Part shown: positions 1 through 64,000 of the stretch, piece after piece | Position numbering within the stretch: position 1 is the stretch's first letter | Layout: the number at the start of each line of letters is the position of its first letter | Assembly (NCBI GenBank): GCA_044224215.1 | Contig: JBGAKX010000007.1 | Span: 2,020-66,019 of the forward strand | Direction: 5' to 3' | Length of the DNA stretch: 64,000 bases | Source of the DNA: Blastocatellia bacterium | Lineage (GTDB): Bacteria; Acidobacteriota; Blastocatellia; UBA7656; JADIYM01 | Position numbers and translations under genes: made by a program | The notes under the pieces: generated by a model | The model's input: the letters and a program-made list of their open reading frames with translations, nothing else | Databases searched by the model: none | Told to the model about the DNA's origin: nothing

Positions 1-383
1 ATGATTTCGCTGTAGAACTCGATCAGGATTCCGCAGTTCGTACAGATCAGGTGGTCGTGGTGCGCGTGCTTGAAGTCGTGCTCGTAGAGCATCCGGCCGT
101 CGTAGTACTGCACGTTGCGCGCAAGCCCGCACTCCTGCAACAGCTTCAGCGTCCTGTACACCGTCGTGAAGCCGACCGATGCGTCGTGGGTCTTTACGAG
201 CTCGTACAGGTCCTCGCTGCTGACGTGGTCTTCCGTGCCGAGGAACACATCGAGGATCAGGTCGCGCTGGGCCGTCCGCTTCAGGCCCGACCGCTTGATG
301 TGTTCGTGGAATACGCGAACTTCTTCGCGCTCTTCGGCGAGCTCGTCAGTCTTTGCGCGAGGCCGTTCGTTCGACCGGTTCAT
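1..383 (-). CDS. Fur family transcriptional regulator, C-terminal part cut by the window edge
   Basis: The reverse-strand translation begins [46 protein letters not shown]... and carries the [11 protein letters not shown] metal-binding motif typical of Fur/Zur/PerR. The start codon is at 381-383. Confidence 0.8.
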
Positions 384-490
384 TCGACACTGTTCCCAAT
401 CGCGAGCTGAGAATTCCCCGCGATACTACCACAGGCGCACGCTGGCGCGACGTGCCGCGGCGCGCGTGCGGCCGTGCTAGACTGACCGCG

Positions 491-1057
491 ATGTTGCGTC
501 TCCGATCCACCATTCTTGTATGCGCTCTCCTCGCGGCGTGCGTGCCGGCAACGGCGTCCGCACAGACGATCGGACGGGCGGGCGACGTGCTCGAGTTCGG
601 GCTCCCGCGTGTCGCGTCGGTGTCGACGGAAGACGTCGTCGTCGAGGTGCCGGTCCGGCTGCGGCCGATCGGCGTCGGCGGAACGATCGAACACGTCGTC
701 TTCACGGACATGCGGTTGAACGGCATTCCGTTCGAAGTCGAGAACTACGACACGCAATTCGACCTGCCTGCCGATGCGCCGGTCGATCTGCCGCAACCGC
801 TGCGGCTTCGTGCGAATTTCGCGAATGTGGCGCCGGGCGTGCTCGGCGAGGCGATCATGCCGAGCGATACGCTCAATCTGACCGGACGCGTGCTCGTGGC
901 GGGCACCTTCCGCAAATGGGTGTTCTCGTTCCATCGCACGGCCGAGATGCGCATCGACGAAACAGGCCCGAATCCACTGGCGGAGTATCACCCGCTGCGC
1001 GTCGTGCTCGAGCACCTCCAGGATCTCGACAAGCTCGGAATTCACCTGCCGTTCTAG
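491..1057 (+). CDS. hypothetical secreted protein
   Basis: Open frame with an N-terminal signal peptide, MLRLRSTILVCALLAACVPATASA. I recognise no conserved domain. Confidence 0.5.
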   Translation: MLRLRSTILVCALLAACVPATASAQTIGRAGDVLEFGLPRVASVSTEDVVVEVPVRLRPIGVGGTIEHVVFTDMRLNGIPFEVENYDTQFDLPADAPVDLPQPLRLRANFANVAPGVLGEAIMPSDTLNLTGRVLVAGTFRKWVFSFHRTAEMRIDETGPNPLAEYHPLRVVLEHLQDLDKLGIHLPF

Positions 1058-1067
1058 GGATCCTGCT

Positions 1068-1373
1068 TCAGGCCGCGGCGCCACGGGAGCGCCGGCGGGC
1101 CGAACGCCGGCGCGGATTGCACCGCAATGGATCGATCCACGCGTCCGGCTCGAACCGAATGTATGCGTACTCGATCAGGCTCCAGACGATCTGGCGCCGG
1201 GACTCGAGATAGTCCCCCGCAAACCGTCGGCCGAGCAGTACCAGCGCTTCGTCGAGCGTGATCGACTCGAATTTGGCCAGCCGGTCCACCTCGAATACCC
1301 AGGCGCCGGCCGACAGCGTCTTCAGTCGGTCGGCGAGCTTTTCGCTCGCAGCCTCGTGCGTTTCCGCGTGCAT
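1068..1373 (-). CDS. hypothetical protein, about 101 aa
   Basis: Clean ORF starting MHAETHEAASEKLADRLKTL, divergent from the crotonase operon. No recognisable domain. Confidence 0.4.
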   Translation of the reverse strand: MHAETHEAASEKLADRLKTLSAGAWVFEVDRLAKFESITLDEALVLLGRRFAGDYLESRRQIVWSLIEYAYIRFEPDAWIDPLRCNPRRRSARRRSRGAAA

Positions 1374-1464
1374 CGCGAACCGTCGATTCGGGGGATCAGG
1401 GACCGTTCGTGGAGGGGGGCAGTCAGCAGGAACAGGGGCGTACTGTAGCACATGGACCCCCCAG

Positions 1465-1493
1465 TTGACACCCCCCGGGGGGTCCAATAGAAT
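1465..1493 (+). promoter_or_regulatory. consensus sigma-70 promoter: TTGACA, 17-nt spacer, TAGAAT
   Basis: TTGACA at 1465-1470, a 17-nt spacer containing the palindrome CCCCCCGGGGGG, and TAGAAT at 1488-1493. It is followed by GGAGGAG (1516-1522) and the ATG at 1527. Confidence 0.6.
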
Positions 1494-1526
1494 CCCCGGC
1501 TCTCGTGACGAGCCCGGAGGAGACAC

Positions 1527-2360
1527 ATGGCCACCGAAGCGCACTCCGTGCGCGCTGAATCGATGCCGAACGGACTTGTTCGCTATGCGACGGAGGGGGG
1601 CATCGCCACGATCGAGCTCTTCGCTCCGCCGGCAAACACCTATTCGTATGACATGAACCGGGACCTCGACGAGGCCATCCTGCGTGCCCGGATGGACGAA
1701 TCGGTCCACGTCATCGTGCTACGCGGCGCGGGCGAGAAGTTCTTCTGCGCCGGCGCCGACATCTCGATGCTGAATTCGGTCACGCCGCAGTTCAAGTACT
1801 ACTTCTGCCTGCACGCGAACGAGACCCTCAACCGGCTCGAACAGACGCCAAAGCTCGTGATTGCGGCTCTCAACGGCCACACGGTTGGAGGCGGCATGGA
1901 GATCGCCATGGCGGCCGACATGCGGATTGCGCGGAAGGGCGCCGGGAAGATGGGGCTCCCCGAAGTCTCGCTCGGCGTGCTGCCGGGCACCGGCGGGACG
2001 CAACGGCTCGCGCGACTCGTCGGCAAGGCCCGCGCGATCGAGCTCATGGCGACCGGCGAGCTCTTTTCGTTTGAAACAGCCGCCGAGTACGGCGTGGTCA
2101 ACAAGGTGGTCGAAACCGATAGTTGCGACGCGTTCATGGACGAGGTGTATGTGACCGCCCGCACGTTTGTGCCTCCGGCCCGAGCGGCGATGGCCGTCGG
2201 ACGGATCAAGCGCGCGGTTCAGACCGGTCTCGAAGTCGGATTCGAAGCCGGTCTCGCGCTCGAGCGCGAACTGCAGCAGCAATTGTTCACGTCCTCGGAC
2301 GCCGCCGAGGGAATCCGCGCGTACGTCGAGAAGCGCAAGGCCGAATTCAAGGGGCAATAG
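1527..2360 (+). CDS. enoyl-CoA hydratase/isomerase (crotonase family)
   Basis: Crotonase-fold motifs FCAGADI, GGGMEIA and the C-terminal AEGIRAYVEKRKAEF. Confidence 0.88.
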   Translation: MATEAHSVRAESMPNGLVRYATEGGIATIELFAPPANTYSYDMNRDLDEAILRARMDESVHVIVLRGAGEKFFCAGADISMLNSVTPQFKYYFCLHANETLNRLEQTPKLVIAALNGHTVGGGMEIAMAADMRIARKGAGKMGLPEVSLGVLPGTGGTQRLARLVGKARAIELMATGELFSFETAAEYGVVNKVVETDSCDAFMDEVYVTARTFVPPARAAMAVGRIKRAVQTGLEVGFEAGLALERELQQQLFTSSDAAEGIRAYVEKRKAEFKGQ

Positions 2361-2363
2361 CAC

Positions 2364-3152
2364 ATGGCATATGAATGCGTCATCGTCGAAACCAACGGTC
2401 CGGTCGGCCGGCTGACGCTGAACCGTCCCGAGAAGCTGAATGCTTTCGCAGGCCCGATGCGCGACGAGATCTTTGATGCGCTCGCCGAGCTCGATAGACC
2501 GGACGTCCGCGTCGTTGTCATCACGGGCGCCGGGCGCGGGTTCTGCTCGGGCGCCGACATCAACTACCTCAAGGAGCTGCTTGCGGCAAACGACACCGAC
2601 AATTTTGCGAAGCTGCTCGACGCGGGCCGCCGGGTTGTGACGCGAATTCGGGAAATGTCGGCGCCCGTCATCGCGTCCGTCAACGGGCCCGCCGCCGGCG
2701 GCGGTCTGAACCTTGCGCTCGCATGCGACATCCGCATCGCGTCCGAGACCGCGACGTTCGGCCAGACGTTCACGCGTATCGGGCTTGCTCCCGACTGGGG
2801 CGGTCTCCATTTTCTGCCGCGCCTTGTCGGCGAGTCGCGCGCGATCGAGCTGATGATGACGGGCGACGTGATCGGCGCGCACGATGCGCTGCGGATCGGG
2901 CTCGTCAACCGCGTCGTGCCGCTCCACGAACTCGCGGAGGAGACCGAGAAGCTGGCGACGCTGCTCGCTTCGCGATCTCCGCGCTCGATGCGCGCGATCA
3001 AGCAGGGTGTTTACGCCAGCGGAACCCGCACGCTTGCCGAATCCATCGACGCCGAGAATTCCTTCCAGCTCGAGTGCTTTGCGTCTGACGACGCCCGTGA
3101 GGGCGTCGCGGCATTCTTCGAGAAACGGCCGCCGCAGTTCCGGGGCCAGTAA
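2364..3152 (+). CDS. enoyl-CoA hydratase/isomerase (crotonase family), paralog 2
   Basis: LTLNRPEKLNA, GAGRGFCSGADI and AAGGGLNLALACDIRIA are crotonase signatures. Confidence 0.88.
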   Translation: MAYECVIVETNGPVGRLTLNRPEKLNAFAGPMRDEIFDALAELDRPDVRVVVITGAGRGFCSGADINYLKELLAANDTDNFAKLLDAGRRVVTRIREMSAPVIASVNGPAAGGGLNLALACDIRIASETATFGQTFTRIGLAPDWGGLHFLPRLVGESRAIELMMTGDVIGAHDALRIGLVNRVVPLHELAEETEKLATLLASRSPRSMRAIKQGVYASGTRTLAESIDAENSFQLECFASDDAREGVAAFFEKRPPQFRGQ

Positions 3153-3176
3153 CAATCACATCGCCAGCCAGGGGTT

Positions 3177-4031
3177 ATGGGAACTATCGAGAGCATTGCA
3201 GTCATCGGCGCCGGAACGATGGGTCATGGAATCGCCCACGTGTCGGCCGTTGCGGGATATCGTGTCGGCCTGTTCGACGCCGTCGAAGGAGCAGCCGGGC
3301 GAGGGCTCGAGCGTGTCCGCGACAATCTCGACAAGGGGATCTCGCGCGGCAAGGTAACCGAAGCCGAGCGCGACGCGGCGCTCTCGCGCCTGAGAGCGTG
3401 CGCGACGCTTGGCGATGCGGTCCGCGACGCCGATCTCGTGATCGAGGCGGCGCCCGAATCGATGGACATCAAGGCGCCGCTGTTTCGGGATCTGGACAAG
3501 CTTGCGCCGCCGGCTTCGATCCTCGCTACGAACACGTCGTCGTTGTCTATCGACAGAATCGCTGGTGAAACGACGCGACCTTCGCAGGTCATCGGCATGC
3601 ACTTCTTCAACCCGGTGCACGTCATGAAGCTGCTCGAGGTCGTGGTTCACGATCGAACGGCCGACGAAACGAAGGCGAGTGTTCTCGACGTGGCGCACCG
3701 CCTCGGGAAGGAACCGATCGTCGTTCGCGACGCGCCGGGATTTGCCTCGAGCCGTCTTGGCATCGCGCTCGGGCTGGAAGCCATGCGCATGCTCGAACAG
3801 GGCGTGGCGTCGGCTGCCGACATCGACAAGGCCATGGAGCTCGGCTACAACCATCCGATGGGTCCGCTCAGGCTGACGGATCTGGTCGGTCTCGATGTGC
3901 GGCTCAGCATCGCGGAGTATCTTCACAAGGAGCTCGGCTCCGAATCGTTCCGCCCACCCGAGCTGCTCCGTCGAATGGTCGCCGAGGGAAAACTCGGCAA
4001 GAAGTCCGGCGAGGGCTTCTACAGCTGGTGA
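3177..4031 (+). CDS. hbd: 3-hydroxyacyl-CoA (3-hydroxybutyryl-CoA) dehydrogenase
   Basis: Rossmann motif IAVIGAGTMGHGIA followed by FFNPVHVMKLLEVV, the Hbd/FadB N-terminal and C-terminal domain pattern. Confidence 0.9.
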   Translation: MGTIESIAVIGAGTMGHGIAHVSAVAGYRVGLFDAVEGAAGRGLERVRDNLDKGISRGKVTEAERDAALSRLRACATLGDAVRDADLVIEAAPESMDIKAPLFRDLDKLAPPASILATNTSSLSIDRIAGETTRPSQVIGMHFFNPVHVMKLLEVVVHDRTADETKASVLDVAHRLGKEPIVVRDAPGFASSRLGIALGLEAMRMLEQGVASAADIDKAMELGYNHPMGPLRLTDLVGLDVRLSIAEYLHKELGSESFRPPELLRRMVAEGKLGKKSGEGFYSW

Positions 4032-4055
4032 ATGGTGAATACTGAAAGGACTCAT

Positions 4056-4832
4056 ATGTACGAGAACGTCATCCTCGAGCGAAAGGGCCGCGTTGCGGTC
4101 ATCACGATCAACCGTCCGGACAAGATGAACGCGCTCAACCACGCGACGCGCAACGACATCACCGCCGCGTTCGACGAGCTGCGCAACGACGAGTCGGTCC
4201 GAGTCGTCGTCGTCACCGGCGCCGGCGAGAAGGCCTTCATCGCGGGCGCCGACATCGCCGAATTTGCCGGCCGCACGGCGCACCAGCAGCGCGGCGTGAT
4301 GCAGACGATGCGCGTGTTCACCGTTGTCGAGGACTTTCCGAAACCCGTCATCGCCGCGATCAACGGCTTCTGTCTTGGCGGGGGCTGCGAACTTGCGCTC
4401 GGCTGCGACATCCGCATTGCCTCGAGCAAGGCAAAGCTCGGCCAGCCCGAAATCAACCTTGGCATCATTCCCGGAGGCGGCGGCACGCAACGGCTCACGC
4501 GGCTCGTCGGCGAGGGCAAGTCGATGGAGCTGATTCTCACGGGCAAACTGATCGGCGCGGCCGAAGCGCTCGCGATCGGGCTGGTGAACGAAGTGTGCGA
4601 GCCCGAGGCATTGATGGATCACGTGATGGAGATCGCAAACGCCATCGCGGAGAAGAGCCCGATTGCGCTGCAGGCTGCAAAGGAGGCGGTCAAGACGGCG
4701 GCTCGCGCGAACCTGCGCGAAGGCCTCGACCGCGAGATCGACCTGTTTGCGCTCTGCTTTGCAAGCGAGGACAAGGAAGAGGGCGTTACGGCGTTCCTCG
4801 AGAAGCGGAAACCTGAATTCAAGGGGCGGTAG
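4056..4832 (+). CDS. enoyl-CoA hydratase (short-chain, crotonase), paralog 3
   Basis: MYENVILERKGRVAVITINRPDKMNAL, GAGEKAFIAGADI and GGGCELALGCDIRIA. An AAAGGA ribosome-binding site precedes the ATG at 4056; an alternative start lies at 4032. Confidence 0.88.
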   Translation: MYENVILERKGRVAVITINRPDKMNALNHATRNDITAAFDELRNDESVRVVVVTGAGEKAFIAGADIAEFAGRTAHQQRGVMQTMRVFTVVEDFPKPVIAAINGFCLGGGCELALGCDIRIASSKAKLGQPEINLGIIPGGGGTQRLTRLVGEGKSMELILTGKLIGAAEALAIGLVNEVCEPEALMDHVMEIANAIAEKSPIALQAAKEAVKTAARANLREGLDREIDLFALCFASEDKEEGVTAFLEKRKPEFKGR

Positions 4833-4859
4833 CGGGCCGCACACACTGGTGAGAATGGA

Positions 4860-5456
4860 ATGGCTACTCTGAAGAACAATCGATGGGCATCGCTCGTCGC
4901 CACAATGCTGCTCGCCGCCGCTGCCATGTGCGCCGCGGCGTGCGAACCTGCAAACACCGCGGCGCCCGGTGGAAACACGGCCGCGCAGAACGCCTCGAAC
5001 GCCCCTGTCGCCGCGACGAATGCCGCGCCGACGGCGCCGGGCACGATGCAGCCGCCGCTCGGCAGCGAGGACAACATCGAAGGAACCGTGGTAGGCCTGA
5101 TCTGCTACAAGGAGAATCCCAAGGCCCCGCCCGAGAAGCTGGCCGAATGCGCCAAGGCAAACCTCGAGAAGGGCGGCTACCTCGGGGTACTGGGCGCGGA
5201 CGGAACGCTCTACATCAACGCCGACGCGGACGTGCGCGTGAACAACGCGCAGTTGCGCGACTTTGTCGGCCAGCAGGTCACCGTCCAGGGCCAGATGATT
5301 GGCGACGCTCCCCAGCTCAGCTGGGAGGGTGTCACCGTCAAGAAGTTCAAGATGAAGCTCGTTCGTCGAAAGGGACCGCCCCCGGCGGGAACGCCCAAGA
5401 ACATGACGAACACTGGCCAGGCCGGCGGCGCGCCGCCCCCTGTGAAGAAGCCCTGA
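4860..5456 (+). CDS. Ala/Pro-rich lipoprotein, hypothetical
   Basis: Signal peptide with a lipobox-like LLAAAAMCAAAC, low-complexity A/P/N-rich linkers, and a conserved-looking central block. Confidence 0.5.
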   Translation: MATLKNNRWASLVATMLLAAAAMCAAACEPANTAAPGGNTAAQNASNAPVAATNAAPTAPGTMQPPLGSEDNIEGTVVGLICYKENPKAPPEKLAECAKANLEKGGYLGVLGADGTLYINADADVRVNNAQLRDFVGQQVTVQGQMIGDAPQLSWEGVTVKKFKMKLVRRKGPPPAGTPKNMTNTGQAGGAPPPVKKP

Positions 5457-5575
5457 AGGACGTGCGACCGCACGTGCCGATCGTGTCGGGAACCGTGGAT
5501 TGACATGGTTCCCGACGGTCGGTACAGTGCGGCGTCCTTGCGAGACCGAATCATCTGTTGGAGGCAGCACGAGCC

Positions 5576-6166
5576 GTGAGCATCAAGTCAGACGTATGGA
5601 TCGAGCGCATGTGCGAAGAGGCCGACCTTATCAAGCCCTTCATGCGCGAGCTCGTGCGAGCGGTCGATGATCGCCGGATCATCAGTGCGGGATTGTCGAG
5701 TTACGGGTACGACTGCCGGCTCGCCCGCGACGAATTCAAGGTCTTCTCGCCGATCACAGGGACCGAGATCGATCCCAAGCGCTTCGACGTCAACACGCTG
5801 CTTGATGTACCGCTTAAGACCGACGAGCAGGGCGCCGAGTACTGGCTGCTGCCGCCCCACTCCTACGCGCTCGGCGTTACGATCGAGACGTTCACGATTC
5901 CGCGCAACGTCACGTGCATCGCTCTTGGAAAGAGCACGTATGCTCGCTGCGGTCTGATCGTCAACACGACGCCCCTCGAGGCCAACTGGCGCGGACGGCT
6001 GGTGGTCGAGCTCTACAACGCTGCCAATCTTCCCGTACGGTTGTACGCCGAGGAAGGCTTCGTTCAGATCCTCTTCTTCGAGTCGGACGAGGAATGCCGC
6101 ACGTCGTATGCCGACCGGGCCGGCAAGTACCAGGGGCAGACGGGGCTCACGCTGCCGAAGCTCTAG
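5576..6166 (+). CDS. dcd: dCTP deaminase
   Basis: VSIKSDVWIERM...GYDCRLA...GLIVNTTPLEANWRGRLVVELYN is collinear with E. coli Dcd. It uses a GTG start; a TTG at 5558 is the alternative. Confidence 0.85.
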   Translation: MSIKSDVWIERMCEEADLIKPFMRELVRAVDDRRIISAGLSSYGYDCRLARDEFKVFSPITGTEIDPKRFDVNTLLDVPLKTDEQGAEYWLLPPHSYALGVTIETFTIPRNVTCIALGKSTYARCGLIVNTTPLEANWRGRLVVELYNAANLPVRLYAEEGFVQILFFESDEECRTSYADRAGKYQGQTGLTLPKL

Positions 6167-6747
6167 GGCGTCAGCCCGCCCGGCACCGGCGCTCCCGGCA
6201 GATTTGGTATCCGCGGGAAGTTCGGCGTTTCGGATGCGGCACGGGTCCTGACTTCGTCCAGCGTAAACACGACGTTCGCCTTTGACAGGTCGAGGTCGAC
6301 GATCTTCCATTGGCGGTTCGGCATGCGGGTCATCGTGATCACGGTGGTCGACCCGTCGGACGCGTTCTTCAACGTCACGACCGCGCCGTCGTTCACGTAT
6401 GACACCGAGTCGATCGACATCGCGAGCACCGGCGCACTCGTGGGGTCGGCAAGACTGTCGTCGAGCCGCTCGCGGATGATCTGGCCGGCCGCCGGAATCA
6501 GCGAGTCCGTCGCATGCTTGGACATGATCCGAGGGCCGGCCGGGATTCCTCCCACCGCTCGATCCACGGCGTGCGAGACGACCTGTGTCACGTCAAAGTG
6601 CTGATTGAATGTCTCGCGGTCGCCCGCGAGCGCGGCCCGGCGCATCAGGTACAGCGAATACTGCGGCGTTCCGGCGATGTAGTACACCGTGCCGAAGATC
6701 GCCACTACCAGACCAGCCGCCACCGCGGCCATGACTTTCCACTTCAT
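6163..6747 (-). CDS. membrane-anchored hypothetical protein
   Basis: Starts MKWKVMAAVAAGLVVAIFG with an N-terminal transmembrane anchor, then a periplasmic domain of unknown function. Confidence 0.5.
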   Translation of the reverse strand: MKWKVMAAVAAGLVVAIFGTVYYIAGTPQYSLYLMRRAALAGDRETFNQHFDVTQVVSHAVDRAVGGIPAGPRIMSKHATDSLIPAAGQIIRERLDDSLADPTSAPVLAMSIDSVSYVNDGAVVTLKNASDGSTTVITMTRMPNRQWKIVDLDLSKANVVFTLDEVRTRAASETPNFPRIPNLPGAPVPGGLTP

Positions 6748-6896
6748 CGACAAACCTCACGCTCCGTCACGAGTCAAACGTATCTCGCAAACGACGTATT
6801 GTGTCGGACCGTGGTCGCGGCGGCAAGGGGACACACGAACGGCGAGCCGGGTGTCGAATGCTCGCGTGTGTTACGCGTACAAGGCTGCACAGATCC

Positions 6897-9800
6897 TCAG
6901 CCCGCGGCCTGCTCCAGCAAGTCCTGCAGCTCGTCGAATCGATAGCTCTTGATGAGAGAGGCGAGCTGCAGCGCGAGCGCCGCATCGTGCGATTCCAGGA
7001 GCTGGACAAGCCGCGACGCCTGTTCGACATCGCCTTTGACGACCGCGTCGCTCAGCTTCGACAGCCATTCGACGGGAAGCTCGCGCAGGCTCTCGGGTGG
7101 CACGATCCCAGTCGACGCGGAGCCAGGTGATTGTTGTGTCGACGTGCCGGTTCGAAGGAATCGCGCGCCAAGGTGTTTGGCCAGCTTCTCGAAGAGCGCG
7201 TCTTCCCGAAACGGCTTGGTAAGAAAATCGTCGCAACCGGCCATCAGGATCTCTTCGCGCTCGTGTTCGAACGCACTCGCGGTCAACGAGATGATGACCG
7301 TGCGTGCTCCGTTTCCGACGTCGAGCGCGCCAAGCATCTCGCGTTCGAGCCGCCTGATCTCGGTCGTGGCGGCGCGTCCGTCCATCACCGGCATCCGCAT
7401 GTCCATGAGGATCGCGTGCGGCTGCCAGTTCGTCCAGACGGCGATCGCATCGCGGCCGTCCTCGGCCTCTCCAACCGTAAACCCGACGGCCGAGAGAAGC
7501 TTGATCAGAAGCTCCCTGTTCCGAGGCGCGTCGTCGACGACGAGGATCTTGAACTCCCGCTGGCCGGGCTCGAGCTCGAGGATCGCGCGGCGACCTTCCG
7601 AGAGGTCCGCATCCTCGGCGCTCGGCAGCTCGACGTCAAACCGGAACGTCGTGCCCTTGCCAAACGTGCTCTCGACTCCGATATGGCCGCCCATCATCTC
7701 GACAAAGTTGCGGCTGATCGCGAGCCCGAGACCCGTGCCTTCCTTCGCGCGCCTCCCGCTCTCGGACTGGACGAACGGCTCGAACAACGTCCCGAGCTCA
7801 TCCTCCGCAACGCCGACGCCCGTGTCCGACACCGTGAACTCCGCGATTCCGTCGCGCCACGATGCGGCGAGCGTCACCGTTCCCTGCTCGGTGAACTTGA
7901 CGGCGTTTCCAAGCAGGTTGATCAGCACCTGGCGTAGCTTTCCTTCATCGCCGAGCACCTGCCTCGGCAGCGCGTCGCCCTTTGCGACGACGAGCCGCAA
8001 TCGCTTTGCCCGCGTGCGGCCTCGCAGCATGGCCTCGACGCCGTCGATCGTCCGGTGCAGATCGAAGGGCTCGACGGAGAGCGACAGCTTGCCGGCCTCG
8101 ATCTTTGATAGCGACAGCACGTCGTTGATCAGGTGCAGCAGATGCTCGCCGCTCGACATGATCGCGCTCAAATGGTCGCGCTGATCGACCGTGAGCGTCG
8201 GGTCACGCTCGAGCAGCTGCGCGAAACCGAGTACGGCATTCAGAGGCGTCCGCAGCTCGTGGCTCATGCTCGACAGGAAGACGCTCTTTGCGTGGCTCGC
8301 GTCGAGCGCCTTGTCCTTTGCGGCGATGGCCTCGGCCTTTGCACGTTGCGCGTTCCGCTCGGCGGTTCGCAACTGGTCGACGGCGAGCGCCAGCTCGTCC
8401 GCCTTCTCGCGCGTGATTGCCTCCGAATGGCGCAACTGGTCAACCTTTGCCGCGAGCTCGGCTGTCTGCTCGCTCACCGTCGCCTCGAGCAGCTCGGTGC
8501 GATGCCGGAGCGTGTGCAATCGCCACTGGACGCCGCCATAGGCGGCTCCCATCGCCGCGCCGGCGTACCCGAGGTACGCCCACCACGTTCGCCACGGCGC
8601 GCGCCGGACCTCGAACCCGACGGATTCGGGTCCCGTGACGTTCCCGGCATAGTCGCGCCCCCACACCCGAAACGAGTATGTGCCAGCCGGGAGATTCGTA
8701 TAGGTACGCTTCCACTCGGGAGACCAGTCCGATGGAACCTCGTCGAATCCGCACAGTTGCGTGCGATACCGGGTGTCGGATTCGCGGAAGTAGCTCAACA
8801 GGTCGAACGTGAAGACGATGTCGCTCTGGTTGTGTTCGAGCGACTGGTTGTTCGCAAGCGTCCTGCGCCGGCCGCGTCCGTACACGGCATTGACGTGGAG
8901 CGGTTTTGTGACGCGGTCCTCGACCTCGCTGTACGGGTCGAACATCGCGGCGCCCGCAACGGTGCCGACCCACAGCCGGCCCTTCGAATCGACGAGACCG
9001 GCGTTTGCGTTGCACTCGTTGCTCGGCAGGCCGTCGTCGGTGGTGAATACGTAGACGGTGAACGAATCGCTCCCGTCCGGTGTCAGGCGCGCGACGCCCT
9101 TGTTCGTCGCGACATAGACGCGGCCGAGCGCATCCGACAGGATCTTGTACACCGTGTTGTTGGGAAGCGCGGGCTGGGTTTCGTCCGAAATCGTCCGCCA
9201 GCCTCGCCGTTCGTCGTCGAGATCGAGCCGTGCGATTCCTGCGCCGAGCGTGCCCGCCCACAGCTCCCGCGCGCCATCGGCGAAACACACTTCGCGAAGG
9301 CAGACCACGGCGTTGTTCGGAAAGCCGCTCGACGTATTGAACGATGTGATCCGTTCGCCTTCGAGCCGCGCGAGCCCGCCGCCGTTCGTGCCGATCCAGA
9401 TGATCTCGGCCCCATTCGATGCGCGCGTCGCGGCCAGCGACGTGACGTAGAGATGAGGCAACCCGTCGTCAATCCCATACCTCCGCCACACGCCACGCTC
9501 GCGGCGAGCCACGCCGGCATCCGAACCGACCCACAGGACGTTCGATCCGTCAGCTGCGGTCGTCGTCAGAAAGCAGCTGACGCTCGTGCCTTCGGCGATC
9601 CCGGCGATCGCGAGCGACTGCGCGTGTCCGTCGTCGATCGTAACGGCGCCGCCAGGCGACGTGCCGGCATACACTTCGGTGCCGGTCCCACCCACCGTGG
9701 CGTGCAGCGACAGGACGATCGGACTCGGGAGGCCCTGCCCGACGCCAACGGACGACCACGCTCCGTCAAACCGGGCCAAGCCCTCGTCAGTGCCGAACAG

Positions 9801-10961
9801 CATCTGCGGGGATGCCACATCCGTCGGGACTTCGCAGATGCTGAGCACGCTCGGGTCGGGCAGACCCGTTCGCGTGTCGAACCCAAGCCACCTGTTGCGC
9901 ACCATGCGCGCGAGCCCGCCGCCGTCCGTCCCGATCCACAGCATCTGCGTGTCGCCGACGCCGGGTCCTGCCAGCAGGCTGAGCACCGCGTTGTGCGGGA
10001 GTCCCGAGTGCACGTCGATCGACCGGACCCGGCCCTCGTGAAAATGGGCGAGTCCACCCAGCGTGCCGAGCCACAGCCCTGCGTCGCCCGCGCCGCCCGA
10101 TACCCTGGCGATGCTGTAGACCTTCTCGGACGGCAATCCGTGCGAGGTGTCGTAGACCGTAAAGTCGCGACCGTCGAACCGTGCGAGCCCGCCAAGAGCC
10201 GTGCCGATCCAGAGCGTCGCTCCGCCGCCGGAATCAGGCGTGTCGCACAAGCTCCGGATCGAATCCGCGGGCAGGCCGTCGCGCGTCGTGAACGCGCTCC
10301 ATTCTCCATCGCGGAGTCTCCCGAGCCCTCCGCGCGTGCCGACCCACAGGGACCGCCGGCCCGCTGCGTCACGCGTCTCGCGCATCGCGAGCACGATGTC
10401 GTTCGGCAAGCCATTCCGCGTGGTGAATGTCCGGAACGCACCGCCGGCGAATCTCGCAAGACCGCCGCGCGTGCCGACCCAGAGCGTCGGCGTCCCGCGA
10501 TCGTCGACTGTCTCCAGCAGCGAGATGCAGATGTCATCCGGCAGGCCGTCCGCGCGACGGTACGTCGTCCACGAGTCCTTGTGATACCGCACGAGTCCGC
10601 CGCCGTGGAGCGCAAACCAGACGCTGCCGTCCACGGATCCGACCACGGCTCGGACAAAGTTCGACGCCGTGCGATTCGGCATCGGCACGACGTGCCAGAT
10701 CCTGCCGTCGTATCGCGCGGCGCCATCCTCCGTTCCGATCCAGAGGTACCCGTCTCGATCGAAGTCGAGGGCCATCACGGTGTTCTGCGGGAGGCCGTCG
10801 CGATCCGTGAAGACCTTCAGCGCGGGCAGTCCGAACCGCGTGAGCGCATCCTCGGCAAGACCGCGAGATCCGGCGTCTCCAACCTGGGCAGGCTGTCGTC
10901 GGGATGCCTGCTCGCGCACACCGCGGCGCCCGCGCATCGCGTTCAGAACTCTGCGGATCAT
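6897..10961 (-). CDS. hybrid sensor histidine kinase/response regulator with N-terminal beta-propeller (Y_Y_Y-type) sensor repeats
   Basis: Repeated WIGTxxGGLARF propeller blades, then a transmembrane segment, a coiled coil, HisKA (SHELRTPLNAVLGF), HATPase_c (GTGLGLAI) and a receiver domain (ILVVDD...LMDMRMPVMDG). Confidence 0.85.
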   Translation of the reverse strand: MIRRVLNAMRGRRGVREQASRRQPAQVGDAGSRGLAEDALTRFGLPALKVFTDRDGLPQNTVMALDFDRDGYLWIGTEDGAARYDGRIWHVVPMPNRTASNFVRAVVGSVDGSVWFALHGGGLVRYHKDSWTTYRRADGLPDDICISLLETVDDRGTPTLWVGTRGGLARFAGGAFRTFTTRNGLPNDIVLAMRETRDAAGRRSLWVGTRGGLGRLRDGEWSAFTTRDGLPADSIRSLCDTPDSGGGATLWIGTALGGLARFDGRDFTVYDTSHGLPSEKVYSIARVSGGAGDAGLWLGTLGGLAHFHEGRVRSIDVHSGLPHNAVLSLLAGPGVGDTQMLWIGTDGGGLARMVRNRWLGFDTRTGLPDPSVLSICEVPTDVASPQMLFGTDEGLARFDGAWSSVGVGQGLPSPIVLSLHATVGGTGTEVYAGTSPGGAVTIDDGHAQSLAIAGIAEGTSVSCFLTTTAADGSNVLWVGSDAGVARRERGVWRRYGIDDGLPHLYVTSLAATRASNGAEIIWIGTNGGGLARLEGERITSFNTSSGFPNNAVVCLREVCFADGARELWAGTLGAGIARLDLDDERRGWRTISDETQPALPNNTVYKILSDALGRVYVATNKGVARLTPDGSDSFTVYVFTTDDGLPSNECNANAGLVDSKGRLWVGTVAGAAMFDPYSEVEDRVTKPLHVNAVYGRGRRRTLANNQSLEHNQSDIVFTFDLLSYFRESDTRYRTQLCGFDEVPSDWSPEWKRTYTNLPAGTYSFRVWGRDYAGNVTGPESVGFEVRRAPWRTWWAYLGYAGAAMGAAYGGVQWRLHTLRHRTELLEATVSEQTAELAAKVDQLRHSEAITREKADELALAVDQLRTAERNAQRAKAEAIAAKDKALDASHAKSVFLSSMSHELRTPLNAVLGFAQLLERDPTLTVDQRDHLSAIMSSGEHLLHLINDVLSLSKIEAGKLSLSVEPFDLHRTIDGVEAMLRGRTRAKRLRLVVAKGDALPRQVLGDEGKLRQVLINLLGNAVKFTEQGTVTLAASWRDGIAEFTVSDTGVGVAEDELGTLFEPFVQSESGRRAKEGTGLGLAISRNFVEMMGGHIGVESTFGKGTTFRFDVELPSAEDADLSEGRRAILELEPGQREFKILVVDDAPRNRELLIKLLSAVGFTVGEAEDGRDAIAVWTNWQPHAILMDMRMPVMDGRAATTEIRRLEREMLGALDVGNGARTVIISLTASAFEHEREEILMAGCDDFLTKPFREDALFEKLAKHLGARFLRTGTSTQQSPGSASTGIVPPESLRELPVEWLSKLSDAVVKGDVEQASRLVQLLESHDAALALQLASLIKSYRFDELQDLLEQAAG

Positions 10962-11026
10962 CCGTCAGGCTCATACCATTCATTCGACGCCGAGTGCAAT
11001 GAGCACTCCGACGAAAGTCATTCGGA

Positions 11027-11054
11027 TTGCGGACATGCGGGCTCCCTGTATAAT
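11027..11054 (+). promoter_or_regulatory. putative sigma-70 promoter: TTGCGG, 16-nt spacer, TATAAT
   Basis: A TATAAT -10 box at 11049-11054 with a TTGCGG -35 box at 11027-11032, upstream of the small ORF at 11103. Confidence 0.4.
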
Positions 11055-11102
11055 CGGCGCACTCAAACCTGCAGGTTCATCGCAACGACATCGGGAGGCC
11101 AA

Positions 11103-11381
11103 ATGGCGACAAACGGCAGCTGTACGTTCTGGGGAAATCTGACGGTCTCGTGGACGTACAACGCGTCCAAGCAGCAGCTCACGGTTTCGGCCACGCTCAA
11201 TACCAAGCTGATCGGCACGACCGTGCTCAGCCCGGCGAACAAGACGGGCGAGCTCCAGGGGACCGACGCCGGCAACACGGCGACAGTCGGGCTGGCGGCC
11301 GATTTCACGACGTCCGTGCTGACGATGCGCGCGCACGAAACGGACGGCAACAAGAGCGCGACGCAGACTGGGAATTTCTAG
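11103..11381 (+). CDS. small Thr/Asn-rich hypothetical protein (92 aa)
   Basis: GGGAGG ribosome-binding site 4 nt before the ATG. The ORF occupies the tail of a long spurious antisense frame. Confidence 0.4.
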   Translation: MATNGSCTFWGNLTVSWTYNASKQQLTVSATLNTKLIGTTVLSPANKTGELQGTDAGNTATVGLAADFTTSVLTMRAHETDGNKSATQTGNF

Positions 11382-11474
11382 AGCCGTTTCGCGCAAAGGC
11401 GGAGAGGATCGCAACGACGCAAAGCCATTGCGTCTCCGAGTTCCTTTGCGTCTTTGCGTGAACTCCGTTCCGAC

Positions 11475-12002
11475 CTACTCGGTCAACGACCTGCTCGGCC
11501 GCGACCGCACCGAGAAGAACCGGAACGTATCCGGCGTCTCGGCAGGCTCGCAGATCCCGTCCTCGCGCATCTTCTCGAGCAGCTGCCGCGCCTCAACATA
11601 TGAGAGGTCCGTCTCGACCGTCAGACTGCTGACCTGGACGATGCCCTCGCATCGTCGAGCAAGGCTCAATACCTGCTTCTCGAGCCGAACCGCGCGGAGC
11701 GGCGCTTCGTCGAACGCAGGGAAGATGTAGATCGGACGCCCCTCGTCATCGAGGTCGCTCTCGCAGTATCCGGCTGAGTGCAGTGCGCGCAGACGAACTT
11801 CGACAGCCTCGAGACTCTCCGCGCTCCGCGATCGAACGTCGAGCGCCGTGATACGGCCTCCGTGCTGGATGGCGTTGCGGATGATGTCGCGTTCAAGCTC
11901 CCCGGCAGCTTCGTCGCGCAGGTGAATCTGCTTGCGGAACCATACCGCGGACGAGATGACGCCGGCCGCGTACGCGACGACAAGGAGAAGGAGTGTGCTC
12001 AT
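11475..12002 (-). CDS. membrane-anchored hypothetical protein
   Basis: Probable start MSTLLLLVVAYAAGVISSAVWF, a transmembrane segment, followed by a soluble domain. The start is uncertain and the frame stays open up to 12122. Confidence 0.45.
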   Translation of the reverse strand: MSTLLLLVVAYAAGVISSAVWFRKQIHLRDEAAGELERDIIRNAIQHGGRITALDVRSRSAESLEAVEVRLRALHSAGYCESDLDDEGRPIYIFPAFDEAPLRAVRLEKQVLSLARRCEGIVQVSSLTVETDLSYVEARQLLEKMREDGICEPAETPDTFRFFSVRSRPSRSLTE

Positions 12003-12164
12003 GCGATGTGATGATCCGAACGGTGCGTCACAGGCCAGCCTAAGCAGCAGTCGTCGTGTTGTCAAATCTCGCGTCGTCGATCGGGCGTCGCGCGCGGCGA
12101 ACGGGCGCTTCAGATGCGCCAATTTGGCCGGTCTCCGGCGTTCGGGTATATTCGAGCCTCATTT

Positions 12165-13286
12165 ATGACAGGCGCACGACACACGGACGTCGCAATCGTC
12201 GGCGGCGGAGTCATCGGCTGCTCGATCGCGCGCGCGCTTGCATCCGAGGGTCTGGACGTCACGATCGTCGACCGTGCAAAGATCGGCCGCGAGTCCTCGT
12301 ACGATGCCGCCGGAATGCTGGCTCCGCAGGCCGAAGCCGAGCAGCCGGGACCGTTTCTCGACCTGTGTCTCGAGAGCCGCGACATGTTCGCGACACTCGC
12401 CGGCGAATTGTTCGACGAAGTCGGACTCGACGTCTGGTACCGGGCTGACGGCACGCTGCTGCTCGCCTTTGACGAAAAGGAGGCCGCTCACCTGCGTGCG
12501 CGCGCAAAGGCGTTTCGCGGGATGGGGCTCGAATGCGAGCTGCTGACGCCGTCGGCCGCCCGGCGTGCCGAACCGGCGCTCGGGCCGAACGTCGCCGCGG
12601 CGCTTTCGGTCCCCGGCGACCACCAGGTCGACAATCGCAAGCTCGTCGAAGCGTACTCGCTGTCGTGCTTCGCGCGCGGCGTGCACATCATCGAGCATGC
12701 TCCGGTTCGCGCGATCGCGCGCGACGAGAGTGGTCGCGTTTCGGGCGTCGATACGACGCTTGGACGAATCGCGGCCGAAACCGTCATTGTCGCGGCGGGC
12801 TGCTGGTCAAATTTTGTCGAGGACTTTCCGGTGCCTGTCGAGCCGGTGAAGGGGCAGATGCTGATGCTGGAGATGGGCTCACCGCCGTGCCGCAAGGTCC
12901 TCCGATCCGAGCGGTGCTATGTCGTCGCACGAATCGACGGGCGTGTGCTCGTTGGCGCCACGATGGAGCGTGTCGGATTCGACAAGTCGGTATCGGCCAA
13001 GTCGGTGGGCTCACTGCTCGAGGCGGGCCGAGAGATCGCTCCGTCGCTCGCGAACGCGTTCGGGGGCGAGGCGTGGGCCGGATTGCGACCGGCGACACCG
13101 GACGGATTGCCAGCCATCGGGCAACTCGAAGACGGGCTCTACGCCGCCACCGGCCACTTTCGCAACGGAATCCTGCTGGCTCCCGTAACTGCGCGGATCG
13201 TCGCCGACGCGGTCATGGACCGAGAACCGCACGCGTCAGCGGCGATGCTCGATCCGGGACGCTTTGCTAGTCGTCCTTTGGCCTGA
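12165..13286 (+). CDS. thiO: glycine oxidase ThiO / FAD-dependent amino-acid oxidase
   Basis: DVAIVGGGVIGCSIA FAD-binding motif and the C-terminal GHFRNGILLAPVTA typical of ThiO/DAO. Confidence 0.8.
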   Translation: MTGARHTDVAIVGGGVIGCSIARALASEGLDVTIVDRAKIGRESSYDAAGMLAPQAEAEQPGPFLDLCLESRDMFATLAGELFDEVGLDVWYRADGTLLLAFDEKEAAHLRARAKAFRGMGLECELLTPSAARRAEPALGPNVAAALSVPGDHQVDNRKLVEAYSLSCFARGVHIIEHAPVRAIARDESGRVSGVDTTLGRIAAETVIVAAGCWSNFVEDFPVPVEPVKGQMLMLEMGSPPCRKVLRSERCYVVARIDGRVLVGATMERVGFDKSVSAKSVGSLLEAGREIAPSLANAFGGEAWAGLRPATPDGLPAIGQLEDGLYAATGHFRNGILLAPVTARIVADAVMDREPHASAAMLDPGRFASRPLA

Positions 13287-14139
13287 GTGTGGCAGTAGGT
13301 CGTCCCTTGGACTTGTGCTGCATCGGCTGAAACGTTCCGGTCTTGTCGAGGTCTTCCTGGCGGCCCCACAACCGCGACTCACGCTTGGGTGACGGAGCAA
13401 GCGACCGCTCGAACCCGTGCGTGGAAACCTCGGTCGAGTCCTCGCGGAACGACGCCGTCAGGAATGCGATCGCGAACAGGAGACCAACGTAGATCGCAAC
13501 GATCGCCATGACGATACGGCCGGACAATGCGCCGATGCTTGCGCGGCTCACGAATTCGTTGAAGTGCGCCGCAGGGACAGGGTGAATCGCGATCTTGATG
13601 ACCCAGCTCACGAGCACCAGGACGAAGATCCAGATGTAGTTCCGGCGGAGCCGGCGTCCGACCGCTTCCCAGAGCCCGACCGTGAAGTGGGGCCGAAGGA
13701 GATCCTCCGCAAGGTGCTCGGACCATGCATCACGATGTGTGACCGAGCGAACATTCGACGACAGCAGCGGTGCGATGTAGTCGGTCTCGATCACGCGGAC
13801 GCGACTCGACCACACCTCGTAATAGCGATAGCGGCGCGCCTCGATGAACAGGAACACGGCGATGAGCAGCGAGTTGATCAACAGCACGACGTGCGGGCTG
13901 TTGACGTCGCCGAACGCAAAGCTGAGTGTCGTGCCGGTCGTGAGGACCGCCCAGTTGAACGTCCCGTCGAGGCGTGTTCGCCACGTGTTGGCCCGGCTGA
14001 TCTCGCCGCGGTAGAAGTGTGCAAGAAAGACGCTGAACTCGGCTGGCGTTACTGCTCGCCGTTCCGTGAATTCGGGTTCAACCGCTACCGTCGAGCTGCC
14101 GTCCGAGGTCTGCCCCGTGGGCGCTACGTCCTGCTGCAT
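13267..14139 (-). CDS. DUF2270-like integral membrane protein
   Basis: Several transmembrane helices (LLINSLLIAVFLFIEARRYRYYEVW...) resembling the DUF2270 family. Confidence 0.5.
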   Translation of the reverse strand: MQQDVAPTGQTSDGSSTVAVEPEFTERRAVTPAEFSVFLAHFYRGEISRANTWRTRLDGTFNWAVLTTGTTLSFAFGDVNSPHVVLLINSLLIAVFLFIEARRYRYYEVWSSRVRVIETDYIAPLLSSNVRSVTHRDAWSEHLAEDLLRPHFTVGLWEAVGRRLRRNYIWIFVLVLVSWVIKIAIHPVPAAHFNEFVSRASIGALSGRIVMAIVAIYVGLLFAIAFLTASFREDSTEVSTHGFERSLAPSPKRESRLWGRQEDLDKTGTFQPMQHKSKGRPTATLRPKDD

Positions 14140-14231
14140 GCGAACACGCACTCCTCTCCGCTAATCAAGGCCATTCTAGCCCCTCAAATAAAACATAACC
14201 AAGGGGATTCGGGGTTACGCGCGCCAGCAAG

Positions 14232-14356
14232 ACCCGCCACCTACCGGTGGCGGTACTGGGTCTCAGAGTGTCCGTGATCCGTCTGGTGGTCATGACGACG
14301 TTCAAAAACACTTCCGTCACATCGCGCCACAGTACCGCCACCGGTAGGTGGCGGGT
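14232..14356. repeat. 27-bp perfect inverted-repeat pair separated by 71 bp (structured intergenic element)
   Basis: ACCCGCCACCTACCGGTGGCGGTACTG at 14232-14258 and its exact reverse complement at 14330-14356. Each arm is also self-complementary (CCGCCACC-TACC-GGTGGCGG). Confidence 0.7.
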
Positions 14357-14367
14357 ACGACTCACCG

Positions 14368-15981
14368 TCAGTTGATGTACCCGAGATCACGCAGCCTGCC
14401 TTCGAGCTCCTCGCGCTCGTCGGTGCCGTAGACGTCTTCCGAGCGCTCGAGCAGCACGCTCGTTCCCTTACGGTCGATCGTCCGTCCCTCACGAAACGCG
14501 TCCGTGAAGACCTCCTCGAGCACTCGTCCGTCCATGTCCTCGGTCAGCGGCAGCCCGAACTGGTACAGCAGTGTCGGAGTGACGTCGAGCAGGCGCGCTC
14601 CGTCGATCGTCGCACCTCGCCGCACGCCGGGTCCTATCGCGTAGAAGATCCCCTGCTCGTCGTGACCGGCGTGCACTGCGTCCACGAACAGGCCGTGGCC
14701 GGGCATCAGCGACATCCGCAGTCGCGAGCGACGCGAGCCGTCGATCAGGATGTCGGGCGCGTCCTCGAGAAACGGCCCGGTGAACGCCTCTTCCTTGGTC
14801 ACGATCGCCTCGAAGATCTGCTCGCCCGTGTCCGGGAAGCGCAGCTTCACGATCTCGCGGCGGATCTGCTCCACGATTCCGTCGTACTCGGCAGCGTCGA
14901 CGATCCCGTGCGGCTCGCGCCCAGCGAGATTGATCCGCAGACCGCCGTGCTGTGCAAAGTAGACCTTTGTTGCAGACCAATCGACGCGCTCGAGATAGTC
15001 GTTCTCGGAGTTCGTCACCGTCGTCCACTTGGACACGTAGCTGGCGCCGTCGCGCGGCGGCGCGCCCGGCGCGAACATTCGCCGCAGCCGCCCGACCACG
15101 CGCGAACCGAGGCTCGGCCCCGCCGGCTCCGACTTGAGAACGAGCAGGCCCTGATCGATCAGCCAGTGATTGATCAGCACATTCTTCTGATACCCGGCAA
15201 ACCCGTGGTCAGAGACGATGAAGACGCGCGTGTCGGGACCGACGTGATCGAGGATTCGACCAACGGCAGCGTCGCACCGTGCATAGATCTCGTCGACGAC
15301 GCCGCGAAACGCATTGCCCTGCTCGTACAGCGGGTGCGTCGGGTCCGAGTCGTTCCAGAACCGGTGCTGGCACCGGTCGAGCTCGGTGAAGATGCACATG
15401 AAGAAGTCGGGCTGGTACGTGTCCAGCAGCCACAGCGAAAGCTCTTCGCGAAGCTCGATCGATCGCAGCAATCGTTCGCGAACATAGGTCTTGTCGCCAA
15501 GCCCGATCGGCACGTCGATGATGTAATCGCCGAGCTCGGCGAGCATCGCGGTCTTGAGCTCTTCGGGTTCCGTCAGCCGGCTCTCGAGACTCGGCGTGAG
15601 CATGTCCGTGACTAGAAAGCCGTCGATCGGCTGAGGCGGGTACGTGCCTGGCACATTCACGACGCCGGTCTTGATGCCGGCATCGTTCAACAGGTCCCAG
15701 ACACGGCGCGCCTTGACGTCCGTCGAGTTCATCAGCTTCATGCCGTACCGCGTGCGGTCCCGCAGAAGTGCGTAGTAAATCCCGTGTTTCCCAGGATTTA
15801 CACCCGTCGTGCACGTCGTCCACGCGGGAAAGCTGTTCGTGATCACGGTCGACTCGAGCTGCCCGCGGACGCCCTCTCGCGCGACCCGCGCGAGGTTCGG
15901 CATCCGGCCTTCGGCCACGAGCCGGTCGATGACCTTGAACGTGCCTCCATCGAGGCCGATGACAAGCGTTCGCTGCGCCAT
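14368..15981 (-). CDS. alkaline-phosphatase superfamily protein (type I phosphodiesterase / nucleotide pyrophosphatase-like)
   Basis: LVIGLDGGTF and FIVSDHGF motifs of the AlkP-like core. Confidence 0.75.
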   Translation of the reverse strand: MAQRTLVIGLDGGTFKVIDRLVAEGRMPNLARVAREGVRGQLESTVITNSFPAWTTCTTGVNPGKHGIYYALLRDRTRYGMKLMNSTDVKARRVWDLLNDAGIKTGVVNVPGTYPPQPIDGFLVTDMLTPSLESRLTEPEELKTAMLAELGDYIIDVPIGLGDKTYVRERLLRSIELREELSLWLLDTYQPDFFMCIFTELDRCQHRFWNDSDPTHPLYEQGNAFRGVVDEIYARCDAAVGRILDHVGPDTRVFIVSDHGFAGYQKNVLINHWLIDQGLLVLKSEPAGPSLGSRVVGRLRRMFAPGAPPRDGASYVSKWTTVTNSENDYLERVDWSATKVYFAQHGGLRINLAGREPHGIVDAAEYDGIVEQIRREIVKLRFPDTGEQIFEAIVTKEEAFTGPFLEDAPDILIDGSRRSRLRMSLMPGHGLFVDAVHAGHDEQGIFYAIGPGVRRGATIDGARLLDVTPTLLYQFGLPLTEDMDGRVLEEVFTDAFREGRTIDRKGTSVLLERSEDVYGTDEREELEGRLRDLGYIN

Positions 15982-16042
15982 ACGAAAGCGAGCATCGTAC
16001 AGGCCGCTCGGCGCGAGATCAATCCTGCACCCTGTCGCGCCG

Positions 16043-16888
16043 TTATCGGCCCAGCAGTCGCCGCGCCTGCAGCACGACCGGCCGATCGATCATACGGCCG
16101 TCGACGACCACGACCCCAAGTCCTTCGCGCTCCGCATCGTCGAACGCCTCGAGTATCCGCTCGGCGCGAGCGATCTCGTCCGCAGTCGGCTCGTATGCTC
16201 GAGCAACGGGTTCGATCTGGGACGGATGAATGATCTGTTTCCCGCCGAAGCCGAGTCCGCGGCCCACCGTCGCGTCGCTGAACAAGCCCTCAGGATCGCC
16301 AAAATCGATGAACACCGTGTCGATCGGGACGACCCCGGCCGCGTGCGCCGCGGTCGAGATCGCACTGCGGAAGTAAATCAGCTCGGTTGCCGATTTCGTG
16401 CGCCGCAGCCCCATGTCGGCGGCGAGGTCTTCGCTGCCAATGGCGATCCCGACAACCCGGTCGCTCGCGGATGCGATCTCGTATGCACGGACCACGCCGA
16501 GCGCGCTCTCGACAAACGGAAGCAGCCTCAACGAATCGGGTGCGCCGTGCTCGGCGAGCGCATTCGCCGCCGCGTGCACGTCGCCTGCCGATTCACACTT
16601 GGGGATGCACACGCCGAACGGGGCGACGGGAGCGACCGCCCTGATGTCCGCCATGAAGTGATCCGACGTCGGCCCGTTCACGCGGACGAATAAAAGCGGC
16701 GTTGCGGGCCATTCACCAGTAAGTACATCGACGGCGGCGGCCCGCGCCTCGTCCTTCTCGCCAAAACCGACGCCGTCCTCGAGATCCAGAATGATCGCAG
16801 AGGCACGGAGCGAACGGGCCTTGTCGACCATGCGCCTCTTGTTGGGCGGCACGAACAGCATCGTGGTCAAGACCGGCAGATCCATCGG
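16043..16888 (-). CDS. HpcH/HpaI aldolase / citrate-lyase beta (CitE)-like CoA-ester lyase
   Basis: MLFVPPNKRRMVDKA...ILDLEDGV and IPKCESAGDV are CitE / malyl-CoA lyase signatures. Confidence 0.8.
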   Translation of the reverse strand, partial: PMDLPVLTTMLFVPPNKRRMVDKARSLRASAIILDLEDGVGFGEKDEARAAAVDVLTGEWPATPLLFVRVNGPTSDHFMADIRAVAPVAPFGVCIPKCESAGDVHAAANALAEHGAPDSLRLLPFVESALGVVRAYEIASASDRVVGIAIGSEDLAADMGLRRTKSATELIYFRSAISTAAHAAGVVPIDTVFIDFGDPEGLFSDATVGRGLGFGGKQIIHPSQIEPVARAYEPTADEIARAERILEAFDDAEREGLGVVVVDGRMIDRPVVLQARRLLGR

Positions 16889-16890
16889 TT

Positions 16891-17145
16891 TCAACGCGGC
16901 GCTCCTTCGGCCCACACAACGCCCCGCGCAGGGTCGAGGTCCGGGTCCGACGTCGAGCTGAGCGCGATTTCGACAATCGATTCGCCGGGCGTAACGTCGA
17001 CGGTCGCCTTTCCTCGATCGAGCTCGCGTGTGGAAACGTGAACCGTTGACGTGGATCCGTCGGACCCAACGCGCACGTACGCGTATCGACCGGGTCGGAC
17101 GGGAATCGTCACGGATCGTGTCGTCGCGATGGCTTCGTCCGGCAC
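16891..17145 (-). CDS. small hypothetical protein (84 aa), GTG start, coupled to the CitE-like gene
   Basis: Its stop codon lies 5 nt before the CitE-like start. No known domain. Confidence 0.3.
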   Translation of the reverse strand: MPDEAIATTRSVTIPVRPGRYAYVRVGSDGSTSTVHVSTRELDRGKATVDVTPGESIVEIALSSTSDPDLDPARGVVWAEGAPR

Positions 17146-17273
17146 GCGGGCATGCTAGCCCGGATTTCGCGGGAGCGGAATCGAAAGCGTGCACGGCGAT
17201 GTCGCCGGTGGCGAGAGAGGTTGATCCTGAGCACCCGTCTTCGTCAGGCGGCTGCGACGGGACCTCATTCAGA

Positions 17274-17444
17274 CTATCGATCCTTTCTGTGTCCCTTGCG
17301 CTTGTGCTGCTTCAGCACAGTTCGCGCGGCCACCTCTGCGGCGCGCTTGCCGTACCGGCCGGATTTCTCGGCCTCCTCCTTGATGTGCTCGTATTGGCGC
17401 TGCTCCTTCGCTCCAACGCCGCGCAAATGCTTCTTCCCAGGCAT
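17274..17444 (-). CDS. small basic protein (56 aa), hypothetical
   Basis: MPGKKHLRGVGAKEQRQYEHIKEEAEKSGRYGKRAAEVAARTVLKQHKRKGHRKDR. GGAGGA ribosome-binding site. It sits directly downstream of the TIGR03118-family gene and is probably co-transcribed with it. Confidence 0.5.
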   Translation of the reverse strand: MPGKKHLRGVGAKEQRQYEHIKEEAEKSGRYGKRAAEVAARTVLKQHKRKGHRKDR

Positions 17445-17464
17445 AAGGTCCTCCAGCGTGCGGT

Positions 17465-18568
17465 TCAGTTGCCCCCGGCCGGTCGGGACACAACCTTCCC
17501 AAACAGTCCGTGAGTCTCGTCGTCAAGCCCCGCGGTGAAGTACAGGACGTTCGTGCGGCCGGCCGATCCACCGTTTCCGAACGCAAGTCCCCAGAGACCT
17601 TCGATCGTGATCGGCTCGCCTCGCGTCGTCGTCAGAATTCCCTTGAAATCGCCTGTTGCCGGGTCGAACGCATTGATCGTGCCGTCGCCGAAGTTTCCGA
17701 TGAGCACGTCGCCGCTGAAAGCGCCAAAATCGGCCGGGGCGCGTACCACGCCCCACGGCGCGTTGAGCGTGCCGTGCTCGGCAAAGCGGCGAACCAGCGT
17801 CCCGTTGGTGTCGAACACGTCCACCAGCCCGAGTCCGGGTCCGGGCTCGTCTTCTCCCTCGTCGTTTCGCAGTGCGTAGGTCACGAAGAGCAGACCGTCC
17901 AGATTTGTCACGTTGAAGGGCGAGAATCCCACGTCCGCGTTTGGATCGGACGCCGTGGCGACGAGTTCGAGTTTCGAGTTGTAGATATCGACGACTCCCT
18001 TGGCAAAGTTCGCGACTGCCAGAACGTTTTCGTTGCCGCGCGTCGCGATCGTGATCCCCGTGTACTCGGCCCCAGACTGCGAGTTGTCGAGGATGACAAG
18101 GGACGATACCGTGTTCACGGCGGGATTCCACCCGTTGACGACGCCGTCGGTACCTGCGGTGATGAACAGGGCTGGTGCTGCCCTGTCGCCCGCCGTGACG
18201 ATGAAGTCCTGCGTCTTGTTGAACACGAGCCCGGACGGTCGTCCAGTACCGCGTGAATCCCCGGCGCCCGGGACAAAAACAAGCACTCGCGATCCGTCAC
18301 TACGAATCGGTCGACCGTTCTTGTCATAGGCCGTCATCAGTCCGGTCTCCTCGTTCGCCACCCACCACGGTCCTGTCGGGCTCGCGGCAAGACCCCACGG
18401 GTTTACGAGATTGCGGTCACGTCGGACGGCGGTCTGAGCTTGGTCGGAGACCAGCCTGGTCACCTTGTATCCCGGAGCTCCCTGTGCGTAGCTCGTGCAG
18501 GGGACCGCGACAACGGCCGACAGACACAGAACGGCAGCTGCATTGTTGAAGAACTCCCTGATTCGCAT
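17465..18568 (-). CDS. TIGR03118-family secreted beta-propeller-like protein
   Basis: Signal peptide, then NPWGLA and repeated propeller-like blocks. The family assignment is from memory. Confidence 0.6.
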   Translation of the reverse strand: MRIREFFNNAAAVLCLSAVVAVPCTSYAQGAPGYKVTRLVSDQAQTAVRRDRNLVNPWGLAASPTGPWWVANEETGLMTAYDKNGRPIRSDGSRVLVFVPGAGDSRGTGRPSGLVFNKTQDFIVTAGDRAAPALFITAGTDGVVNGWNPAVNTVSSLVILDNSQSGAEYTGITIATRGNENVLAVANFAKGVVDIYNSKLELVATASDPNADVGFSPFNVTNLDGLLFVTYALRNDEGEDEPGPGLGLVDVFDTNGTLVRRFAEHGTLNAPWGVVRAPADFGAFSGDVLIGNFGDGTINAFDPATGDFKGILTTTRGEPITIEGLWGLAFGNGGSAGRTNVLYFTAGLDDETHGLFGKVVSRPAGGN

Positions 18569-18600
18569 CGCTGTCCTCCTTCACCCTTGCTCGGTAGAAA

Positions 18601-18621
18601 CGTCTGCACGAGACGTGCCGG
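18601..18621 (-). promoter_or_regulatory. sigma-54 (RpoN) -24/-12 promoter
   Basis: The minus strand reads CC-GGCACG-TCTC-GTGCA, against the consensus TGGCACG-N4-TTGCA, about 35 nt upstream of the TIGR03118-family start. An NtrC-like activator is encoded immediately upstream. Confidence 0.6.
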
Positions 18622-18828
18622 AATTCGGGTTCGCGATTCGCCCCGCATCGCGACGATCGACAGATCGCACAGCACGGCGTCCGTACACATGGGCATACAC
18701 ACGTTGTATCGCGGCGCGACACTCGGTCCCCGCTCTTGCCGGCCAGGCTTCAGCCTCGTCCCGTCAGTGGGCTCCGGCGATGCTCGCAGTGAGTGGTCGA
18801 CACGCGTACCGGGTCGCCACCACGTCCA

Positions 18829-20343
18829 TCACTGCCAGACCTTGAGGTCGTGCTTGCGGATCATGTGATAGAGACGCGGCCGATAGACGCCGAGCAGGTT
18901 CGCCGCCGCCTGCTTGTTTCCTTTCGTTCGCTCGAGCGCGGCAGCCACGATGGAGCCTTCGACCTGAGTCAGTACGTCGACGGCATCCTCAGCCTCGCGG
19001 CGAACCGAAACGCGATTGACGATTGTCCGGCCGAGACCGCGGAGCATGCTGCCGTCTTCAGCAGAGTCATCTGCGGATTCGCTCAACGAGCCAATGGCGG
19101 CCTGCGAGGCGCCGTTCACCACGGTGGTGGCGTGGATGTCGGACGTGGCGGTGGCCGCAAACGCGCGTTGCGGAGCCCGACCAACCTGGAGCGATGCCGC
19201 ATCCAGTACCGAGCCCTTGGTGAGCAGCACTGCGCGCTCCACCGTGTTCCGCAGCTCCCGCACGTTGCCGGGCCATGAGTACTCGAACAGGTACGCATAA
19301 GCCTGCTCTGAAATTGTATGCGCCGGTCGTTGGTACTTTTCAGAGAACTCCTGCAGGAAGTGTTCGGCAAGGCTCTGTATGTCGTCGATTCGCTCCCGCA
19401 GCGGCGGAACCACAATCTCGATGGTATTGACCCTGTAATACAGGTCTTCGCGCAGCGATCCGCTGTTGACCGCGTCGCGTGGATTCTGATTGGTCGCCGC
19501 GATCAATCGAAAATCGACCTCGAGTTGCTTTGTGCTTCCAAGGCACGTGTAGACGCGTTCCTGCAGAACGCGGAGCAGCTTCGGTTGCAGCTCGAGAGGC
19601 ATCTCGCCGATCTCGTCGAGAAACAGACTGCCGCCGTCCGACTGTCCGATCAGTCCGACCTTGTCGGAGGCTGCCCCCGTGAACGCCCCCTTTGTATGCC
19701 CAAACAGTTCCGACTCGATCAGTTCCTTGGGGAGGGCCGCACAATTCACCTTCATCATCGGTCTCTTCGCGCGCCGACTCCTGAAATGGATTGCGTTTGC
19801 GACCAACTCCTTTCCGGTACCCGACTCGCCGGTCACCAGGATGTTGGCATCGGACTCAGCAACGCTGTCGATGAGTTCAAAGATGTCCTGCATCGGCTTG
19901 CTGCTGCCGATGATGTTGAAGTACGAGGTTCGATTCGACAACTTGTCGCGCAACTGTCGAATCTCGGCTGCCTGCTGCCGGCGCTCGACGGCCTTGGCCA
20001 TCAGCACGGTCAACTCTTCGAACTCTGCCGGCTTTTCGACGAAGTAGAACGCCCCGGCCTTGGTCGCCTCCACCGCTTTCGAGACCGACCCGTATCCGGT
20101 GACGACGATGATCTCGGTGTCCGGCGAGGCCTCTCGGAGCTTCCGGACGAGCTCGATTCCATCGTGGTCGGGAAGATTCAGGTCGGTAAGCACGACATCG
20201 AACTGCCTGGAATTTGCAAGCCTGATCCCCTCGTCGCCCGTCACTGCCGTATGTACGGTGTGACCTTCCGCCGTCAGCTGGATGGTTGCGATCTCGAGCA
20301 TCGACTCGTCGTCATCGATGACAAGGACTTCCCATTTGCTCAT
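18829..20343 (-). CDS. sigma-54-dependent Fis-family response regulator (NtrC-like enhancer-binding protein)
   Basis: Receiver domain (VLVIDDD...DLNLPDHDG), AAA+ domain with GESGTGKE and GAFTGA, and a C-terminal Fis-type HTH. Confidence 0.9.
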   Translation of the reverse strand: MSKWEVLVIDDDESMLEIATIQLTAEGHTVHTAVTGDEGIRLANSRQFDVVLTDLNLPDHDGIELVRKLREASPDTEIIVVTGYGSVSKAVEATKAGAFYFVEKPAEFEELTVLMAKAVERRQQAAEIRQLRDKLSNRTSYFNIIGSSKPMQDIFELIDSVAESDANILVTGESGTGKELVANAIHFRSRRAKRPMMKVNCAALPKELIESELFGHTKGAFTGAASDKVGLIGQSDGGSLFLDEIGEMPLELQPKLLRVLQERVYTCLGSTKQLEVDFRLIAATNQNPRDAVNSGSLREDLYYRVNTIEIVVPPLRERIDDIQSLAEHFLQEFSEKYQRPAHTISEQAYAYLFEYSWPGNVRELRNTVERAVLLTKGSVLDAASLQVGRAPQRAFAATATSDIHATTVVNGASQAAIGSLSESADDSAEDGSMLRGLGRTIVNRVSVRREAEDAVDVLTQVEGSIVAAALERTKGNKQAAANLLGVYRPRLYHMIRKHDLKVWQ

Positions 20344-20381
20344 TGCTTTCCTTCCTTTCGCTTGTGAAGAGACACGGGGAC

Positions 20382-22868
20382 TCATGCGACGGTGTCGATA
20401 CTCGCGCGGCGTGTCAGACTTGTGATGACCATCGCGAGTTCCACAGGCTCGACGGGCTTGGGCACGTGCATCTGAAACCCTGCGGACAGGGCTTTCACTC
20501 GATCGACGGATCGGCCGTACGCAGTGAGCGCCACCGCTGGAATCGCGCCGCCAAGCGCAGGCGTCAACTCGCGTACCTTGCGAACCAGTGAGTAGCCGTC
20601 TTCGCCAGGCAGGCCGATGTCGGAAACAATCACGTCAAAGCGCTCGCACGCAGCGGCGTCGGTCAATGCGATGAGCGCCTCTTCACACGAGGAAGTAGGT
20701 GTGACTGTGGCGCCGTACCTGGTGAGCAATGTCGTGACAAGCTCACGGGCATCGCGCTCATCGTCGACCACAAGAATCCGCAGGCCGTCGAGAACGGGAG
20801 GAAATCGCTCGACACGCTCGTCACCTGCAACGTCCGACGGGTCCTGCACTTCCGCGCGCACTGCGCGGAGCGGAAGCTTGACCGTAAACGTCGACCCCTT
20901 CGACTCCCCGAGGCTCTCCGCGGAGATCGTCCCCCCGTGTGCCTCGACGACGTAGCGAGCAAGCGCGAGACCAAGCCCGAGTCCTCCGTGCCGGCGTGCG
21001 CTGGACGCATCCGCCTGGTTGAAGCGGTCGAATATGCGAGGCAGAAACTCGGGATCGATTCCCTTGCCGGTGTCGCACACCTGAATCTGGACGAAGGGGT
21101 CGATCCGTTCGAGGCGGACGATGACCTGCCCACCCGTCTGCGTGAACTTCACGGCGTTTGACAGCAGATTCCACACCACCTGTTGCAACCTCCCCGAATC
21201 GCCGTTGATGACGTCGATTTCCGGGTCGTAGATGCGGATGAGCTCGATCGACTTTGCGTCTGCCGCCGGCCGCACTACGTCGATCGCCGCATCCATGACC
21301 GACGTCAGGTCGATCGGGCGAACCTCGAGCCGGAGCTTTCCGCTCGTGATTCGCGTAATGTCAAGAAGGTCGTCGATGATGTTCGACTGCGCGCGAGCAC
21401 TGCGTTCGATCGTGTCGATGGCGTGAACGACCGTCTTCTCCTCGACACTTCTGGATTGCAGAATCCGTGCCCAACCGAGGATCGCGTTGAGCGGAGCACG
21501 CAGCTCGTGAGACACGACCGCGAGAAACTCGTCCTTGGCATGGCTGGCCATTTCGGCCACGGCCCTGGCGTATCGTTCACGAGCGAGCAATTCCTCGCGC
21601 TCGACCTCGACGAGACGCCGATCCGTGATGTCGAGCGTAATGCCGATCATTCGAACCGGGTTGCCGTAGTCGTCGAGAAAGAGTTGTCCGCGGGTCGTCA
21701 CCCATCGGAGCTCCCCGCCAGGGCGAATGATCCTGTATGCGAGCGATACGTCCTGCCGCTGCCGGATCGCCTCGAGAAGTTTCGACTGGACCATGTCCAG
21801 GTCGTCAGGATGGATCGAGTCGCGAAAGCGCTCGTATGTGGCGTCGCGTGATGTCGCGTCGAGTCCGAACACTGCGAACAATTCGTCGGACCAGCTCAGT
21901 TCGTTCGCTGCGAGTTCCCAATTCCAGGTGCCGGCCAATCCCGCAGTCAACGCAAGTCTGAGTTGATCGTCGCGTTCGCGGAGCAGTTCAAGCGTTCGGC
22001 GCGACGACGTGACGTCCTTGCAGGTCCCCACCCACTCGCGGACGGATCCGTCGTGTTCGAGGACGGGAACGCCGCGGACGGCGAACACGTGAAATGAACC
22101 GTCGACGGTCTTCACGCGGTGCTCGATAGCAAACTCCTGCCGCGATTGGACACACTCCGACCATCGAGCGACCGTGAGCTGCCGGTCGTCCGGATGGATG
22201 GCGTCGATCCACCCCCAGCCACGCACCTCATCGCGGGTTTGTCCCGTGATCGCGCGCCAGTCGGGCATGTCGTCAACGAGCCCGTCTGCGTCCATCGTCC
22301 AGACCACTTGCGCGGAGGCCACGACGAGCGAGTGGTAGCGCTCGGTGCTCAGCCTTGCTGCGCCCTCTGCGCGATGTCGTTCGGCGATCTCGCGCTCGAG
22401 TGCCAGCACGTTCTGCTTCAGCTTGCGGTTTGCCTTCCGCAACTGGCGCTGCCGGCGCTCGAGCTTCTGGTGCAGCGCGGCCTTTTCGATCGCGAAACTG
22501 ACAATCCAGCACAGGTTGTCACCGGAAACCGTCGACCTGTCAACGAGCTCCTGAGCGCCGGCGCGGATGGCTGTCTTGCGCAACTCAAGGTGTTCGCTCG
22601 TCCCAACGAGCACCATGGGAATGGCGACGCGGCCGGTGCGCTCGCGCAATTGCTGAAGGACCTCGAGGCCCGTTGCATCCGGATGCTCGAGGCCAACGAG
22701 AACGCAGTCGGGTTGCCACGAAACGTACGCGTCGATGCCGTCGGTAGGCCGCGAGAACTCCCGAAATGAATATTCGTTGGACCGATCGCGTTCGAGGCAT
22801 CCGCACAACTCTTCACGAATGCGGGGATCGTGTTCGACGATGAGCACTTTCTTTGCGACTGTCGACAT
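20382..22868 (-). CDS. hybrid sensor histidine kinase with N-terminal receiver, PAS domains and C-terminal receiver
   Basis: N-terminal REC, two PAS-like blocks, HisKA (SHELRAPLNAILGW), HATPase_c and a C-terminal REC (ILVVDDERDARE). Confidence 0.85.
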   Translation of the reverse strand: MSTVAKKVLIVEHDPRIREELCGCLERDRSNEYSFREFSRPTDGIDAYVSWQPDCVLVGLEHPDATGLEVLQQLRERTGRVAIPMVLVGTSEHLELRKTAIRAGAQELVDRSTVSGDNLCWIVSFAIEKAALHQKLERRQRQLRKANRKLKQNVLALEREIAERHRAEGAARLSTERYHSLVVASAQVVWTMDADGLVDDMPDWRAITGQTRDEVRGWGWIDAIHPDDRQLTVARWSECVQSRQEFAIEHRVKTVDGSFHVFAVRGVPVLEHDGSVREWVGTCKDVTSSRRTLELLRERDDQLRLALTAGLAGTWNWELAANELSWSDELFAVFGLDATSRDATYERFRDSIHPDDLDMVQSKLLEAIRQRQDVSLAYRIIRPGGELRWVTTRGQLFLDDYGNPVRMIGITLDITDRRLVEVEREELLARERYARAVAEMASHAKDEFLAVVSHELRAPLNAILGWARILQSRSVEEKTVVHAIDTIERSARAQSNIIDDLLDITRITSGKLRLEVRPIDLTSVMDAAIDVVRPAADAKSIELIRIYDPEIDVINGDSGRLQQVVWNLLSNAVKFTQTGGQVIVRLERIDPFVQIQVCDTGKGIDPEFLPRIFDRFNQADASSARRHGGLGLGLALARYVVEAHGGTISAESLGESKGSTFTVKLPLRAVRAEVQDPSDVAGDERVERFPPVLDGLRILVVDDERDARELVTTLLTRYGATVTPTSSCEEALIALTDAAACERFDVIVSDIGLPGEDGYSLVRKVRELTPALGGAIPAVALTAYGRSVDRVKALSAGFQMHVPKPVEPVELAMVITSLTRRASIDTVA

Positions 22869-23243
22869 TCGACTCAGTTCCAGTCTGCTGCGGTTGCAAG
22901 ATCGTCACGTTGTGACCTTTCAAGGACGCACCACTCCCATAAGGCAACCAAGGGGCCAAGAGTGTTTTGCCGGGAGAAATGCAGTGAAAACAGTTGCAAG
23001 TGCACCAGAATGAGACAGACATGTTCGATTTGGGTACGATTACGACGGCGAGGCATGGGACGCGCATGCTCGGAAGCTGGTCGCTCTTGTTGCACGCGCG
23101 CCCCTGAGGGCTTTCCACCGGGCCGAAATCGAAGGCGTCGCCGGTTCCCCGCGGCCTGCGTGGCCTTGCAGCGCGAAGCGAGTACCAGCGTGAAACCCGC
23201 GCCACAACGCCCAGCAGACCCCCGCCGGCGACGCCCTCCTGGG

Positions 23244-23269
23244 GGACTCCTTCCCCCCGAAAGGAGTCC
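23244..23269 (-). terminator. GC-rich hairpin downstream of the metallothionein-like gene
   Basis: GGACTCCTT-cccccccga-AAGGAGTCC gives a 9-bp stem. It has no U-tract, which is common in high-GC genomes. Confidence 0.4.
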
Positions 23270-23275
23270 TCAACA

Positions 23276-23452
23276 CTAGTGCTCGCTACTCACGGTCTCG
23301 ATGTCAGCGAGCGTGCAGGCTGGATGGCCGCAGCCACACAGCGCCTCGAACGTGTCGTCGAGCGCTTCACAGTGGTCTCCGCAGAACCGTTCGCCCGGCT
23401 CGGTGACACAAACGCACCCGGAGTGCGAGCATTTGATCGTGTACTCGTTCAT
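23276..23452 (-). CDS. bacterial metallothionein (SmtA/BmtA-like), 58 aa
   Basis: MNEYTIKCSHSGCVCVTEPGERFCGDHCEALDDTFEALCGCGHPACTLADIETVSSEH has 8 Cys and 4 His. Its CxC/CxxxC/GCGH layout is collinear with Synechococcus SmtA (KCACEPCLC...CSEACADGH...GCGHTGC). Confidence 0.6.
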   Translation of the reverse strand: MNEYTIKCSHSGCVCVTEPGERFCGDHCEALDDTFEALCGCGHPACTLADIETVSSEH

Positions 23453-23479
23453 GGCCAGTACCTCAGCTCCTACGCGCTT

Positions 23480-23974
23480 CTACCGCGTGCTCACCGAACG
23501 GGCCCCGATGCCTTCGAGGATCTTCTCAGCCTCCTTGGCCTTGTCGTCGTGCGCGAACACGCCGACAAGAATTCCTCCGTGCTCGACCTTGTCCGAATAG
23601 AGCCTCGCCTCGTGCTCCGGCAGGCCGGTGCCGACGAGCCCGCCGATCAGCCCACCAGCTCCGCCGCCTGCACCTGCGCCGGCCAGGAGCGCAAGCAACG
23701 GACCGGCGGCAACGAGCCCCAGACCGGGCGCAGCGACGATCCCGACTGCGACAAGGCCCGCTGCGATCGCTCCAAGGACGCCCCCGATCGCAGCACCCGC
23801 CGCGGCGCCTTCAGGGGCTTTTGTCGAGTCAATCACTCCGAACTCGCGCCCTCGTGTTGCGGTCGACATCAAGACGCTGATGTCTTCCATTGAGAAACCC
23901 GCCTGCACGAGCCGGTCAACCGTGAATTCGGCCGACATTCGATCATTGACGATTCCGGTAACAAACTTAGCCAT
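23480..23974 (-). CDS. glycine-zipper general stress / membrane protein (DUF1269-like)
   Basis: Central glycine-zipper GGxxG repeats (AIGGVLGAIAAGLVAVG...GAGAGGGAGGLIGGLVG) flanked by soluble domains. Confidence 0.55.
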   Translation of the reverse strand: MAKFVTGIVNDRMSAEFTVDRLVQAGFSMEDISVLMSTATRGREFGVIDSTKAPEGAAAGAAIGGVLGAIAAGLVAVGIVAAPGLGLVAAGPLLALLAGAGAGGGAGGLIGGLVGTGLPEHEARLYSDKVEHGGILVGVFAHDDKAKEAEKILEGIGARSVSTR

Positions 23975-24325
23975 ATCCCACCTCCGTGCGTGTGATCCGG
24001 TCTGTGGTCATTCCCAACGTCACGAGATGATTGGCAACACCTATGCCACATTGGCCACGCTGGCGGTCGCCCAATGAACAGCGTGACTTGCAGTGGGTCG
24101 ACGTCAGGGATTGGTGTTCCGGTCCGACGCCGTTCCATACGCTGGACGTATCGATCGTGAACGGTCGTCCTCAGCGCGATAGCGATGACGTGCGGGATCC
24201 GATTGCCGATCAGCGTTCATCCGCTTGATTTGCGGCATCTGCGGCCCGATCCCAACCCTGTCGACTGAACGCGTTGTGTTCCTCCAGACGCGTTGTTAAG
24301 ATTTTGCCCGCTCGGAGATGCCCGT

Positions 24326-25354
24326 ATGGCTCGGAAGCTACCTACACTCAACGAGAGTTCCACGACGGGAATGGTCGACAGTTTCGGCCGGCGCATCACG
24401 GATCTGCGTGTCTCGTTGACCGACCGGTGCAACTTCCGCTGTGTTTATTGCATACCGGACGAGCACAACGACTGGATCGCACGCAGCGAGATCCTCACCT
24501 ACGAAGAGATCGAACAGATCGTCCGCATCGCGGTCGATCTCGGAATCGAGAAGGTGCGGCTTACGGGCGGCGAGCCGCTGCTCCGACGCGACCTGCCGGT
24601 GCTCGTCGAGAAGCTCGCACGCATCGATGGGTTGAAGGACTTTGCGCTCACGACCAATGCGTTCTTTCTTCCGCAGATGGCGCGCGAGCTCGCCGATGCA
24701 GGGCTGCGCCGGGTAACGGTGAGCCTCGATTCGATGCGCTCGGCCAAGTTCGCCCTGCTGACCGGTCGCGACGCGCTCGACCGCGTGCTCGCGGGTATCC
24801 AGGCCGCGCGCGACGCCGGGCTCGGCCCGATCAAGCTGAACTGCGTCGTCATCCGCGGGTTCAATGATGACGAAGTCATTGATTTTGCTGAGTTTGCGAG
24901 ATCGAACTCGCTTACCGTGCGGTTTATCGAGTTCATGCCGCTCGACGGACGTCCCGACTGGGACCGAGGCCAGGTCGTGTCGGGCGCCGAGATGCTCGCG
25001 ACCATTCGATCGCGCTTCGACCTCGTTCCCGTCAGCCCGGCATCCGTCAGCGAGACGGCACGGCGGTATGGATTCGCGGACGGCGCGCCCGGCGAGGTGG
25101 GTTTCATTACCACGATCACGGAGCCGTTCTGCGACGGCTGCAGCAGGTTGCGGTTGACGGCGGATGGAAAGTTGCGAACGTGTCTCTTTTCGACGCGTTC
25201 GCATGACATCAAATCGCTCGTTCGGGCCGACGTCGGGCCGGACGCGCTCAGACGCTTCATCACGGACACGGTGCGAACAAAGGAAGCCGGGCACACGATC
25301 AACGTCCCCGGGTTCTCGCCGACGCGTGAGAGCATGGCTTCGATCGGCGGATAA
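24326..25354 (+). CDS. moaA: GTP 3',8-cyclase MoaA (radical SAM)
   Basis: CNFRCVYCIP radical-SAM cluster motif, a C-terminal CDGCSRLRLTADGKLRTCLF second-cluster motif, and a terminal GG. Confidence 0.9.
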   Translation: MARKLPTLNESSTTGMVDSFGRRITDLRVSLTDRCNFRCVYCIPDEHNDWIARSEILTYEEIEQIVRIAVDLGIEKVRLTGGEPLLRRDLPVLVEKLARIDGLKDFALTTNAFFLPQMARELADAGLRRVTVSLDSMRSAKFALLTGRDALDRVLAGIQAARDAGLGPIKLNCVVIRGFNDDEVIDFAEFARSNSLTVRFIEFMPLDGRPDWDRGQVVSGAEMLATIRSRFDLVPVSPASVSETARRYGFADGAPGEVGFITTITEPFCDGCSRLRLTADGKLRTCLFSTRSHDIKSLVRADVGPDALRRFITDTVRTKEAGHTINVPGFSPTRESMASIGG

Positions 25355-26899
<1,545 letters not shown>

Positions 26900-26926
26900 C
26901 GGCCGGGTCCACGCCACCAGTGCGCG

Positions 26927-27568
26927 ATGGATCTTGTTCGATGGGACATCGCACTGCTCGTCGGAATTCCGCCGCTCATCGCGGTTGGAGTCGGCGTGTT
27001 CGTCGTTCGACGCTGGTTCGAGAGTCCGATTGCCCGAATGCGCGTTGCGGCGCGTCGGCTGGGCGGCCGACTCGATCCCGCGGGTGAACGCGCGCGCACC
27101 GCGGCGATCCTCGTCGAGCTCGACGGGCGACTGCTACGCATCTCGTACGCTCGGCGCGATGGCCGGCGCCCGACCCGTGGGGCTCCACCCGCAATCGAGA
27201 TCTGTACCCCGGTCGAGAATTCGGCGCCCCTCGTCGCTGCGGTACGCGTATCCGACGAATCGTGGGCGCTCGATCTCGTCGGCCGCGACGTGACGTCCGA
27301 ACCGCTGACCGAGCGGGCTCACGACGGCGTGCTGATCTACGGTCTGCACACGTCTCTGTGGGCCGCGGCGCTGGTGCGCGACGAGCCGTCCATTGCAATC
27401 CTCGAGCTCGACAGCCGGATGTTGCGCGTCGTTGCGTGCAATCGCGTCTCGACCACGCTCGACGCGGCGGCCATCGAGCGTCTCGTGCTCGAATTCTCGG
27501 GATATCTGCCGGCCGCACTCAAGGCAGCCGGCGTCTCGGGACCATCGGTGCGACGCGAGCGTGATTGA
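26927..27568 (+). CDS. membrane-anchored hypothetical protein
   Basis: N-terminal transmembrane segment LLVGIPPLIAVGVGVFVV. No known domain. Confidence 0.4.
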   Translation: MDLVRWDIALLVGIPPLIAVGVGVFVVRRWFESPIARMRVAARRLGGRLDPAGERARTAAILVELDGRLLRISYARRDGRRPTRGAPPAIEICTPVENSAPLVAAVRVSDESWALDLVGRDVTSEPLTERAHDGVLIYGLHTSLWAAALVRDEPSIAILELDSRMLRVVACNRVSTTLDAAAIERLVLEFSGYLPAALKAAGVSGPSVRRERD

Positions 27569-27587
27569 AGGCGACGGGTGAGGCCGG

Positions 27588-28274
27588 TCAGTTGGTGCTC
27601 GGCCACAGTGCCGGCACGAGCTCGGTCATCGAGTCGATCAGCGCATCCGGCGCAAGCGGTGCGAGCGCGGCCGCGTCGCGAAATCCGTACGTGACCGCAA
27701 CCGTCCGGATCCCCGCAGCCTTGCCGGCGCGTATGTCGGTCTCTCCGTCGCCGACCATCACGGAGAGCGAGCGCTGCGCCCCGCACTCGTCGATCGCAAC
27801 GTACAGCGGTTCCGGGTCGGGCTTCCGGGACGCGAGGGAGTCTCCGCCGATCACCGACGCGAAGTATCGGCGAACGCCGAGGTGCTCGAGCAGCGAAACC
27901 GAGAACTCCCACGGCTTGTTCGTGACGACGCCGCACGCCACGCCGCGGGCCGCAAGCAGTTGAAGCGTCTCCGCGACGCCGCCATAGAGCGACGTCGTGT
28001 CGAGATGCCTCACACGATACGCGTCCAGGTACGTTTCGATGAGTCTGTCGGTATCCGCGGGATCTCCGCCCGTTGCCTCGATCGCGCGCTCGATCAGTTT
28101 GCGCACGCCGTCGCCGACGAACGAGCGGGCCTTTTCGATTCCGAGCGGACCAAGACCGTGCGTGGCCAGCGCCGCATCCAGCGACGTCGCGATGTCCTGG
28201 CGTGAATCGACGAGCGTGCCATCCAGGTCGAACAGCACGCAACGCACACCGGCCGTGTCCCGAGAGGTGGGCAT
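27588..28274 (-). CDS. gph: HAD-family phosphoglycolate phosphatase
   Basis: FDLDGTLVDS motif I, VVTNKP motif II and MVGDGETDIRAGKAAG motif III. Confidence 0.85.
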   Translation of the reverse strand: MPTSRDTAGVRCVLFDLDGTLVDSRQDIATSLDAALATHGLGPLGIEKARSFVGDGVRKLIERAIEATGGDPADTDRLIETYLDAYRVRHLDTTSLYGGVAETLQLLAARGVACGVVTNKPWEFSVSLLEHLGVRRYFASVIGGDSLASRKPDPEPLYVAIDECGAQRSLSVMVGDGETDIRAGKAAGIRTVAVTYGFRDAAALAPLAPDALIDSMTELVPALWPSTN

Positions 28275-28318
28275 CCGCGAACCATCTCACGCTGTGCGCG
28301 CGGCCCGCAAGCCATCCA

Positions 28319-30403
28319 TCAGTCGATCGTCGCCAGCGGTTGGATCGTGAGTTCGGGCGTCAGCTCCAGCGGCGACAGCGTCACGAGGTCCGGAAGCTCG
28401 GTCTCGATGAGTGCGCGGACGTGTCGGCGTATGTCAGATTGGACGAGGAGCACCGGTCTCGGAGCGGACGAGCTACGCGGCGACGATTCCAGCCCGGCAA
28501 GCGTGGCGATAAACCGGTCGGCAACGCCCGGCTCGAGCGCGACCGGGGCCCCCGTCCGCGAGTACTGGACCGCATCGCGGAATGTCTGTTCGAGCCTGCG
28601 CGAGATGAGGTACACCGGCAGTGCAGTCCGCCCGCCCGCGACGGCGCCGCTGATCTGCCGTCGCAGGTTTGCGCGGACGATCTCCGTGAGCTCGATCGGT
28701 TCGACGTCGTGCTGGGCACACGATGCGATTGCCTCGAAGATGGCGCGCAGATCCCTGATCGAAACACGCTCGGCGACGAGGCGCCGCAACACGTCCGCAA
28801 GACGCGCGAGCGATACGAGTCGCGGGATCACCTCACCCACGAGCGCCGGGTGCGTCGATTCGAGCGCGTCGACCATGTCGCGCGTCTCCTGAACGCCGAC
28901 GTAGTCGGCAGCGATCGACACGACGGCGGTCTCGAGATGCCGGCAGACAAGGTCCGTATGATCGCCGGTCTCGTAGCCAGCCGAACGTGCCCGGGTCGCG
29001 GCCGCCTCCTCACACCACGCGAGCCTCGACCGACCGAACGGCGAGGGCCGGGCAGTGGCGTCGATTCCAAACGGAACGAGCTCTTCAACGGGTGCTTCCA
29101 CCCAATGTGGCTCCTTCGGCAGTTCTCCGCGGGCGACGACGACGCCGTCCGGTGCGATCTGATAGTCGGACGGTGGGAGCGATCGGGACATCTCGACGAT
29201 GATCTCCGGGAGTCGGATCCCGAGCTGTCCGGCGATCTTCAACCGCATCGCAGGCACGCGTGCGGACAACGCTCCGGAATCTCGTTGCTCGACCGCAGCG
29301 TGCGCCAGCTCGCCGAGAAGCACGCGAATCGGGGGACTTCCGGAAAGAACCAGCGCCGGATCGTGTTCGGTCCGTGACACGTCGCGTCGCGTTGCGGCCG
29401 AGCGAGTGGTCCTCGCAGGACAGGCTGCGGCCGCAAGACCCGCCGCACCGGCGAGCGCCAGAAACGGCACCGTCGGCAACCCCGGAACGCATGCGATCAG
29501 GCCGAGCAGGATGGCTGTAATGGCCAGCGCGCGCGGCTGGTGCGAGATCTGCGACGCGAGGTCGCCACCGAGGTTTCCGCCGGTGCGATCGCCGGGCACG
29601 CGCGTGACGACGAGCCCGGCCGTCGTCGACACGAGCAGCGACGGAAGCTGCGCCGCGAGCCCGTCTCCGACGGTGAGCACCGTGTAGTGCGATGCCGCCG
29701 TCCCGAACGACATTCCACGCTGCAGCACACCGATCGCAAGTCCGCCGACTATGTTGATCGCGACGATGACGAGGCCCGCGATCGCATCGCCCTTGACGAA
29801 TTTCATCGCGCCGTCGAGCGCGCCATAGAGCTGCGATTCGCGTTCGAGCGCGCGACGGCGATCCTGGGCCGCCTCCAGCGAGAGCGATCCCGCGCGCAGG
29901 TCGGCATCGATCGACATCTGTTTTCCAGGCAGCGCGTCGAGCGTGAAACGTGCGGCAACCTCGGCGACGCGCTCGGAACCCTTTGCGATCACGATGAACT
30001 GCACGAGCGCCATCACGAGAAACACCACGGCGCCGACAAGGATGTTGCCGCCGACGACGATGCGTCCGAACGCCTCGACGATGCGCCCGGCGTCGCCGTT
30101 CAGTAGGACGAGCCGCGTCGTCGAGATGTTCAGCCCGAGCCGGAACAGCGTTGCCAGCAGGAGGAGCGACGGGAGCACGGCGAGGCTCGCCGGCTCCGAG
30201 ACGTACAACGCCACGAGGAGCAGGCCGAGCGAGAGCGCGATGTTCAGCGCGATCATGGCGTCGAGCACGGTCGTCGGCAGTGGAACGATCACCATGCCGA
30301 TGACGCACACCACAAAGATGGCGATAACCGCATCGCCGGCAACCGGCGAGATGCGCGCGGGAATGCGCGTCAGTCGCCCTGGCATCTTTGGCAGTGTGAA
30401 CAT
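28319..30403 (-). CDS. sctV: type III secretion export-apparatus protein SctV/FlhA family
   Basis: About 695 aa. Eight N-terminal transmembrane helices, including the conserved FTLDALPGKQMSID, KFVKGDAIAGL and LTVGDGLAAQLPSLL blocks, followed by the cytoplasmic ring domain. Confidence 0.9.
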   Translation of the reverse strand: MFTLPKMPGRLTRIPARISPVAGDAVIAIFVVCVIGMVIVPLPTTVLDAMIALNIALSLGLLLVALYVSEPASLAVLPSLLLLATLFRLGLNISTTRLVLLNGDAGRIVEAFGRIVVGGNILVGAVVFLVMALVQFIVIAKGSERVAEVAARFTLDALPGKQMSIDADLRAGSLSLEAAQDRRRALERESQLYGALDGAMKFVKGDAIAGLVIVAINIVGGLAIGVLQRGMSFGTAASHYTVLTVGDGLAAQLPSLLVSTTAGLVVTRVPGDRTGGNLGGDLASQISHQPRALAITAILLGLIACVPGLPTVPFLALAGAAGLAAAACPARTTRSAATRRDVSRTEHDPALVLSGSPPIRVLLGELAHAAVEQRDSGALSARVPAMRLKIAGQLGIRLPEIIVEMSRSLPPSDYQIAPDGVVVARGELPKEPHWVEAPVEELVPFGIDATARPSPFGRSRLAWCEEAAATRARSAGYETGDHTDLVCRHLETAVVSIAADYVGVQETRDMVDALESTHPALVGEVIPRLVSLARLADVLRRLVAERVSIRDLRAIFEAIASCAQHDVEPIELTEIVRANLRRQISGAVAGGRTALPVYLISRRLEQTFRDAVQYSRTGAPVALEPGVADRFIATLAGLESSPRSSSAPRPVLLVQSDIRRHVRALIETELPDLVTLSPLELTPELTIQPLATID

Positions 30404-30552
30404 GCGTGACACGTAGGAACCGCCGTGGATACGGCCCCGAGGAATAATCGAATTCCCGCGCCCGAAGTTGTCCCCGAACCTGCGTGGTATACTCCCCCGG
30501 CGCTTCGGCGACGACCGGAAATGCCCGCGAAACCGCCCCTATCGCAACGCCC

Positions 30553-31791
30553 ATGAGCAAATCCAAGGTCTCCCTCATCGTTCAACCTGGCGACAGTTTC
30601 TTTCCGATCGTCGAGGCCATCGACGCTGCCCGCCAATCGATCAACATCACCATCTTTCGGCTTGACGACCCTGTCATCCAGAAGGCGCTCCACGAGGCGG
30701 TCGCGCGTGGCGTCAAGGTACGAGCGCTCATCGCAAAGTTCGCGCGCGGCTGGGAGAAGGAGAACAAAAAGCTGCTCAAGGACCTCGCAAAGTCCGGCAT
30801 CGAGACCAAGCAGCCGACGGTGGACAGCGCCAAGAAGCGCTACCACTACAAGATTCTCACCGTCGACGAGGCGCGGTCGCTCATCCTGACGTTCAACCCG
30901 ACGCGCGAGAACCTGCATTACACCCGCGACTACGGAGTCGTCATGTACGACCCGGCCGTAACGTGCGAGCTGGCGCGGCTGTTCGATGCGGACTGGTTCG
31001 AAAAGGACTTTTCGGTCGACAACACGCTTCCGCTTGCGATCAGCCCGTACAACAGCAGGTCGCGGCTGACGGACTTCCTCGATTCGGCGACGCGATCGAT
31101 CCATATCTCGGACGCCAAGGTTGAGGACCGAAAGATCCTCGATCTGCTGAAGCTGAAGGCGAAGGGCGGTGTCGAGGTCCGCGTGCTTGGTTCCAAGCCG
31201 TCGATCGCCGAGCGCGGCAGCCAGATCGAGTACCGGCAGATCACACGCTTCAAGATGCATGCCAAGTGCACCGTCGTCGATTCGGAGCGGGCATTCATTG
31301 CGAGCATGAACATGCGGCCGGTCAGCCTCGACGCGCGTCGCGAAGTCGGGATCCTCATCGACGACCCAAAGGCGATCGCCGAGATCGAACACGTGTTCGA
31401 CTCCGACTGGTCCCAGAAGCGCGCGGCACAGCAGACGATGAAGACGCAGATTCCCGGCGCCGTCGCCAAGGCCGCAGCTGCGGGCGCCGTTGGGAAGGCG
31501 TCGAACTTTGCGCTGCTGTCGCGCACGGACGCGCTGAGCCGGTTTCCGCTCGTGGACGGCGAGAATTCAATCGGGCGCAGCTCGACGAACGACATCGTCA
31601 TTGCGCACCCGAGCGTGAGTCGGGCCCATGCCTGCATTCACATCAACGGCGGCGCGTTCGTCCTGGAGGACCTTGGCAGCCAGAACGGCACGTTTCTGAA
31701 CGGCGACGCTGTCGAGGGCAAGGTTCCGCTCCATACCGGCGACATCGTCGGCATCGCCCAGTCGGACGAATTTCGCTTTCTCGAGGTCTAG
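30553..31791 (+). CDS. phospholipase-D-family (two HKD motifs) protein fused to a C-terminal FHA domain
   Basis: HYKILTVD and HAKCTVVD HKD motifs. The C-terminal NSIGRSSTNDIVIAHPSVSRAHACIHINGGAFVLEDLGSQNGTFLNGDAV...GDIVGIA fits the FHA pattern. Divergent from sctV. Confidence 0.75.
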   Translation: MSKSKVSLIVQPGDSFFPIVEAIDAARQSINITIFRLDDPVIQKALHEAVARGVKVRALIAKFARGWEKENKKLLKDLAKSGIETKQPTVDSAKKRYHYKILTVDEARSLILTFNPTRENLHYTRDYGVVMYDPAVTCELARLFDADWFEKDFSVDNTLPLAISPYNSRSRLTDFLDSATRSIHISDAKVEDRKILDLLKLKAKGGVEVRVLGSKPSIAERGSQIEYRQITRFKMHAKCTVVDSERAFIASMNMRPVSLDARREVGILIDDPKAIAEIEHVFDSDWSQKRAAQQTMKTQIPGAVAKAAAAGAVGKASNFALLSRTDALSRFPLVDGENSIGRSSTNDIVIAHPSVSRAHACIHINGGAFVLEDLGSQNGTFLNGDAVEGKVPLHTGDIVGIAQSDEFRFLEV

Positions 31792-31966
31792 TCTGGGAAC
31801 CGACGGGGCCTTGCGAGCCCGCCTTGCGCGGTACCAGACTGGGCCGTAGACTTTTCGTTGCCCCATGTTCGGCTGCAGTGCGGGATGTTTGCCCTCGCCA
31901 CCTGGTTCGCGAAGATCGCACCGTCTTCCGACGCCACAGAATGAGTCCCCGAGGAGTTCCAACGTC

Positions 31967-34702
31967 ATGACGTTTGCTACTGTGTTTCACGCCGGGAGGG
32001 CGAAGCTGTTGCTGTGTGCGCTGGTCGCCGCGGCGGCGCTGGTCGGAACGGCTCGATCGGTCGAGGCGACCACGTTGCCTTCCGGGTTTTCCGAGACCGT
32101 CTATGCCACCGGCCTGTCGGCGCCGAACTCGTTCGCGTTCCTTCCCGACAACAGGATCCTCGTGTGTCAGCAGAACGGCCAGCTCCGCATCATCGACGCC
32201 GCGGGCAACCTGCTCGCAACGCCGTTCGTCACGATCACGGTGAATTCCTCCGGCGAGCGCGGGTTGTTGGGAGTGGCGGTCGATCCCGACTTTTCGACGA
32301 ACAACTATGTGTACGTCTATTACACGGCCACGACGCCCTCCATTCACAATCGGATTAGCCGGTTCACGGCAAGCGGCAACGTGGCGATGCCCGGAAGCGA
32401 ACTCGTCCTGCTCGATTTCGACAACCTGAGCGGCGCGACGAACCACAACGGCGGCGCGCTCCATTTCGGCCCCGACGGCAAGCTGTACCAGTCGGCGGGT
32501 GAGAACGCGAACGGCTCGAACTCCCAGACGCTTTCGAACCTGCTCGGCAAGATCATCCGCATAAACAAGGATGGCACGATTCCGACCGACAACCCGTTCT
32601 ACAACACACCCGGTGCGCGCAAGGAGATCTGGTGCTACGGGCTGCGAAACCCGTGGCGATTTTCGTTCCAGCCGGGGACGGACGCACTGTTCATCGCTGA
32701 CGTCGGTCAGAACACGTACGAAGAGGTCGACATCGGGCTTCCGGGCTCCAACTACGGCTGGCCGACGATGGAGGGATTCCACTGCCAGCCTCCAGCGACC
32801 ATGTGCACGATGACCGGCTTCACGCTTCCGATCTTCGAGTACAACCACAACGGGGGCGGCGCGTCGATTACTGGCGGAGACTTCTATGAAGGCTCGACCT
32901 TCCCGACCGAGTACGTCGGTTCATACTTCTATGGCGACTATGTCAACAGCTTCATCCGACGGCTCGTCCTCGACGGCAACAACAACGTCATCTCCGACGA
33001 GCCGTTCGCGACGGGCGCCGGCGGGCCGGTAGAGATCGTCTACCACGGCGATGCGATGTGGTACACGTCGGTCAACACGGGCCAGCTGAGGCGGATCACG
33101 TACACGGGAGGCGCCAACCGTTCGCCGGTCGCCGTCGCGACGGGGGCGCCGGTGGCCGGGCTCGCACCGTTCGTCGTGAACTTCTCGAGCGCCGGCACAT
33201 ACGATCCGGACAACGACACGCTGACGTACGACTGGGATTTCGGCGATGGGACGTCACACTCGAGTGCGCCGAATCCGATGCATACATACTCGGGCGCGCC
33301 GCGCACGGTCAACGCAAAGCTCACGGTGACCGACAACGGCTCGCCAAACCTGTCTGACACGAGTCCGAACATTCCGGTCGTCATTGGCGATTCTCCACCG
33401 ACCGCGACGATCACGTCGCCGGTAAACCTCTCGAACTACAACGCCGGCCAGACGATCTCGTATTCGGGGACGGGCTCGGATCCGGAGAACGGAACCCTCG
33501 CAGCCGGTGCATTTACGTGGAAGATCGTCTTCCATCACAACACGCACATCCATCCCTTCCTCGGTCCGATCACGGGCGTCACGAGTGGGAGCTTCGTTGT
33601 TCCTGACCTGGGCGAGAACTCGACGGACGTCTGGTACGAGATCATCCTGACCGTCGTCGATTCGCAGGGCGTCACCGACACCAAATCGGTGCGCATCAAT
33701 CCCAACACGGTGAACCTGACGGTCAACGGGGTGCCCGCGGGTCTCTCGGTTTCGCTCGGCGGCCAGCCGCTCACCACACCGACGCCGTTTGCTTCCGTCG
33801 TCGGGTTCAAGTGGGACGTCGACGTACCGCTACCGCAGATGGTTGGCGGCACGAATTACTCGACGTTCAGCAACTGGTCCGACGGCGGAGCCAGGCTCCA
33901 CACGATCACGGCGCCGGCTTCGGCGACGACGTACACGGCGGTTGCCGTTGCCGACACGGCGCCTCCGCGGACGCCGATCGCGGGTGACTGGAACAACGAC
34001 GGGACAGGCTCGATCGGTCTCTGGTTCAGGTCGACCGCCGCCTTCGCGCAGCGAAACTCGAATTCGCCGGGAAGCGCTGACTTCTTCTACAACTACGGCC
34101 CGAACTATCCTGGCTGGGTCGCGCTCAGCGGCGACTGGGACGGGAACGGAACCCGCACGCCCGGGCTGTTCGATCCCGCCACCAACTTCTTCTACCTGCG
34201 GAATTCGAACAGCCCCGGACCAGCAGACGTCGTGTTCGGATTTGGCGGCGCCGGAAATGGGCTCACGCCGATCACCGGCGACTGGGACGGCGACGGAGAC
34301 GACACGATAGGACTGTACGACCCGGCCTCGGGCGCGTTCTTCCTGCGCAACACCAACTCGAGCGGTCCGGCGAATCTGACGTTCACGTTTGGCGCCGGCG
34401 GCGCTGGCTTCGTTCCTGTCGTCGGTGACTGGGACGGCAACAACACGACGACCATCGGGTTGTACAACCCCGCAACGTCGGCGTTTTTCCTCAAGAACTC
34501 GAATTCGAGCGGCAGTGCCGACATCGTCTTCTCGTTCGGCGCGGCCGGACAGGGATACCAGCCCATCGCCGGAAACTGGGACGCAACGGCGGGCGAGAGC
34601 ATCGGGTTGTATTCCGCGGTGCCGGGCTCGTTCTTCCTCAAGAACACGAACTCCGGCGGGAACGCGGATCTCGTGTTCAACTTCGGGCCGACGGGTCCGT
34701 AA
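31967..34702 (+). CDS. secreted multidomain protein: PQQ-dependent sugar dehydrogenase-like beta-propeller, PKD domain and five C-terminal FG-GAP/VCBS-like repeats
   Basis: Signal peptide, then NPWRFSF and GxNYGWP motifs of the GSDH family, a PKD-type block (DPDNDTLTYDWDFGDGT), and 5 x ~49-aa GDWDG(D/N)G...IGLY..A..FFL(R/K)N(S/T)NS repeats. Confidence 0.8.
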   Translation: MTFATVFHAGRAKLLLCALVAAAALVGTARSVEATTLPSGFSETVYATGLSAPNSFAFLPDNRILVCQQNGQLRIIDAAGNLLATPFVTITVNSSGERGLLGVAVDPDFSTNNYVYVYYTATTPSIHNRISRFTASGNVAMPGSELVLLDFDNLSGATNHNGGALHFGPDGKLYQSAGENANGSNSQTLSNLLGKIIRINKDGTIPTDNPFYNTPGARKEIWCYGLRNPWRFSFQPGTDALFIADVGQNTYEEVDIGLPGSNYGWPTMEGFHCQPPATMCTMTGFTLPIFEYNHNGGGASITGGDFYEGSTFPTEYVGSYFYGDYVNSFIRRLVLDGNNNVISDEPFATGAGGPVEIVYHGDAMWYTSVNTGQLRRITYTGGANRSPVAVATGAPVAGLAPFVVNFSSAGTYDPDNDTLTYDWDFGDGTSHSSAPNPMHTYSGAPRTVNAKLTVTDNGSPNLSDTSPNIPVVIGDSPPTATITSPVNLSNYNAGQTISYSGTGSDPENGTLAAGAFTWKIVFHHNTHIHPFLGPITGVTSGSFVVPDLGENSTDVWYEIILTVVDSQGVTDTKSVRINPNTVNLTVNGVPAGLSVSLGGQPLTTPTPFASVVGFKWDVDVPLPQMVGGTNYSTFSNWSDGGARLHTITAPASATTYTAVAVADTAPPRTPIAGDWNNDGTGSIGLWFRSTAAFAQRNSNSPGSADFFYNYGPNYPGWVALSGDWDGNGTRTPGLFDPATNFFYLRNSNSPGPADVVFGFGGAGNGLTPITGDWDGDGDDTIGLYDPASGAFFLRNTNSSGPANLTFTFGAGGAGFVPVVGDWDGNNTTTIGLYNPATSAFFLKNSNSSGSADIVFSFGAAGQGYQPIAGNWDATAGESIGLYSAVPGSFFLKNTNSGGNADLVFNFGPTGP
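33975..34700 (+). repeat. five tandem ~147-bp intragenic repeats encoding FG-GAP-like units
   Basis: Repeats R1-R5 begin with GDW(N/D)(N/G)DG. The protein-level periodicity is clear. Confidence 0.6.
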
Positions 34703-34779
34703 GCAAGAAGGCATCATGCAAACCGCCAGGCCGCGGACGCGGAACGCGTTCGCGGCCTGCCGCACGTTCGGGCGCATCG

Positions 34780-35481
34780 CTACTCAAAAAAGACCGCGAC
34801 GTCGTCAAACGGCTTGCGACGGATGTTCGGCACGGTTGCACCGTCGGCAGGATATCCAACCGGCAGAATAAGATACGGGCGCTCGTTGCGAGGCCGCTCG
34901 AGAATCTTCGCCAGAAACCCCATCGGGTTCGGCGTGTGCGTGACGGTGACGAGACCCGCGTTGTGGATCGCCGCGATAAGCAGGCCCGTCGCGATGCCTA
35001 CCGATTCCATGACGTAGTAGTGCTTTTCGCGCTCCGAATCCCGCGCGCCGTCATACCCGACTTTGTCGTGCTCGGTGTAGTCGATCCGGAAGACGACGAC
35101 GAGCCACGGGGCGACCTCGAGGAACTCCTTGTGCCAGTCGGTGCCGAGCGGCTCGAGGTGCCGCTTCCACGCGTCCGGAAAGCGACGCGTGTAGTTCTCG
35201 CGCTCCTCCTCTTCGGCGGCGAGGCGAATCTCGCGCTTGATGACAGGATTCGACACGGCCACAAACCGCCACGGCTGCTGGTTCGCTCCCGACGGCGCCG
35301 TCGCGCCGGTTGCGATCAGCGTGGATATGAGCTCTCGAGGAACGGGTTCGCTTGAAAAGTCGCGAACGGTGCGGCGCGACGCGAGCAGATCGCGAAACGC
35401 GCGTGCCCTGCGAGCCTGTTCGTCTGCCGGTATCCGGTCGAATGTCAGCGGAATGCGATCCATGTCGTCGTGTGAGGTCAT
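34780..35481 (-). CDS. nitroreductase-family protein
   Basis: RRTVRDFSSEPVP...SGANQQPWRFV is the hallmark of the nitroreductase fold. Confidence 0.8.
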   Translation of the reverse strand: MTSHDDMDRIPLTFDRIPADEQARRARAFRDLLASRRTVRDFSSEPVPRELISTLIATGATAPSGANQQPWRFVAVSNPVIKREIRLAAEEEERENYTRRFPDAWKRHLEPLGTDWHKEFLEVAPWLVVVFRIDYTEHDKVGYDGARDSEREKHYYVMESVGIATGLLIAAIHNAGLVTVTHTPNPMGFLAKILERPRNERPYLILPVGYPADGATVPNIRRKPFDDVAVFFE

Positions 35482-35567
35482 CGGCTACTCCGCATCGGTG
35501 TCTGTCATGGAATCCGCGGTGCGATGTCCGGGATCCAGTGGACTGTAGATGACCAAATTGCGCGCGT

Positions 35568-36290
35568 CTATTCCTCGTGCGAACGGCGCACGTCGACGAA
35601 TGCCCGCTTGAGGTCGTCCGGCGAGTGGCCGAGCCAGTAACGGACCCGCAGCCACCACATGCGCAACGTCGTCCTCCACGGTCCCATCTGCGCGTATCTG
35701 CGATCGGACAGAACCACCGGACCCGACAGCACGACAAAGCGCCCAACCCGCTTGAGCCGCGTGACGAAATCCACGTCTTCGAAGAGCGGCCACGGCTTGA
35801 ATCCCTCGAGACGATCGAAAGCCTTGCGCGTTGCGAAGATCGCCTGATCGCCGGTTGCCGTCCGGGTCGCGCGCGTGCGGGCGTTGATTCCGGCCGCAAT
35901 CAACGGCATCGAACGCGGCGACCGGGATTCGCGGGCGAACGCGATCGTGAACGCCCCGCCCGCGACACGGTCGTCGTCGAGCGCGGCCGCAACGCGTGCG
36001 ATCGCGTCACGAGGCAGCCACGCGTCGGCGTGAAGGAACAGCACGATGTCCGTTGCCGCCAGCGCCGCGCCGGCATTCATCTGCAAACCGCGTCCGCGTG
36101 GCGCCTGGACCATAAACATCGATGCGCCATCGACGTGTTTCTCGAGCAACTCGCGCGATCCGTCCGTGCTGCCGCCGTCGCAGAACACGACGCCGTCGGG
36201 CGGAGGCGCCAGCGCGCGAAGTCGCGCAATGGTCTCGGGAAGCACGCGGAGCTCGTCGAGCACCGGAACGACCACCGTCACCGTGCGCAT
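35568..36290 (-). CDS. family-2 glycosyltransferase (TIGR04283-like)
   Basis: VVVPVLDE, DGGSTDGS and LFLHADAWL (the DxD-type region) of GT2 enzymes. Confidence 0.75.
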   Translation of the reverse strand: MRTVTVVVPVLDELRVLPETIARLRALAPPPDGVVFCDGGSTDGSRELLEKHVDGASMFMVQAPRGRGLQMNAGAALAATDIVLFLHADAWLPRDAIARVAAALDDDRVAGGAFTIAFARESRSPRSMPLIAAGINARTRATRTATGDQAIFATRKAFDRLEGFKPWPLFEDVDFVTRLKRVGRFVVLSGPVVLSDRRYAQMGPWRTTLRMWWLRVRYWLGHSPDDLKRAFVDVRRSHEE

Positions 36291-36294
36291 CGCG

Positions 36295-37044
36295 TCACTC
36301 CGGCGGCGCGTCGGGGACACGACGTGAACGACGCGACTGAACAAGCTTGAACACGGGCGGCAGGATCGCGAGGACGCCGAGAAGCGCGAAGGCGGCGATC
36401 ACGTCCCGGTTCACAAACGATCGAACATCAATTGACGTCAGCGGCGCGTTGACGTCCGCAAGCGTCCGTCCAATCGCGGCTGCGATGTTTGCATACACGA
36501 ACACTGCCGGAACGATCCCGATCATCGTTGCGAGCGTGTAGTCCCTCAGTGCGACACCCGACAGCCCCCATGCGAAGTTCACGACATTGAACGGGAACAC
36601 CGGGACGAGTCGCGTGAAGAGGACGGCGCTGAATCCCGATCCTGCCACGGTCCTGTCGAACCGTTCGACCGCGCCGCCAGCCATGAATCGCTCGACCGTC
36701 GAGCGGCCGGCGTATCGGCTGATCAGAAACGCACCGACCGCTCCGATCGAGGCGCCGACGACGACGAGCGCGCCGCCGAGAAACGTGCCGAACAGCAGGC
36801 CACCGGCAAGCGTCAGCAGCAGTCCCGGAAACGCAAACAGTGTCCCGACGACGTAGATGACGATGAAGGCGACCGGGGCGAGGGCGCCGGCGCTGTCGCG
36901 TGCCTGGTAGATGTCGGCAACCGTCAGCCTGTCGAGCACGCCCGACCAGCGAATCAGCACGGCGAAGCCGACGACGCACACGGCAAGCGCGACGAGCTTC
37001 AGCCACCCGCGGTCGGACGTGGTGTTGTCAGGCGGCGATGGCAT
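36295..37044 (-). CDS. TVP38/TMEM64 (DedA/SNARE-associated) family membrane protein
   Basis: Multi-pass membrane protein with the DedA-family core (FPGLLLTLAGGLLFG...RLVPVFPFNVVNFAWGLS). Confidence 0.75.
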   Translation of the reverse strand: MPSPPDNTTSDRGWLKLVALAVCVVGFAVLIRWSGVLDRLTVADIYQARDSAGALAPVAFIVIYVVGTLFAFPGLLLTLAGGLLFGTFLGGALVVVGASIGAVGAFLISRYAGRSTVERFMAGGAVERFDRTVAGSGFSAVLFTRLVPVFPFNVVNFAWGLSGVALRDYTLATMIGIVPAVFVYANIAAAIGRTLADVNAPLTSIDVRSFVNRDVIAAFALLGVLAILPPVFKLVQSRRSRRVPDAPPE

Positions 37045-38266
37045 TGGCGTCCTCCGCGGGCCTGCGGACGAAGAGCCCGAACAGCAGCGATGCGACCAGA
37101 CCCAGTCCTGCGCACGACAGAAAAGCCAGCTGCGGTCCGCCGTAGGTCCATAGAACACCCATCAGGAGCGATGCGGGAAATACGGTGATGCCGAGTGCGA
37201 GGTTGTATACACCAAACGCGGTGCCGCGCTGATCCTCCCTGACGAGATCGGCGACGAGCGCCTTTTCGGCGCCCTCGGCAAGGCCAAAGTACGCGCCGTA
37301 GACGATGAACAACGACCAGACCTCCCATCGGGTCGTCGCAAACGCGAATCCCGCATACACGGCTGCGTACACGAGCCAACCTGCGATGATCAGCCGTTTT
37401 CGTCCGAGCCGATCCGACAGGTCGCCGCCGACGATCGACGTGACGACCTTTGACACGTGCAGGATCGCCCACAGCAGCGGCAGCGTCGACGTCGAAACAC
37501 CAGCTGTCGTCGCGCGAAGCAGAAGGAACGCGTCGGACGAATTCGACAGCGTGAAGAGGGCCAGCGTACCCATGAACACGAGAAAGTTGCCGCTGAAGCC
37601 GCGCAGCGAGACGCGTGGGCGCTGCGCCGCCGATCCGTCGGTCCTCGGCTGGCGAACGGCTTCCCGAACAAACGCGACGGCGATCACGACCGAAAGAAAT
37701 CCCGGAATCGCCGCGACGAGAAACACGTGACGCAGCTCGAGCGTGGTCGGCGCGTCGGCGCTTGCCGCGAAGACGTACAACAGCACGAACGCCAGCAACG
37801 GCCCGATGACCGCGCCGCTGTGGTCCATTGCGCGATGGAATCCGAAGGCGAGGCCTCGCTGCTCCACCTCCGAGCTGTCGGCGATCAACGCGTCCCGCGG
37901 CGCGCCGCGAATCCCCTTCCCGATGCGGTCTGCCATGCGCGCCGCCAGCGCGAGCGGCCAGCTGGTGGCGAGCGCGAGCGCCGTCCGCGCGACAGCCGCT
38001 GCGCCGTAACCGAAGACAACCAGCGGCTTGCGCTGGCCGAAGCGGTCGCTCAGGTATCCGGCGAAGAGCTTCAGAATGCTGGACGTCGATTCGGAGAGGC
38101 CTTCGATGACACCGATGATCGCGGGCGAAGCGCCCAGCGACAGCGACAGAAAGATTGGCAGGAGCGGATAGATGATCTCGCTCGACGCGTCATTCAGGAG
38201 GCTGACAAAGCCGATCGCGTAGACATTGCGCGGCAGGCCTCGCGTGCGACCAAGGAGACCGCTCAT
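37028..38266 (-). CDS. MFS transporter
   Basis: Twelve predicted transmembrane helices with MFS motifs. Its start overlaps the stop of the LOG-like gene (ATGA). Confidence 0.8.
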   Translation of the reverse strand: MSGLLGRTRGLPRNVYAIGFVSLLNDASSEIIYPLLPIFLSLSLGASPAIIGVIEGLSESTSSILKLFAGYLSDRFGQRKPLVVFGYGAAAVARTALALATSWPLALAARMADRIGKGIRGAPRDALIADSSEVEQRGLAFGFHRAMDHSGAVIGPLLAFVLLYVFAASADAPTTLELRHVFLVAAIPGFLSVVIAVAFVREAVRQPRTDGSAAQRPRVSLRGFSGNFLVFMGTLALFTLSNSSDAFLLLRATTAGVSTSTLPLLWAILHVSKVVTSIVGGDLSDRLGRKRLIIAGWLVYAAVYAGFAFATTRWEVWSLFIVYGAYFGLAEGAEKALVADLVREDQRGTAFGVYNLALGITVFPASLLMGVLWTYGGPQLAFLSCAGLGLVASLLFGLFVRRPAEDANAIAA

Positions 38267-38763
38267 GTCCGGATTCCCCGGAGCGCCGTAGCGACGGCTT
38301 CGGCTGCCGTCGTGGCGATCATTGGCTGCTCGCCGACGCCCGATGCCGACAGCTCCCACGAGCCCACGACGACAACGGGCCGGCCGATCTTCATTGCGAG
38401 CGCAATCTCCGAGAGCGTGCCGTATCCACCCGCGATCGCGATGACGGCATCGCTCGAGCACGCATTGATCCAGTTGCGGCCGTCCGACATTCCCGTAAAG
38501 ATCGCGACGTCGACGTATGGATTGGGGGGCGTCTCGCGGGCGTCGCGGCCCGGAAGGACTCCGACGACAAGCCCGCCGCTGTCGCGTGCGCCGCGGGCCG
38601 CGGCTTCCATCACACCGCCAAGGCCTCCGCACAGGAGAATCGCTCCGGACTGCGCGACGAGGCGGCCCACGTCGTACGCCAGGTCCGATACGTCGGGCGC
38701 GCACGATCCGGCGCCCATCACACCGATCGTCGGCCGGCGTCCGCAGGGCCCCGTCTCCTTCAC
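38263..38763 (-). CDS. LOG / TIGR00725-family Rossmann-fold protein
   Basis: IGVMGAGS...GGLGGVMEAAARGA...GGYGTLSEI is the LOG-family signature. Confidence 0.75.
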   Translation of the reverse strand: MKETGPCGRRPTIGVMGAGSCAPDVSDLAYDVGRLVAQSGAILLCGGLGGVMEAAARGARDSGGLVVGVLPGRDARETPPNPYVDVAIFTGMSDGRNWINACSSDAVIAIAGGYGTLSEIALAMKIGRPVVVVGSWELSASGVGEQPMIATTAAEAVATALRGIRT

Positions 38764-39428
38764 CCGTTCGCCTCGACTGGTTCTATGCAGAGCGCGTCGT
38801 CGGTCATCGGCGAGTTGACGCGGCGCGACACCGCGTGCGCTTCGAAATCATCGTCCGCGTACGGAACGAGCAGCGACAACGCGTCGGCGACCTTGGTGTC
38901 GGGCGCGAGCCACGTCCGCTCGACACTTGCCTGGAGAATCGCGGGCATCCGGTTGTGAATCGTGGACAGCAGCGCGTTTGGCTCGACCGTGATGATGGAG
39001 CACGTGCGGAGCTCTGACTCGTCCGGTGCTCGCCACGTCTCCCAGATACCCGCAAACGCAAAGAGCCCGCGATCGCGCCGAACGATGTGCATCGGCGTCC
39101 GGACATTTCCGTCGCGCTGCCACTCATAGAATCCGTCGGCCGGAATCAGACACCGCCGCTTGGCGATAGCCCTCCGGTATGCGGGTTTCTCGGCGAGCGT
39201 CTCGGCACGGGCGTTGATCATTCTGTTCCCTATCGACGCCTCTTTTGCCCAGAACGGCACCAGCCCCCACTTCAACCGCTGGAAACGGGGCTCGTCCTCC
39301 TGGACAATCGCCGCAACCTGTTGCATCGGAGCGATGTTGAACCGCGGCTGCAGGTCGTCCGGAACGTCCACTCCAAACCGTGCGGCCACGTCCTTGGCGC
39401 TCTGATGAAGCGTGAATCGTCCACACAT
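38760..39428 (-). CDS. SOS-response-associated peptidase (SRAP/YedK/HMCES family)
   Basis: The N-terminal MCGRF catalytic Cys2 and the collinear SRAP fold (FNIAPMQQV...WGLVPFWAK...ADGFYEW). Confidence 0.85.
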   Translation of the reverse strand: MCGRFTLHQSAKDVAARFGVDVPDDLQPRFNIAPMQQVAAIVQEDEPRFQRLKWGLVPFWAKEASIGNRMINARAETLAEKPAYRRAIAKRRCLIPADGFYEWQRDGNVRTPMHIVRRDRGLFAFAGIWETWRAPDESELRTCSIITVEPNALLSTIHNRMPAILQASVERTWLAPDTKVADALSLLVPYADDDFEAHAVSRRVNSPMTDDALCIEPVEANG

Positions 39429-39608
39429 GAATGTAGGAGCCTCTTTGGTATCAGAATTTTAGTGTTGAAACCGGATAGCTTTGGCATCATACTCCGCCGT
39501 GAGAAGCGGGCCAATCGGCGGCGATGGCCCTGCCCACCCCCCTCACATCTCACACCGGCACACAACTTGATACCGTCCCCGTACGATAGTGCGCGGAAGG
39601 AGATTGGC

Positions 39609-40286
39609 ATGGACGTGGAACCGCTCGTGTCCGTATCGGGGTTGCTCGCATTTGCACGGGAATCGAACCGGTTGATGATCGGGGGCCTTGTAAGTTCAAT
39701 TCGCGAGTGTGGCAACGAGTCCTACTCGTTGTGGAAGCACTCGCTTGCCGTCGCGTCGACGGCGCGCCGACTCGCGCTGGAACTGGGCCTTTCGATCGAG
39801 GAGCGCCGGCTGACCTATCTCGGCGGCCTGCTGCATGATGTTGGGAAGACTGCGCTTGCTCCTGCAACACTGTTCAAGCCGGGACCGCTCAACGCGGCCG
39901 AGCGGGACCATCTGAACCTGCACCCTGCGCTTGGCGCCGGAATGGTCGCGGACCTCGGAATCGGCCACGTGTCGGATGCGGTGCACTATCACCACGAGTT
40001 GTTTGACGGTTCGGGATACCCGTTCGGTCTGGCGCGTGACGAAATCCCGCTCGTCGCACGTGTCGTCGGCGTCGCGGACTACTTCGAGGCGCTCTGCGAA
40101 TCGCGCCCGTACCGCCCGCTCGCTGCCACGTCGACCGAGGCGCTCGAGGTTATCGGCTCGCTCGCGAGAGCCGGCAAGTTGGATCCCGAGATCACGAACG
40201 CCCTGCCGAGTGTCGCCCAGACCGGCTCGCCCATACCGTCAAGATATTTTGACAGGGTCGCCGGTTTCTTTGAGCTCACATTTTGA
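39609..40286 (+). CDS. stand-alone HD-GYP domain protein (possible c-di-GMP phosphodiesterase)
   Basis: LLHDVGK (the HD motif), HHELFDGSGYP (the GYP motif) and HP.LG. Confidence 0.8.
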   Translation: MDVEPLVSVSGLLAFARESNRLMIGGLVSSIRECGNESYSLWKHSLAVASTARRLALELGLSIEERRLTYLGGLLHDVGKTALAPATLFKPGPLNAAERDHLNLHPALGAGMVADLGIGHVSDAVHYHHELFDGSGYPFGLARDEIPLVARVVGVADYFEALCESRPYRPLAATSTEALEVIGSLARAGKLDPEITNALPSVAQTGSPIPSRYFDRVAGFFELTF

Positions 40287-40665
40287 TCTGATCGCACAAT
40301 GACGGGTCCAGCAGCAGGAGGATTCCCGCTGGCTGATCGACCGTCTGGGGCACGGGCACTGCCTTGCGCGTATTGCGCGGACGCTTCTGGGCTGACCGGC
40401 TTCGGGATCGCGCCCGGTTGGCCGCCTTCGAACTGCCGTCACCACCCGTATCGTCGTCGCCAAACACCTTGAAGACCTTTACGCGAACTGCCAGGTCCGT
40501 GAGGTCCGGGCGGGTCGAGAGGGATTTCGACGACCGACCGTCGAGCCCGGCGTGGGATGCGCCTCGTGCAAACGACGCCGTTTCGCCATGAGCCGAGACG
40601 GCTGCAAGCACGCACACGAGGAGCGCCGACGCCGCCTGACCGATCGATGCGAAACGGATTCTCAT
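40276..40665 (-). CDS. small secreted low-complexity protein, hypothetical
   Basis: Signal peptide MRIRFASIGQAASALLVCVLAAVSAHG. It overlaps the HD-GYP stop convergently by 11 nt and could be spurious. Confidence 0.3.
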   Translation of the reverse strand: MRIRFASIGQAASALLVCVLAAVSAHGETASFARGASHAGLDGRSSKSLSTRPDLTDLAVRVKVFKVFGDDDTGGDGSSKAANRARSRSRSAQKRPRNTRKAVPVPQTVDQPAGILLLLDPSLCDQIKM

Positions 40666-40798
40666 AAACAGTTCCGGGAGTATAGAACGAATCGCCCTCC
40701 AGTCTCTAACACACATTTGCTCCCGAGTGCGCCGATTCGACGTAAAATGTTGCAAAACAACGAGTACGGCCGAGATATTCGTTGCGACGCGTCCAGCA

Positions 40799-41785
40799 TC
40801 AACGCATCGCGAGCACGCCGGCGCCTTTCAATGTGCCCGTTCGCAGCGCTGCGAGCGCCTCGTTTGCCTGGAGAAGATCGTAGACCGTGACTTCGGTCCG
40901 AACCGGTACGCGCGGCGCCAGTTGCAAGAACTCCTCGCCGTCCTTGCGCGTCAGGTTCGCCACCGACCGCACCGTCCGTTCTCCCCACAATATCTCGTAT
41001 GGAAACGACGGGATGTCACTCATGTGAATCCCGGCGCAGACGACCGTCCCGCCCTTCGCCGTCATCCGCAGCGCAGCCGGGACCAGCTCGCCGGCCGGCG
41101 CAAAGATGATCGCCGCGTCGAGTTCCTCGGGCGGAGTCGTCGACGTGTCGCCTGCCCATTGTGCGCCAAGCGATAACGCGAATTCCTGACCGGCCCGGTC
41201 CCCGGGTCGTGTAAACGCAAATACGCGCCGGCCCTGATGACTCGCCACCTGAACGAGGATGTGGGCCGCCGCGCCAAACCCAAAGAAGCCGATCCGTTCG
41301 CCTTCGCCTGCAATGGTCAGGGCCCGGTACCCGATCAGGCCTGCGCAGAGCAGCGGCGCAGCGGCGAGATCGCCAAATGCGTCGGGTATCGGAAAGCAGA
41401 AGCGTGCATCGGCCACCGCATACTCCGCATAGCCGCCATCGATGTCGTAGCCGGTGAAGCGCGCCTGATCGCACAGATTCTCGCGGCCGGACCGGCAGTA
41501 CCTGCACGCTCCGCACGTCCAGCCAAGCCACGGAATGCCGACACGCTGGCCCTCGCCGACCGTGTCGACACGGGTTCCGGTCGAGACGATCGTGCCGACG
41601 ATCTGGTGGCCCGGAATGAGCGGAAGCTTCGGATGTGTGAGCTCTCCGTCGAGAATGTGGAGATCGGTCCGGCAGATTCCGCACGCGTGAACTCGCAAGA
41701 GCGCCTGGTCGGGACCCGGCTCGGGAATGGTGACCGTGCACTCGACAAGACGCGCCCCGGGACCATCCATTCGCATTGCGCGCAT
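40799..41785 (-). CDS. zinc-dependent alcohol dehydrogenase (MDR family)
   Basis: GHQIVG (catalytic-zinc His), the CGACRYC structural-zinc motif and GFGAAAH in the NAD-binding site. Confidence 0.88.
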   Translation of the reverse strand: MRAMRMDGPGARLVECTVTIPEPGPDQALLRVHACGICRTDLHILDGELTHPKLPLIPGHQIVGTIVSTGTRVDTVGEGQRVGIPWLGWTCGACRYCRSGRENLCDQARFTGYDIDGGYAEYAVADARFCFPIPDAFGDLAAAPLLCAGLIGYRALTIAGEGERIGFFGFGAAAHILVQVASHQGRRVFAFTRPGDRAGQEFALSLGAQWAGDTSTTPPEELDAAIIFAPAGELVPAALRMTAKGGTVVCAGIHMSDIPSFPYEILWGERTVRSVANLTRKDGEEFLQLAPRVPVRTEVTVYDLLQANEALAALRTGTLKGAGVLAMR

Positions 41786-41998
41786 ATCGACCGTGTAGTG
41801 CACCCGGACGACATCCGTCAACCGCGCACAAACTTTTCACCGGTTCTTTCACACGACTCACACAAGTTTCTTTGAGCCGAGCCACGCGATTCTCCTAAAA
41901 AGCACTGAGTTCACGAGATTTCAACGTGCGGCACGCTTCTTGAAACACCGTTGCCGCGTACCCCCACGGCAACTCTTGCAGACCGGAAGGAGACCGAT

Positions 41999-42682
41999 AT
42001 GAGCGCTGTTCTCGAGAAGCTCGAGTCTTCACGCACGCGCACGAACCGGACACGAAAGACGAAGGAGGCTGCCCACCGCGACCTCCTCGTGACCAAGTAC
42101 AGGCCGTACGTGCTCAAGCTCGCGCGCGTGATTGCCGAGACGGTGCCGATACACGTCGAGTTGGACGACCTGATTGGCTGGGGCCATTGGGGGCTCATGG
42201 AAGCCGCAACCCGGTTTGATCCCGATCGCGGCGTTGCGTTCCGAACGTTTGCGCACCGGCGAATCGTCGGCGCGATGTACGACGGCCTTCGCCGCGAGCA
42301 AAGCGTCACGTCACGGCTGCCGTTGCCCGACGACGAGCTCCTCGGCCCCGGGAGCGTCCAGGTGGCGGACGGCGCATACGCGACCGAACCGATCTACTTC
42401 GGACCGCGCGCGATGCCCGGCGCAACGCCGTCGGCGGCGCATCAGGAGCACGAACTCCTGCTCGGCGAGTTGCAGGCGCAGCTCGCACGAGCGCTCAAGA
42501 CGTTGACGCCCCTCGAGCGGGCGATCATCCGGCAGCGGTATTTCAACGATCAACCTGTCCAGAAGCTGTGCAAGCGAACGCGATTCTCGAAGTCGTGGCT
42601 GTCGCGAGTGCACGGACGGGCGCTTGCGCGCCTCCGCGAAAGCATGGCCGAGGCTCAGCGTCACACGGTGAGCGGCAAATGA
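41999..42682 (+). CDS. sigma-70-family sigma factor, FliA/sigma-28-like (group 3)
   Basis: Region 2 (YRPYVLKLARVIA...DDLIGWGHWGLMEAATRFDP) and region 4 (LTPLERAIIRQRYFNDQPVQKL) are present; there is no region 1. It is the first gene of the T3SS operon. GGAAGGAGA ribosome-binding site. Confidence 0.75.
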   Translation: MSAVLEKLESSRTRTNRTRKTKEAAHRDLLVTKYRPYVLKLARVIAETVPIHVELDDLIGWGHWGLMEAATRFDPDRGVAFRTFAHRRIVGAMYDGLRREQSVTSRLPLPDDELLGPGSVQVADGAYATEPIYFGPRAMPGATPSAAHQEHELLLGELQAQLARALKTLTPLERAIIRQRYFNDQPVQKLCKRTRFSKSWLSRVHGRALARLRESMAEAQRHTVSGK

Positions 42683-42996
42683 GCGGCCCGATCTCACGCA
42701 CTCAGGCACCGACGTCGCACGTTGGTCAGCGCGCGAACGGGCTCGCCGGGGCCGAGCGCTTGGCCCAAAACACGCCACCGCACACGTCGTTTGCCGCGAC
42801 GCTCGAGCGTGCGACGCGCGCGCTCGAATCGCCCGTCGCGTCGGCCGCCCGCGCCTCCGGCCCGACATCGCCGATGGCGGAAGCCATCGAGCTCCAGGCG
42901 CGCGTCTACCGGGACGCGGAGCGTATCGAGCTTGCGTCCAAACTGCTCGACCACGCGGTCGGGGCCGTGAAGACGGTGCTCCAGACGAGGGTGTGA
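42679..42996 (+). CDS. sctI: small protein in the sctI (inner rod) / fliE position, 105 aa
   Basis: Its position immediately before sctJ matches yscI, and its size is similar. Sequence similarity to SctI or FliE is weak. The ATGA overlaps the sigma-factor stop. Confidence 0.4.
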   Translation: MSGPISRTQAPTSHVGQRANGLAGAERLAQNTPPHTSFAATLERATRALESPVASAARASGPTSPMAEAIELQARVYRDAERIELASKLLDHAVGAVKTVLQTRV

Positions 42997-43769
42997 TGCT
43001 CACACCGGTACCGAAACTCGCGACGTTGCTCATCGCGCTCGCGCAATGCGGCCTCGTGGCGTGCGGCGGCCGCGCGTTGCTCAGCGAGCTGACCCCCTCC
43101 GAGGCCGAGCGATGTTCGGTCGTGCTGCGGTCGGCGGGACTCGACGTGACGGTCGAGCGGGACGACAGCGGCGGAGATGCAGGCCGCCGGCTCACCCTGC
43201 GCGGCGACGAGGCCGATTATCGAACCGCGTTGCGTGTCCTCGAAGAACACAACCTTCCGCATCGGACGGCTCCTGGATTCTCGACGGAAACATCGGCACT
43301 GATTCCGACGGCGACCGAGGAGCGCGCGCGGTTCATCAAGGGGCTTTCAGGTGAGATCGAAGCGATGATCGAGAGCGTCGACGGCGTCGTCGACGCCGAG
43401 GCTCTCGTGAGCATCCCCGAACGTCGCGCGCTTGCGGGCCCCGAAGCCGAGGCGGCGTCTGCATCGGTCGTGGTGTCGCATACGGGCACGACGCCTCCTA
43501 TATCGACGGACGAGATCCGAGCGCTGGTCGTGCAATGTGTCGGGTCGGCGCTGAGCGCCGATCACGTCACCGTGCTGCTGAAGCCGATCGTCCGGCCGGA
43601 CACCGCGGCGCCGATCGTTCGCTACCAGCGCGATCACATGGTCGAGCTGGGATTCCTGGGATGCGTGACGTGCCTCGGAGCCATGGAGCTCGTCACGCTC
43701 TTCTACCTGCGGCGCGAGCGCGGCCGCGTGCGAATCCTGGAGGCCACGGGCGATGATCGATCAGCGTGA
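42993..43769 (+). CDS. sctJ: T3SS inner-membrane-ring lipoprotein SctJ (YscJ/PrgK/EscJ family)
   Basis: Lipobox LAQCGLVAC, a YscJ/FliF-family periplasmic domain of about 200 aa, and a single C-terminal transmembrane segment with a short cytoplasmic tail. The size is that of SctJ (about 250 aa), not FliF (about 550 aa). Confidence 0.8.
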   Translation: MMLTPVPKLATLLIALAQCGLVACGGRALLSELTPSEAERCSVVLRSAGLDVTVERDDSGGDAGRRLTLRGDEADYRTALRVLEEHNLPHRTAPGFSTETSALIPTATEERARFIKGLSGEIEAMIESVDGVVDAEALVSIPERRALAGPEAEAASASVVVSHTGTTPPISTDEIRALVVQCVGSALSADHVTVLLKPIVRPDTAAPIVRYQRDHMVELGFLGCVTCLGAMELVTLFYLRRERGRVRILEATGDDRSA

Positions 43770-44541
43770 CAGCGTGTCGGCGCTCCTCGAGCTGGCGTCA
43801 CAGGCAACCACGGACGGCGTTCGGGCGACCGCGCTCCGCCGCATCGAGGCGCTCGCCGATGCCGAGCTCGATCGTGCGCGCTGCACAGCGAACGTTGCTG
43901 CGATGCGAGAGGCGCTCAGGCCCGCCGTGCATTCGCTGGCACACCATCGCGTTGTCGTGGAGCTGCTCGATGCGCGCCGCACGGGAGGTCAACGCGACAG
44001 GCAGCCCGCGCACGGTTGCCCGGACACCTCGATGGTCGATCGCTTTGTACGAAACGCGCTGACGCTCGGCGTGCCGCGTCTTCGACGATCGTCGCGTCCC
44101 GCGGATGCTCGCGACGCCCGCTGCTGGCGCACTCTCGCGAGCGCCCCGCCGGCAGAGGTCGACAGTCTGGCTCGCGACGCCGGATGTCTCGCGTGCGCCG
44201 TGCTGCTCAGAGACCTCGAGCGAGCGCGCGCACTCAGGTTTCTCGAGCTACTCGGCGAGGAACGCGCAGAGCTCGGCCGGCTTGCGCAGTTCGTACCACC
44301 TCCCGATGACGGTCTTGCACGGTGGACGCTCGAGCTTGTGACCGAGCTTGGCTCCCAAGCGCACGGCGACGCGCTCGCAACGATAGGCGGCGCCCTCATC
44401 CGGTCACTGACAGCCGCGATGGAGCCCGATGTCGGGGCGGCATTGCAGCGCCGGATCGGGCCGCCGGTTCTGTCGACAGCGCCGACACCGCCCGAGTGGC
44501 ACGACGCGGTTCGCCGTCTCGTCGAGGCGAGCAACCCGTGA
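43753..44541 (+). CDS. hypothetical protein in the sctK position
   Basis: Lies between sctJ and sctL, as yscK does. It has no recognisable motif, consistent with SctK being poorly conserved. Confidence 0.45.
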   Translation: MIDQRDSVSALLELASQATTDGVRATALRRIEALADAELDRARCTANVAAMREALRPAVHSLAHHRVVVELLDARRTGGQRDRQPAHGCPDTSMVDRFVRNALTLGVPRLRRSSRPADARDARCWRTLASAPPAEVDSLARDAGCLACAVLLRDLERARALRFLELLGEERAELGRLAQFVPPPDDGLARWTLELVTELGSQAHGDALATIGGALIRSLTAAMEPDVGAALQRRIGPPVLSTAPTPPEWHDAVRRLVEASNP

Positions 44542-44549
44542 CCATCCCG

Positions 44550-45181
44550 ATGCGCATCGAGGTCGTCCGCCGATCGTCGGACCCGCCAGACGTCGGGCGC
44601 GCCGCGGCCTCGCGCGCCTTCGTCTCCGCTCAGCGGGCACGTGCGCGCGCGGAGGCGAGCGCGACGCTGCAGACCGCGGCCGAAACCGCCAGCCGGCACA
44701 TCGAACGGGCGCGTGCCGAGGCGGAGGCACTGCGCGACGCCGCGCGCGTCGAAGGCCACGTCGACGGTGAACGCCCGCGCGTGCCGCCCTCGAACTGGCG
44801 GAGAGTCGCGCCCGCCTTCTGGGAAACCTCGAGCGAGATTGTGTAACGCTGGCGCTCGAGATCGCGCGACAGATTGTCGGGACTGCAGTCGCGGTGGATC
44901 GCGGTCTCGTCGATGCCATTGCCGAGCGCGTGTGTGTCCCGCTCAAGCGTGACGGCGTGCTCACCGTGCGTGTGTCGCGCGACGACGTGGATCGGATCGA
45001 CCCGATCCGCGAGCGACTCGCGCAGGCCGGACCCGTCACGATCGAAATCGATCCGACACTCTCGTCCGGCGAATGCGTCGCCGAATGCGCTGGCGTTCGC
45101 GTCGATGGACGGCTGGATGTCCAGCTTGCCGCGTTCGAGCAGCGCCTGCTCGAACGACCCTCCAGCGGGGGCCGGCAATGA
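44550..45181 (+). CDS. sctL: T3SS stator protein SctL (FliH/YscL family), interrupted by a -1 frameshift near 44765-44780
   Basis: The N-terminal Ala/Glu/Arg-rich part (RARARAEASATLQTAAETASRHIERARAEAEALRDAARVEG) is in frame 0, which ends at 44846. The FliH-type C-terminal domain (ARAALELAESRARLLGNLERDCVTLALEIARQIV...VRVDGRLDVQLAAFEQRL) is in frame 2, open from 44771 to 45181. Confidence 0.65.
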
Positions 45182-46458
45182 GCGAGTTCAACGCCCAGCG
45201 ATTGCTCGACCGCCTTGGCGCGCCGCATCACGTCGACGTTCGCGGCTCCGTGCGGAGCGCCGTCGGTCTGGTTCTGCGCGCAGCCGTGCCCGATGCGTCG
45301 ATCGGCGAGCTGTGCGAGGTCCACTCGCACGGTTCCAGCGAGGCCCTGGTTGCGGAGGTCGTCGGCTTTCGCTCAACTGAAGCGCTGCTCATGCCGCTCG
45401 GCGATCTGCGGGGAATCGGGTCGAATAGCCTCGTCCGCCGGCTCGGCCGGACACTGTCGGTTCCCGCCGCCGGATCGCTGATCGGACGCGTGCTCGACGG
45501 CCTTGGCAGGCCCGCCGACGGCAGACCTCTCGCCGATGCCGGCGATCGGTGGCCGGTCCATCGCGCGGCGCCAAATCCGCTCGAGCGGCAGCCCGTATGC
45601 GAGCCATTCCACACGGGTGTTCGGGCGATCGACGGTCTGCTGACGGTTGGCGTCGGCCAGCGCATGGGAATCTTCGCCGGGGCGGGAGTCGGCAAGAGCA
45701 CCCTGCTCGGAATGATCGCGCGGAACGCCCCCTCGGACGTCGTCGTGATCGGCCTGGTCGGCGAGCGCGGACGCGAGGTTCGCGAATTCCTCGAATCGGA
45801 TCTCGGCGAGGACGCGCGCTCGCGATCGGTCACCATCGTGGCGACGAGCGATCAGCCCCCGATCGTTCGTTTGAAGGCCGCGTACGTCGCGACGTCGATT
45901 GCCGAGCAGTTCAGGGCGCAGGGGCTTCGCGTGCTGTTTCTGCTCGATTCGATCACGCGTTTTGCGCGCGCCCTTCGCGAGGTAGGCCTCGCGGCCGGTG
46001 AGCCCCCCGCCCGCGCAGGCTATCCGCCGTCGGTCTTTGCCGAACTGCCGCGGCTGCTCGAGCGAACCGGGAATGACGGATGCGGTGCGATCACCGCGTT
46101 CTATACCGTGCTCGTGGAGGGCGACGATCACGGCGAGCCCGTTGCGGACGAGACGCGCTCGATTCTCGACGGGCACATCGTGCTCTCTGCCGAGCGCGCG
46201 GCGCGCGATGTCTTTCCCGCAATAGACATTGGCCGAAGTGCGAGCAGGACGATGGCGCGCGTTGTCGACGATCTCCACGGGGACGCCGCGCGGGCCGTTC
46301 GCGGGTTGCTGGCAACGTACGAGCGCGAGCGGGACCTGTTGATCCTGGGAGCGTACGAAACCGGCACAGATCAACGAATCGACGACGCGGTCGCGAAGAT
46401 CGACCGGATTGAAGCATTTCTTCAGCAGCGTCCGAACGAGCGCAATGCTTTGCCGTAA
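45178..46458 (+). CDS. sctN: T3SS ATPase SctN (FliI/YscN family)
   Basis: Walker A GAGVGKST, Walker B LLDSITRFA and full F1/T3SS-ATPase collinearity. The ATGA overlaps the sctL stop. Confidence 0.92.
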   Translation: MSEFNAQRLLDRLGAPHHVDVRGSVRSAVGLVLRAAVPDASIGELCEVHSHGSSEALVAEVVGFRSTEALLMPLGDLRGIGSNSLVRRLGRTLSVPAAGSLIGRVLDGLGRPADGRPLADAGDRWPVHRAAPNPLERQPVCEPFHTGVRAIDGLLTVGVGQRMGIFAGAGVGKSTLLGMIARNAPSDVVVIGLVGERGREVREFLESDLGEDARSRSVTIVATSDQPPIVRLKAAYVATSIAEQFRAQGLRVLFLLDSITRFARALREVGLAAGEPPARAGYPPSVFAELPRLLERTGNDGCGAITAFYTVLVEGDDHGEPVADETRSILDGHIVLSAERAARDVFPAIDIGRSASRTMARVVDDLHGDAARAVRGLLATYERERDLLILGAYETGTDQRIDDAVAKIDRIEAFLQQRPNERNALP

Positions 46459-46485
46459 CGCGCGAGGAAGCTCGTTGAGCTCGCG

Positions 46486-46569
46486 ATGCCCGACACTCTC
46501 GACGACGGCGAGATCGATCCGCTCGACGATCCGTTCGGGACAGCCGACGATGACGCGGAGGTCGGATGA
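46486..46569 (+). CDS. tiny acidic ORF (27 aa) coupled to sctO; doubtful
   Basis: MPDTLDDGEIDPLDDPFGTADDDAEVG. Its stop overlaps the sctO ATG (ATGA). Confidence 0.15.
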   Translation: MPDTLDDGEIDPLDDPFGTADDDAEVG

Positions 46570-47054
46570 CGCGCGTCGGCTACAGGCTCGACGTCCTGGT
46601 TCGTCTCGCCGAGATCGGACACCGGCGCGCAGCGTGCTCGTTTGCGGCGGCGGCGGCAGTCGCGCGATCGCACGCCGATCGCGCGGCGCGGCTCGGCGCG
46701 GAAGCTCGCCCGCGCGCCCGAGACGCTGCCACGATGGATGCCGACACGGGCGCATACCGGACCGTTGACGCGCGGCGTCGCAGCGACGCTCACGTGAGGC
46801 TAGAGACCGGACGAGCCGCGCGCGTGGAGGATGATCTCGCCCGGGCGTCCGATCTCGCCGCGCTCGCGCATGTGCGCGTCGCCGAACTTCGGCAGGAGCT
46901 TGGACGTGCCTCGCGCGATGCCCGGCTTCAAGAAGCGCTCAGGGACGCTGCGATGTCACGGATGAGTGCGGAACGGCAACGTCGCGAGGCGCGTCGTGCA
47001 AACGCCGACGCACTCGATGCGTGGTGCGCACGGAGGATCGCAGATGACGATTGA
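46566..47054 (+). CDS. sctO: T3SS stalk protein SctO (YscO/FliJ-like coiled coil)
   Basis: About 160 aa, Arg/Ala/Glu-rich coiled coil, located between sctN and sctP as yscO is. Confidence 0.6.
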   Translation: MTRVGYRLDVLVRLAEIGHRRAACSFAAAAAVARSHADRAARLGAEARPRARDAATMDADTGAYRTVDARRRSDAHVRLETGRAARVEDDLARASDLAALAHVRVAELRQELGRASRDARLQEALRDAAMSRMSAERQRREARRANADALDAWCARRIADDD

Positions 47055-47589
47055 GTCCGACGGACGACCGGATCAGGTTGCGGCTTCGAGGAGCGCGGAA
47101 CTCGGCGATCCGAACGCCGGCTGCGACGGCGCGTTTGCGGATGTGTTGTCCACGCGCCTCCGCGCCGGGCGACGACGCCGATCGAAGAGTTCAATGCGGC
47201 CGATGCGCGCGCCCGAACCCGGGTGCTTGCGAGCCTCGAGTCCATTCAGCGGCCCGCACGGTCCCGCAACCGACACGACGAGCGATCCGGCAGCGCGCGT
47301 CGAACGCGTGCTGCGAGCCTTCGCGCTCGGGAACCTGGAGCAGGCCGCGACGGATCCCAGTCTGCGACTCCCGACATCGGACGGTTCCGTCGTCGCGATT
47401 CGGGTCGAGCGGTCCGCCGAGGGGCTGTGCGTCACGCTCGAATCCTCCCAGCGATGGGTCGCCGCGCTGGCCGGCTCGATCCCCGGGATGCTGGCGCGTC
47501 TGAACACCGCCGGAGGTCGCGTCCTTCGCATTCGTACCGTCGTAGCTCGAAAGCTCGTTCCACGCGAACGTCAGGAGCACCGCCGATGA
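47044..47589 (+). CDS. hypothetical protein in the sctP (length-control / FliK-like) position
   Basis: Positional inference only. SctP proteins are poorly conserved. Confidence 0.4.
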   Translation: MTIESDGRPDQVAASRSAELGDPNAGCDGAFADVLSTRLRAGRRRRSKSSMRPMRAPEPGCLRASSPFSGPHGPATDTTSDPAARVERVLRAFALGNLEQAATDPSLRLPTSDGSVVAIRVERSAEGLCVTLESSQRWVAALAGSIPGMLARLNTAGGRVLRIRTVVARKLVPRERQEHRR

Positions 47590-49034
47590 CCGCCCTTGAA
47601 CGAGCGCACGACACAGGGCTCAACGTGCGAGACGAGACGACACGCCTGTCGGTGCGTGTCATCGGCCCTGACGAAGCCCGCTTTCTTCGCGCCGTGGCGG
47701 AACTGCAATTTCCACCGGGACTTGCGAGCGAAGTCGCGCGGGCGGCATGCGAGGCGATCGGCCCGTTGCGGCCGTCCGTGGGGCGTCCGCTCGTCACACT
47801 CGACCTTGCAGACCGTCAGCTCGAGATGGCCCCGGACGAGACGACGTTTGCCGACGACGCGCTCGATCCGTCACGTCACGGCGTCGAGATCCGCCGGGGG
47901 CGCACAGGCCCACGGCTCGTCCGCATTGGTGACGGGCAGGTCCGCCGAAACGGCTGGCCCATTCCCCGGCTTGTCCCGACAAGTCTCGATCACGGCGACG
48001 TCGTTTCGACGCCCGATGGAATGTTCGTCGTGCGGTTGTCGCCGCGGTCCGCACGCGGACCCGTGGCTGTGCGCTCGGTGCGTCATCTTTCCGAGAGGAT
48101 TCCCGGCTGGCCCGAGTTCGCGTTTGTCGTCGAGCCGTCCGGGGCGCCGCTTGTGCTCGCGATCGACAGGCCGACGTGCCGCGCCCTCGTCGACGTCGCG
48201 CTCGATGGCGACGGCGGTCGCGCATTTGACGCGACCCTGCTGGGCGATGTCGAACACGCAGTTGTCAGTTGGACCGTCCACCGCATCGCCAATGCCGTGT
48301 CGGTGCATGTCTTTCACGGCGCGGTCACATTCGCGCCTGCAGACGACGCCGCTGTCGAGTCGCCGATCGCGTGTGTCGCGACGGTACGTGTCGGTGGATA
48401 CTCAGGCGTCGTCCAGTTGGCAACGACCGTCACTGGAGTGAAGGCGATGGCAGCCGCGCTGTCGCCCCACACGCGCGACGCGCGCCGGCGGAACCCCGTG
48501 CTTCGCGCGATCGCAACCACCGTATCCGCACGCATCCCGATCGGCCGCATCACGGCGCGTGAACTGGCGTCGATCGAGGTTGGCGATCATTTCGTGTGTC
48601 GACACGCGCCATGGCGAAACGACGTTGTACGCGAGATCGAAGGCGTCGTCGTCGTTTGCGACACCGGCGTCGCGGCGCCCGTGCACCTCGTCTGGGACGA
48701 CGGCGGACTGCAGGTGCTCGTCGCGGGATCAGTGACCATAGGAGGAACCGAAGCGATGAACGCCGAAACAACGGCCACAACTGTCGATCCGAGCGATCCG
48801 TTCGCATCCGTGATGGACGACGTTCGGGTTACCGTCTCGGTCGAGCTTGCACAGCGTCGCATCACGTTGGCCGAGTTGCTCAACGTTCGCGACGGAAGCG
48901 TGATCGAGTTTGGCACGCCCCTCGCGACCGACGTCGCGCTGATGATCGACGGCTCGATCTTTGCTCGCGGCGAAATCGTGTCCGTCGAAGGCGCGCTGGG
49001 TGTGCGGATCACGTCGCTCGGAGGACGGCGATGA
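47586..49034 (+). CDS. sctQ: T3SS cytoplasmic sorting-platform protein SctQ (FliM/FliN-like, C-terminal SpoA domain)
   Basis: C-terminal SpoA/FliN domain VRVTVSVELAQRRITLAELLNVRDGSVIEFGTPLATDVALMIDGSIFARGEIVSVEGALGVRITSL. The ATGA overlaps the sctP stop. Confidence 0.8.
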   Translation: MTALERAHDTGLNVRDETTRLSVRVIGPDEARFLRAVAELQFPPGLASEVARAACEAIGPLRPSVGRPLVTLDLADRQLEMAPDETTFADDALDPSRHGVEIRRGRTGPRLVRIGDGQVRRNGWPIPRLVPTSLDHGDVVSTPDGMFVVRLSPRSARGPVAVRSVRHLSERIPGWPEFAFVVEPSGAPLVLAIDRPTCRALVDVALDGDGGRAFDATLLGDVEHAVVSWTVHRIANAVSVHVFHGAVTFAPADDAAVESPIACVATVRVGGYSGVVQLATTVTGVKAMAAALSPHTRDARRRNPVLRAIATTVSARIPIGRITARELASIEVGDHFVCRHAPWRNDVVREIEGVVVVCDTGVAAPVHLVWDDGGLQVLVAGSVTIGGTEAMNAETTATTVDPSDPFASVMDDVRVTVSVELAQRRITLAELLNVRDGSVIEFGTPLATDVALMIDGSIFARGEIVSVEGALGVRITSLGGRR

Positions 49035-50266
49035 ATCGCATGCCTGCCCCAAACTCCGGACTGGCACCGATCGTGTCGGGCCGGCTCCGCCTCGCCCCGA
49101 TCGAGGGTGCGATCGTTCTCGTTGCACTGCTGGCTGTTGCTGCGGCCGGCGGTTCAAAGCCCGTTCTCGTCGCCGCCGTTGCCTCGGTCGCCGGAACGAT
49201 GCTCGTCGTGCGTTCCCGTGCAGGGCGACCAGGATCGCCTCCATCCACCGTGGTCGAGCGAATCAGCACGTGCGCGCTCGGACCCGGCGCGGCGATCCAT
49301 GTCGTCGCGTGCGACGGTCAGCGATTGCTCGTTGGAGTCACGGGCGCGTCCATCGTCGTCATTCGGGAGCTGCCGGCCACACCCGGGCCCTCCACGGAGC
49401 CTGAATTCACGACCGCCAGATCGACGTCACGCACGGTGATGTCGGCGCTCATTCTCGGTGCGCTCCTGCTTGCGCCGTGCGCGACGATTGCCGGTCAGCA
49501 GCACGAATCGTCGACGCAGCGTGTCGGCGAGACATCCGGAGAGAACGTACCGGCGGCCACTTCGTTCCCGTCGAGCACTTCCAGTCAATCCGTCGCCGCG
49601 TCGCAGCCACGTGCCGACATCGCGCCACCCGTAACCGGGATCGGCCCGCCGCCGTACGGCACGCTGGCGTTGCTCGCGGGTCTCGCGCTGCTCCCCTTTC
49701 TCTTGATGGCCGTCACGTCGTTCGCAAAGATCTCGATCGTGCTGTCGCTGCTCCGAAACGCGCTTGGAACGCCGCAGGTCCCGTCGGACCCCGTGCTCGC
49801 AGGCATCGCTCTGGCGCTCACGATATTCGTCATGGGGCCCGTTGCCTCTGAATCCATGCGCCGCGTTGGCTCCGTCGATACCGCGACGATCGGCGGCGTG
49901 CTCGACGCAGCAGGGCGCGCGGCAGAGCCGCTCATGGCGTTTCTCAAGCGCAACACGCGCGATGAAGAGATCGCGCTCTTTGTCGAACTCTCCACCGCGC
50001 ATGGGTCGCCGCATGCCGACGCAGGCTCGGGCACCGTGCTGATTCCCGCCTTCGTGACGACCGAGTTGCGACAGGCATTCGTGACGGGATTCGTCATCTA
50101 CCTTCCCTTCCTCGTCGTGGACATGGTCGTTGCGAACATCCTGATGTCGATGGGCATGGTGATGGTCTCGCCGGGCACGGTCGCCCTGCCGTTCAAACTG
50201 ATGCTCTTCGTGCTCATCGACGGATGGCCGCTTCTCCTGAAGGGCCTCGCGCTCAGCTACAACTGA
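49031..50266 (+). CDS. sctR: FliO-like domain fused in frame to export-apparatus protein SctR (FliP/YscR)
   Basis: The N-terminal ~135 aa carry a transmembrane helix plus LGPGAAIHVVACDGQRLLVGVTGASIVVIRELP, matching the E. coli FliO C-terminus LGQRERVVIVEVEDARLVLGVTAGQINLLHKLP. They are followed in frame by a FliP-type signal peptide (MSALILGALLLAPCATIAG) and FliP blocks (MAVTSFAKISIVLSLLRNALG; FVIYLPFLVVDMVVANILMSMGMVMVSP). Confidence 0.8.
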   Translation: MNRMPAPNSGLAPIVSGRLRLAPIEGAIVLVALLAVAAAGGSKPVLVAAVASVAGTMLVVRSRAGRPGSPPSTVVERISTCALGPGAAIHVVACDGQRLLVGVTGASIVVIRELPATPGPSTEPEFTTARSTSRTVMSALILGALLLAPCATIAGQQHESSTQRVGETSGENVPAATSFPSSTSSQSVAASQPRADIAPPVTGIGPPPYGTLALLAGLALLPFLLMAVTSFAKISIVLSLLRNALGTPQVPSDPVLAGIALALTIFVMGPVASESMRRVGSVDTATIGGVLDAAGRAAEPLMAFLKRNTRDEEIALFVELSTAHGSPHADAGSGTVLIPAFVTTELRQAFVTGFVIYLPFLVVDMVVANILMSMGMVMVSPGTVALPFKLMLFVLIDGWPLLLKGLALSYN

Positions 50267-50268
50267 CC

Positions 50269-50538
50269 GTGGAACATTCGATCCTTACACTGTGCCAGCA
50301 GGCACTCGTCGCAATACTTGCGATTTCGGCGCCCGTCACACTCGCCGCGCTCGCGGTGGGGCTCGCCGTGAGCGTGCTGCAGACTGCAACGCAGATCCAG
50401 GAACAGACGCTCGGCAATCTCGCAAAGCTCCTCGCCGTGTGTTTCGCGCTCGTGATCGCCGGTCCATGGATGCTGTCGCAACTCGTCCGCTTCGCGACCC
50501 TGATGTTCGAGCAGGTGCCGGCCGTCGGCGGCTGGTGA
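50269..50538 (+). CDS. sctS: export-apparatus protein SctS (FliQ/YscS)
   Basis: SILTLCQQALVAILAISAPVTLAALAVGLAVSVLQTATQIQEQTL is collinear with YscS DIIHFTSQALWLVLVLSMP...LTQIQEQTL. GTG start. Confidence 0.85.
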   Translation: MEHSILTLCQQALVAILAISAPVTLAALAVGLAVSVLQTATQIQEQTLGNLAKLLAVCFALVIAGPWMLSQLVRFATLMFEQVPAVGGW

Positions 50539-50547
50539 CGGACGACC

Positions 50548-51288
50548 GTGACCACGTGGCTCGCCATCTTTGCGCGTGTGGCGCCGATCGTCGCGCTCCA
50601 TCCGGTCTTTGGCGGCCGCTCGGTGCCCCGAAGCCTGGTGCCGGTCGTCGCCGCGGCGATCGCAAGCGCTATGTATGCCTCGCTCGGCGGCACGACATCG
50701 ATCCATCAGCCGCTTGCGACTATCGTCATTCAGTGCGCGATCGGGGTCTCGATTGGCGTGTCGGGTGTCGTCGTCGTCGGTGCAATCGAATCCGCCGCGC
50801 GGCTCGTCGACGAATCGCGCGGTGCGAACGCGGCGCAGTATTACGTGCCGCAACTGGAGACGTATTCGAGCCCGCTTGCGCAGCTCGACGCACTCGCATG
50901 CGTGGCCGTCTTCTGGGTGACCGGTCTTTACCGGCCGTTCATGCGAGCGCTCTTCGCTTCGTTTTCCGCGCTGCCCATCGACGCGGACACATTGACCACA
51001 CTCCATCGTGCGGACGCCATCGAATTGATTGCGCACATCGCAGCGTCGATTGTCACAGCGGCCGCGGGTCTTGCGGCCCCAGCAATGGCGACGAGCCTGA
51101 TCGTCGACGTGTCGCTCGGGCTGGTCAATCGCGCATCGCCGCAGGCGAACGTCTTCTTTCTGGGGCTGCCGGTAAAGCTCCTGGCCGTTGTCGCCGTGAT
51201 GGCCATCGGACTGCCCGAGCGTGCCGAGATATGGAGCGGGCTCTGGACCTCGGACCTGGAATGGCTTCGGCGAGTGTGGGGGTCATAA
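50548..51288 (+). CDS. sctT: export-apparatus protein SctT (FliR/YscT)
   Basis: About 246 aa, six transmembrane helices, FliR-family pattern. GTG start 9 nt after sctS. Confidence 0.8.
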   Translation: MTTWLAIFARVAPIVALHPVFGGRSVPRSLVPVVAAAIASAMYASLGGTTSIHQPLATIVIQCAIGVSIGVSGVVVVGAIESAARLVDESRGANAAQYYVPQLETYSSPLAQLDALACVAVFWVTGLYRPFMRALFASFSALPIDADTLTTLHRADAIELIAHIAASIVTAAAGLAAPAMATSLIVDVSLGLVNRASPQANVFFLGLPVKLLAVVAVMAIGLPERAEIWSGLWTSDLEWLRRVWGS

Positions 51289-51289
51289 C

Positions 51290-52090
51290 ATGCTCTCGAT
51301 CGTTGCGCTCAGGAACTTTGGAACCGGCGGCGCCGCAGTCGTGTGCCGGCCGGGACGCCGCGGCGAGGTAGTCCGGATCGGTGGCGGCGTGCGCGACCAG
51401 GTCCGGCTCGCCGGGTGCAGCACGTCGGCGGACCTGTTCTTCGACGGTCGCGTGTGGCGAATCCGGTTCGCCGACGGGGTCGTCCGGCGAATCGGCGACG
51501 GCGATGGAATCTCGCTCGACGAGTGGCACGTCACGCTGCTGATCGACGACGACCCGCCGCACTCAGCGGCGCAGTCCGACGTCGATGCGGCGTGGTTCGA
51601 ATCCGACACGCAGGCGCCATGTCCGATCACAGCCGGAGCCCCCGCACTGATCGGGACGGCAAGGTGGTGCTCCATCCGACTCCCGGAAGCAGAGTTCCCG
51701 ACCATCGGCATCGTCCGGCGGAACCGCAGTCACGAGACGCGGCTTCACACGATCCCCGGCATTGCCATCCTCGTCAACGGTCAGACGGTCCGCGATTCGA
51801 TCCGGCTTGCCGACGGGGCGGTGCTCGAGGTCTGGTCGGCCGCGCAGCGCCGGCCGATTCGGTACCGAGATCCATGCGAAGAGATCGACCGGATCCTCGG
51901 AACGATCGCTCAACCCGCGACGCCAGACTCGCCCGACCCGGGTCGCGTCGAGACCTCGATCGCGGGAAGGCTCCGCGAACTCGTCGGCACGAATCCGCGT
52001 GCCATGCTGCGACCCGACGAGGCGGTACTCGTCGCCATCGTCGTGTCAGCAGTCGTGGGGTTCGCGGTGCTCGTGGCCGCGCAGTGGTGA
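51290..52090 (+). CDS. tandem FHA-like domain protein with a C-terminal transmembrane anchor (SctD-like cytoplasmic module?)
   Basis: The second domain, IGTARWCSIRLPEAEFPTIGIVRRNRSHETRLHTIPGIAILVNGQTVRDSIRLADGAVLEV, fits the FHA pattern; the first domain is degenerate. A C-terminal transmembrane segment (AVLVAIVVSAVVGFAVLVAA) ends the protein. It occupies the position where sctU/flhB is expected. Confidence 0.55.
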   Translation: MLSIVALRNFGTGGAAVVCRPGRRGEVVRIGGGVRDQVRLAGCSTSADLFFDGRVWRIRFADGVVRRIGDGDGISLDEWHVTLLIDDDPPHSAAQSDVDAAWFESDTQAPCPITAGAPALIGTARWCSIRLPEAEFPTIGIVRRNRSHETRLHTIPGIAILVNGQTVRDSIRLADGAVLEVWSAAQRRPIRYRDPCEEIDRILGTIAQPATPDSPDPGRVETSIAGRLRELVGTNPRAMLRPDEAVLVAIVVSAVVGFAVLVAAQW

Positions 52091-52102
52091 CGACCGACGC
52101 CG

Positions 52103-52672
52103 TCAGCGGACGCGCTTGACGAACTCGCCAGTCGTCGTGTCGACAAGGATCCGCTCACCGTTATCGAGGTAGAGCGGTACGCGAACCGTTGCGCCCGTCG
52201 AGATCTTTGCGTCCTTCATGACCTTGCCGGCGGCCGTGTCACCGCGAGCCGCGCTTTCGACCTCGACGACGTCGAACTCCACAAACTGCGGAAGCTCGAC
52301 ACTCACGACATCCCCGTTGTACACGAGCGACTTGACGATCGTGTTCTCGACGAGAAACCCTACCTGGTCGCCGAGCGATTCCGCCGAGAGTGCGAACTGT
52401 TCGAACGACTCCTGGTCGAGAAAGTTGTACTCGCCTGCGGCCTCGTACAGGTACTGCGCCTCGCGCTGCTCGACGTCCGGCTCGTCGAACTTGTCACCGG
52501 ACTTGAACGTCTTGTCGAGCACAGCGCCGGTGAGGATGTTGCGGACCTTCGTCCGAACAAGCGTGGCCGCGCCGCGCGCGGACGGGCTCTGAACCGAGTA
52601 GTCGACGACCGTGAACGGCTGTCCGTCGACGAGAATCTGACAACCCCGCTTGAAATCGCCTGTGCTGATCAT
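52103..52672 (-). CDS. efp: elongation factor P
   Basis: MISTGDFKRGCQILVDGQPFTVVD...TKVRNILTG is the EF-P hallmark N-terminus, with the three-domain layout. Confidence 0.92.
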   Translation of the reverse strand: MISTGDFKRGCQILVDGQPFTVVDYSVQSPSARGAATLVRTKVRNILTGAVLDKTFKSGDKFDEPDVEQREAQYLYEAAGEYNFLDQESFEQFALSAESLGDQVGFLVENTIVKSLVYNGDVVSVELPQFVEFDVVEVESAARGDTAAGKVMKDAKISTGATVRVPLYLDNGERILVDTTTGEFVKRVR

Positions 52673-52682
52673 TCGTTCCGTC

Positions 52683-53024
52683 TCAATACCTGGGAATTCG
52701 CGAGTCAACCTCGGTCGACCACCGGTCGATTCCACCGGTCATGTTGCTCACGCGCTCGAATCCGTTGTGCACGAGGAAGTCGCACGCCGCGGCGCTGCGA
52801 ATCCCGTGGTGGCACATGACGACGATGTCATCGCCGCGGTCGAGCGATTCGAGGCGCGCAGCGAGGGAGCCAAGCGGAATCAGCTCGGCTCCCTCGACAC
52901 TCGCCATCTCGTGCTCGAGCGGCTCGCGCACGTCGAGAAGTCTAAGCGACGCGCCTGCGGCCATCCGCTCGCTGACCTCGCGCGGGCTCACGCTTCCAAA
53001 CCGGCGTTGGCTCGCCACGCTCAC
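52683..53024 (-). CDS. rhodanese-domain sulfurtransferase
   Basis: LLDVREPLEH with the catalytic CHHGIRS loop. Confidence 0.8.
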   Translation of the reverse strand: MSVASQRRFGSVSPREVSERMAAGASLRLLDVREPLEHEMASVEGAELIPLGSLAARLESLDRGDDIVVMCHHGIRSAAACDFLVHNGFERVSNMTGGIDRWSTEVDSRIPRY

Positions 53025-54046
53025 TTGTTCGGAGCCTTGGCCGCTTTGATCATCGCGTCGAGGCCGTTCAGGTTGTTGTGCCGCTGCTTGTACTTTGCCT
53101 CGAGCGCCGGTTTGGCCTGGGCGAGGATCGCCTGGTACTGCGGATTCGTGCTGCCGTCGGCCAGCGCCACCGCTTTGGCCAGCAGCCTGATCACTTCGTC
53201 CATCTGGGCGTTCGCCGCTTCCATCATCTTGACGGCGTCGGGTGCCTTCTTGTCGGGCGCGTCGTTGAATTTCTTTGCAAGCGCGTCGTACTTGCCCTCT
53301 TCCACATTCGCCAGAAGCATGTAGTTGAACGGGTCGGCGGCATTGACGGCGATCGCCTTCTGGAAGTTGGCGCCGGCCATGGCGTCGTCACCGGTCACCA
53401 GTCCGATGATTCCGTACGACTGATATGCAACGGGCTCGTTTGTGGCCTTCCAGGCTTTCCACTCGGCATCATCCTTGAAGCCGCTCGGCAGCGCGGTTCC
53501 TTCAAAGACTGCGATTGCCTTTGCGCCGTGGGCCTTCCCCGACGCCACAAGGCTCCCGTCCTGCTTCTTGAGCGCGTCGATCGCAACCGACAGTCCGAGG
53601 AAGTTGGCGCGCACGTCGTCCGGATGCTTTACGAGATAGGCATCGATGATGCCGTTGATCTTGGCGAAATCGGACTTTTCGAGCCAGTACGAGATCATCG
53701 AGTAGTCGAGATCGAGGCCAAGCGCGCTCGCCGGGAACGTCTGCTTGAACGCCTCGATGTTCGCAAGACGCTTGTCGTCCTTGGGCGTGTCGATGATCTT
53801 GTTGAAGACAGCAATCTCGACCTGCGGAAGCGCGGCGCTCTTCGGATACTTCGCAATGAACGCCTTGGCCGCGGTCAGGGCCTCCTCGGGCGTGAGCGCC
53901 TTTTCGATCGGCTCGTAGGCCTTTGCCTCCTCGGGTGGCACATTGATCGTGTCCTTCTGGTCGGGTTTGGCCTGATAAGCGAACGCGGTGGTCGCTACGA
54001 GGGCAACAACCGCGAAAATTCCCACAATGCCGATCGTTCGTTTCAC
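53021..54046 (-). CDS. Lys/Ala-rich secreted alpha-helical protein, hypothetical
   Basis: Signal peptide MKRTIGIVGIFAVVALVATTAFA. The mature protein is helical and K/A/D-rich, with no recognised domain. Confidence 0.5.
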   Translation of the reverse strand: MKRTIGIVGIFAVVALVATTAFAYQAKPDQKDTINVPPEEAKAYEPIEKALTPEEALTAAKAFIAKYPKSAALPQVEIAVFNKIIDTPKDDKRLANIEAFKQTFPASALGLDLDYSMISYWLEKSDFAKINGIIDAYLVKHPDDVRANFLGLSVAIDALKKQDGSLVASGKAHGAKAIAVFEGTALPSGFKDDAEWKAWKATNEPVAYQSYGIIGLVTGDDAMAGANFQKAIAVNAADPFNYMLLANVEEGKYDALAKKFNDAPDKKAPDAVKMMEAANAQMDEVIRLLAKAVALADGSTNPQYQAILAQAKPALEAKYKQRHNNLNGLDAMIKAAKAPNK

Positions 54047-54112
54047 TGTGTTTCTCCTTCTCGACGAAATCCGATTCCTGTCCTGAATTCTGTGTACTGC
54101 TCCGCTGGCAGG

Positions 54113-54424
54113 CTAGTCATCCGCGTCGGTCGCGTCATTGCGCTGGCTTGCCTCGAGCCTCGCATTCTCGAGCTCGATCTGCGCCGAAGCGGCTTCGGCA
54201 AAACGGTGCATGTCGTCGTGGACAACTTCGAGCGACCGCTTGGCCTCGAGGTATCGCGCCCATGCCGGATCCTGCTGAAGCGGTCGTGCGGCCTCCTCGC
54301 CGAGCATCTGCGCCATTCGGGCGATCAGGTCGCTCGAAGCCGTCAGCGTCTCGACGAGCGTCGTGATGATTCGGTACGCGGTCCTGAGATCGACGCGGGA
54401 AGGCGTCGGGAGTGAGTCGCTCAT
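54113..54424 (-). CDS. small helical hypothetical protein (103 aa)
   Basis: Clean ORF whose stop overlaps the upstream ygfZ-like gene. Confidence 0.4.
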   Translation of the reverse strand: MSDSLPTPSRVDLRTAYRIITTLVETLTASSDLIARMAQMLGEEAARPLQQDPAWARYLEAKRSLEVVHDDMHRFAEAASAQIELENARLEASQRNDATDADD

Positions 54425-55515
54425 GGTGCATCCTCTGTTGCAGGCGCGCCAACACGCTCGACAACCGTTGCCTTGAATTCCCGATCGTCGCGCCGGATAC
54501 GGACCGACGTGCCGGGCTGATAGAACCTGCGCTTGATCATTGCGAACACGATCAGGCCGCGCGTCGGGCTGACCGCCACGCTCGTGATGCGCCCGGCGGA
54601 TTTCTCGCCGTCCTCGGCGAGAACCTCGTCGCCCGCGACCGGAACGCAGTCGCCCCGGACGATCAGCCGGCGCAGCAACTTGCTCGGCTGGCCCTGGAAA
54701 TGAATCCGCGCGACGATCTCCTGGCCAAGGTAGCATCCCTTGTTGAAGCTCACGATGTCGGACTCGTCGATCTCCTGCAGCACCGTGTCGGCGTCAAAGT
54801 CCTTCAAATACGCCGGAATGCCGGCCTCGATCCGAAGCACTTCGAGCGCGCCGTCTCCAATGACGACTGGGGGTTCCGGTTGTTTGGCACACACGCGTTC
54901 CACAAGGTCACGGACCGCATCCGCGGGGCCGACGACGTCGTATCCGCCAGCGAGGGACCTCGGCGAGCGCATGATGCGCAACATCACGCCTTCGAATGTC
55001 GTCACGCCACACCACAGCGTGGAATCCGCGCCCGGTTCCGTCCCGAGCACTTCGCCGAGCACCGCACCCGCGAGCGGACCCTGCAATGTGACGGCAGCAG
55101 CATCCGCAATCCGTTCGAATTGGAAGTCGCCCGCGCGGCGGTACTTTGAAAGAAACGTCTCGACCCACAACGTTGCCGCGGGAGGCGTCTGCAGAACGAG
55201 CACGCCGTCGCACGAGAACACCGTCGCCACCGCTTCGAATCGCCCGTGCACGTTGAGAAACGCGACACGGCATCCCGCGCCAGGCGCGAGGCCGACCACG
55301 TCGTTCGTGACGAGGCCCTGAAGGAACTTTGCTCCGTCACGGCCTCCGAGGGTGAAGTGGCCCCAATCCGAGATGTCCGCGAGCACGACACCCGTCGATG
55401 CCGCCAGAACGTCGTCGCCGACATCGCGCGTGCCAACGGCGGTCGCCGCCTCGGATTTCGAAGCGTCGCGGCCGTGCGCGGCAAAAAGTTCGACTAACGG
55501 GCTGACAAGCGACAT
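54421..55515 (-). CDS. folate-binding YgfZ/GcvT-like protein
   Basis: GcvT-like fold with the C-terminal KGCYLGQEIVARIHF motif typical of YgfZ. Confidence 0.75.
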   Translation of the reverse strand: MSLVSPLVELFAAHGRDASKSEAATAVGTRDVGDDVLAASTGVVLADISDWGHFTLGGRDGAKFLQGLVTNDVVGLAPGAGCRVAFLNVHGRFEAVATVFSCDGVLVLQTPPAATLWVETFLSKYRRAGDFQFERIADAAAVTLQGPLAGAVLGEVLGTEPGADSTLWCGVTTFEGVMLRIMRSPRSLAGGYDVVGPADAVRDLVERVCAKQPEPPVVIGDGALEVLRIEAGIPAYLKDFDADTVLQEIDESDIVSFNKGCYLGQEIVARIHFQGQPSKLLRRLIVRGDCVPVAGDEVLAEDGEKSAGRITSVAVSPTRGLIVFAMIKRRFYQPGTSVRIRRDDREFKATVVERVGAPATEDAP

Positions 55516-55603
55516 GGGTGCACCATTCGTATCAATCACGAATCGTGCAGTTTACCCCAGCGCCGCAGACCCGAACAAGCGCGGCCACAAAGCCGGCCGC
55601 GTG

Positions 55604-56026
55604 CTAGACGGGCAGGGCGCACACGGACGCAAGCGTGGATCGAACGTATGTGAGCGGCACCTGAAACGTCGGCAGCCTGAGCGACTCGGATGTCGGCCCG
55701 TCGGACACCAGCCGGGCTTCCGACACCCCGTACCGCTCGAGATACGTCGCGCCAAGCTGGCTGATCGCGTCGAAGATCGTGAGTCCGCGCGTCCACGACG
55801 ATGCCTCGAGCATGGAACGGACTTCGTCGGGAAAGACGACGCGAACGAGCGCCTTGACGGGCGACCCGTCCGAACTCGTGACCGTGATGTCGTAGTCCAC
55901 GAGAACGGTCCCGGACAGCATGACATTGCGAGCCTTGACGGAATTGACGTCGCCTGGCTTGGAATCGCACTCGAGGCCGACAAGAGTCGCCTCTGCTCCG
56001 AACGCCTCTGCTCGCTTTGATGCCAT
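55604..56026 (-). CDS. hypothetical protein
   Basis: Starts MASKRAEAFGAE with a GGAGGA ribosome-binding site 7 nt upstream. No known domain. Confidence 0.4.
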   Translation of the reverse strand: MASKRAEAFGAEATLVGLECDSKPGDVNSVKARNVMLSGTVLVDYDITVTSSDGSPVKALVRVVFPDEVRSMLEASSWTRGLTIFDAISQLGATYLERYGVSEARLVSDGPTSESLRLPTFQVPLTYVRSTLASVCALPV

Positions 56027-56360
56027 CGCCGCTTCCTCCATGTGCCGGACCGCTCTGTGCAGTAGCAGCGATGGAGGCTCGAGCCCGGTCATCGCCGCTA
56101 CCTGGCGGTCGGTCAATAAACCCTCTGGTTCGCCCAGAACGTGCTCGTTCGGTCGAGATTTCGCTGGACCAAAGGCGAAACCCTACCGCAGCCTATCTTA
56201 CACATGGCACAACAGCTTGCCAACTGCGAAATGAAACGGCCCCGACCGCTGCGCCGGGCACCGCGCCGGAATTTTGAACATCGTGCAATTTGGCATCGAT
56301 CCGGTTACTATCGTGCCGTCCCAACCAATCCCGGTCCCTATCTGCGAGTGCGAGGTGCGT

Positions 56361-58232
56361 ATGCAACGTGGCATTTTTTCCTTTGTGGCCGCCATTTTTG
56401 CGGTGCTTGTGTGGTCATCGGTAGCGTCGGCGGCAACCTACTATGTGGCGCCGGCACCGGCGGGGAACGACATGAACGCGGGGTCTGAGGCGGCCCCGTT
56501 TTTGACGATTCAGAAGGCGGCGAGCGTCGTGGTCGCAGGTGACGAGATTGTTGTGACACCCGGAACGTATGCTGGAGCGAAGTTCACGACCTCCGGTACC
56601 CCGGCGAGCCCGATCCTGGTTCACGGAATGGAAGGCGCCATTGTCGCGTCTCCTGGCGCTCTCAACACGGGCGGCGACAACCTGTGGGTGCGAGGCGCAA
56701 GCTACGTCACAATCGACGGCTTCGAGGTCAAGAACGCGCCGAGGGCCGGTATCGCGATCGAAGGCGACCCGGGCGACGGGCTCATCTTTGGCAATGTCGT
56801 AACGAACAACTTCTCGCACAACAACTCCGCGTGGGGAATCTTTGCCGTCAATGCCGTCGGCGTTCGCATCGAAGGCAACGTGACGACGTTTTCGGTCAAC
56901 GAGAGCGGAATCCAGGTCCTGAACTGCCCGGTCGGCCCGCAGGTCGTGGGCAACACGTCGCACGACAACGAAAACTCCGGCATCGAGTTCCTCGCAGACC
57001 CTGTCGTGCTCCCGAACGTTGCGGTGTTCACGAACGCGCTCGTGGATTCGAACACGCTGTACGAGAACGGCGCGTCGGGAGCGGCGGCGCTGTTCCTCGG
57101 CTCGTCGCAGTTCGCACTCGTGTCCAACAACCTGCTGTACGACAACCACGGCGCAGGAATCCAGGCGGTCAACACCATCGGAGATCCCGACGGCGCATCG
57201 ATCGGCAACCGGTTCTTCAACAACACAATCGTTCAGGCCGTCGACGGTGGCTATCCGATCAGCTTTGACGACGCTGCGCTCAACAACTCTGTCAACAACA
57301 ACATCCTGATGCACAGGGGCGCGCTTGGCTCGTTGGAATTTGTAGACGCCGCAAGCGAGCAGGGCCTCGTGTCCGACTACAACATCATCTTTGGGCTCAT
57401 CTCGGTTGACGGGACGCTCTATGACCTGACGCAGTGGCGCGCCCGCGGACATGACGCTTCGTCGTTTTCGGCTGCCGCATCGGACGTGTTCGTGAACCAG
57501 GCGTCCAACTTCGCTCTCAAGCCGGACAGTCCCGCGATCGATCGCGGCCGACCAGTCACCGGCGTGCTGCTCGACATCATCGGCACGGTTCGACCACAGG
57601 GCTCGAGCTACGACATCGGCGCCTACGAGTACTTTGTGCCGGCGCCCGAGAACAACCCGCCGGTTGCAAACGCCGGAAACGACCAGACGGTGGCCATTGG
57701 CGCGAACGTCGCGCTCAACGGCACCGGGAGCACCGATCCAGACGGCGATACGCTGAGTTATGCGTGGACCCAGATCGAGGGACCGGTCGTGACGCTTGCA
57801 GGCGCGGCGACGGCGATCGCCTCGTTCACGGCCCCGTCCGTCGAGGCGACGACCGACTTCGCGTTCCGTCTGACGGTGAGCGACGGCAACGGCGGATCGT
57901 CGACCGACATGGTCACGGTCACCGTGGAAGCGCCCCCGATTCCCGTGATCACGATCCTGTCGCCTGTCGGCGGCGAGTCGTGGAAGACCAAGACCAAGAA
58001 GCAGATCCGCTGGTTCCCCGACGCCGGCGTGACTGGCAATGCGCGGATCGAGGTGTCGCGCGACGGAGGCGCGACGTTCGAGACGATCATCGACTCGGTC
58101 GATGTCGTGAAGGGCAAGAAGAAGTGGACCGTGAAGGGCCCGACGACGTCGACAGCCAAGATCCGTGTCGTGCTGATCTCGGATCCACGCGTGCAGGGAA
58201 CGACACCCGGCACGTTCACGATCCGCAAGTAG
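56361..58232 (+). CDS. secreted right-handed parallel beta-helix repeat protein (pectate-lyase / NosD-like) with a C-terminal Ig-like domain
   Basis: Signal peptide, then repeated NNxxxxN / GIxxxN beta-helix turns and the PKD-like DPDGDTLSYAWTQ block. Confidence 0.75.
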   Translation: MQRGIFSFVAAIFAVLVWSSVASAATYYVAPAPAGNDMNAGSEAAPFLTIQKAASVVVAGDEIVVTPGTYAGAKFTTSGTPASPILVHGMEGAIVASPGALNTGGDNLWVRGASYVTIDGFEVKNAPRAGIAIEGDPGDGLIFGNVVTNNFSHNNSAWGIFAVNAVGVRIEGNVTTFSVNESGIQVLNCPVGPQVVGNTSHDNENSGIEFLADPVVLPNVAVFTNALVDSNTLYENGASGAAALFLGSSQFALVSNNLLYDNHGAGIQAVNTIGDPDGASIGNRFFNNTIVQAVDGGYPISFDDAALNNSVNNNILMHRGALGSLEFVDAASEQGLVSDYNIIFGLISVDGTLYDLTQWRARGHDASSFSAAASDVFVNQASNFALKPDSPAIDRGRPVTGVLLDIIGTVRPQGSSYDIGAYEYFVPAPENNPPVANAGNDQTVAIGANVALNGTGSTDPDGDTLSYAWTQIEGPVVTLAGAATAIASFTAPSVEATTDFAFRLTVSDGNGGSSTDMVTVTVEAPPIPVITILSPVGGESWKTKTKKQIRWFPDAGVTGNARIEVSRDGGATFETIIDSVDVVKGKKKWTVKGPTTSTAKIRVVLISDPRVQGTTPGTFTIRK

Positions 58233-58288
58233 CGCGGGCGCCATCGCCCTGGATTCGGCCGGCGGGACGCGTTCTCGCCGGCCGTTTG

Positions 58289-64000: not shown

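Follow-up and report, generated by a model that had tools for sequence, protein, structure and literature searches.

The operon at positions 41999 to 52090 of the window (the whole 64-kb stretch of DNA analyzed here, from the MAG of an uncultured soil/wastewater bacterium) raises the question of what kind of type III secretion system (T3SS) it encodes. The first-pass annotation had offered a hybrid or degenerate non-flagellar T3SS or a divergent flagellar derivative in a non-proteobacterial host, and the host is indeed a member of the Blastocatellia (Acidobacteriota). Gene content and order were read from Pfam and NCBIfam matches, which supported the presence of SctJ, SctN, SctQ, SctR, SctS, SctT, SctV, FliO, and the sigma factor (Table 1). 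The boundaries and tight coupling proposed for the operon were borne out, all junctions on the + strand being ATGA or GTGA overlaps, overlaps of 11 to 17 nt, or gaps no longer than 9 nt. The proposed number of 15 genes was not: relatives have 13 (sigma, sctI-like, sctJ, orf4, sctL, sctN, sctO, sctP, sctQ, the fliO-sctR fusion, sctS, sctT, and orfX), and the extra ORFs arise because sctL is split by a frameshift and sctN is cut short by a premature stop. Gene order remains ysc-like (I-J-K-L / N-O-P-Q-R-S-T), but the earlier assignments of R, S, and T were shifted; the last gene, which had been called sctT, encodes a tandem-FHA tail-anchored protein (orfX). The operon is real and conserved and encodes the inner-membrane/cytoplasmic half of a T3SS.

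Table 1. Features of the T3SS locus in the window
Feature	Coordinates	Strand	Length (aa)	Basis or remark
sctV, export gate	28319..30412	-		Pfam FHIPEP, E 6.5e-208; ATG start at 30403 also possible
PLD-like protein, two PLDc_2 and a C-terminal canonical FHA	30484..31791	+		Pfam PLDc_2, FHA, Yop-YscD_cpl
Degenerate sigma-54 (-24/-12) promoter-like site, CGGCAC-N5-TTGA	41929..41943	+		55 nt upstream of sigma start
Sigma-70-family sigma factor, FliA/WhiG-like, operon gene 1	41999..42682	+		Pfam Sigma70_r2, r4
SctI-like (inner rod / FliE-like)	42679..42996	+	105	Profile match
SctJ, inner-membrane ring lipoprotein	42996..43769	+	257	Pfam YscJ_FliF
orf4, helical, SctK position	43753..44541	+	262	Position only
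sctL, FliH-like ATPase stator, frameshifted	44538..45181	+		Pfam FliH in relatives
sctN, ATPase	45178..46458	+	426 as read	Pfam ATP-synt_ab, T3SS_ATPase_C
sctN 3'-end remnant, frame 0 after premature stop	46459..46569	+		Matches L002 SctN tail
SctO-position coiled-coil protein	46566..47054	+	162	Position and composition only
SctP-position protein	47044..47589	+	181	Position only
SctQ, cytoplasmic ring / sorting-platform protein	47586..49034	+	482	Pfam FliMN_C, residues 410-477
FliO-SctR (FliP) fusion	49031..50266	+	411	Pfam FliO 68-124, FliP 214-406, one ORF
sctS	50269..50538	+	89	Pfam Bac_export_3; alternative start 50224
sctT	50548..51288	+	246	Pfam Bac_export_1, E 4e-42
orfX, last operon gene	51290..52090	+	266	Two FHA domains and C-terminal transmembrane tail anchor

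The same 13-gene operon, with all ORFs intact, was found in the related loci L001, L002, L003/L004, and L089, and the flanking genes are identical in kind in three of these. SctN identity was 65 to 71% and EF-P identity 85 to 89%. Since at least four diverged lineages carry the operon, the family is maintained and not decaying, and the earlier suggestion of a degenerate T3SS fails for the family while it may hold for the window copy. This clade is set apart by the fusion of FliO to SctR, the displaced sctV, a sigma-54 promoter ahead of its sigma gene, and orfX at the position held by sctU in Myxococcaceae.

Some features of the operon do point toward flagella. As claimed earlier, its first gene encodes a FliA-like sigma factor (best NCBIfam matches WhiG/FliA at about 95 bits, below the cutoffs of those models) and it contains a FliO domain; PGAP product names include FliM/FliN, FliO, and FliR; and SctN (564.6 bits against TIGR02546 SctN) had near-equal scores with the models for SctN and for FliI, and likewise with FliI and with EscN among PDB sequences. 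That the locus is a rearranged flagellar export operon, with the remaining flagellar regulon elsewhere, is nevertheless largely refuted and in our judgment highly improbable. The ring protein is the injectisome-form SctJ lipoprotein recognized in the first pass, with an LVAC lipobox and a single C-terminal transmembrane segment, rather than a FliF of about 550 aa, and scored 95.8 bits against TIGR02544 YscJ versus 19.5 against FliF. SctV exceeded the cutoff of TIGR01399 hrcV (709.5 against 692.25) and fell below that of FlhA (609.3 against 772.1); its distances were 0.74 to 0.76 to YscV/SsaV and 0.84 to 1.01 to FlhA, and in an NJ tree it clustered with Myxococcota SctV (88% bootstrap). Myxococcota are not known to be flagellated. 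Of the two phylogenies suggested as a check, only that of SctV gave such a grouping, the deep nodes of the SctN tree having 22 to 34% bootstrap. In none of five lineages does a fliE, fliF, fliG, fliM, rod, or hook gene lie beside the operon, and the reported lack of flagellar rod, hook, motor, and flagellin families held among the sizeable ORFs of the 64-kb window. A divergent flagellar derivative was rejected on the same SctV cutoffs and Myxococcota grouping.

A non-flagellar Myxococcaceae MAG locus (L026, of the "Myxo" short-locus type [PMC3459982]) likewise has a sigma gene at its head and a fliO gene; its order, sigma-sctI-sctJ-X-sctL-sctN-sctO-sctP-sctQ-fliO-sctR-sctS-sctT-sctU, is that of the window operon from sigma through sctT. 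The two sigma factors are homologous (31% identity, E 8e-26), and both loci are without secretin, needle, and translocon. The sigma gene and fliO are thus traits of the known "Myxo" family of needleless T3SSs, in line with the FliO reported in Myxococcota non-flagellar T3SSs (PMC12403147), and the flagellar/injectisome hybrid proposed earlier was rejected. The window differs from L026 in its host phylum, in the fusion of FliO to SctR (shared with L001, L002, and L003, whereas L087 and L026 have separate genes), in the gene after sctJ (262 versus 626 aa), in a shorter SctP with no detectable FliK domain, in having orfX rather than sctU after sctT, and in the displacement of sctV, which is paired with a PLD-FHA gene. 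This gene is divergent from sctV, and the same divergent pair is found in L005 and L006. The window clade also has a sigma-54 promoter, whereas L026 gave no sigma-54 consensus match within one mismatch keeping GG and TG.

Pfam and PDB sequence searches gave no match for the SctI-like protein, and its C-terminus (...KTVLQTRV) is conserved; a profile from three SctI-like orthologues matched the ORF directly upstream of sctJ in L026 (domain E 6.7e-6) and, weakly, the ORF at the expected fliE position of an Ignavibacteriaceae flagellar locus. The earlier call of sctI therefore has profile support, while those of sctK, sctO, and sctP are backed by position only. At the SctK position, orf4 had no Pfam, NCBIfam, or PDB match and a single-sequence AF2 model too poor for use, with a pLDDT of 47; it is kept in position in L001, L003, and L089 at an identity of just 23 to 30%. 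The family search gave no match for the SctP-position protein, whose L026 counterpart has a Flg_hook (FliK C-terminal) domain, and the counterpart of the SctO-position gene in L090 matched Pfam FliJ/YscO-like. SctQ scored 86.5 bits against TIGR02551 SpaO_YscQ and 54.8 against FliN.

The locus is probably the inner-membrane/cytoplasmic half of a non-flagellar "Myxo" (needleless, secretin-less) T3SS, vertically inherited in a Blastocatellia lineage. It has genes for the SctJ ring, an SctI-like rod protein, SctN (the ATPase) and its stator SctL, and SctQ. Of the export gate, the operon encodes SctS, SctT, and SctR, the last fused to its assembly factor FliO, and SctV is encoded outside the operon. 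Such a machine would take its substrates through the inner membrane alone. To cross the outer membrane, they would depend on a different conduit, a scheme proposed for T3SS* and the Kil pilus in Myxococcus. Myxo loci are reported to be without secretin, SctF, and translocon genome-wide and yet conserved (Abby & Rocha 2012, PMC3459982), and T3SS* is functional in Myxococcus predation (PMC10433427, PMC12075869). In the account of T3SS* of Myxococcus xanthus (MXAN_2434-2464; Thiery et al. 2022) relayed by the latter two papers, it has, like the window, an inner-membrane platform, export apparatus, ATPase complex, and C-ring and no secretin, needle, or translocon, and its conservation argues for function. 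As described there, T3SS* differs from the window in that a single large cluster encodes a full SctD, SctU, SctV, and LcrH-type chaperones and in that it works with the Kil Tad-like pilus; no Tad link, chaperone, effector, or substrate was identified in the window. Compared with Ysc/Inv injectisomes, the window has homologous SctJ, L, N, Q, R, S, T, and V in a ysc-like order but is without SctC, SctF, SctU, SctW, tip, translocon, and the periplasmic part of SctD, and it has FliO and an operon-encoded sigma factor.

The claim that secretin, needle, translocon, and sctU are missing in cis held for the 64-kb window: its sizeable ORFs included no secretin or Bac_export_2 (SctU/FlhB), no needle (SctF) or translocon was found, and the NP[TE]H motif was absent from all six frames. 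Among relatives, sctU was not found within 10 kb of sctN or sctV, and about 45 kb of contiguous L001/L005 sequence held no secretin, needle, or translocon. To our knowledge, sctU is needed in every T3SS studied, and its absence from these stretches counts against the "Myxo" assignment. Alternatively, a complete injectisome might be encoded in scattered loci, as is the case in Chlamydiae; the operon would be one of these, and sctC, sctD, sctF, sctU, translocon, and effectors would be encoded elsewhere in the genome. In this case the position of sctV, correctly placed by the first pass on the other strand (11.6 kb upstream of the operon), would be a first sign of scattering; a canonical gate implies that sctU must lie elsewhere, the SctI-like and SctP-position genes hint at some axial structure, and the scattered T3SS loci of Chlamydiales provide a precedent (Abby & Rocha). 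We consider this very unlikely, as the closest relatives by SctV and synteny are Myxo-type, reported without secretin, SctF, and translocon genome-wide, and neither the L001/L005 sequence nor the window holds such a gene.

The two degenerate FHA domains of orfX would face the cytoplasm, and orfX probably replaces the cytoplasmic FHA domain of SctD, the known counterpart with which it was compared (YscD, PrgH, MxiG), and links the membrane ring to the SctK/Q/L/N sorting platform. The same architecture of FHA fold and tail anchor, with two FHA domains, is encoded in the Pyrinomonadaceae T3SS locus L087. This locus and L090, another Blastocatellia T3SS operon (products of both named SctN/SctV by PGAP), come from the same phylum, have SctN about 60% identical to that of the window, and represent a type that likewise has FliO; L090 also has a sigma-70-family sigma factor. 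Unlike the window, they have sctU and sctV in cis, separate FliO and SctR genes, TPR chaperone-like genes, and another gene order, and their SctV lies at a distance of 0.95 from that of the window, compared with 0.53 to 0.61 between the window and Myxococcota. Our literature search found no paper on L087/L090-type loci and no description of a needleless T3SS of Acidobacteriota.

In L001, L003, and L089, the orthologous sigma gene is preceded, at a distance of 49 to 55 nt, by a perfect sigma-54 site (TGGCAC-N5-TTGC), the sole perfect match of each locus, and L090 has a perfect site upstream of its operon and an adjoining sigma-54 activator gene. The site of the window is common to L002, with TTGA replacing TTGC and about 11 nt apparently inserted between its -24 and -12 elements; taken alone, it shows no excess over chance (51 two-mismatch matches versus 55 expected). 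A sigma-54 promoter, dependent on an enhancer-binding activator, would drive the operon, and its first product, the FliA-like sigma factor, would then probably switch on further genes, for example sctV, the missing sctU, or substrates. Hierarchies leading from sigma-54 to FliA control flagella in Vibrio and Pseudomonas. The HrpR/S-sigma-54-HrpL cascade of Pseudomonas syringae (PMC5263251) likewise has a sigma-54 promoter upstream of a T3SS-associated alternative sigma gene. Unlike HrpL, an ECF sigma factor, the sigma factor of the window is FliA-like, and it departs from both HrpL-type and flagellar cascades in that its gene is co-transcribed with structural genes.

In the window copy, a net 4-nt deletion at 44775-44777 makes sctL switch from frame 2 (N-terminal part) to frame 1 (C-terminal part); L002, L001, L003, and L089 have an intact single gene of 211 to 216 aa with Pfam FliH. 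In sctN, a -1/+1 indel pair at 46445/46466 creates an early TAA that removes a C-terminal tail conserved in all relatives (SctN of 449 to 467 aa), and the remnant beyond it translates to ...LVELAMPDTLDDGEIDPLDDPFG..., the tail of L002 SctN. With the degenerate sigma-54 site, these lesions make degeneration of the window copy possible; it may be inactive, or the lesions may be assembly errors. A decaying pseudogene cluster, in a strain that is losing a system functional elsewhere in the family, would also fit the gap openings relative to L002 (99.2% nucleotide identity), 14 of 14 of which fall within the operon. We consider such decay unlikely, since L002 has the same promoter sequence and every ORF intact. 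Moreover, a second MAG of the same population has an assembly break exactly in the sctL-sctP stretch, where mismatch density reaches 22 to 33 per kb, against 1 to 9 per kb in other 1-kb bins. The break and the mismatch density suggest that the sctL and sctN lesions may be consensus/assembly artefacts of mixed strains rather than real decay, and the remaining 11 operon genes are intact.

The window is 64% G+C, which made raw open reading frame (ORF) lists noisy; genes were called from third-position GC, frame plots and translations, and their products were identified with Pfam and NCBIfam. A single tightly packed operon occupies positions 41999 to 52090 on the forward strand, its genes being joined by ATGA or GTGA overlaps, by overlaps of 11 to 17 nt or by gaps of at most 9 nt. 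Within the operon, no promoter of the sigma-70 type was detected, nor was there an excess of terminator-like sites. Whereas the first-pass annotation had counted 15 genes, the relatives' operons have 13, and its assignment of sctR, sctS and sctT had to be revised, as the last operon gene is not sctT but encodes orfX, a tail-anchored protein with tandem FHA domains. SctN, SctQ, SctR, SctS and SctT are all encoded (Pfam and NCBIfam), although the sctN of the window is truncated; its true start is probably 45178, within an ATGA overlap, and exact look-up with either start returned no identical entry.

Features of the type III secretion locus in the window
Feature	Position	Strand	Description
Sigma-70-family factor	41999-42682	+	best NCBIfam matches WhiG/FliA, ~95 bits, below cutoffs
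SctJ	42996-43769	+	257 aa, LVAC lipobox, C-terminal transmembrane segment
SctQ	47586-49034	+
FliO-SctR	49031-50266	+	FliO and FliP/SctR domains in one 411-aa ORF
SctS	50269-50538	+
SctT	50548-51288	+
orfX	51290-52090	+	266 aa, no Pfam or NCBIfam family match
SctV	28319-30412	-	apart from the operon
PLD-FHA protein	30484-31791	+

The components that the first-pass annotation had listed as missing are indeed absent from the 64 kb, in which the other sizeable ORFs matched only housekeeping, regulatory and transport families in Pfam. No scanned ORF of the window matched SctU (Bac_export_2) and no NP[TE]H motif occurs in the six frames of the 64 kb; in the relatives, no sctU was found within 10 kb of sctN or sctV. 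No window ORF matched the Secretin family of SctC. With neither sctC nor sctU detected over these distances, the locus falls short of a strict injectisome core. FliG, rod, hook, motor and flagellin families were matched neither in the window nor in the relatives' operons.

The inner-ring protein is a short SctJ-type lipoprotein, as expected of a nonflagellar system: it exceeds the gathering threshold of Pfam YscJ_FliF and scores 95.8 bits with TIGR02544 (YscJ; below the equivalog cutoff of 161.95) and 19.5 bits with FliF. SctV is likewise of the nonflagellar type, scoring above the cutoff for TIGR01399 (hrcV; 709.5 versus 692.25) and below that for FlhA (609.3 versus 772.1), and its best PDB matches were YscV and SsaV, followed by FlhA. 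The length of the ring protein (257 aa, versus about 550 aa for FliF), the FlhA score and the lack of FliG, rod and hook genes in the window and in the relatives' operons argue against a flagellar export apparatus. In a neighbor-joining tree of the SctV N-terminal domain, the window clade grouped with SctV of Myxococcota (88% bootstrap), and distances from the window's SctV were 0.53 to 0.61 for Myxococcota, 0.74 to 0.76 for YscV and SsaV, 0.84 to 1.01 for FlhA and 0.95 for Pyrinomonadaceae. The neighbor-joining tree of SctN recovered the clade at 100% but left deep nodes, including that joining the window clade to Myxococcota, unsupported (22 to 34%). Since SctN leaves the deep branches unresolved, the assignment to a type relies on SctV, the HMM cutoffs and synteny; both trees are single-protein neighbor-joining trees, and only that of SctV supports a grouping with Myxococcota.

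Needleless loci of the Myxo class have been defined as lacking the secretin, SctF and the translocon (Abby and Rocha 2012, PMC3459982). Under that definition, the export apparatus, ATPase, SctJ and SctI are encoded here, the secretin, SctF and translocon are absent within the window, and sctU was not found in cis. We therefore class the locus as a Myxo-type needleless type III secretion system (T3SS) in a new phylum and with a modified parts list.

The T3SS locus of a Myxococcaceae metagenome-assembled genome (MAG), whose genes we assigned with HMMs built from orthologues of the clade, has the order sigma factor, SctI-like protein, SctJ, a 626-aa protein, SctL, SctN, SctO, SctP (with a FliK C-terminal domain), SctQ, FliO, SctR, SctS, SctT and SctU, with TPR chaperone-like genes at either end. 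From the sigma factor gene through sctT its gene order is like that of the window, and the sigma factors of the two loci are 31% identical (E value of 8e-26). The sigma factor and FliO, which the first-pass annotation had taken for flagellar marks, are accordingly both traits of the myxobacterial needleless family, in agreement with the report of FliO in nonflagellar T3SSs of Myxococcota (PMC12403147). The profile of orf2, the second operon gene, matched the ORF directly upstream of the myxobacterial sctJ and, weakly, an ORF located where fliE would be expected in a flagellar locus of Ignavibacteriaceae, and these matches support a putative SctI/FliE-like identity for orf2. Profile searches against the PDB with orf2 and with orf4, the 262-aa protein at the SctK position, gave nothing useful; the single-sequence AF2 model of orf4 was unusable (pLDDT of 47), and hhalign detected no similarity between orf4 and the 626-aa myxobacterial protein at the same position. 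The latter (3269 to 5149 of its locus, between sctJ and sctL) has a weak match to FliG_C (E value of 0.0017, below the cutoff), a possible hint that Myxo-type T3SSs contain a component similar to FliG. FliO is fused to SctR in the window and in the loci of three relatives (L001, L002 and L003), whereas the two are separate genes in the Myxococcaceae locus and in a Pyrinomonadaceae T3SS locus (L087), and the gene 3' of sctT is orfX in the window clade but sctU in the Myxococcaceae locus. Specific to the clade are the FliO-SctR fusion, orfX after sctT, the displacement of sctV from the operon and the sigma-54 promoter.

A word-indexed search with orfX returned its own cluster only; an exhaustive search of 1.84 billion representative proteins found a family of 18 members. 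The AF2 model of orfX, built on a 14-sequence alignment (pLDDT of 84), consists of two FHA beta-sandwiches and a transmembrane helix at residues 242 to 265 of 266, and the family profile matched the FHA domains of KIF1A/B and Ki-67. The phosphothreonine-binding motif GR...SxxH...N is conserved in neither domain of orfX and is present in the PLD-FHA protein. An identity of orfX as SctD (YscD/PrgH) was considered on account of its two FHA folds and membrane helix; SctD, however, has an N-terminal cytoplasmic FHA domain, one transmembrane helix and periplasmic ring-building domains, and the position of the orfX helix leaves no room for a periplasmic domain, so that this identity was rejected. A 351-aa protein of the same plan, in which a C-terminal tail anchor follows two FHA-like domains, is encoded directly upstream of sctV in the Pyrinomonadaceae locus (3967 to 5022). 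This locus and another from Blastocatellia (L090) are of a second, differently organized acidobacterial T3SS type. In this type sctU and sctV remain in cis, and there are genes for a separate tail-anchored double-FHA protein, for TPR chaperone-like proteins, for a sigma factor and for a sigma-54 activator; its SctV lies at a distance of 0.95 from that of the window.

The gene for the PLD-FHA protein, which has two PLD-like domains and a canonical FHA domain and also matches Yop-YscD_cpl, diverges from sctV. The divergent pair was found in three lineages (the window and two relatives' sctV loci, L005 8645 to 12052 and L006 8606 to 12082), where sctV precedes a gene for a HAD hydrolase, and sctV is conserved as a unit apart from the operon. 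The PLD-FHA protein may be a partner of the T3SS, a regulator or a phospholipase cargo.

The ThiC encoded in the window is identical to HQR40273.1 of a Blastocatellia MAG. Relatives of SctN comprised one protein 99% identical to it, a distinct clade at 65 to 71% and then Pyrinomonadaceae at about 60%. The 13-gene order was identical on the clade contigs L002 (99.2% nucleotide identity), L001 and L003/L004, and a further locus (L089) had the same genes up to the contig end. A scan of the genome collection with SctJ as the sole query found no relative, and in a scan with the SctN clade alignment the clade's own genomes were absent among the matches listed, which were mostly flagellar FliI. Three clade loci also have their flanks in common, with an HD-domain gene upstream and EF-P, rhodanese, TPR protein and GcvT genes downstream. 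Across lineages, EF-P is 85 to 89% identical and the T3SS proteins are 23 to 67% identical with the gene set unchanged, so the operon has stayed intact while the lineages diverged substantially, and this speaks for a functional family. The T3SS genes (operon and sctV) are 65 to 69% G+C and their flanks are 62 to 64%, an offset that could be read as a sign of recent horizontal transfer. However, in every lineage the G+C content of the operon exceeds that of its flanks by 3 to 5 points, the offset is common to L001, L003 and L006 and follows host GC in four lineages, and third-position GC of the T3SS genes (0.74 to 0.82) is not elevated relative to that of housekeeping genes (0.82 to 0.86). Composition thus shows no sign of recent transfer, which was rejected; the offset is due to Ala-, Arg- and Gly-rich proteins and not to foreign codon usage.

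Compared to L002, the sctL of the window has a net deletion of 4 nt at 44775 to 44777, which splits it into an N-terminal part in frame 2 and a C-terminal part in frame 1, whereas L001, L002, L003 and L089 each have one unbroken FliH-family sctL of 211 to 216 aa. The deletion site (window 44760 to 44790) is in L002 a perfect 7-bp inverted repeat, ACGCGCC-TG-GGCGCGT, a context prone to slippage or assembly error. In the sctN of the window, a TAA codon results from paired indels of -1 and +1 at 46445/46466, and the C-terminal tail kept in all relatives is lost. All 14 gap openings relative to L002 fall within the operon, and the mismatches cluster in sctO, sctP, sctQ and the portion of the fusion that encodes FliO (window 46000 to 50000), where 9 to 25 codons per gene are altered and nonsynonymous changes equal or outnumber synonymous ones; the sigma factor gene, the SctR half, sctT and orfX are nearly invariant. 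The pattern suggests a strain-level hot spot, recombination or a mixed-strain consensus. The sctL and sctN lesions may be artefacts of mixed-strain assembly, because the assembly of a second MAG from the same population is interrupted in this region, exactly between orf4 and sctQ, or they may reflect real decay.

By NCBI thresholds the sigma factor is FliA-like but not a member of the FliA/WhiG family: it scores 93.5 and 83.1 bits with TIGR02479 and NF005413 (cutoffs of 189.6 and 201, respectively) and passes only the sigma70-ECF superfamily model TIGR02937 (73.1 bits versus 42.9). A perfect sigma-54 promoter sequence, TGGCAC-N5-TTGC, lies 49 to 55 nt upstream of its gene in L001, L003 and L089, as the sole perfect match in each locus, and L090 has a perfect sigma-54 site upstream of its T3SS operon, right after a sigma-54 activator gene. 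The homologous site of the window and L002 (41929 to 41943) reads CGGCAC-N5-TTGA, which in the window by itself is not above chance; an insertion of about 11 nt seems to have disrupted it. Upstream of sctV, intergenic regions were too short and too divergent for comparison of a sigma-28-type motif. The reverse strand at 18829 to 22868, which is 19 kb upstream of the operon, encodes a PAS-containing hybrid histidine kinase and, next to it, a sigma-54 activator of the NtrC type with receiver, Sigma54_activat and HTH_8 domains. The NtrC-type protein could serve as activator at the sigma-54 site; the pair was not seen near the operon in L001/L005, and there was no evidence linking it to the site.

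From the parts list and its conservation, both observed, we infer the following steps. The operon is probably transcribed from a sigma-54-dependent promoter, and its first product, the FliA-like sigma factor, probably switches on further genes, similar to the logic of HrpR/S, sigma-54 and HrpL (PMC5263251). Fusion to SctR would supply FliO, an assembly factor, in cis. Tail anchored and with both FHA domains predicted to be cytoplasmic, orfX is the best candidate for the link between membrane ring and sorting platform, the role that the FHA domain has in SctD. Lacking a secretin and a needle, the machine would export only as far as the periplasm unless it used another conduit, and a separate conduit has been proposed for T3SS*, the needleless T3SS of Myxococcus xanthus, with the Kil pilus (PMC10433427, PMC12075869). 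The main gap in this model is SctU, which may be encoded elsewhere or may be dispensable to the system. A more far-reaching account, which we consider unlikely as a whole, would have a minimal T3SS truly without SctU and SctD, in which orfX, at the position of the myxobacterial sctU, replaces the membrane-to-sorting-platform link of SctD and might share in gating or switching, the PLD-FHA protein serves as a dedicated partner or as a phospholipase cargo, and a separate outer membrane conduit serves interbacterial antagonism, as for T3SS* with the Kil pilus. Were it true, needleless T3SSs would be a widespread weapon or export device of soil bacteria and not a myxobacterial oddity.

Needleless, secretin-less T3SSs have been regarded as a peculiarity of Myxococcota and a possible intermediate between flagellum and injectisome. 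The presence of a conserved system of this type in Acidobacteriota, a phylum among the most abundant in soil, broadens this view, and the questions of what such a half-machine exports and by what means can be put to a second, independent lineage. Recurrent accessory parts are indicated as well, namely a sigma factor encoded in the operon, sigma-54 control, FliO and membrane proteins with FHA domains. Nonflagellar T3SSs had been found only in Chlamydiae, Proteobacteria and Verrucomicrobia (Abby and Rocha 2012, PMC3459982), and our literature search found no paper on a nonflagellar T3SS in Acidobacteriota. The NCBI pipeline names SctN and SctV in Pyrinomonadaceae MAGs; the products of the present clade are labeled flagellar or hypothetical, and the system is therefore invisible to routine surveys.

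Elsewhere in the window, a small dual-specificity phosphatase (58289 to 58750, reverse strand) has a match to the Tc-R-P family, which is associated with polymorphic toxins. Three paralogous enoyl-CoA hydratase genes with a 3-hydroxyacyl-CoA dehydrogenase gene and, at other positions, two tandem MacB/FtsX-type permease genes (1527 to 4832, forward strand, and 61279 to 63789, reverse strand) are ordinary metabolic or transport clusters.
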